Shown: positions 1 through 32,000, counted from the first letter of the stretch. The stretch is DNA of 32,000 nt from Bellilinea caldifistulae (GCF_001306055.1 NZ_LGHJ01000007.1:30001-62000); one strand, 5' to 3'. Program-made: numbers and translations. Notes: generated from the sequence alone by a model not told the origin.

Positions 1-1004
1 TCCAGCCCCTCCGCACCTTTTGGGGTTGTGACCACAGGGGTACCGACTGCCATGGCTTCCAACACCTTCAGACGAGTGCCTGCGCCATGGCGTAATGGTA
101 CCACACAGGCAGCGCACGAAGATACCAAAGCATGAATATCTTCGACAAACCCGGTGAAAATTACCTTGCCTTGATAGTCGGGAAGTTTGTGTGTATCCAC
201 GGCGTCATTCTTCCCCGTAATTAGAATTTCGCAATCGGGTATTGATTTTAGGATGAGGGGAAAAATATCAGAAAGGAAATAATCCATCGCGTCGAAATTT
301 GGCCAGTAGCTCAAGGAGCCATTAAAAATCAATTTATGATTGAATTTATGGATGGTTCGAGGTGGGGACAACTTAATTTCTATACCGTTTGGAATTGGAA
401 CTATTTTTTCTTTGCTAAGATCAATATATTCAACAGCACGGGATTTATCCAGGTCCGAGCAGACCAAAGCCAAGTCAAATTTTTGGTAAAGGTGATTTTC
501 GTAATTCTTAAACTTCCGGTAAGCCAGATAACGCCTTTGTTTTTGGAAAAAACCCTGAGCATTTATGTACAAATCTCTTAACATCAAAGCTAATAAGTTG
601 TCCATATCCACAACCCGAAGGGTTTTGGTAATTTGTAATGCATATGGAGCGGTTACAAATGTTAGAGCAAAAAGCAAATCGGGTTTCCATTTCCTGGCAA
701 ATTCTTGTACGGCTCCAGCCATTTTTGCGGAATAACCAGCAACAACTGCGCTTGGTCGAGTGGAAAAAAAGCCCAGCCACGTTTTGAATTTTGAATAATG
801 AAACGGATTTTGGTCAACGATGATTACCTCTTTGCAGTATTGATGAAGATGTTCAATCCATTCGTCTTTCACATCCATGTCTTTAAACGATATCACCGCA
901 ACCTCGTGTTCCTGACTGAGGCTGCGGATCATGTTATAAGCCCGGATTTTGCTTCCTTGAATGGGGGGATATGGGAACCAGGTTGATAATATCAGAATTT
1001 TCAT
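1..1004 (-). CDS. GT4-family glycosyltransferase, partial (C-terminus runs off the left edge; not in the supplied ORF track)
   Basis: Hand translation of the minus strand from ATG at 1004..1002. I checked every in-frame triplet down to position 3 and found no stop. N-terminus is MKILILSTWFPYPPIQGSKIRAYNMIRSLSQEHEVAVISF. The C-terminal part, FTGFVEDIHALVSSCAACVVPLRHGAGTRLKVLEAMAVGTPVVTTPKGAEGL, is the typical GT4 (Glycos_transf_1) donor-binding region. It is absent from the track because no stop codon lies within the window. Confidence 0.8.
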   Translation of the reverse strand, partial: MKILILSTWFPYPPIQGSKIRAYNMIRSLSQEHEVAVISFKDMDVKDEWIEHLHQYCKEVIIVDQNPFHYSKFKTWLGFFSTRPSAVVAGYSAKMAGAVQEFARKWKPDLLFALTFVTAPYALQITKTLRVVDMDNLLALMLRDLYINAQGFFQKQRRYLAYRKFKNYENHLYQKFDLALVCSDLDKSRAVEYIDLSKEKIVPIPNGIEIKLSPPRTIHKFNHKLIFNGSLSYWPNFDAMDYFLSDIFPLILKSIPDCEILITGKNDAVDTHKLPDYQGKVIFTGFVEDIHALVSSCAACVVPLRHGAGTRLKVLEAMAVGTPVVTTPKGAEGL

Positions 1005-1019
1005 CGTTATTGGGTTTTA

Positions 1020-1832
1020 TTAATCTTCAAAAAAGGTTGACCATTCGGTATTCTGAAACTTGATTTTCAAGTCTTCGTAGTTTTGGATAATTTCCGAAAG
1101 AGGTTTTTGGATTTGTTTAAAGGTTTGGGCTTGAACTGGATATTCTGGGAGACCTAAAAACTGTTGGATTTTCTGAATTTGTCCAGTGGTATTTTCAGAA
1201 AGGTCTTCATAAATGACTTCAATCATTGGATGGTCTTTAAAAAACGAGTCGGCTTCCTGTTCCCATTGGCGTGTTTGAATAAAATCCTTCAAAAGAGCAT
1301 CGTAATCGAGTTGGTAGGATTGAAGATGAGTTTCTTTACCGTTAGTATTGACCCACTGGCCAGTTTTTACCGCATTCTCACGGGAAAGATGGGTTCTGAG
1401 AATGTTTCTTCTTTTGATATGAATGATGCGAATATCTTTTTGATTATTGATAGTATGCCAGATTTGGGCAAAGGGATTTTCTCTTGCATGGTAATAAAAT
1501 AACTTAAAGCCCAATGCTTGATATTTGGCTGGTATTTTACGAAAGACAATTTCCTCAAGAAATTTTTGAGGATCGTTTTGATAAACTTTGACAATTCTTG
1601 TAGTGGTTGGGAATTCCGGGTGGTCAAAATCAATTGCATCCTGGTTGCGAAATATTTCCCCTAAAACCAAAGCGGCAGGATGAGAATTGAGCAGACTTCG
1701 TAGAAAGTTACTTCCAGTGCGGGAGCGTCCCAAAATAATGAATTTTGTATAGGTGCGGGTTGTGGGGAAAAAACCAAATTCCCATGCAATTTCTTTTATT
1801 TTCATTCGTTGTTTATGGAAAAATTGTCTCAT
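1020..1832 (-). CDS. PAPS-dependent sulfotransferase (NodH/Stf0-like P-loop type)
   Basis: 270 aa. 5'-phosphosulfate-binding loop ILGRSRTGSNFLRSLL. 3'-phosphate-binding motif IKRRNILRTHLS. VIYEDL motif shared with the paralog at 18129..18860. ATG start confirmed at 1832. Confidence 0.8.
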   Translation of the reverse strand: MRQFFHKQRMKIKEIAWEFGFFPTTRTYTKFIILGRSRTGSNFLRSLLNSHPAALVLGEIFRNQDAIDFDHPEFPTTTRIVKVYQNDPQKFLEEIVFRKIPAKYQALGFKLFYYHARENPFAQIWHTINNQKDIRIIHIKRRNILRTHLSRENAVKTGQWVNTNGKETHLQSYQLDYDALLKDFIQTRQWEQEADSFFKDHPMIEVIYEDLSENTTGQIQKIQQFLGLPEYPVQAQTFKQIQKPLSEIIQNYEDLKIKFQNTEWSTFFED

Positions 1833-1865
1833 ATTGACCCATGAGGTAACCGATGGTGATAATGG

Positions 1866-2783
1866 TTAATCCAGAATTTTGATTTTTCTTCTAGCCCCGA
1901 AGTGATTAGAGTAAAAATCAATCATGCCCTGTAACAAAGCATTTCGGTGAGGTTTTTTATTTTTCCAACGAGGTAGAAAACTCCATGCTAACAAAGTTCG
2001 AAATAATGCGATGTTGACGCCAACTCGATCTGAAAAAGAGGCACGGTGTTTGGAGAGCGTCAACAAGCGATTGCGAGTGGCGTAGTAGGTAACATTTGGG
2101 GAGGGTTGATAGTTTCTCTGCACGCCTTTGTGCCAGATTTTTGCTTGAGGAACCATCCACACCTGCCATCCGGCAGAACGAGCACGAATACACCATTCGG
2201 TTTCTTCCCAATAATAAAAATATCTTTCATCAATTCCACCGACCTGCTCAATCACTTCTCTTCTAATCAATATGGCACATCCTGAAATCCAATCCACTTG
2301 GATTGGCTGGATAAATTGCCCCTGATCCTGTTCATTTTGACCAATATGGATTGCCTGCCAACTTTTGGTAATTTTTCCTCCGGCGCTTTGAATTATTTCA
2401 GGTTCATCAAAATGGTAAACCAGAGGCCCTAAAATCCCAGCTTGCTGGTTAGAAATACCAAATTGGATTAAGTGCGAAATTGAAAGAGGATCAAGGATGG
2501 TATCTTCATTCAGGACGAAAACCCAATCAGCGCCAGCCTGTAAGGCGGCGTGGATTCCTGCATTGTTGTTGCCAGCATACCCTTTGTTTTCGGTTAGTCG
2601 AATAATTCTGGTTTGAGGGTATTGATCACAAATTGCTTCAACCGAACCGTCAGAAGAAGAATTGTCCAGTACCCAGGTTACAAGATTCGGATAGCGGCAA
2701 TTTTGTAGAGAAGATAAACAGGCTAGGGTATCGTCTTTTCGATTGGTGTTGAGAATAATAATGCCAATAAGAGGATCACTCAT
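1866..2783 (-). CDS. GT2-family glycosyltransferase (rhamnosyltransferase-like subgroup)
   Basis: 305 aa. IGIIILNTNRKDDTLACLSSL...VLDNSSSDGS and VLNEDT (DxD-type) motifs. The stop of the upstream gene lies 1 nt before its ATG. Confidence 0.85.
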   Translation of the reverse strand: MSDPLIGIIILNTNRKDDTLACLSSLQNCRYPNLVTWVLDNSSSDGSVEAICDQYPQTRIIRLTENKGYAGNNNAGIHAALQAGADWVFVLNEDTILDPLSISHLIQFGISNQQAGILGPLVYHFDEPEIIQSAGGKITKSWQAIHIGQNEQDQGQFIQPIQVDWISGCAILIRREVIEQVGGIDERYFYYWEETEWCIRARSAGWQVWMVPQAKIWHKGVQRNYQPSPNVTYYATRNRLLTLSKHRASFSDRVGVNIALFRTLLAWSFLPRWKNKKPHRNALLQGMIDFYSNHFGARRKIKILD

Positions 2784-2784
2784 T

Positions 2785-3780
2785 TTACTCTAGCCAGACG
2801 GCGGGTAAATTTTTACGGATTTCAATGTGCTTGAATTTTTGGGACTGGCGAGAGCCAAATTGCTTGACCCACGCAGCCATTGCATTTAATCCGTCTTCCA
2901 GTGAGGTGACAGGACGCTTACCAAAAACTCTTTGAATTTTTTCATGAGACGAATAGGCATCTTTGACTTCGTTACGGGGTGGCAGATGAAGGATTTGAGG
3001 TGACACGCCCATCGCTTTGGCTACGGACAATGCCAGCTCATTAACCGAGTAAGGCTGATCAGCGCCGATGTTAAACACCTGGTTATAGGCATCAGGAATT
3101 TGAACGGACTCCGCGATAAGCGGGGCAACATCTTTTATGTAACTGAATGCCCGGGTTTGAGTACCGTCCCCAAATATGGTCATCGGCTTGTCTTGTAAGA
3201 TCTGGTTCATAAAGATGCCAACAACATTTCTATAACGGTCACCAATATTTTGTTTTTCCCCATACACATTATGAGGGCGGAAAATGATGTAATTCAAACC
3301 AAACATGTCATGGCTGACGCGTAACTCCTGCTCGACCGCCAATTTAGATATTCCGTAAGGGTCTTCTGGATGAGGGGTATCCTCTTCGCTCATCGGCAAT
3401 TTGGGACTTGCTCCATAAACAGCAATGGAGGAGGTAAATACAAAACACTTAACTTCGTGATTGATGGAAGCATTAATCAAATTAATACTTCCGAGCAGGT
3501 TATTCGTGTAGTTGAAGTGTTTGATAAAGTGGCTCAACCCTTCGGCTGCATAAGCAGCCAGGTGAAAAACATAATCAAATTTTTCTTCTTGAAAGATATG
3601 ATGGATGAGTTGTTGATCTGTAATGCTTCCGTGAATAAAGCCAGCTCCTTTGACGATATTATCTTCAAAACCACCTGAAAGGTCATCCAAAACAATCACA
3701 TCGTATCCACGGGCAATCAATTCCTCGCTGACATGCGAACCAATGAATCCCGCACCGCCGGTAACTAAAACTTTTGTCAT
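2785..3780 (-). CDS. NAD-dependent nucleotide-sugar epimerase/dehydratase (extended SDR)
   Basis: 331 aa. Rossmann motif VLVTGGAGFIGSH. Catalytic YGISK (YxxxK). Length is typical of UDP-sugar 4-epimerase-like SDRs. The exact substrate cannot be called. Confidence 0.9.
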   Translation of the reverse strand: MTKVLVTGGAGFIGSHVSEELIARGYDVIVLDDLSGGFEDNIVKGAGFIHGSITDQQLIHHIFQEEKFDYVFHLAAYAAEGLSHFIKHFNYTNNLLGSINLINASINHEVKCFVFTSSIAVYGASPKLPMSEEDTPHPEDPYGISKLAVEQELRVSHDMFGLNYIIFRPHNVYGEKQNIGDRYRNVVGIFMNQILQDKPMTIFGDGTQTRAFSYIKDVAPLIAESVQIPDAYNQVFNIGADQPYSVNELALSVAKAMGVSPQILHLPPRNEVKDAYSSHEKIQRVFGKRPVTSLEDGLNAMAAWVKQFGSRQSQKFKHIEIRKNLPAVWLE

Positions 3781-3792
3781 TTATACCCTCAT

Positions 3793-4899
3793 TTATCCAA
3801 AAAGATATGTGTAGATTGGTTTCAGGAAAGAATTAATGGTCATTTTCATCAAAACCAATGGAATTGATAATCCAACAACGACTAAAATCAGGAAGAAAAG
3901 GAGGGGAAGCCCCAATAATTGTGGAAAAAAGTGATAAATTCCCCGCGCAGCGATTATCAAGAAAAGAGAATGAGCAAGAAAAACCCCAAAAGATTTCGGT
4001 CCTAATTCTTCGATCTTTTTACTGAAAGGGAAGCGAATGTTGAAGAAACCAATAAAAGCCGATAAAATTGCTGCGGAATACAGGTTGTCTATGAGCGTCT
4101 CATGGGGGCCGATCCATGTTTGACCCGATTGGATTAACAGCCACTCCCATTCGAAAATACCCGCGATGAAGAAAACAACAGAGATGATCAATAAAAGCCA
4201 GCGTATTTTGTGAAAATTTTCCTTGATCTCAATTTGACGAAAGCCAATGATCATTCCGAATGAAAACCAAAATATATGACCAATGAAAAACCACCCCGAG
4301 TTAATGAAGGAAAAGAAGGGGGTAAGGGGCAGGTTCATACCAATAATCACGGGATAATCCGCCAGCTTTGTAAGTGCTTGTAGCAGGGCAGTGGATGCTA
4401 GAAGGATTTTCCAGTTCCAGTTGACCAGTCGGATCAACACAGGGGACAAAAGATAAAGAGAAATGAGTAACGGAACAAAATAATAGGCTTCGGCAGCCTG
4501 ACCGGTAAGGTACATGCGCAATAATTGGATTAGAGTATAACGGGTATTTTGGAGTGCATTGAAAATGATCATCAGGGTTGACCATAACAAGTATGGTATT
4601 GCCAGATACTTGACACGGCTGACAACAAAATTCCAATCTAAGGCTCTCTTTTTGCCGGCGCTAAATGCTGCAAAAAAACCCGAAACCATCAAGAAGGCCG
4701 GAATACTCGGAATTATCCATTGTTCCAGCGTTCTAAGAAGAAAGTAAGTAGATGAGTATAGTTGAGAGAAGTCCGGTGAACTAAGGGCGGTATACCGATG
4801 AACCCACCAAAACATAGCAACATACGTCCACCCAATCGAGTGATTGATGACCACATTAATAATCGCTATACCATTCAGTAATAAAAACCGTTTTGACAT
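3793..4899 (-). CDS. Membrane acyltransferase, AT3 family (Acyl_transf_3), paralog 1
   Basis: 368 aa and polytopic. N-terminal LLLNGIAIINVVINHS with the family His. YYFVPLLISLYLLSP motif. C-terminus KPIYTYLFG shared with the paralogs. No fused SGNH domain. Confidence 0.85.
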   Translation of the reverse strand: MSKRFLLLNGIAIINVVINHSIGWTYVAMFWWVHRYTALSSPDFSQLYSSTYFLLRTLEQWIIPSIPAFLMVSGFFAAFSAGKKRALDWNFVVSRVKYLAIPYLLWSTLMIIFNALQNTRYTLIQLLRMYLTGQAAEAYYFVPLLISLYLLSPVLIRLVNWNWKILLASTALLQALTKLADYPVIIGMNLPLTPFFSFINSGWFFIGHIFWFSFGMIIGFRQIEIKENFHKIRWLLLIISVVFFIAGIFEWEWLLIQSGQTWIGPHETLIDNLYSAAILSAFIGFFNIRFPFSKKIEELGPKSFGVFLAHSLFLIIAARGIYHFFPQLLGLPLLFFLILVVVGLSIPLVLMKMTINSFLKPIYTYLFG

Positions 4900-4909
4900 A
4901 AAGGATCAT

Positions 4910-5956
4910 TCACCCAAACAAGTAACCATAAATTGGTCGCAATTTTGTAGAAAAAATAATTTGCATTCCCAACAAGGGTATTCCAAGACCGGCAATAAAA
5001 ATCAAGGCAAAAAAGAGTAGATGATTGGGTAAAATCCAGGGGGTAAATAAATAGATCCCTCTTGCAAAAATTTCCATGACCGGAACGTGAGCCAGATAAA
5101 TTCCAAAAGATTTTGCACTGAGAAAATTAAAGGTCTTATTGAAAGGTAATTTGATCTGATCGCCGAGAGATAAAAAGAAAAGCAAAATAGCAATCTGATA
5201 AAACCCATCAATGATTGTTTCCCGGCTCTGGAGTGGACCCTTAAAAACCTCCCACTCGATGAAGCCTGCTATCAAAAAGAAGATGGAAGCCAGACCAAAA
5301 ACCGTATTCATTCTTTGAAGCGATGGTTTGAATTTTGATAAATGCAATCCCGCCACTATTCCTGCTGAAAACCAGAATACTCTTGTGATAAATATCCATT
5401 TGGGAATTTGAGGTAATGATTGGATCAATTCCCCCTGAAATCCCCAAAGTGATAATGTGACCGGTAAATGAATAAAAACTTGAATCAGACCGGTGACAAT
5501 CAGTAGAACTTTCCAGTTTTTCCTGGCTGCGAAGATAAGCAATGGGGCAATCAAGTACAGTTGAATAATGAGTGGTACATAATAATAGGCAGGAGTTGTT
5601 GAACCAATTAATAAATTGGTCAAAATTCGTCCGGGGCTAAAACTTTTTCCCTCCACCAAACCCAGACCAAGAAAAAAGATTGACCAAATCAGATATGGAA
5701 TCAGCAGTCCTCTAATTCGTGTAAAGGTTTGTTTAAAATTGAATTTGGAGGTATGCCGTCCTGCCAAAAAAGCAGCGAAATACCCGGAAACAAATATAAA
5801 GGCCGGGATACTGAAAACAACCACTTGTTCAACCGCCCGTAGAAAATAAAAAGATGGACTCGAGGCGAGGGCTTCGATAGGGATGCTGATTGGGTAACGA
5901 TTACTCCAGGAAAACATGGAGGTCATTACCCAACCGGCACTATGAAACAGGATCAC
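4910..5956 (-). CDS. Membrane acyltransferase, AT3 family, paralog 2 (true start probably upstream, possibly CTG at 6001)
   Basis: 348 aa from the GTG at 5956. The conserved family N-terminus (LSKNLLYLNGIAAFCV-ILFHS) continues upstream in frame to the TAA at 6014..6016. YYYVPLIIQLYLIAP motif. C-terminus RPIYGYLFG. Confidence 0.8.
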   Translation of the reverse strand: MILFHSAGWVMTSMFSWSNRYPISIPIEALASSPSFYFLRAVEQVVVFSIPAFIFVSGYFAAFLAGRHTSKFNFKQTFTRIRGLLIPYLIWSIFFLGLGLVEGKSFSPGRILTNLLIGSTTPAYYYVPLIIQLYLIAPLLIFAARKNWKVLLIVTGLIQVFIHLPVTLSLWGFQGELIQSLPQIPKWIFITRVFWFSAGIVAGLHLSKFKPSLQRMNTVFGLASIFFLIAGFIEWEVFKGPLQSRETIIDGFYQIAILLFFLSLGDQIKLPFNKTFNFLSAKSFGIYLAHVPVMEIFARGIYLFTPWILPNHLLFFALIFIAGLGIPLLGMQIIFSTKLRPIYGYLFG

Positions 5957-6013
5957 GCAAAATGCGGCGATACCATTGAGGTAAAGAAGGTTTTTGCTCA
6001 GAGGAGATCCTTT

Positions 6014-7315
6014 TTAATCCTGAGATAGTTGAGTAAATTCCGGTAAATCATCAATCGGAATACTGGTCAATTTTGACCGGAGAAGGTGATTCTCGGTTTT
6101 CTCGACGGTTTCAATATACTGCCTCATGGCGGCCAGAACGGGAACTTCCTTACGGTCGTAGACCTCTCCTTGAAGGAGACGAAGGACTTCTAGTCGGTAC
6201 TTTTTGGATTGAATAAAGTGGGTGAAAAGGGGCAGCAATTTGTAATAAAGTCGTATGAATTCATACCAGACACTTACTCCTGCTCTCATTTTTACTTCGT
6301 AAGGTTTGAAAGCAGCTTCGCTGAAATCGCCGGTTTCGAATGCTTGCTGGATGAATTGGGAACCGTATTTTGCCGAATACAAGGCGATACTGACGCCAGA
6401 GGAAAAAATGGGGTCAACAAAGCGTGCAGCATCCCCAACCAGAATGAAGCCATTCCCTACAAATTTTTCCATCGAATATGAATAGTCGCCTTCTTGTTTA
6501 AATTCGTTGATTCTTCGAGCTTCAGAAAGAGCGTATTTCAACCCCTCATTTGAATTTGCGTATTTGTTGAAATAACCCTCTACATCTCCTTTGGATTCCA
6601 TAAATACTTCCTTCTCGGCGACAACACCCATTGAGGTGATTTTATCGGTGATCGGGATTTGCCATGCCCATCCTCTTTCCACCGGAAGGAAGTAAATATG
6701 GATAAAGTCTGCTGTTTCCGGTTCACCGCGATTTACATTCTCAAACCAGGCATGAACTGCGTATTGATTGAAAATTGGATCCTTTTTCTTTATTCCCAAC
6801 TGTCTACCCAGAAGCGTGTTTCTTCCGCTTGCATCAACAATCATTTTAGCGGCCAAGTCAACTTCCTGGTCGGCAATTTTCACGCGCACGCCAGCAGCGT
6901 ACCCTTTTTCATCAAACAACACCTGTTTAACTGTAATTCCCTGATAAACTTCGCTTCCAAGTTTTTCGGCGTGTTTGAGTAAAAGTAAATCCAGTTTTCC
7001 GCGATCAACATGGTATGTGTAGGGTTGATTGATACCCTCTTGGGGAAATTCATCAAACCAAATATGAGAAGCGCCTCTGCCTTTAATATCATGCCATGAT
7101 GCACCATACTTGTGCGGAAAACCTTCTTTTTCCAGGATGGGAAGAAAGCCGATTTCCTTGTACACCCGCGTGGAGGACGTAACCATTGACTCGCCCACAT
7201 GAGGACGCGGATGGATTGCAGACTCGAGAATTATGTTCTTGATGCCGGCCATGGAAAGATAACTTCCCATGACCGAGCCAGCAGGACCACCACCGATAAT
7301 TATTACCTGATTCAT
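6014..7315 (-). CDS. FAD-dependent halogenase-like flavoprotein (PltA/CndH/CmlS-type fold)
   Basis: 433 aa. Dinucleotide motif IIIGGGPAGS. Exact WxWxIP motif (GWAWQIPI). HPRPHVGES segment. GDAARFVDPIFSSGV motif typical of flavin halogenases rather than geranylgeranyl reductases. GGAGG lies 6 nt upstream of the ATG. Confidence 0.75.
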   Translation of the reverse strand: MNQVIIIGGGPAGSVMGSYLSMAGIKNIILESAIHPRPHVGESMVTSSTRVYKEIGFLPILEKEGFPHKYGASWHDIKGRGASHIWFDEFPQEGINQPYTYHVDRGKLDLLLLKHAEKLGSEVYQGITVKQVLFDEKGYAAGVRVKIADQEVDLAAKMIVDASGRNTLLGRQLGIKKKDPIFNQYAVHAWFENVNRGEPETADFIHIYFLPVERGWAWQIPITDKITSMGVVAEKEVFMESKGDVEGYFNKYANSNEGLKYALSEARRINEFKQEGDYSYSMEKFVGNGFILVGDAARFVDPIFSSGVSIALYSAKYGSQFIQQAFETGDFSEAAFKPYEVKMRAGVSVWYEFIRLYYKLLPLFTHFIQSKKYRLEVLRLLQGEVYDRKEVPVLAAMRQYIETVEKTENHLLRSKLTSIPIDDLPEFTQLSQD

Positions 7316-7321
7316 TTTATG

Positions 7322-7326
7322 CCTCC
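7322..7326 (-). promoter_or_regulatory. Shine-Dalgarno (GGAGG) for the halogenase-like gene
   Basis: The plus strand reads cctcc at 7322..7326, which is GGAGG on the coding strand, with a 6-nt spacer to the ATG at 7315. Confidence 0.55.
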
Positions 7327-7371
7327 GCTTAGAGTGTTGAATAGAGTTATTTCAATTCGACAGGGCGAAAA

Positions 7372-8493
7372 TTAACCCCATAAATAAGAATAGATGGGCT
7401 TGATCGGAAATTTTCTCGAGAGGTGCATCATCAGTAATGGGATAGTGATACCCATGAAAACTAAAATTCCGAGCAAGATCACGGTTTGACCCAAAAGAAA
7501 GGGCAAAACATGGTAAATCAATCTGGCGCAGATTTCAATCACAATGACATGGCTCAGATAAATTCCATACGAATTGGCTCCTAAAACTTCAATATTGGAG
7601 GAAAGAAAAATATTCTTCCCCATAATGACATAAGCTAGAAGAAGCAGCGAATACAACCATTTGGTTATGAGGGATGACTGGGAATTAATCCAATCGTTCC
7701 CACTTGCATTAATCAATAACTGGAATTCGATCTGTCCAAAAATCACGAAAAATGCAATAAGAAAAAGAATCCACCAGCGATGATTTTTTAAAAATGATGT
7801 AATTTTTTCACGATAAATGAACAGTGATAACCCGGCTATAAACCACAATAAATGGGAAAGAAGGTAACCGCCTTTGAATAAGTTTAAAAAGTTCAATGAT
7901 TGCGGCAAGCTAACATTCAGAATCTTGAAGTACCAGGTAATACCGGATAGAAATTGGAGTAAAAACCCGATTCCGACGGCAACAAGAGGAAATTCCTTGA
8001 CGGCACGAAACAGGAATGGAGATAATAGAATCAATTGGATAATTAGTGGAACGTAATAAAAAGGACCATCCGCCTCGCCGAGAAGAAATACCCTGGCCAA
8101 TTTTGTGAGGGAATAACTATCGCCTTCCATTAGCCTGAATACAACTGTAATTGATGACCAAATGATATAAGGAATCAACAGATAAATTATTCGTTTTTGG
8201 AGAAACCGGTAACTCTGGCGGATTGATTGATGATTGAGGGAAAATCCATATAGAAAACCGGACACAAACAAAAAAGCGGGTACAGCAACACCGGCAATCT
8301 GATCGGTTATCCTGAGAAAAATTGAAAAAAGATTGGGAGAGAATAGGGATTGGGGGGTGGCATTGCTCACAAAGCGGTGTCCCCAGAAATTGATGGCTGT
8401 TATTGCCCAATAAATAGAATGATGATATACAGCAAAAAGGATGGCAATTCCATTGAGCAAAAGCAGTTTTCTTATCATTAGAAAATTATCCAC
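7372..8493 (-). CDS. Membrane acyltransferase, AT3 family, paralog 3
   Basis: 373 aa from GTG 8493; an alternative ATG at 8478 gives MIRKLLLLNGIA. LLLNGIAILFAVYHHS, FYYVPLIIQLILLSP, C-terminus KPIYSYLWG. Confidence 0.85.
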   Translation of the reverse strand: MDNFLMIRKLLLLNGIAILFAVYHHSIYWAITAINFWGHRFVSNATPQSLFSPNLFSIFLRITDQIAGVAVPAFLFVSGFLYGFSLNHQSIRQSYRFLQKRIIYLLIPYIIWSSITVVFRLMEGDSYSLTKLARVFLLGEADGPFYYVPLIIQLILLSPFLFRAVKEFPLVAVGIGFLLQFLSGITWYFKILNVSLPQSLNFLNLFKGGYLLSHLLWFIAGLSLFIYREKITSFLKNHRWWILFLIAFFVIFGQIEFQLLINASGNDWINSQSSLITKWLYSLLLLAYVIMGKNIFLSSNIEVLGANSYGIYLSHVIVIEICARLIYHVLPFLLGQTVILLGILVFMGITIPLLMMHLSRKFPIKPIYSYLWG

Positions 8494-8544
8494 CAGCAGC
8501 AGAAAATGAGCTCCACCCTGCTTTTCTGCCAGCCAGAAAGGTTA

Positions 8545-8796
8545 TTAGTGCTTTGCTGCCAGTTTTTGATCAAGATAGCTGCTCAGCGCATTCACGCTCA
8601 TAAAGTTTTCTATTACCACGTCTTCATCTGGGACGGTGAAGTTAAATTTTTCTTCGATGAACGCTACCAATTGAAGAATTCCGAGAGAATCGATTATACC
8701 CTCGGCAAGCAGGTCTTCATCGTTGTTAATCGTCTTTTTCCGGCCTTTGGCAAGTTCGTTAAGAATAAAATTGTTTATGATCATTTGTGTTTCCAT
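8545..8796 (-). CDS. Phosphopantetheine-binding carrier protein (PCP/DltC-like), 83 aa
   Basis: METQMIINNFILNELAKG...LLAEGIIDSLGILQLVAFIEEKF carries the DSL serine attachment motif. I place the start at ATG 8796, which has GGAGG 7 nt upstream. The longer track ORF (to 8895) would overlap the end of the adenylation gene. Confidence 0.8.
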   Translation of the reverse strand: METQMIINNFILNELAKGRKKTINNDEDLLAEGIIDSLGILQLVAFIEEKFNFTVPDEDVVIENFMSVNALSSYLDQKLAAKH

Positions 8797-8803
8797 TTCC
8801 AGT

Positions 8804-8808
8804 CCTCC
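8804..8808 (-). promoter_or_regulatory. Shine-Dalgarno (GGAGG) for the carrier protein
   Basis: The plus strand reads cctcc at 8804..8808, which is GGAGG on the coding strand, with a 7-nt spacer to the ATG at 8796. Confidence 0.55.
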
Positions 8809-8821
8809 GTTTGGTTTAAAA

Positions 8822-10399
8822 TTAAAAATTTTTAATCGCTCTTTCTTGCAATTCCCGCCTGTTGATTTTACCGGTTGATGTTCTCGGAAAATCATCGGAT
8901 ATAACGATTTTGGCTGGAATTGCGTAGTTTGGCAATCGCCCGGAAAGGTGTTTAACTAAGTCATCCTCACTCAATTTCTCTCCTTGAACCAAAATGATGG
9001 CAGCTTCAATTAAATTGCTGCCTTCAACATCAGGGACGGGATAGGCCGCGGCTTCATGTACGGCGGGATGGGACAACAATGCTGCTTCAACCTCATCCAG
9101 TTCAACCCGATAACCCCTGGTTTTGATCTGCCGATCCTTTCTTCCCAAAAATTTGTAATTTCCGTCAGGCATTTTTTGAACCAGATCGCCCGTTCGATAA
9201 AAAATATCTTCACAATAACCAAACATCGAGCGCCGGAAAAATCCTTTTTCGGTCAGATCCGGTCTTCCCCAGTAGCCTTTCATGACCGTCCCGCCCCTGA
9301 TCAATAATTCACCGATTTGGCCGTCAGGTAAAGGTTTCCCTTCAGTGTCAATGACCAGGTCCTCTGTGTTTTCACAAACAATGCCAATCGGGATTGGCTC
9401 ATCGGAGTCTTCCGATAAAGGAGCGACATGGTAGTAGGTACAAACATTGGTTTCGGTAGGACCGTAAAGATTTGAAAAGCGCGCCCATGGGAGTGTCTTC
9501 ATAAGATTTCTTAGATGCTTGGTTGGGAAAGGCTCGCCAGCAAATAAAACCCATCGTAAAGACGAAAGGTTCTTTGAATCAAGCCCGCCCCTTTCAAGCA
9601 TTTGAATCAACGCAAAAGGTACGGAATACCAAATTGTGATTTTTTCATCTTGAATCCACCTGGCCATGCTGGCAGGTAATTTGGTTATTCCTTCTGGAAT
9701 AATGACGGTGGTGGCGCCGGCGATTGCGGCAGCAAAGAAATCGAAAGTGGAAAGATCGAAATGGAGTGGGGCGTGATTACTGATGTGATCAGAGGATGAG
9801 ATTTGATAAGTTTGCACCGCCCATTCTGCAAAAGAAAGTCCACTCCGGTGAGTGTGCATGATTCCTTTGGGGGTGCCCGTTGAACCGGAGGTATAAAGGA
9901 TATAGGCCAGATCCTGTTCAACCAGATTTATCGAGGGTTGTGAGGATGGATGACGGAAAATTTGATTCCAGGAATATGAAGGAACATTAATTTCTACGTC
10001 ATTTTGAATTCCAATGATTCCCTCGAGAGTTGTCTTTTCGATGATTTCCTTGAGGTTGTCTTTTCTGGATTCGTTCGTAATTAGGAAGCGAATTTGACAG
10101 TCATTTATAACAAAGATGAGGCGATCAATGGGTGCGAATGGATCTAAAGGCACATAGGCGGCACCTGCCGACAAAATGCCATAAATGGCTACGGCAGAGT
10201 TGATATTTTTATTCATATAAATTCCCACGCGGTCACCCCGTTTTACGCCCAGATCAACTAAGAAGTTTCCTAATTGGGCTGAATTTTTAGCTAATTGATC
10301 ATAAGTTAATTCTTCCTTCTGAAAACGGACTGCTGGATGTCTTGGGCGTAATAGAGCATTTTCATAAATTGCAGAATGCAAGAGGTAGCGGTAGCTCAT
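8822..10399 (-). CDS. Stand-alone amino-acid adenylation enzyme (ANL superfamily, NRPS A-domain/DltA-like)
   Basis: 525 aa with a full set of A-domain core motifs: LAYILYTSGSTGTPKG (A3), HFDLSTFDFF (A4, with the Asp that pairs with an alpha-amino group), NLYGPTETNV (A5), GELLIRGGTVMKGYW (A6), YRTGDLV (A7), GRKDRQIKTRGYRVELDEVE (A8), LPNYAIP (A9), PRTSTGKINR (A10). No C, T or TE domain is fused. Confidence 0.9.
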   Translation of the reverse strand: MSYRYLLHSAIYENALLRPRHPAVRFQKEELTYDQLAKNSAQLGNFLVDLGVKRGDRVGIYMNKNINSAVAIYGILSAGAAYVPLDPFAPIDRLIFVINDCQIRFLITNESRKDNLKEIIEKTTLEGIIGIQNDVEINVPSYSWNQIFRHPSSQPSINLVEQDLAYILYTSGSTGTPKGIMHTHRSGLSFAEWAVQTYQISSSDHISNHAPLHFDLSTFDFFAAAIAGATTVIIPEGITKLPASMARWIQDEKITIWYSVPFALIQMLERGGLDSKNLSSLRWVLFAGEPFPTKHLRNLMKTLPWARFSNLYGPTETNVCTYYHVAPLSEDSDEPIPIGIVCENTEDLVIDTEGKPLPDGQIGELLIRGGTVMKGYWGRPDLTEKGFFRRSMFGYCEDIFYRTGDLVQKMPDGNYKFLGRKDRQIKTRGYRVELDEVEAALLSHPAVHEAAAYPVPDVEGSNLIEAAIILVQGEKLSEDDLVKHLSGRLPNYAIPAKIVISDDFPRTSTGKINRRELQERAIKNF

Positions 10400-10442
10400 T
10401 TTTTCCTCGCGTATTCGTAAGTTAAACTACAAATCTACTGAT

Positions 10443-11732
10443 CTACTGAATTGTGGAAATCGAAGGATCATTTTCTGTGAGCGATATTGATTTTTTTTCA
10501 CCCAGGAAATAGGTCATTAATGGGCCGGCGGCCACTGAAGTGATAATGGCGGTGATAAATAAAGAAACAAAAATTCGTTCATCAATTAATCCATTGGAAA
10601 GACCGATCCCTGCAAGAATAATTCCAGTAGCACCGCGCGCATTTAATCCACTGGCTATTGCAAATACGCGGCGATTGATTTTCATACCGGCTATTTTTGC
10701 GCCTAAGAGGACGGAGAGAAATTTTGAAACAATAGCGCTAAGTAGAATAACTGTGAGCAGGGTAAAGTCAAAATTAATAATAAAATTAGCTTTCATACCA
10801 ATTGAAACAAAATAGATTGGTGCGAAAAATGCCATGACAAATTGAGAGATGACGGTATGGGCTTGTTCTGCTTCGGGATGTTTCCCCGCAACTACCGCCC
10901 CGAGTAAAAATGCCCCTAAAAAGGCGTGTATTCCTAAAAATTCTGCTACGGATGCGACTAATAAAATGGCTAAAGTAGTAAATGCTATAAAACCACTTGG
11001 CCACGAGACGGATTTTCTAATGAATCTCAGAGCTTGCGGCGCAAACCTTCTACCGAAAGTCAGCATTAGAATAAAAAATGAAAGGATTAAGAAAATAGTT
11101 TGATCAGCGCCGAGAGAAATTTCCCCAGCCTGGGGGCGATGAGTAAAACTCAACATGATTGCAAATAAAGTCCATGTGATTGAATCGTCAATCACCGTGG
11201 CATTGAGGGTGATTAACCCAATTTCTTTTTTTAGAAGACCCAGATCCTGAAGAATTCGTATAATAACAGGATTGGCGGTGTTCGCCAGGTTAATTCCAAT
11301 GAACAATCCAAAAATAATCAAGTTTTTCTGTGCAATCGGTCCCCAAAGGGCTGAGGGAAGCAGATACACCAGTCCAACTCCAAACGCAATGGGAAGTATT
11401 GTGCCAAACAAACCAATAAAAAATGCGTATCGGCCAACATGATTTGTGTTTGAAAAATTAATCTCGAGGCCAGCAATGAACAAGAAAAATAGCATTCCCA
11501 TTTTGATGGACGCATCACGTAAAATACCAACTTCCAAAGAAGATTGGAAAAGCCACTCAAAGAAATCGGGAAATAGCCAACCGAGGATAGTTGGACCAAG
11601 TAGGATGCCGCCAATCAATTCACCTAACACAGAAGGTTGTCGAAAGCGCCGCATGGTTTGTCCCATGACTAATGCGCAACCCAACATGAGAGCAATTTGA
11701 AGAAAGAACTTAATCAAATCTTGATTACTCAT
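10443..11732 (-). CDS. Cation:proton antiporter, CPA2 family (membrane domain only, no RCK/KTN domain)
   Basis: 429 aa and polytopic. N-terminal FFLQIALMLGCALVMGQTMRRFRQPSVLGELIGGILLGPTILG is the classic Kef/NapA-type opening. Its ATG overlaps the upstream stop (TAATG at 11730..11734). Confidence 0.85.
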   Translation of the reverse strand: MSNQDLIKFFLQIALMLGCALVMGQTMRRFRQPSVLGELIGGILLGPTILGWLFPDFFEWLFQSSLEVGILRDASIKMGMLFFLFIAGLEINFSNTNHVGRYAFFIGLFGTILPIAFGVGLVYLLPSALWGPIAQKNLIIFGLFIGINLANTANPVIIRILQDLGLLKKEIGLITLNATVIDDSITWTLFAIMLSFTHRPQAGEISLGADQTIFLILSFFILMLTFGRRFAPQALRFIRKSVSWPSGFIAFTTLAILLVASVAEFLGIHAFLGAFLLGAVVAGKHPEAEQAHTVISQFVMAFFAPIYFVSIGMKANFIINFDFTLLTVILLSAIVSKFLSVLLGAKIAGMKINRRVFAIASGLNARGATGIILAGIGLSNGLIDERIFVSLFITAIITSVAAGPLMTYFLGEKKSISLTENDPSISTIQ

Positions 11733-12952
11733 TAAAGTTGTGGTTTTCTCTCGACGGAATTAATAAAATTGCACTCGATATTCCTTACAGCCGCATCCCA
11801 ACTCCACTTTTCCTGAACGCGCCGATACCCATTTTGACCATATTCAAGTGATGTTTGGGGATTTGAAAGAAATTCAAAAACTGCACGAGCAAAGATTTCT
11901 TCGTTTCTTTCGACCAGTCTTCCGCTGATTCGATCCTGGATGGTTTCAAGTAATCCACCTTCTTTTACTCCAACTACGGGGGTTGCACATGCCATTGACT
12001 CGAGAGCAACCAGTCCAAAAGGTTCTCGATGTGGGGCATAAGCCGTCAAAACCGCCTGATTATATAATTCGACCAATTTTTCGTCGGGAATGCCTTCTAG
12101 GAATTGGACTTTTACACCAAGTTGATTGGCGAGATTGTTCAAGTAGTGAAATTCTTCCGGGTTTGAAAAATTACTTGAGATAACCAATATTGGTTGGTGA
12201 TGAGGGGGTATTAAAGAGATTGAGCGAATAATGAAATCAAATCCTTTTAGCGGGGTTAATGAGCCAACCGAGATGATCATATTCGTCTTTTGGACCCCCG
12301 TAAGGGGTTTGAACTTATCCGTGTCCACGCCCAGGTAATTGACTTCAGCATGGATTTGATAAATTGACTGGACCTGAAATTTCGTATAGCCAGAATTAAC
12401 ATATACATGACCGGCTTTTTGAATATTAAAAAGATCATTACGTTTCGCCATTGCTTTGTAATAGATTAAAAAGGGATCGACTCGGTTAATGGCTTTCCGC
12501 AACCTTGTTTCATCTTTGTAATATGGGCGTTGAGGGGCTTGTTCATAAAGAACTCGAAAGGGTTCATGGCAATAGTAAACGTTGGGTAAATCGGACAGGA
12601 ATCTTATGAGCGAGGGGGTGTTTTCAAAACGACAAGGTTCAACGAATACCAGATCCGGTTGTTGATTGATGATGTCTTGTGCAATAATTTCATTGAGTTT
12701 CCTTAGTCTGACCAAATCGGAAACTCGGATAATTGAATTCAATCTTCCCCAAGGGGAACGGAATAATTTCCCGGATCGAAAACCGTAGACATTATGAGAC
12801 TTTACCAAAGGACGTATGTCGCAAAAATCGTGATCGGCGCTTGAAAGGGAAAACACGTTGATTTCATGACTTTTGGAAAGTCTTTTTACGATTTCAAACA
12901 AAGATCTTTTTGCCCCGCCTGATGATAAATTATGATAGATCGCTATTTTCAT
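11732..12952 (-). CDS. GT4-family glycosyltransferase
   Basis: 406 aa. The motif EPFGLVALESMACATPVVGVKEGGLLETI is the Ex7E region of retaining GT4 enzymes. Confidence 0.85.
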   Translation of the reverse strand: MKIAIYHNLSSGGAKRSLFEIVKRLSKSHEINVFSLSSADHDFCDIRPLVKSHNVYGFRSGKLFRSPWGRLNSIIRVSDLVRLRKLNEIIAQDIINQQPDLVFVEPCRFENTPSLIRFLSDLPNVYYCHEPFRVLYEQAPQRPYYKDETRLRKAINRVDPFLIYYKAMAKRNDLFNIQKAGHVYVNSGYTKFQVQSIYQIHAEVNYLGVDTDKFKPLTGVQKTNMIISVGSLTPLKGFDFIIRSISLIPPHHQPILVISSNFSNPEEFHYLNNLANQLGVKVQFLEGIPDEKLVELYNQAVLTAYAPHREPFGLVALESMACATPVVGVKEGGLLETIQDRISGRLVERNEEIFARAVFEFLSNPQTSLEYGQNGYRRVQEKWSWDAAVRNIECNFINSVERKPQL

Positions 12953-12958
12953 AGGTTG

Positions 12959-14056
12959 TCAATTCGAGAAGGGAGACACAGGGGCGGTTTCCGGTCGTAA
13001 ATTTTCTCTAAATTTGAGGATGGAATGCAAAATAAGGGGGCTAATGGTGTACATCAATCTGATAAGATAAGTTTTACGATCCTGGGGACAGAGGAGCACG
13101 GCTTTTGACAACCACTTTTTGAGATAGATTTTTCCGGCTGAATTTTGGATGAGACGTTTTATTACTGCAAGTCTGATCAATCGGTTTTGTTCGCAGGCAG
13201 GGATTTGAGAAAAGGCGGGATGAGACATTAATTCTTCAATTTCTTCCTCATTTAAATTTAGATTGATGAACAGATCGTAAAATACATAAACTCTGGTTTC
13301 CTGTTTGCATTGATTGAATCTCGGTAAATCAATCATTTTTCGCCGGCAATATTTTAGAGATTGGTTTTTTCTATCGTTCCCGGTTGTAAGCGTAATGTTT
13401 GTTTGATGAACGCGGTAATAACATATCTGTTGATTGAGATAACCGAACAGGATAAACTGAGATAAGCGGGTAAAAAAATCCCAGTCGGGTCCAATGACAA
13501 TCCGTTGATCAAATTCAATTCGTGACGAGAGCGTTTTTTCACTCCGTAACATAACGGTCATGGGTGGGCCGAACACATCGGAAGCTCTCACAAGTTGTTC
13601 GAATAGATCACCCTCAAATGGGCCTCGCCTGTAGTTGGAAAGAGACGAGAGAATTTTATCGTTTGAATCAACATAAAAGCCATCACAATAAACCCCATCT
13701 TTTTCTGGATGTTGATTCAAGTAACTAACCATCAAGGCTAAAAAGGAGGGATGATAGAAGTCGTCAGCGTCTAAGAAAGCAAGAAATTCTCCCTGAATAT
13801 GAGTAAGTGCGTGATTACGGGCAGCAGCTTCTCCGGAATTCTCTTGATAAAAAACTCGTATGCGTGGGTCTGTAAATTCCGCAATGATCTTTCCGGTTTG
13901 ATCGGTAGAGCCGTCATTAATCAGGATTAATTCCCATAAATGATAGGTTTGATTTAGCAGGCTTGTAATGGCTAATCGGATAAATCTTTCTGCATTATAG
14001 GCGGGCATCATTACTGAAACCAAGCCAGCCTTCAATGATGGGGTAAGCGATGTCAT
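12959..14056 (-). CDS. GT2-family glycosyltransferase
   Basis: 365 aa. VSVMMPAYNAERFIRLAITSLLNQTY...LINDGSTDQT and FLDADD (DxD). Confidence 0.85.
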   Translation of the reverse strand: MTSLTPSLKAGLVSVMMPAYNAERFIRLAITSLLNQTYHLWELILINDGSTDQTGKIIAEFTDPRIRVFYQENSGEAAARNHALTHIQGEFLAFLDADDFYHPSFLALMVSYLNQHPEKDGVYCDGFYVDSNDKILSSLSNYRRGPFEGDLFEQLVRASDVFGPPMTVMLRSEKTLSSRIEFDQRIVIGPDWDFFTRLSQFILFGYLNQQICYYRVHQTNITLTTGNDRKNQSLKYCRRKMIDLPRFNQCKQETRVYVFYDLFINLNLNEEEIEELMSHPAFSQIPACEQNRLIRLAVIKRLIQNSAGKIYLKKWLSKAVLLCPQDRKTYLIRLMYTISPLILHSILKFRENLRPETAPVSPFSN

Positions 14057-15270
14057 TTTCTCTGTTCTATAACTTGATTGATGATAGAGATGATGTTTTC
14101 AGCGGTTTTTCTCCACGTATGCATTTCCTCGGCTTCCATTCGTGCTTGCTGACCAAGTGATATCGTTAATTTGCGATCGTTGGCCAGTAACTTTAGCGCG
14201 TCAAGAAGGGCTTTTTCGTCACACGGGGGGATGATCAGTCCGGTTTTGTTATGAACGAGGGTTTCAGGCTGTCCGTTTTGACCAGAGGCAATGATTGCCA
14301 GACCAGCAGCTTTATAGTCAAATAACTTTAGGCCAGAAAATTCACTCCAGCCGCAATAAGGAGATAAACCAATTTCGCAAGTTGCCAGGATTTCGGCATA
14401 TTCCTCTGGTGATAATGAGCCAGTAAAGGTAACTCGATCCTCAATGCCCAACTGTTTGGCAAGGGTTTGGGTCTCTTGCAAATCGCTTCCTGAACCAATC
14501 ATAAACAAGTGGGCGTTTATTCCGCTCCTTAACAATTCTCGAAAAGCATTAATGGCGAGTTTCGTGCCGTGCCACGGAAAAAAACTTCCCAGATAGACAA
14601 TTCTAGTTTCGGCTTGAGGATTTTTATTCTGAAAATTTGCCAACTCGTTTCTGCGAAGCAGATTGACTAAAACGGTTCCGTTCTCAACCACGCTTATCTT
14701 GTCTTGAGCTACACTCCATTTTTCGATCAAGTTTTTTTTCCATCCCTGACCAGAGGCGATGATGTGGGTTGCTTGTCCGAGCGTAAAACGGAAAAGGGCT
14801 TTGGAGATTATTAACTGCAAACCACCCGGTATTTGCCCTTTGGATTTGAGATCAAGCAAGGGGTCTCCATTAAATTCCAGAATCAGGGGGAGCCCCCTTT
14901 TTTTTGCAGCAAGCAGGCCTCCGTAGCTCATCCAACTAGTTCTTTCGTATAGCCAATCTATACCACTTAAATTTTCTAAAATTACATCAGAAAAACGCTG
15001 ACTTTCATAGTAATTCACATACGGAAGGCGAGAAAGGGTTTGAAATTTTCGAATGGGGCGTTCAAGAAATTTTTTTTGTCCATTCCGAATACTCGAAAAC
15101 TCTTTTAAATCCTTGCTGATCCAATAATCGTTTCCCATTCCACCGATAAACAGGATTTGATGCCCCATCTCTTGCCATTCGTGAACGATATGACGAATAT
15201 GATTGGCGGGGCCATCAAATGGGGGAGTGCGAAGTTCGGGGCTCAACTGGGCAAGGTAACCAATTTTCAT
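14053..15270 (-). CDS. GT4-like glycosyltransferase
   Basis: 405 aa. GT-B layout with a degenerate C-terminal motif (FSGLKLFDYKAAGLAIIASGQNGQPETLVHNKTGLII). ATGA overlaps at both ends. Confidence 0.75.
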   Translation of the reverse strand: MKIGYLAQLSPELRTPPFDGPANHIRHIVHEWQEMGHQILFIGGMGNDYWISKDLKEFSSIRNGQKKFLERPIRKFQTLSRLPYVNYYESQRFSDVILENLSGIDWLYERTSWMSYGGLLAAKKRGLPLILEFNGDPLLDLKSKGQIPGGLQLIISKALFRFTLGQATHIIASGQGWKKNLIEKWSVAQDKISVVENGTVLVNLLRRNELANFQNKNPQAETRIVYLGSFFPWHGTKLAINAFRELLRSGINAHLFMIGSGSDLQETQTLAKQLGIEDRVTFTGSLSPEEYAEILATCEIGLSPYCGWSEFSGLKLFDYKAAGLAIIASGQNGQPETLVHNKTGLIIPPCDEKALLDALKLLANDRKLTISLGQQARMEAEEMHTWRKTAENIISIINQVIEQRK

Positions 15271-16271
15271 TGCAGTGCGACTTCTTCAATACTCTTCCGG
15301 ATATTTTCTCTAACCAAAGCGCTATTACACTTCTCCAAAACGCGATCACGAATATTTTTTTGCTTTTGAATCTTTTCATTGTTAGAAAGATTTTCATATT
15401 CTAAAATTTTGCTCCCCAATTCTCTGTCGGTAAAAAAAAGATTCTCTTCGGGGAGTAATTCTTCTGCTCCTGGCCACTGATGTGCAAAACAGTAACAACC
15501 ACTTACAATGGCTTCCATTGGGGAAACCTGTAGTCCTTCCGAGTAACTGTTTGAGATGAAAATATCCACCTTTTTATAGAACTCTAAAGGGTTTTGGATG
15601 TGTCCATAAAAGGTAACTTTATTGTCGTTACCCAAACGCACGGGCAAATTGATAACTGCATCATGGTAATCGAGGAAACGTGGGTGAGCCCCCCCTCCAA
15701 TATGTAAGTGATATCCTTTTTTATCCAACCCCAATTCATAAAAAGCCAGAATGAGTTCATAGACTCTTTTTCGGGGAGTAAGATGTCCTAAAATTCCGAT
15801 ATTTTTCTGGAATATCCGTGGTTCATAAGGAAATCTTTCTGGATTTATTGCTTCAGGTAGCACACAAATTTTCCGCTCATTTCCGGGAAAACGAGCATTA
15901 AACTCCCTCCGCTTTGCTTCACTGACCAAAATTATTTGGTCTACCTTTGACCAATCTACTTGATTGGCCCACTGGTAGAGTTCATAACGATGTAATCGCG
16001 TAACAATTGAGGTTGTCTTTGGAAGTTGGGTGGCAAATGCTAACAACTCGCTTGCCCACTCAAAAAAAACGACTTGGTGATTGGATAAAAAATTACGCAA
16101 TTGATATTCAAATTGTTTTTTTTGAATCCGCTCACGAAAGAACGGAAACTTAATTTTTGGGGGTTCAAAGACATCTACAGCATGATGTTTTTTTAACTCC
16201 TGATAGATTTCATCAAAAAAAGCCCATGTTTCGTTAATAACAATACCGATTTTCATGCTTTGGATCTTCAA
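15267..16271 (-). CDS. GT4-like glycosyltransferase (short)
   Basis: 334 aa. C-terminal SNSYSEGLQVSPMEAIVSGCYCFAHQWPGAEELL resembles the Glycos_transf_1 motif. ATGA overlaps at both ends. Confidence 0.7.
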   Translation of the reverse strand: MKIQSMKIGIVINETWAFFDEIYQELKKHHAVDVFEPPKIKFPFFRERIQKKQFEYQLRNFLSNHQVVFFEWASELLAFATQLPKTTSIVTRLHRYELYQWANQVDWSKVDQIILVSEAKRREFNARFPGNERKICVLPEAINPERFPYEPRIFQKNIGILGHLTPRKRVYELILAFYELGLDKKGYHLHIGGGAHPRFLDYHDAVINLPVRLGNDNKVTFYGHIQNPLEFYKKVDIFISNSYSEGLQVSPMEAIVSGCYCFAHQWPGAEELLPEENLFFTDRELGSKILEYENLSNNEKIQKQKNIRDRVLEKCNSALVRENIRKSIEEVALQ

Positions 16272-18121
16272 TCTATGTAGTATTTATGCCAGAGTTCAAT
16301 AGCCATCAACGCCCCAATTTTTACGGCATTATTTTTTCCACCCATGTGATCCTTAACAACTTGGCGGATGCTTTCTGGTTTAAAGTAACCCCTTTCCAGA
16401 GAAATGGAAGAAAGAAGTGTTTGTTCAACCCATTCGCGCAGTGCAGTGCGAAACCAGGTTTGATAATCTTTGTAAGGACGATGTTCGGGACCAGCGAGCC
16501 AACCGAATCCGGCTTTACGTAGGTGCCACTTGATAAACTGGCCATTTCGGATCATGACCTCGCGGGCACAATGGGTCAAAGGTAAGTGATCGCGTGGGGT
16601 TGGAATGCGAGCCAGCCGGGGATATGCACGAATAAAACTATCTATCATCAACTTCCTCTCAAAGGCAAGATACGGCGGCACGGTCATCGAAAACTCAACC
16701 AAATCATTATCGGTAAAGGGCAGCCGGATAATTGCCCTATCTCTTGCCACAAGGACACCATTGATGGTCATGCGAGGAACGCGTTGGGTAAGATCAAAAA
16801 ATAATCTTTGGGTTGCCATTTGTCTTACTCCGGCGGAGCGTACTCCCTGTTTGTAATCTTCAACCAGACCATCTCCAACGTCTCTTAAGAAAGATTCAGT
16901 GAATAATCCCGCGTGTTCCGGGATGTCAAAGGTGAGAACACGATAGTCGCGGTAGGCTTGCAAATGCTCGTGTATCTCTGTTTCGCGATCATAATCAGCC
17001 CAAAATCGAGGACGCAAGCCAAAACCGAACATGGCATCACCCATGAAGCCTTTGTAAATTATCTGAGCAATTTGAGTTTCATCGGCCAAATTGGCAATGG
17101 CATGAAGATTGACCAGATTACCCATGCCGTCGGTTAGCTTGACCGCTTTTTCGCCTTGTTTCAACAGCCAGTCAGGCTTCAGTTCAAAAAAGTGATGTGG
17201 TGTTCCAACTACGCCGGCCGCCTCTTTTGCATAACGGGCATCATCCGACCCCGGTATACTCCACGTAAAAGTATGAAGGTTAGAAGGACCTAAAATATCG
17301 GCAAGAACGGCTAATAAAAATCGAGAATCTAAACCACCTGAAAGCATTATCCCTTTTGCCTGACTGCCGCCGATCTGTCGTTGAACAGCCTTTTTAATTT
17401 CCAATAAAAATCGTTCCTGATAAGAAGGTGGCTCACAGAAAGGGTAAATATCAAGAAATTGAAAATGAAAGTATCGCTTGAGGGTTAATTTACCGTTTTG
17501 ATATTTCAGGATGCTACCTTGAGGAAGCAGATTTACATCTTCGAGTAAGGTATTTTGATGTAAAAGGTGGTCAAATGTGAGGAATTCTTGAATCGCAACT
17601 CGATTCACACGTCGCGGCGTAGTCTGATCTACCAATATTCCTCTGACCCCAGAAGCAAACAAAAAATTCGATCCAAAATTTGCATAATAGACTGGATGTA
17701 GTCCCAGCCGGTCGTTCATAACAATAATGGTGTTATTTCGATTATCAAAAAATGCTGCAGAAAAAGCCCCATTTAATTTAATTGAAAAGGAGTCGCCTTC
17801 GAGTAAGTACAATCCGAGCAGAATTTCTTCATCTGTTTCACATTCAAAATTGTGTTGATTAAGTAAATTTTTCAATGGTGTCGTATCGTACAATTCTCCT
17901 TCAAAAACCAACCCAACGTTTTTGTTCTTATCCCATAAAGGCTGGTGATTTTGATTGAGAATCCCCAATGAATTTCTTCCCAAACCCCACCCTTGTCCAC
18001 TTTCAAATTGTCTCAAAAAGCGATCCTCCCAATCCAATGCAACGGACATTTTCTCAATGAGGGTCTGGCTTTCGTTTGTTGATATATCTTTCTTAAAGCC
18101 GTAAATTCCCGGCATGATCAT
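16268..18121 (-). CDS. Asparagine synthetase B-like ATP-dependent amidoligase with a degenerate glutaminase domain
   Basis: 617 aa. PP-loop motif MLSGGLDSRF. The N-terminus reads M-I-M-P-G-I-Y-G, where canonical class II amidotransferases have M-C-G-I-x-G. FEGELYD stands in place of the usual NGEIYN. Confidence 0.85.
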   Translation of the reverse strand: MIMPGIYGFKKDISTNESQTLIEKMSVALDWEDRFLRQFESGQGWGLGRNSLGILNQNHQPLWDKNKNVGLVFEGELYDTTPLKNLLNQHNFECETDEEILLGLYLLEGDSFSIKLNGAFSAAFFDNRNNTIIVMNDRLGLHPVYYANFGSNFLFASGVRGILVDQTTPRRVNRVAIQEFLTFDHLLHQNTLLEDVNLLPQGSILKYQNGKLTLKRYFHFQFLDIYPFCEPPSYQERFLLEIKKAVQRQIGGSQAKGIMLSGGLDSRFLLAVLADILGPSNLHTFTWSIPGSDDARYAKEAAGVVGTPHHFFELKPDWLLKQGEKAVKLTDGMGNLVNLHAIANLADETQIAQIIYKGFMGDAMFGFGLRPRFWADYDRETEIHEHLQAYRDYRVLTFDIPEHAGLFTESFLRDVGDGLVEDYKQGVRSAGVRQMATQRLFFDLTQRVPRMTINGVLVARDRAIIRLPFTDNDLVEFSMTVPPYLAFERKLMIDSFIRAYPRLARIPTPRDHLPLTHCAREVMIRNGQFIKWHLRKAGFGWLAGPEHRPYKDYQTWFRTALREWVEQTLLSSISLERGYFKPESIRQVVKDHMGGKNNAVKIGALMAIELWHKYYID

Positions 18122-18128
18122 TTACCTT

Positions 18129-18860
18129 TCAAACTAAAACTTCATCAAACATTGATTCGAATGGCGTACCCAAATACTTTGAGCGGATCTGCTCAAAATT
18201 TAAAACCACTTCTCTTAGGTCGTCGCTGGTATTTTTTAAGGTCTTCCCTTCAACGGGAAATGGATCTACACCTAAAAAGTCAAAAACCTTTGAAAGAACT
18301 TGATCCCGGTTGATTAGCAAATCCTCGTACACCATTTTTAAGGTGGGCAAATTGAGCTTTTTTGTGAAATTAGTTAATTCTTCATCTGCCTGAATTCTTT
18401 CCAATAAGTATTGGTGAAAGACTTGCGGGTCTATTTCAAAAGCAGGCAAGCGTTCTTTTTCATTGTATAAATTCCAATTACCGGTAACATCATGCAAGCG
18501 CCTGGCATTGATTCTGGAAACTACGGCTTTGACTTGATTTCTTCGTTGCATTTGGATAATACGGACTTTTTTTTCAATCAACAATTGCATAAAGGAGCTT
18601 TTATCCAAAATATCCACTAGCTTGGTCTTAAAACCTACAGCACCATATTTCGTGACCAACGGCGGACTAAAAAATCTTCTTGCCCATTCAATCTGATCTT
18701 CTCCGCTTGCCCCTTTTTGCTTCATCACAGCAAAACGTTCATAAACAGATTGAATTTGAGGATGGGATGTCAAAAGGCTAATCATGTAGGTGCTGCCATC
18801 CCGTTCTATGAATAATATTACGTATGGGGTGACTTGCGAACGTAAGAAAAATTTACGCAT
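18129..18860 (-). CDS. PAPS-dependent sulfotransferase (NodH/Stf0-like), paralog of 1020..1832
   Basis: LFIERDGSTYMISLL (P-loop), QMQRRNQVKAVVS (3'-phosphate-binding motif), MVYEDL. I prefer ATG 18860 (MRKFF...), 1 nt after the upstream TAA, over the TTG at 18875 used in the track. Confidence 0.75.
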   Translation of the reverse strand: MRKFFLRSQVTPYVILFIERDGSTYMISLLTSHPQIQSVYERFAVMKQKGASGEDQIEWARRFFSPPLVTKYGAVGFKTKLVDILDKSSFMQLLIEKKVRIIQMQRRNQVKAVVSRINARRLHDVTGNWNLYNEKERLPAFEIDPQVFHQYLLERIQADEELTNFTKKLNLPTLKMVYEDLLINRDQVLSKVFDFLGVDPFPVEGKTLKNTSDDLREVVLNFEQIRSKYLGTPFESMFDEVLV

Positions 18861-18861
18861 G

Positions 18862-20049
18862 TTAACTGTCCTCAATTTGAGAATTAAGTAACGGAACCGG
18901 GCTTTTCAACACCGATTTCACCAACACGGTAAATGCCCCAAAATTTTTATACAAAGTCGGAAGGGTAAAAAGCGCTTTCCAGGCAGATTTGCGTGCTTTT
19001 GAATAGTTGTGATTGTGATAATAGATAAAAGCCTGGTTTAAAGCTGCCATTCCGATAATTTGACGGGATTCTTTTTTCAAATCACTCAGTTCTTCTGGAA
19101 GATTTTTATAAATACGTTCTAAAAAAGAAACGGGATCCTCCGTTTTTGGAAGGTCAGTCCAACCAGAAAATATATTTCTTAGTCTCAGGTAGCCTTCCTC
19201 GGATAAGGTTGGATCAAGTTTCAGCGCCATTCGAATGTGTTCATGAGCAAATCGAAAATCGGATGATAAAAATCCATGTGCCGCGGCTCTCAAATGCGCA
19301 TGAGCATAAGCTTTAGGTTTCATTTTTTGCCATTCCTGGCTTAAATTGGGGTTAGTAAAGGTTTTTTCCAAAACGGCTAAATTGGCTGTGGTCATTTGCT
19401 CACCGTTACGGGTCATTTGTCCAGTGTGAAAGCGGTATTTAGACACTGCAACTGGAACAACTTCCATGTTACACCCCTCGATGGCTAATCTCAGCCAATA
19501 ATCCCAATCCTCATAGGAGCGTAGCGTTTCATCAAAATAACCAATTTTTTCTTGCCATTCCTTTTTGATCATGACACTGCCGACATGAAAAGGATTACCC
19601 AGAATCAGGTTTTGAATGGGAGAAGGGAGAAAGGTTTCAAATTTTTTTGGTATAACCTTCCCACGTTGATCAATGAGTAAAGCATGGCCAGCGACAAAAC
19701 CCAACTCTGGATTCGCTTTAAACTTATCCATTAAAAGCTCAATTTTTGGGGGTAAAAACATGTCATCCGAGTCAAGAAATGACAGATACTCACCTGAGGC
19801 AGCGCGAATGCCAGCGTTCCGTGCACTGGAAAGCCCTCCATTTTGTTTGTAAAGATATTTGATTTTAGGATTATTGTAAGAATGAGCCACTTCTTGTGTG
19901 TTGTCGGTTGAGCCATCATCCACAACAATAATCTCGATGTTGGGATAGGTCTGATTTAAACAACTTTGGATGGCTTCTCCCAGGTAATAACCCTGGTTAT
20001 AAGCTGGGATGATGATTGTTACAAGCGGTGTGGTGTTGTTTTGCATCAA
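18862..20049 (-). CDS. GT2-family glycosyltransferase with a helical (TPR-like) C-terminal extension
   Basis: 395 aa. VTIIIPAYNQGYYLGEAIQSCLNQTYPNIEIIVVDDGSTDNT and FLDSDD. The C-terminal ~150 aa is helical-repeat-like (HAHLRAAAHGFLSSDFRFAHEHIRMALKLDP). Confidence 0.85.
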   Translation of the reverse strand: MMQNNTTPLVTIIIPAYNQGYYLGEAIQSCLNQTYPNIEIIVVDDGSTDNTQEVAHSYNNPKIKYLYKQNGGLSSARNAGIRAASGEYLSFLDSDDMFLPPKIELLMDKFKANPELGFVAGHALLIDQRGKVIPKKFETFLPSPIQNLILGNPFHVGSVMIKKEWQEKIGYFDETLRSYEDWDYWLRLAIEGCNMEVVPVAVSKYRFHTGQMTRNGEQMTTANLAVLEKTFTNPNLSQEWQKMKPKAYAHAHLRAAAHGFLSSDFRFAHEHIRMALKLDPTLSEEGYLRLRNIFSGWTDLPKTEDPVSFLERIYKNLPEELSDLKKESRQIIGMAALNQAFIYYHNHNYSKARKSAWKALFTLPTLYKNFGAFTVLVKSVLKSPVPLLNSQIEDS

Positions 20050-21611
20050 TCAGCGCTTCCGATCAAGAGGCCATCTGAATATTCAACTCTTCGGATCGAG
20101 GTTGGCAATAACAGATTGATATCTGTTAAATCTGGAAATGCCTTGCTCCGAATTGATGAAAAATATGCAATAATCGCATCCCCTTTGGTTATTTCATTAC
20201 TCATCTGGGTCATATATTCCTGGAAATTTGGATTGGGTATCTGCCGAGTTAGATCTATTTTGCGGGGAAAAGGGGCAGAGATTTTACCGGTCAATAAATA
20301 AATTCCTTCTGGAGAATTGGTGTAGATAGTTAAATCCGAAGGAATTTGCTTCAATTGATTAATTAATTCGGATTCGCGCCAATTTTGATGCGAGAAACCA
20401 ATACCCAACTTATGATAATTCTGAAAAACAGATATTCTTTGTGTAAAACTAATCATGCTAAACGAGAGGACAATCAGGCTTATGGATAGAATCTTAAAAA
20501 CAGGCGAAGTTCTTAATACATTAAAAAAATGTCCAACCCCAGCAGTCACCAATAACCCCGATGCAACAAAAAAAGGGGAAAGGATTCGATCGTCCAAAGG
20601 TGTGTTTGCATCAATAAAGGAGATAGAAATCAAAAGAAATATAAGATAAATGATTGAAAACATTATCAGTATCAAGAAATTCCATTTCGTTTCTTCCGAA
20701 AAATTCTTGTAACGTTTCTCCAGAACAACCAGGAGAGGAATTGCAATTAAAACCAGGATTCCTGACTTGGCTATCCCCGGTAATCCGAGAGGGATCAAAT
20801 ACCAGCTGGCAATTGTGTCGAGCCCTTGTTGAAGTTGGTTTATCCCGATGGGGTGAAAACCAAAACTGCGGTTGGCAAGGTTTCCACCAATTATGATCGT
20901 CCACATTACCCAAACACTCAATAATACCACCCCGGGTGTGGCTGCGTAGACTGCGGTTATAAACCTGTCAAAAAATTTTCCCTTATGATGTAAGAAGATT
21001 GCCCCTGTTACTGAAACGATTAGCGCCACACCACTATAACGGGTGAGACATGCTAAACCGAGCGAAACACCACCAATAAATACCAAACTTTTGCTTTCTT
21101 TACTTAATCCTTTGGCAATCAGAAACAAACCCGTAAAACCCGTTAATAGAAAAAGCGCCTCAGACCATGCCATAATATGGAGGTTTAAAATCAGCGGACT
21201 TATCGCCAGCGGAATCAATAAGACTACGGATAAAGAAGGCATCAATGAATGGGTTAGCTTCCGAAGATACAACCAGAATAGAATCAAATTGCCGCTTAAT
21301 ATCGCTAAATGAAGCCATCGGGTGGATTGAAGAAGAGAACTACCTGTAAGCCCTCCAAGGGAAAGAAAAAATGGATAAAGAGGGGGATAAAAAGTAAGAG
21401 CCTGATCGGGAGGATTTCCATAAGGAATGGTTAATCCTTTTGCGGATAATAAATTATTGGCTACCCCAATATATGCAGCCGAGTCGGGAGATGTTCCAAT
21501 TCCCCATTTTGTGGAGAAAATTAAAAATCCACAAGAGACTAAGATAGCTGTCAGGAGAAAGAAAAGGTTGATATTAGACACACCCGAATTAGTTATTTTT
21601 TTGATAGCCAT
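20046..21611 (-). CDS. GT-C fold membrane glycosyltransferase (ArnT/PMT_2, GT39/GT83-like)
   Basis: 521 aa with many TM segments. The first extracytoplasmic loop has SPDSAAY followed by FYPPLYPFFL, as in lipid-carrier-dependent GT-C enzymes. A soluble C-terminal ~110 aa follows. The family call is by pattern only. Confidence 0.6.
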   Translation of the reverse strand: MAIKKITNSGVSNINLFFLLTAILVSCGFLIFSTKWGIGTSPDSAAYIGVANNLLSAKGLTIPYGNPPDQALTFYPPLYPFFLSLGGLTGSSLLQSTRWLHLAILSGNLILFWLYLRKLTHSLMPSLSVVLLIPLAISPLILNLHIMAWSEALFLLTGFTGLFLIAKGLSKESKSLVFIGGVSLGLACLTRYSGVALIVSVTGAIFLHHKGKFFDRFITAVYAATPGVVLLSVWVMWTIIIGGNLANRSFGFHPIGINQLQQGLDTIASWYLIPLGLPGIAKSGILVLIAIPLLVVLEKRYKNFSEETKWNFLILIMFSIIYLIFLLISISFIDANTPLDDRILSPFFVASGLLVTAGVGHFFNVLRTSPVFKILSISLIVLSFSMISFTQRISVFQNYHKLGIGFSHQNWRESELINQLKQIPSDLTIYTNSPEGIYLLTGKISAPFPRKIDLTRQIPNPNFQEYMTQMSNEITKGDAIIAYFSSIRSKAFPDLTDINLLLPTSIRRVEYSDGLLIGSAD

Positions 21612-21668
21612 GGTCTTTTGGAAAAATTTTTTAGCGTAAAATCAAAAAGATCATTAAGCCTAAAGTTT

Positions 21669-22868
21669 TTACAATTGAAAAGGTTTCAGAAGAATAGAAA
21701 GAAATTTATTTCCGATACCATTGAACTTTTGGTTTTCCTCAGAAATTAACCAGTACAGTGTCCTCTTTTTCACTATTGTCTGTATGAGGATTTTTAAAAT
21801 ATAGGCTATGGTCTTAATCCGATCCAATATATTCGTACCAAAATATTTTGATTTCATTGGCTCACCAAAAAATATTGTAGCAACCGGTTTTTCTTCAGTC
21901 TCTTTTTTCCAAAATCGGATACCGTTTTCAGCGATTAATGAAACCTTTTTACTGTAAAAATGAAAATGAATTTGTTTAGGAAAATATTCACCAAGGTAGG
22001 GAAAATTTCCAGTTAAGGGATATCCATAACGTAACAAGTGTATACCAATAATCCCTTCAGTATAGCGGATCATTTCATCACTTAAGTGGTTTTTCCAGCT
22101 GTACGCTCGATTTTTATCAACAGGTTGTTCAACTTTCTTCTTCCACGGTACATCCTGACTATTTACTTGCTTTCCTGTAGTTGAAGTGTTAAGCATGGAT
22201 TTCTCGTAATTTTCTCCAAGAAATTCACATAATTTCTTTAGCTCGAATTCCGTCTCTGCAACAAGGTCTTCAAAACGCAATGTATATGAACATTGATCTT
22301 TGGTAAAAAATTCATTACTCAATTCATCCATTCGTTTCCAATAATCAATTGCTTCAAAAAACGTCTTTGCACCCCACGGAACATTCATCAAGGACAATGC
22401 TACATCTCGAGGGTCGCGAATTATGCGAATAATTGGCGAATCGGGAAAGTATTCGCGTACTAAACCTAAGTGCTTAATATGGTCGGGTGTTTTTTCTACC
22501 CAACGAGACTTTTTTAATGAATGCATATAGGGTAAAACAATCGAGTTTAATATCGCAGGAACCCCAGGCTGTTGATCTTTCAGATACTCATAAATTTGTT
22601 GTTCTGATCGATGATACTTTTCTAAAATACTAATCCTTTGGGATGTGTTGGCAGTAAAATTTGTAAAGGTTATTGACTTGATGAAGTCCAATGCATTTTT
22701 TGGCCAATGAACAGGATTAACGAGATTTTCTATGTTCTCAAATGCCAATCGTTGGAAAAAGTGAGTTTCTGGCCCGCAACTCATTCGACTATGAGCAGCC
22801 AGCATAGCAGAAAGTAATGTGGTTCCTGATCTCTGAACACCAACTATAAAAATAGGGGGAGATTCCAT
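21669..22868 (-). CDS. PAPS-dependent sulfotransferase (Sulfotransfer_1/3-like) with a ~115-aa C-terminal extension
   Basis: 399 aa. IVGVQRSGTTLL (5'-PSB loop) and IRIIRDPRDVALS (3'-PB motif). The region after about residue 285 has no motif I recognise. Confidence 0.85.
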   Translation of the reverse strand: MESPPIFIVGVQRSGTTLLSAMLAAHSRMSCGPETHFFQRLAFENIENLVNPVHWPKNALDFIKSITFTNFTANTSQRISILEKYHRSEQQIYEYLKDQQPGVPAILNSIVLPYMHSLKKSRWVEKTPDHIKHLGLVREYFPDSPIIRIIRDPRDVALSLMNVPWGAKTFFEAIDYWKRMDELSNEFFTKDQCSYTLRFEDLVAETEFELKKLCEFLGENYEKSMLNTSTTGKQVNSQDVPWKKKVEQPVDKNRAYSWKNHLSDEMIRYTEGIIGIHLLRYGYPLTGNFPYLGEYFPKQIHFHFYSKKVSLIAENGIRFWKKETEEKPVATIFFGEPMKSKYFGTNILDRIKTIAYILKILIQTIVKKRTLYWLISEENQKFNGIGNKFLSILLKPFQL

Positions 22869-22876
22869 TTTAAAAC

Positions 22877-24085
22877 CTAATTAATCTTCCAGGAATGATC
22901 CAGATAAGCTATTCCATTTATTTCATTCCCGCCCCTTACAACAAGGTGATTAGCATTGTTCTTTCTATCGTAGAATGTATACCCGTCAGAATGAAAAATG
23001 ACAGCATCAAAAGTATAGGCGTTCGGAAGTAAGTTAAATTTTTGAAATTCAATATCAACATAACCATCCCCCTCAAAATCTCCAGTGGGAATACCGTCCA
23101 CATCCGTCCGAATTCCAGTAACCTGATGACTATTCAAAATGTGTATTACGACATTGAATACTGGATTTTTTACCAAGGTGTTTGTGTGATAGTAGAGACG
23201 AATTTTTACCTTATCCCCAACATCAAAGATTGTTTGTTTCTCTTCATTTTCATTCAAAATTTCTAATTCTTGGATTGTTATTTCCCCAGTCCCCCCCCGT
23301 ATAAAGTCATTATATTGTTCATAGGTCTTGAGTAAGGATAAACGATAAATATCAATTGCTGATTCTGTATCACCATCATAAATCACCTTTCCTTTCTCAA
23401 GAGCGATTGAGCGAGGACAGAGATGACTGATCGTGTGTAAGTTATGAGAAACAATAATAATGGATACTCCCTTGTTTTTTAATTCTTGAATTCTCACCTG
23501 ACACTTTGTTCTAAAAGCCAGATCGCCAACGGATAATACCTCATCTATAAGCAAAACATCAGGTTCTAAAAATGCTGCTACAGAAAACCCTAAGCGCACC
23601 ACCATACCAGAACTGTAACTTTGTACAGGCATATCTAAGAACTCTGATAAACCGGAAAAGGAAACAATTTCATCAAAACGCTTATTGATTTCCTTCTTTG
23701 AAAATCCCATCAAAGATGCATTGATATATATATTTTCACGGCCTGTCAACACTGGGTTAAAGCCGGCTCCCAGTGCAATCAGAGCCTGCACTCTCCCGTT
23801 AATATTTATTTTTCCTGTGTCAGGTAAAATCAATCCACCTAGCATTCGAAGAAGTGAAGTTTTGCCCGCACCATTGTGACCAATTAATCCGACTGTTTCG
23901 CCAGGTTGCACCTCAAAAGAAATATCCTTTACTGCCCAGAACTCATCTTTACGCAAGTTCAGATAGTTTCTTTCCCTCCCAATCAATTCACTTCCCATAT
24001 CAAGAAGGCCATAATACAATGACCTCCGCATGCTTCTACAAAATTTTTTACTTACTTTATCAATGCGGATAATTGGTTTTGTCAT
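22877..24085 (-). CDS. wzt: ABC transporter ATP-binding protein for glycan export (Wzt/TagH type) with an extra C-terminal domain
   Basis: 402 aa. Walker A GHNGAGKTS, signature YSSGMVVRL, Walker B LLIDEVLSVGD, H-loop IVSHN. Residues ~265-402 form an additional domain beginning GTGEITIQELEILNE, as in the Wzt carbohydrate-binding extensions. Confidence 0.9.
   Translation of the reverse strand: MTKPIIRIDKVSKKFCRSMRRSLYYGLLDMGSELIGRERNYLNLRKDEFWAVKDISFEVQPGETVGLIGHNGAGKTSLLRMLGGLILPDTGKININGRVQALIALGAGFNPVLTGRENIYINASLMGFSKKEINKRFDEIVSFSGLSEFLDMPVQSYSSGMVVRLGFSVAAFLEPDVLLIDEVLSVGDLAFRTKCQVRIQELKNKGVSIIIVSHNLHTISHLCPRSIALEKGKVIYDGDTESAIDIYRLSLLKTYEQYNDFIRGGTGEITIQELEILNENEEKQTIFDVGDKVKIRLYYHTNTLVKNPVFNVVIHILNSHQVTGIRTDVDGIPTGDFEGDGYVDIEFQKFNLLPNAYTFDAVIFHSDGYTFYDRKNNANHLVVRGGNEINGIAYLDHSWKIN
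23291..23298 (-). repeat. G8 homopolymer on the coding strand inside wzt (codons R263-G264-G265)
   Basis: The plus strand reads cccccccc at 23291..23298. The coding strand reads ATA CGG GGG GGG ACT GGG. It is in frame as sequenced. Confidence 0.9.
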
Positions 24086-24963
24086 TATGTCCCCAATTTT
24101 TCAATGAGTATTGGTAGTGATATACGATAAAGTAATAATGAAAAAAAGAAAACAACAATTGTAAGTATTAAAACGATTGTGACATGAAGAAGATTATCTA
24201 TATAACCCACAGTTATTAAGTTTCTTGTGGCAATCAGGATTGGGCTGACAGGATTGATGATACTTATCAACGAAAAAGGGAACTTTTCAGGTAAGGTGTA
24301 AACTACGGGTGTTGCAAAAAATAACAATTGCAATACGATTGGAAGAGATGTCGAAACATCTGAATATAACATACCAATCGGGGTAATCAATATTCCAATT
24401 ACTATTCCAAGAAGAACAAGAACAAAAATCCCAAAAGGCGCTAAAAGAATCCCCCACTGAATTTGAATTTTATAAAAGATCAAAACACCTATGATAATGA
24501 TCATCCTGATGACCACATTGAACATGACACTTAAAAAAGCCGAAAAAATCAAAGCTTCTCGCGGGAAAAAAATTTTTACAATATAAGGCTTTGCGTTTAT
24601 GGTGGCCTTCAATGGTGCATTTACACTGTCCGCAAAAATTTGCCATAATGTTGTTCCAATCAGGACATATGCTGGATAAGGCAAATTGATCGTACTCGTT
24701 GAAATTATGTTCCTGGACTGAAGTAAGATAAAGATTACAGAAGTGATTATGGGAGGAAAAAAAGCCCAAAAAACTCCCAAAAGGCTTTGTCTATATTGTG
24801 CGGAAATATCTCTAATAAATAGCCTCCAAGCCAATTCACGAGATAAGAATAAATCGCGGAGAATAGAACTTAAGAGCTTAAAGAGTTTTGGTGTTGATTT
24901 CTCCGAACCAGAAATGATGGTGTATTCCATCGCTTGTTTCTTCACAACTCTTACCTTTCTCAT
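24085..24963 (-). CDS. wzm: ABC-2 type glycan export permease (Wzm/TagG type)
   Basis: 292 aa. LAWRLFIRDISAQYRQSLLGVFWAFFPP is the ABC-2 N-terminal signature, followed by six hydrophobic segments. Its stop overlaps the wzt start (TAATG), and its start overlaps the upstream stop (ATGA). Confidence 0.85.
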   Translation of the reverse strand: MRKVRVVKKQAMEYTIISGSEKSTPKLFKLLSSILRDLFLSRELAWRLFIRDISAQYRQSLLGVFWAFFPPIITSVIFILLQSRNIISTSTINLPYPAYVLIGTTLWQIFADSVNAPLKATINAKPYIVKIFFPREALIFSAFLSVMFNVVIRMIIIIGVLIFYKIQIQWGILLAPFGIFVLVLLGIVIGILITPIGMLYSDVSTSLPIVLQLLFFATPVVYTLPEKFPFSLISIINPVSPILIATRNLITVGYIDNLLHVTIVLILTIVVFFFSLLLYRISLPILIEKLGT

Positions 24964-26483
24964 TGATGACGACTGTGTTTGTGGCGTAGAGCCAAAAAAG
25001 CAACAATTATTAGAACCGGGAAAATTGCGCTTATGTATATATCGCTCCCCGGATTTTCAGTTGGTTTTATTGGTGAAAATGTGGGAATTACGGTTGCTTC
25101 TAATTTTGGTGCATCTAATTCCGGTTTAGTTGTACTTGGAGTTTCCTCAACCGTAACTGTTTTCCCTATCATGGGATTAATTATTGGCCATGGACTCGGG
25201 GGGAGAGACGGCGCATCGGAAATTATGCCGGTCATAACATAAATTTCATATATCTGACTACCATACCATGCAGCTACAATAGTATTGCCATTTACAATGG
25301 TAACGGTTGGATTGGTCATGTTCGTATCTCCCCCAAAAACAGAGGCTATGGTTGGCTTGCTCCAACGTTCATTTCCGAGATATACACTATGCCACAGACC
25401 TAACCGAGAACCATAGATGTCGTATCCTTCTCGAACTCGATTGGCGATGAATGTATGTAATCTACCTTTGCTGTCATTCGCAAATTGAACCGCGCCATTA
25501 TCCCCAATCAAGATGGGAAATACATCAAAAGGGGTTGTCCATGTTTTGCCATGATCATAAGAGTACATTGCACCACGATACGCTCGAAAACCGCCCTCCC
25601 AAATGGAAACCAGTTGCCCCGGCCCAAGCAGAGCCATGTTATTCCAATCTCGCTCATATTCGTTTTCCAGGCGAACACTCAAGGGGAATGGGTTTGCCCA
25701 GGTTTTTCCATTGTCCTCCGAATAGGTGAAATAAACTGCCTGCCCGTTTCCGGAGCGGTCCCATTCAGTCCATGATAAGTATATAAATCCAGGTGGCTCC
25801 AGTAATATGCGAATATTACTCCCTCCCCTTTCTGGATCTGCGAATTGGAAAATGTCTCTGGGTTCAGACCATGAAACCCCTTTATCTTGGGATGTCAGGT
25901 AAGAAATTGCCCTTCCCTGAATTCCACCCGTCCCGCTGGCATAAGCGATATGCAGCCCTTGCTCAGGGTTGTATGCTATATCTGCAGAATACTGCTGACC
26001 AGTCAGGTTGGCATCTAATTTAATCGGTGGAGACCATGCATTCAAATTGGTTGCTTCCCAACTGGGTACCTGACGGTAATTCAGTGCATATCTTGGAAAA
26101 TCAGGGAGAGTCATCCAAATTAAATGAATTGTGCCATCTTCATCAATTACAGCACGCGGGAATACTGAGATTGGATTGCCATCACTCAATGGCGAAATAT
26201 ATAAATCAATGGGGCGGCTCCAAGTTTTCCCGTTCCAAACGGAATACATGATCGTGTCCGCGCTATTTCCCGGTGTAGGTCCGGTTTTTTCTGCCCAAAA
26301 CAAATGGGCCAGACCAGCCGGGTCTGCTAAGAGAAATGGATCGGTTGAAGTCATCTCAGAATTTGAAATATTCACAGGTGGTTGCCAGTCAATATCAGGA
26401 GCTTGAGCCGTAACTTTCGTCATGGGTTGAATAAACCATACGAAAATCAAAAACAATAAAAAGAAAAATTTGCTGATCATCAT
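24960..26483 (-). CDS. Secreted Asp-box (BNR) beta-propeller protein with a C-terminal TM anchor
   Basis: 507 aa. N-terminal signal-like segment (FFFLLFLIFVWFIQPMTKVTAQA). Asp-boxes SQDKGVSW, SEDNGKTW, SYDHGKTW. Pro/Thr-rich stalk (EETPSTTKPELDAPKLEATVIPTFSPIKPTENPGS), then a TM helix and basic tail (RHKHSRHQ). Confidence 0.75.
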   Translation of the reverse strand: MMISKFFFLLFLIFVWFIQPMTKVTAQAPDIDWQPPVNISNSEMTSTDPFLLADPAGLAHLFWAEKTGPTPGNSADTIMYSVWNGKTWSRPIDLYISPLSDGNPISVFPRAVIDEDGTIHLIWMTLPDFPRYALNYRQVPSWEATNLNAWSPPIKLDANLTGQQYSADIAYNPEQGLHIAYASGTGGIQGRAISYLTSQDKGVSWSEPRDIFQFADPERGGSNIRILLEPPGFIYLSWTEWDRSGNGQAVYFTYSEDNGKTWANPFPLSVRLENEYERDWNNMALLGPGQLVSIWEGGFRAYRGAMYSYDHGKTWTTPFDVFPILIGDNGAVQFANDSKGRLHTFIANRVREGYDIYGSRLGLWHSVYLGNERWSKPTIASVFGGDTNMTNPTVTIVNGNTIVAAWYGSQIYEIYVMTGIISDAPSLPPSPWPIINPMIGKTVTVEETPSTTKPELDAPKLEATVIPTFSPIKPTENPGSDIYISAIFPVLIIVAFLALRHKHSRHQ

Positions 26484-26532
26484 GAATTGGAAGGAGAGTT
26501 AAACTGGAAAAGGGGGCGTGATTTTTCTTAAG

Positions 26533-29160
26533 TTAGCCGGCGGTTTTCTGCCAAATGTGATAAAGAACAATCGCAGCAATCACCAGAAAAGAGAACAAAG
26601 CTCCAATTACTATTCCAATAGTTGGATTGATGATTGAAGCGGGCGCAGTGTTGATTACGCGGGGTGTCTCAGTCGGAAATATCGCAGCGGGTTCTTGTGT
26701 AGTAGCGTTAATAACGGGTGTTTCCAAATTATTTTCATTTCCAATGCCTGCTTGAGGGGTTTCAAGTAAGGGTAAGTTTTCAATCTGTTGTTCAGTGAAA
26801 AGTAAATGATATTCGGAGCGATTATCCAATATATTCATGGTTGTTGCCGATAGTGCCACTTCTAAAAATCCATTGGGTGAAAAGATACCTACCGGCGAGG
26901 ATGAACTTGAGTTCAAGTCAAACTCAATTTCTTTCGCCTCGCCCGCAATCCAATTGTTTTCCCAAATCAGGTGTTGTAAAGAAACGTTATTATCATTTCC
27001 TCTTAGTAACTGAACCAAATGGATACGACCACTCGCGTCAATGGCAATTGACGGTACCCCGATTTTTTCTCCGAGAAGCGAAGGCATGTTTGCCCTAACC
27101 CAACTGTCACCCTTACTCGAAGAATATTCATGCCATATTTGGCTCTGACTGCCTGAATTTTCCTGCCAAAACCGATGAATGACACCGTTGGGACTGTGGT
27201 AAATTCGACTCCAAATTACGGCTGCATCGGAAATCCTGTCTGGTTCTGTCCAGTTTTGACCACCGTCAATAGAACGGCTGTAATACAAGCCAGTTGGAAA
27301 CAAACGATTTGCCGCAATTTGGTAATTTACCCAAACCAGATGATATGTGGTTTCATCTAAAACAACCAGTTGCGGGTTGTTAACCGCCTCAAATCCAAGG
27401 GTTTTAGCGTTTAGAATTTTGGCTGGTTGTGTCCATGTCAGTCCCCCGTCATTTGAAGTGGTGATGTAAATGCCGCGCTCCTCATTAAGTGGAACGCAAT
27501 AAATCACAATCAGTTTTCCGGTGGGTTCAATCAGGAGGCCAGGCGAATCAGCAGCATAATTTGAATTTGAAAGCAATACGGGAACACTCCACGAACTGGT
27601 CATAAAAGCCTGATTAGATGGAGCAGAAGAAAAATAAATATCCCCCTTTAAACCATCTCGCCAAACCAATAGCAAGTTGTTCGTGACAGGATCAAAATTT
27701 GCAGAGATGTGATCAATAAATTTGTTTGGTGATTGATGAATCAGAATGGGTTTAATCCATCGGCCCTGGGCTTCCCGTCGAGAATAAAAAAGGGTATCTG
27801 AAGGGATGCTGGGTTCGCCCTCGTTGCCTGAACTCCAAAACACATGTGGTTGTCCCTGAGAATCAGCTGTCATTGCAACAGTTAGAAAATTATTATTGCT
27901 TATGGAAACCGTTTCCGGGGAAATCCAGGAGGTGTTCTGCTCAAACCAGGAATCTAAATCGCTCAAATTGCGCTTTTTCCACCAAATATCACCTTGTTCC
28001 AGGTCGGCGCCAATCAAATTCAAGTTTCCTTCTTGATCTATGAGAATTTGCTGACCGGTTAGTGTCAAAATGGTTCGTGTTAATGGATCAACCACCTGAA
28101 GCATTTCGGATTGTTGCTTTGATTTGCTCCAGCGGTTTCCGTCCCACGCAGTGAGCAATACCTGATCACGATTTACGGTCATCAATATCAGGTACTGGTT
28201 GGTGTATTCAATTAATTGGGAGGATAAAGCGCAGCCAGGAATATCCTCCATCATCCGTTTTGGCTCACTCCAGGTTATTCCTTTGTCTTCTGAGTACTGG
28301 AAAGATTGAGAGCAGCTGAAACCGGGTTGTCCGTCTTGATAAACCAACATGATTTGGTTTTGAAGTAGTGCAATTTGGACATTATAGGGGGTAGTAGCAC
28401 TAGGGCGATTTTGAGGGCTGACAACTTCAACAGGCTCTTCCCATTCGTTCCCTCCAACCTGGGATCGGGCAAAAAATACCGTTTTCAATGGCCGATTATC
28501 CCAGGCAACGTAAATTTCCTCGCCTTCTGCATCATTGTGAACCGCAATTTGAACGTTTGCCGATTCACGGCCAAGGGCACGAAAATATCTAGAACCATAT
28601 ATCAAGACCGCGGGCTGCCAGGATGAACCACCTGAGCTGGATTTACGATAATACACCCCCGCCGGCCGATTATTTACCTCTTCCGTTTGAATAAAAACCA
28701 GATGAACCGCACCATCGAGGGTGACAGAAACATCAAAGAATACAACACTCTCGGCAAGTATGGTCGAACCACTCCATGCACCCGGGCTGCTAAAATTATC
28801 CCCAGTTGCCCGGTTGTAATACAGCTTGCCTTCCTCGTCAATCCAGAAAGCGTGCATTTGATTATTGGATCCAGTGTAAAGGCTTGGAACATACAAGTCG
28901 TTTGGGGCGCTGACTGGTTGAGGGGATGTCCAATCCGATCCATTTCCCTGGACATACATTAGATCATCAAACTCATCTAACCAAAAAACATGAAGGAGAC
29001 CTTGGGGACTAACGACAAAGGATGGGGAAGATGATGAACCAGACCGGGAAAGATTGACCCCCTCGGACCATGTTTCTTCAACCTGAGCAATGGTCTTTTT
29101 TTGAATCCCTGAAAGACCAATCATTATTAGCAACACCAATACGATAATTTTTCGATTCAT
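26533..29160 (-). CDS. Secreted Asp-box (BNR) protein, probably a double propeller, with a C-terminal TM anchor; paralog of 24960..26483
   Basis: 875 aa. Signal-like N-terminus. Canonical Asp-boxes SEDKGITW, SNDGGLTW, SIDGGQNW plus degenerate ones (SSGGSSW, SQVGGNEW, SSKGDSW). The N-terminal region parallels the 507-aa protein (LLHVFWLDE.. against LAHLFWAEK..). Pro/Thr stalk and C-terminal TM helix. Confidence 0.75.
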   Translation of the reverse strand: MNRKIIVLVLLIMIGLSGIQKKTIAQVEETWSEGVNLSRSGSSSSPSFVVSPQGLLHVFWLDEFDDLMYVQGNGSDWTSPQPVSAPNDLYVPSLYTGSNNQMHAFWIDEEGKLYYNRATGDNFSSPGAWSGSTILAESVVFFDVSVTLDGAVHLVFIQTEEVNNRPAGVYYRKSSSGGSSWQPAVLIYGSRYFRALGRESANVQIAVHNDAEGEEIYVAWDNRPLKTVFFARSQVGGNEWEEPVEVVSPQNRPSATTPYNVQIALLQNQIMLVYQDGQPGFSCSQSFQYSEDKGITWSEPKRMMEDIPGCALSSQLIEYTNQYLILMTVNRDQVLLTAWDGNRWSKSKQQSEMLQVVDPLTRTILTLTGQQILIDQEGNLNLIGADLEQGDIWWKKRNLSDLDSWFEQNTSWISPETVSISNNNFLTVAMTADSQGQPHVFWSSGNEGEPSIPSDTLFYSRREAQGRWIKPILIHQSPNKFIDHISANFDPVTNNLLLVWRDGLKGDIYFSSAPSNQAFMTSSWSVPVLLSNSNYAADSPGLLIEPTGKLIVIYCVPLNEERGIYITTSNDGGLTWTQPAKILNAKTLGFEAVNNPQLVVLDETTYHLVWVNYQIAANRLFPTGLYYSRSIDGGQNWTEPDRISDAAVIWSRIYHSPNGVIHRFWQENSGSQSQIWHEYSSSKGDSWVRANMPSLLGEKIGVPSIAIDASGRIHLVQLLRGNDNNVSLQHLIWENNWIAGEAKEIEFDLNSSSSSPVGIFSPNGFLEVALSATTMNILDNRSEYHLLFTEQQIENLPLLETPQAGIGNENNLETPVINATTQEPAAIFPTETPRVINTAPASIINPTIGIVIGALFSFLVIAAIVLYHIWQKTAG

Positions 29161-29207
29161 CCCAAGTCCTTTGAGAACCGCGTCAACATCGGTATTTAAA
29201 TTTCCTT

Positions 29208-30260
29208 CTATCCGAACACCAACCGATACATCGTTCTTCCTCTATTCTTTTCAACCCATTCCATGAACAAAAGCGGAAGGAAGATAGTAATTGCCGCAAT
29301 CACCATAACCAGCAAGGGCTGAATAGCCAATAATTGTTTTGTGCCAATTTGGATAACTGTAAAAAAGATTAGATTGATGATGATGAGATTAGTAAGATAA
29401 ATACCGTAAGACCTTTTCCCTAACCTCTCAAAAAAACGCACAAATGGCATTTGTTCCCTTTTTACAGTGGTCAACCAGATGAGTCCGAATAAGGGCACAA
29501 TAATTTCAATTAGCGGGAGGGATGTAATGCTCAACTGGGTTGACACTGCAAGTGAAAATAAAACAAGCGTTATGACAATCAAAATAAATACATTCGTTTT
29601 ATTACTCAAAGTTTGTTTGAACCATTCATACCGAAGACCAAATATTACGCCCATTGGATAGAACACACCCCACAGAGCAAGCGGGAGGCGAATTATCGGT
29701 GGAGCGAAAAATCTCGCCCATTCGGGCAGGATGCTCCCAAATATGTCCGGCCGAAGCAAGATAACTAAAAATGCCTGATATGTAAAAAAAGTCAGAAAAA
29801 TCAACAAGGGGGATTTCTTTGTCAAAGTGATCAGGAAGGGTGCAAAAAAAGTAAAAAAGAAAAGCAACGGAACAAAATTATTGGGGTAGCCAACGATCAA
29901 GGATTTTACATATCCAATTAACGAATCCTGCTCACCAAATAAAAAATATACAACTACATAAAATACCAAAGACCAGATGAGATAAGGCAAAGCAATATGG
30001 AGTAAGTTGTTTGGGATCAGGCGATACATGGCTTTCAAGCCTTTTCCCTGCGCTGCGTAAGCAAAGTAACTGCCGGCGAGAAATAGAAACAATGGCACAG
30101 CAAAAATCCCTAATTCTTTTATCGGAATCAACAGAGATTTTTGCCATTGAGGAATGCCCACCCCTTGATTTCTGGCAAACTGAAACCCAAGGGTGATGGA
30201 ATGGTTAATGACCACAAGCAGTATTGCAATGCCACGCAGAGCAGGGAAATTTCTATTCAC
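29208..30260 (-). CDS. Membrane acyltransferase, AT3 family, paralog 4 (most divergent)
   Basis: 350 aa with a GTG start. FPALRGIAILLVVINHS N-terminal motif, polytopic, C-terminus MYRLVFG. Confidence 0.8.
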   Translation of the reverse strand: MNRNFPALRGIAILLVVINHSITLGFQFARNQGVGIPQWQKSLLIPIKELGIFAVPLFLFLAGSYFAYAAQGKGLKAMYRLIPNNLLHIALPYLIWSLVFYVVVYFLFGEQDSLIGYVKSLIVGYPNNFVPLLFFFTFFAPFLITLTKKSPLLIFLTFFTYQAFLVILLRPDIFGSILPEWARFFAPPIIRLPLALWGVFYPMGVIFGLRYEWFKQTLSNKTNVFILIVITLVLFSLAVSTQLSITSLPLIEIIVPLFGLIWLTTVKREQMPFVRFFERLGKRSYGIYLTNLIIINLIFFTVIQIGTKQLLAIQPLLVMVIAAITIFLPLLFMEWVEKNRGRTMYRLVFG

Positions 30261-30272
30261 AAATGCGCACCT

Positions 30273-32000
<1,728 letters not shown>

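Follow-up and report, generated by a model that had tools for sequence, protein, structure and literature searches.

The region between positions 1866 and 11732 of the Bellilinea caldifistulae window (the whole stretch of 32,000 nucleotides analyzed) is best explained as a module that decorates a glycan with enzymology taken over from natural-product pathways, and it is rather probable that a halopyrrole-2-carboxyl-S-carrier protein is the acyl donor for AT3-mediated esterification of the glycan. As originally predicted, the ligase, carrier protein, AT3 and flavoprotein genes at the core of this module are co-directional, all on the minus strand, and separated by gaps of 10-57 nt. Their setting is a Wzt-type sulfated-glycan operon, and promoter-like and terminator-like sites in the cassette are not more frequent than in shuffled sequence. 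The features of the locus are:

1020..1832, minus strand: sulfotransferase, often adjoining the cassette (Sulfotransfer_3 and Sulfotransfer_1)
1866..2783, minus strand: family-2 glycosyltransferase (rhamnosyltransferase-type GT2), co-conserved with the cassette
2785..3780, minus strand: GalE-like NAD-dependent sugar epimerase, co-conserved with the cassette (TIGR01179)
3793..4899, minus strand: AT3 'c', N-X10-H subfamily (Acyl_transf_3)
4910..6001 (canonical-start ORF 4910-5956), minus strand: AT3 'b', N-X10-H subfamily (Acyl_transf_3)
6014..7315, minus strand: putative PltA-type FADH2-dependent halogenase, 433 aa (PDB matches and motifs)
7372..8493, minus strand: AT3 'a', N-X10-H subfamily, proposed acyl acceptor from the carrier protein (Acyl_transf_3)
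8545..8796, minus strand: type II peptidyl carrier protein, 83 aa, phosphopantetheine site Ser37 in IIDSLGIL (PP-binding)
8822..10399, minus strand: predicted stand-alone L-proline adenylation enzyme of the PltF/RedM/CloN4/AnaC type, 525 aa (Pfam, TIGR01733, specificity code)
10443..11732, minus strand: CPA2-family (Na_H_Exchanger) membrane protein at the head of the cassette (Pfam E 3.6e-44)
22877-24085, minus strand: Wzt ABC-transporter ATPase, glycan export (ABC_tran and Wzt_C)
24085-24963, minus strand: presumed Wzm permease, glycan export (at least 5 hydrophobic segments, Pfam match absent)
29208..30260, minus strand: fourth AT3, canonical R-X10-H, outside the cassette and an internal contrast to it (Acyl_transf_3 E 1e-24)
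30273..31976, minus strand: bifunctional ATP-sulfurylase/APS kinase, providing PAPS for glycan sulfation (PUA_2, ATP-sulfurylase and APS_kinase domains)

Of the expected Wzm/Wzt pair, domain matches bear out Wzt, and the presumed Wzm is hydrophobic. The predicted absence of DltB and DltD also holds, with no homolog of either in the locus; genes coding for a flavin reductase or a PPTase were not found in the window. Comparison of the locus genes with those of two related loci, L003 and L006, shows saturation at synonymous sites (pS 0.70-0.85) and a non-synonymous divergence (pN) of 0.03-0.23, a contrast that indicates that the cassette genes are in use.

The ligase (8822-10399) contains AMP-binding (E 5.6e-89) and AMP-binding_C domains in Pfam, passes the cutoff of the NCBIfam amino-acid adenylation domain (TIGR01733, 385.6 vs 317.4 bits) and has readable core motifs A1-A10, HFDLS included. 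Its best stand-alone PDB match is PltF (L-proline--carrier-protein ligase 6o6e, E 6.6e-102), and the specificity code extracted from it, DLFYLALVCK, agrees with the code L(L/F)YLALVC published for characterized stand-alone proline enzymes (PMC3874040). The same ten residues were found in 55 of 74 adenylation domains adjoining the dehydrogenase described below, and DLLYLALVCK in 7 more. Profile and code confirm the anticipated amino-acid adenylating enzyme and rule out a fatty-acyl or aryl-CoA ligase, and L-proline is well supported as its predicted substrate. The carrier protein (PP-binding 30.1 bits, cutoff 20.8), on whose 83-aa product the public gene calls agree, has PltL (9e-5) and PigG among its PDB matches and is 86-88% identical in Bellilinea-clade relatives. 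DltA and DltC models score far under their cutoffs.

The flavoprotein (6014-7315) contains Trp_halogenase and FAD_binding_3 domains and the full set of GxGxxG, Lys69, WxWxIP and FxDPxxSxG motifs (GGGPAG at residue 8, Lys69 in FPHKYGASW, WAWQIP at 216 and FVDPIFSSG at 299), all of which are kept in 29 orthologs, the catalytic Lys included. Its PDB matches are Mpy16 (5buk), ChlB4 (7fco) and PltA (5dbj), with E ~1e-124 over residues 4-419, which supports its placement in the carrier-protein-dependent PltA halogenase clade and agrees with the earlier proposal of a carrier-acting halogenase. It has the lowest non-synonymous divergence among the locus genes (pN 0.032-0.038) and is 73% identical to its counterpart in L007, a related locus that also bears the dehydrogenase; among related loci, the halogenase is optional. 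Flavin halogenases require O2. This is at odds with the description of B. caldifistulae as strictly anaerobic; oxidases are frequent in Anaerolineae genomes. Among related loci that are 15 kb or longer, the CPA2-family protein is confined to those with the halogenase (8/0 vs 12/24, Fisher p 7e-4). The proline code and the alignment with PltA and Mpy16 therefore point to a pyoluteorin-like proline-to-halopyrrole cassette (PltF/PltL/PltE/PltA), and not to the Dlt-like aminoacyl branch of the original prediction.

The cassette AT3s match Pfam Acyl_transf_3 (cutoff 31) at 100, 80 and 77 bits (E 1.8e-28, 1.8e-22 and 2.1e-21 for 'a', 'b' and 'c'), so that the two further AT3 genes anticipated at 3793..5956 are indeed such; a crude hydropathy count gives 10, 9 and 7 membrane segments, respectively. 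The public call of 368 aa makes ATG 8478 the probable start of AT3 'a'. For AT3 'b', CTG 6001 is the probable start: its N-X10-H motif NGIAAFCVILFH comes before the first canonical start codon, with none farther upstream. AT3 'a' carries Asn14/His25 in place of the Arg14/His25 of OafB, and the motif of AT3 'c' reads NGIAIINVVINH; the fourth AT3, on the other hand, has RGIAILLVVINH and aligns with the Arg-bearing Oac, OpgC and WecH. Asn replaces the Arg of R-X10-H in 67/88 cassette-linked AT3 ORFs, and AT3 homologs have Asn in 112/120 cases and Arg in 0/120. This Arg is reputed to be "absolutely conserved" in the family, and in OafB it contacts the 3'-phosphate of CoA, a group absent from the carrier protein. 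Judged by this signature, the cassette-linked AT3s are a separate subfamily lacking the CoA-binding Arg, although Arg-type AT3s also adjoin a different ligase-plus-ACP module, and the Asn-for-Arg change is no proof of a carrier donor. The subfamily is divergent (987 phmmer matches among 1.84 billion representatives), a PDB search gave zero matches, and Pfam detected no SGNH partner domain fused to these proteins. A 2022 review of AT3 enzymes holds the donor to be acyl-CoA, not ACP, and acyl-CoA is the donor for every AT3 assayed in vitro to date; dependence of an AT3 on a carrier would thus be a novelty.

Coupling between carrier and AT3 is suggested by synteny. Co-occurrence of the four genes outside this genome had been set beforehand as a test; ligase, carrier and AT3 are widely found together, with an AT3 within 6 kb after the ligase in 27 of the 28 class I loci (those whose ligase has 55% identity or more) that have enough flank. 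The order in 27/28 related loci is prolyl-carrier dehydrogenase, ligase, carrier and one to three AT3 genes, and these four kinds of gene are the only universal ones in the 17 complete class I loci (37 AT3 ORFs), where the other conserved neighbors found are an epimerase, a sulfotransferase, Wzy and glycosyltransferases, and conserved genes for condensation, ketosynthase, thioesterase or hydrolase enzymes are lacking. In 4/4 look-ups, AT3 relatives as distant as 30-35% identity lie directly after dehydrogenase, ligase and carrier, one of them in an Acidobacteriota MAG, so that two phyla are represented. Where the ligase is more distantly related and AT3 is absent, the loci run on into PKS/NRPS megasynthases; AT3 thus takes the position of the downstream acceptor. 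Being the sole conserved gene that might unload the carrier in the 17 complete loci, an AT3 playing the part of DltB, as first suggested, is still the simplest reading. The GalE-like epimerase (67-75% identical; TIGR01179 182.9 bits, under the 262.3 cutoff) follows the AT3 genes in 12/17 complete class I loci and probably makes the sugar that undergoes acylation, the GT2 is present in 14/17 (53-60% identity), and sulfotransferase relatives (43-48% identity) border the cassette in many loci.

A stretch of 43 kb in the Bellilinea genome encodes no prolyl-carrier dehydrogenase, and relatives whose AT3 identity is as low as 56% likewise have the dehydrogenase-less order. In homolog searches, the best 120 matches, out of thousands of relatives, included no dehydrogenase from Bellilinea. 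A genome scan identified 270 loci encoding a dehydrogenase relative, of which 80, mainly from Chloroflexota, were kept. The acyl-CoA-dehydrogenase-family protein of L007 matches AnaB (E 5.6e-146, 489 bits) and PigA (1.5e-105, 356 bits), with PigA and RedW as its best NCBIfam models, and one dehydrogenase family (~75% identity) occurs beside PltA-type halogenases in many loci. The order in L037 (NaH, dehydrogenase, ligase, carrier, halogenase) is that of Bellilinea plus the dehydrogenase.

In the proposed pathway, the adenylation enzyme would activate L-proline and load it onto Ser37 of the carrier, a step that is well supported. A dehydrogenase of the AnaB/PigA/RedW type, which must be encoded elsewhere in the Bellilinea genome, would convert the tethered proline into pyrrole-2-carboxyl, as its relatives suggest, and the PltA-type enzyme would consume FADH2, O2 and halide to halogenate the tethered pyrrole, as homology supports. 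The three AT3s would then, to judge from synteny, take the acyl group from the phosphopantetheine arm of the carrier (which is chemically the same as the arm of CoA), carry it across the membrane and place it as an ester on hydroxyl groups of the sulfated glycan that is exported, probably on a sugar made and installed by the co-conserved epimerase and GT2. Because of the proline code and the dehydrogenase in related loci, the transferred group is most likely (halo)pyrrole-2-carboxyl, an aromatic acyl without a free alpha-amino group; the predicted hand-over from carrier to AT3 is retained on synteny, with this group instead of an aminoacyl one.

Foremost among the alternatives, although unlikely, is that the locus combines two independent functions, with ligase, carrier and halogenase yielding a small halopyrrole compound or some other, unknown product and the AT3s being ordinary acetyl- or acyl-CoA-dependent glycan O-acyltransferases. 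The use of acyl-CoA by all biochemically tested AT3s, the frequency of several AT3 O-acetyltransferases in glycan loci and the canonical fourth AT3 in the window would fit it, but the AT3 adjacency is kept in 27/28 class I loci and 4/4 AT3-anchored look-ups from two phyla, a release or condensation enzyme is conserved in none of these loci, and the linked AT3s form a distinct subfamily without the CoA-binding Arg. It is also doubtful that the Bellilinea clade uses an L-prolyl-S-carrier donor and prolylates the glycan by Dlt-like chemistry, with the halogenase acting otherwise (very speculatively, by N-halogenation and elimination in place of the dehydrogenase). The dehydrogenase is indeed missing from the 43 kb and from every clade relative seen, L037 without it having the Bellilinea order, but it may be encoded elsewhere in the genome; moreover, no gene of the locus is more constrained than the halogenase (pN 0.03), which is 73% identical to that of the dehydrogenase-containing L007, and known PltA-clade halogenases act on electron-rich aromatic acyl-carriers.

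Two further alternatives keep most of the halopyrrole pathway. A different acceptor or topology (a sugar precursor linked to a lipid or a nucleotide at the inner face, or an acceptor other than glycan, for example a lipid or protein) is quite improbable: small molecules, for instance macrolide sugars and Nod factors, are indeed substrates of some AT3s, and those of the cassette have no fused SGNH partner domain, but the conserved neighbors are all glycan assembly and export genes, and epimerase and GT2 travel with the cassette. Least likely, and very improbable, is a pyrroline-carboxyl (dehydroprolyl) group instead of pyrrole, at least in halogenase-less loci, based on an AnaB-like dehydrogenase catalyzing a two-electron oxidation only. 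AnaB ends at the pyrroline stage, and the L007 dehydrogenase is nearest to it (489 vs 356 bits for PigA), but members of the same family (~75% identity) accompany PltA-type halogenases in many loci, and pyrrolyl-S-carrier protein is the substrate of PltA and Mpy16, which are two of the three nearest halogenase relatives with solved structures.

The halopyrrole cassette shares with the pyoluteorin PltF/PltL/PltE/PltA, RedM/O/W, PigI/G/A, Bmp and Mpy systems a stand-alone proline adenylation enzyme with the same code, a type II carrier and a PltA-clade halogenase, as well as the prolyl-carrier dehydrogenase, which is absent from the Bellilinea locus and found here in related loci only. Their product goes to PKS/NRPS, whereas here membrane AT3s follow in a glycan operon. 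In clorobiocin and coumermycin synthesis (CloN1-N7), carrier-bound, proline-derived pyrrole-2-carboxyl becomes an ester on the 3-OH of noviose, a pyrrole-2-carboxyl ester on a sugar hydroxyl as proposed for Bellilinea, although with soluble transferases (CloN2, CloN7), a second carrier and a small-molecule aminocoumarin, instead of candidate membrane AT3s and a polymer target. Teichoic acid D-alanylation (DltA/DltC/DltB/DltD) has the same logic of adenylation enzyme, small carrier, polytopic acyltransferase and envelope-polymer ester, but uses an MBOAT, DltD and D-Ala, where Bellilinea would use AT3, no DltD and a proline-derived aromatic acyl. AlmEFG of Vibrio cholerae (glycine on lipid A) is a carrier-dependent surface glycolipid acylation without DltB/DltD, although AlmG belongs to another acyltransferase superfamily, works at the inner face and uses glycine. 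OafA/OafB, Oac, OatA, ExoZ/ExoH, OpgC and WecH share with the cassette AT3s the Pfam family, a comparable hydrophobic profile (~10 segments in the first AT3), the TMH1 His and the glycan-locus context, but known AT3 O-acyltransferases have Arg and use acyl-CoA, in place of Asn and the proposed acyl-carrier donor. The XrtA/PEP-CTERM set (TIGR03098, TIGR03108) also places ligase and ACP inside exopolysaccharide loci, with a different ligase family (fatty-acyl-like, without the proline code) and neither dehydrogenase nor halogenase. One copy of that ligase, ACP and amidotransferase set lies just upstream of the window, and others adjoin Arg-type AT3s.

No description of a carrier-to-AT3 glycan acylation route was found in the literature searched. 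If true, the proposed route would represent natural-product halopyrrole chemistry applied to a cell-surface glycan, and a carrier-fed AT3 would be new.

The cassette (3793-10399) is embedded in one long glycan operon formed by the long ORFs of the window, all of which are on the minus strand, near 2.11 Mb of scaffold DF967971.1 in the public assembly (GCA_001050215.2). The combination of an adenylation enzyme, a carrier protein, AT3 acyltransferases and a halogenase-like flavoprotein within a glycan operon, as originally noticed, was confirmed by profile scores, motifs and the intergenic gaps of the cassette (10-57 nt). The relevant features are:

1020-1832, minus strand: sulfotransferase
3793-4899, minus strand: third AT3, Acyl_transf_3 protein (PF01757, 77 bits, cutoff 31), without SGNH domain
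4910-5956, minus strand: second AT3, Acyl_transf_3 protein (PF01757, 80 bits, cutoff 31), without SGNH domain
6014-7315, minus strand: flavin halogenase of the PltA type, 433 aa (GGGPAG, Lys69, WAWQIP, FVDPIFSSG)
7372-8493, minus strand: first AT3, Acyl_transf_3 protein (PF01757, 100 bits, cutoff 31), without SGNH domain
8545-8796, minus strand: carrier protein, 83 aa, PP-binding (Ser37 in IIDSLGIL)
8822-10399, minus strand: AMP-binding ligase (NCBIfam amino-acid adenylation model TIGR01733, 385.6 bits, cutoff 317.4)
18129-18875, minus strand: sulfotransferase
21669-22868, minus strand: sulfotransferase
30273-31976, minus strand: bifunctional PAPS synthase, in the same operon as the three sulfotransferases
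glycan operon, minus strand: Wzt (ABC_tran and Wzt_C) with a presumed permease
glycan operon, minus strand: several GT2 and GT4 glycosyltransferases and a PMT_2-type protein
glycan operon: two BNR-repeat proteins and an AsnB-like amidotransferase

The presence of three sulfotransferases and a PAPS synthase in one operon, together with Wzt and the glycosyltransferases, suggests that the polymer is probably sulfated and exported through an ABC transporter. The presumed Wzm permease (24085-24963) is hydrophobic and overlaps the start of wzt, and has no Pfam match at E ≤0.01 nor any recorded in the public gene table. Relatives of the sulfotransferases flank the cassette in many other loci. Promoter and terminator scans gave nothing above chance.

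The ligase, in whose translation the adenylation core motifs A1-A10 can be read, has the specificity code DLFYLALVCK (ten residues read by alignment), which is that of stand-alone L-proline enzymes such as PltF, RedM, CloN4 and AnaC. The consensus of this group is L(L/F)YLALVC (in full, D-L(L/F)YLALVC-K), and proline kinetics are cited for CloN4, CouN4, RedM, PltF, AnaC and Leu5 (PMC3874040). The code as an exact string had no match in a literature search. PltF, an L-proline--carrier ligase, is also its best stand-alone structural relative (E 6.6e-102), and the enzyme is thus predicted, from homology and the literature-backed code, to activate L-Pro and to load the partner carrier. A fatty-acyl or aryl ligase, the identity that would have undone the original prediction, was rejected once the code had been extracted, because the protein passes the amino-acid adenylation model and carries the exact Pro code.

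The flavoprotein contains the whole motif set of flavin halogenases (GxGxxG, catalytic Lys, WxWxIP and FxxPxxSxG), its catalytic Lys aligning with that of PltA FPKKFGAAW. Residues 4-419 of its 433 align with Mpy16 (5buk), ChlB4 (7fco) and PltA (5dbj) at E ~1e-124, a span that takes in the PltA-clade C-terminal region. The substrates of these three enzymes are acyl groups tethered to a carrier, in two cases pyrrolyl-S-carrier, and the Bellilinea protein is a putative halogenase of pyrrolyl-S-carrier using FADH2, O2 and halide. No flavin reductase gene was found in the window. Flavin halogenases require O2 and B. caldifistulae is described as strictly anaerobic, which is a problem for the model, although bd oxidases and respiration genes are common in Anaerolineae. 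The cassette is under purifying selection in comparison with two related loci (synonymous sites saturated, pN 0.03-0.23), and the halogenase gene is the most constrained of the locus. At the head of the cassette there is a CPA2 (Na_H_Exchanger) gene (10443-11732) that, among related loci 15 kb or longer, is present only where there is a PltA-type halogenase (8/0 vs 12/24, Fisher p 7e-4), the order dehydrogenase-CPA2-halogenase being found in several of them; its product could have to do with the supply of ions or halide, or with pH.

The relatedness of the ligase to PltF, its Pro code and the alignment of the flavoprotein with PltA, Mpy16 and ChlB4 indicate that the soluble enzymes are of the type found in the pyoluteorin, prodigiosin and clorobiocin cassettes, and not relatives of Dlt. 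The ligase scores 278.6 bits with the DltA model TIGR01734 (cutoff 559.85) and the carrier 22.4 bits with the DltC model TIGR01688 (cutoff 52.35), and the gene records of the 43-kb region list neither an MBOAT (DltB) nor a DltD family member, none of which turned up in the window ORFs scanned either, so that membership of the Dlt family was rejected and the absence of DltB and DltD noticed initially was verified. The Dlt-like aminoacyl branch that had been proposed was right in its architecture but wrong in its chemistry, given the Pro code, the PltF- and PltA-type enzymes and the Dlt models below their cutoffs; the cassette resembles Dlt in its way of working, without being a member of that family.

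Related loci were mapped by tblastn and divided into class I (ligase at least 55% identical to that of the window) and class II (40-46%, with the same Pro code). Of the class I loci, 28 have 3 kb of flank or more, and in 27 of these an AT3 gene lies within 6 kb after the ligase, the sole exception being an incomplete locus. The reverse look-up started from four distantly related AT3s (30-35% identical), among them one of an Acidobacteriota MAG; all four were immediately 3' of a dehydrogenase-ligase-carrier set, with the halogenase present or absent. The expected co-occurrence of ligase, carrier and AT3 in other genomes therefore holds, whilst the halogenase is optional, an accessory to a broader module that at least 27 species-level genomes carry. 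The only universal genes in the complete class I loci are those for the ligase, the carrier, AT3 (37 ORFs) and a prolyl-carrier-protein dehydrogenase of the acyl-CoA-dehydrogenase family (17 of 17, this enzyme being also the anchor of the scan that found those loci). Next in frequency come GT2 (14), GT4 (14), an epimerase (12), another GT4 (10), the halogenase (8), an FMO-like protein (6) and Wzy_C (5), and conservation across the 17 loci extends to no condensation, ketosynthase, thioesterase or hydrolase family. A GalE-like epimerase (67-75% identical across loci) and a GT2 (53-60%) both travel with the cassette. The FMO-like protein, a Pyr_redox_3 flavoprotein, is encoded upstream of the cassette (for example L011:5992-7554 and L090:866-2398), and one dehydrogenase-ligase-carrier-AT3 locus (L091:10262-15662) has two Condensation-PP-binding-Thioesterase proteins after its AT3 pair.

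Class II comprises five loci with AT3 and 12 without. Three of these 12 (Desulfonema magnum, L062 and L061) continue into C-PCP-KS-AT or KS megasynthases, and in two others (L047 and L077) large FG-GAP/Malectin repeat proteins come next instead. The linkage to AT3 in class I, together with the megasynthases of class II, suggests that the AT3s occupy the place of the downstream assembly line of the classical cluster. The sets that feed megasynthases (L078:10001-21141, from D. magnum CP061800, L062 and L061) have the same Pro code and belong to uncharacterised pyrrole- or dehydroproline-primed PKS/NRPS clusters, their hosts being a sulfate reducer and Acidimicrobiia and Chloroflexota MAGs.

The cassette AT3s form part of a subfamily remote from mainstream AT3s (987 phmmer matches in 1.84 billion representatives), and a PDB search by sequence with AT3 matched no solved structure. 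By a crude hydropathy count, the first AT3 has about 10 hydrophobic segments and the other two have 9 and 7. The R-X10-H motif of TMH1 has been termed 'absolutely conserved' in AT3 proteins (PMC9833829), but the three cassette AT3s keep the His and have Asn in place of Arg. The Arg is kept in the controls (Sf6 Oac, E. coli OpgC, WecH and the fourth AT3 of the window). Among 88 cassette-linked AT3 ORFs, 67 have Asn here, 8 Ser and 4 Met; the single Arg is that of the window's fourth AT3 (29208-30260), located outside the cassette. In 120 homologs of the first AT3 the residue is Asn in 112 and Arg in none. A carrier protein lacks the 3'-phospho-ADP of CoA, so loss of the Arg fits a carrier-bound donor, of which the replacement is a suggestive sign only. 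As direct evidence of a CoA-free donor it was downgraded to a subfamily signature, because Arg-type AT3s also adjoin another ligase-plus-ACP module and Arg is found in 10 of 139 representatives at greater distance. Arg-type relatives in metagenome loci hardly ever have a Pro cassette nearby, and two of them, like the fourth AT3 of the window, are near this other module (AsnB-like amidotransferase, ligase_PEP_1-type ligase and ACP). At the place roughly aligned with the basic RXXR-type motif before (I/L)PY of TMH3, the cassette AT3s have K-R, R-x-K or R-x-R.

The other ligase-plus-carrier set is found upstream in the same operon, just past position 32000 (L088:559-7039, DF967971.1), and encodes an HpnJ-like radical SAM protein, an 86-aa ACP, a ligase_PEP_1-type AMP ligase (478 bits), an AsnB/eps_aminotran_1-like amidotransferase and a NAD synthase, followed by the PAPS synthase and the Arg-type fourth AT3, which had no match in a tblastn search of phages. 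In two metagenome loci (L112:246-5290 and L101:8001-13064) the AsnB-ligase-ACP trio is the immediate neighbour of Arg-type AT3s, so that the adjacency of ligase-plus-ACP and AT3 may be a more general theme. With regard to the second cassette AT3, no ATG, GTG or TTG precedes its N-X10-H motif (region 5956-6016), and its frame runs on from the halogenase stop codon at 6014-6016. The public call (353 aa) begins inside the motif; a CTG start at 6001 would give MSKNLLYLNGIA..., as in the paralogs.

A dedicated dehydrogenase gene is absent from the window, from ~5 kb past its low-coordinate end and ~17 kb past its high-coordinate end, from the 43 kb around it in the isolate genome, and from every relative seen in the Bellilinea clade (the window, L003-L006, L092, L093 and L116). 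The best 120 of more than 7900 relatives retrieved with two dehydrogenase queries include no Bellilinea protein, a depth too shallow to be informative. Removal of the dehydrogenase from the order of the related locus L037 (CPA2, dehydrogenase, ligase, carrier, halogenase) gives that of Bellilinea; in this clade, either the enzyme is encoded elsewhere in the genome or the chemistry differs. The dehydrogenase-anchored scan, with one genome per species, yielded 270 loci, the best 80 of which are mostly from Anaerolineae, Ardenticatenaceae, Caldilineaceae and Promineifilaceae, and include some from Acidobacteriota, Proteobacteria, Actinomycetota and Desulfonema magnum. The enzyme is highly conserved (at least 120 clusters at ≥76% identity). 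Across Chloroflexota, Acidobacteriota, Proteobacteria, Actinomycetota and D. magnum (L008-L087; match ~10001-11143 in most) it is 69-78% identical, unusual for a secondary-metabolism enzyme, which suggests strong constraint or frequent transfer.

The locus L007, whose AT3 is only 35% identical, has the order ETF-beta, ETF-alpha, Fe-S oxidoreductase, dehydrogenase, CPA2, ligase, halogenase, carrier, three AT3s, epimerase, GT2 and sulfotransferase. Its dehydrogenase matches the prolyl-ACP dehydrogenase AnaB (E 5.6e-146) and PigA (E 1.5e-105), and of the NCBIfam models those for PigA and RedW fit it best. The product of AnaB is pyrroline-5-carboxyl and, since the family is nearest to AnaB, loci without halogenase might transfer dehydroprolyl instead of pyrrolyl. 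In this single locus the ETF and Fe-S/CCG oxidoreductase genes (L007:1-3942) immediately precede the dehydrogenase, and their products could provide an oxygen-independent electron outlet for proline oxidation.

In the proposed pathway, L-Pro would be loaded on the carrier (from homology and the literature-backed code), oxidized to pyrrole-2-carboxyl-S-carrier (from comparative genomics) and halogenated by the PltA-type enzyme (from homology). The AT3s would then accept the acyl group borne by the phosphopantetheine arm and attach it as an ester to the exported glycan, as comparative genomics suggests, the acceptor being likely the sugar supplied by the co-travelling GalE-like epimerase and GT2. 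The prevailing view is that the AT3 donor is acyl-CoA, "rather than ... ACP" (PMC9558356), and it is from synteny that we infer a carrier-bound donor for the cassette AT3s. We consider it evenly balanced whether Chloroflexota and some Acidobacteriota share a widespread, undescribed pathway in which a dedicated AT3 subfamily takes acyl groups directly from a phosphopantetheinyl carrier and moves proline-derived pyrrole-2-carboxyl, halogenated where a PltA-type gene is present, through the membrane to a sulfated glycan of the cell surface. The pairing of a pyrrole cassette and a special subfamily of AT3s is in itself a new combination, widespread in Chloroflexota; the literature searched (AT3, carrier protein, pyrrole, polysaccharide and Chloroflexi combined) describes no such system, and no paper in it connects AT3 with carrier proteins, or polysaccharides with esters of pyrrole or halogen type.

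If true, this would be the first carrier-protein-dependent AT3 and the first bacterial polysaccharide with a halogenated aromatic ester, one of its makers being described as a strict anaerobe. AT3 donors would widen from acyl-CoA only to carrier-protein thioesters too, and a second, unrelated membrane enzyme family would join the Dlt-type logic of envelope esterification. The predicted new glycan substituents are pyrrole-2-carboxyl and its halogenated forms, made by enzymes so far known only from antibiotic biosynthesis. A culture of B. caldifistulae GOMI-1 exists, which makes the idea directly testable. Digesters, activated sludge and sediments harbour abundant Anaerolineae and relatives of these, and polymer-bound organohalogens there would, if the model is true, represent a new natural organohalogen pool that could affect phage and enzyme attack on filaments, floc properties and possibly organohalide respiration.
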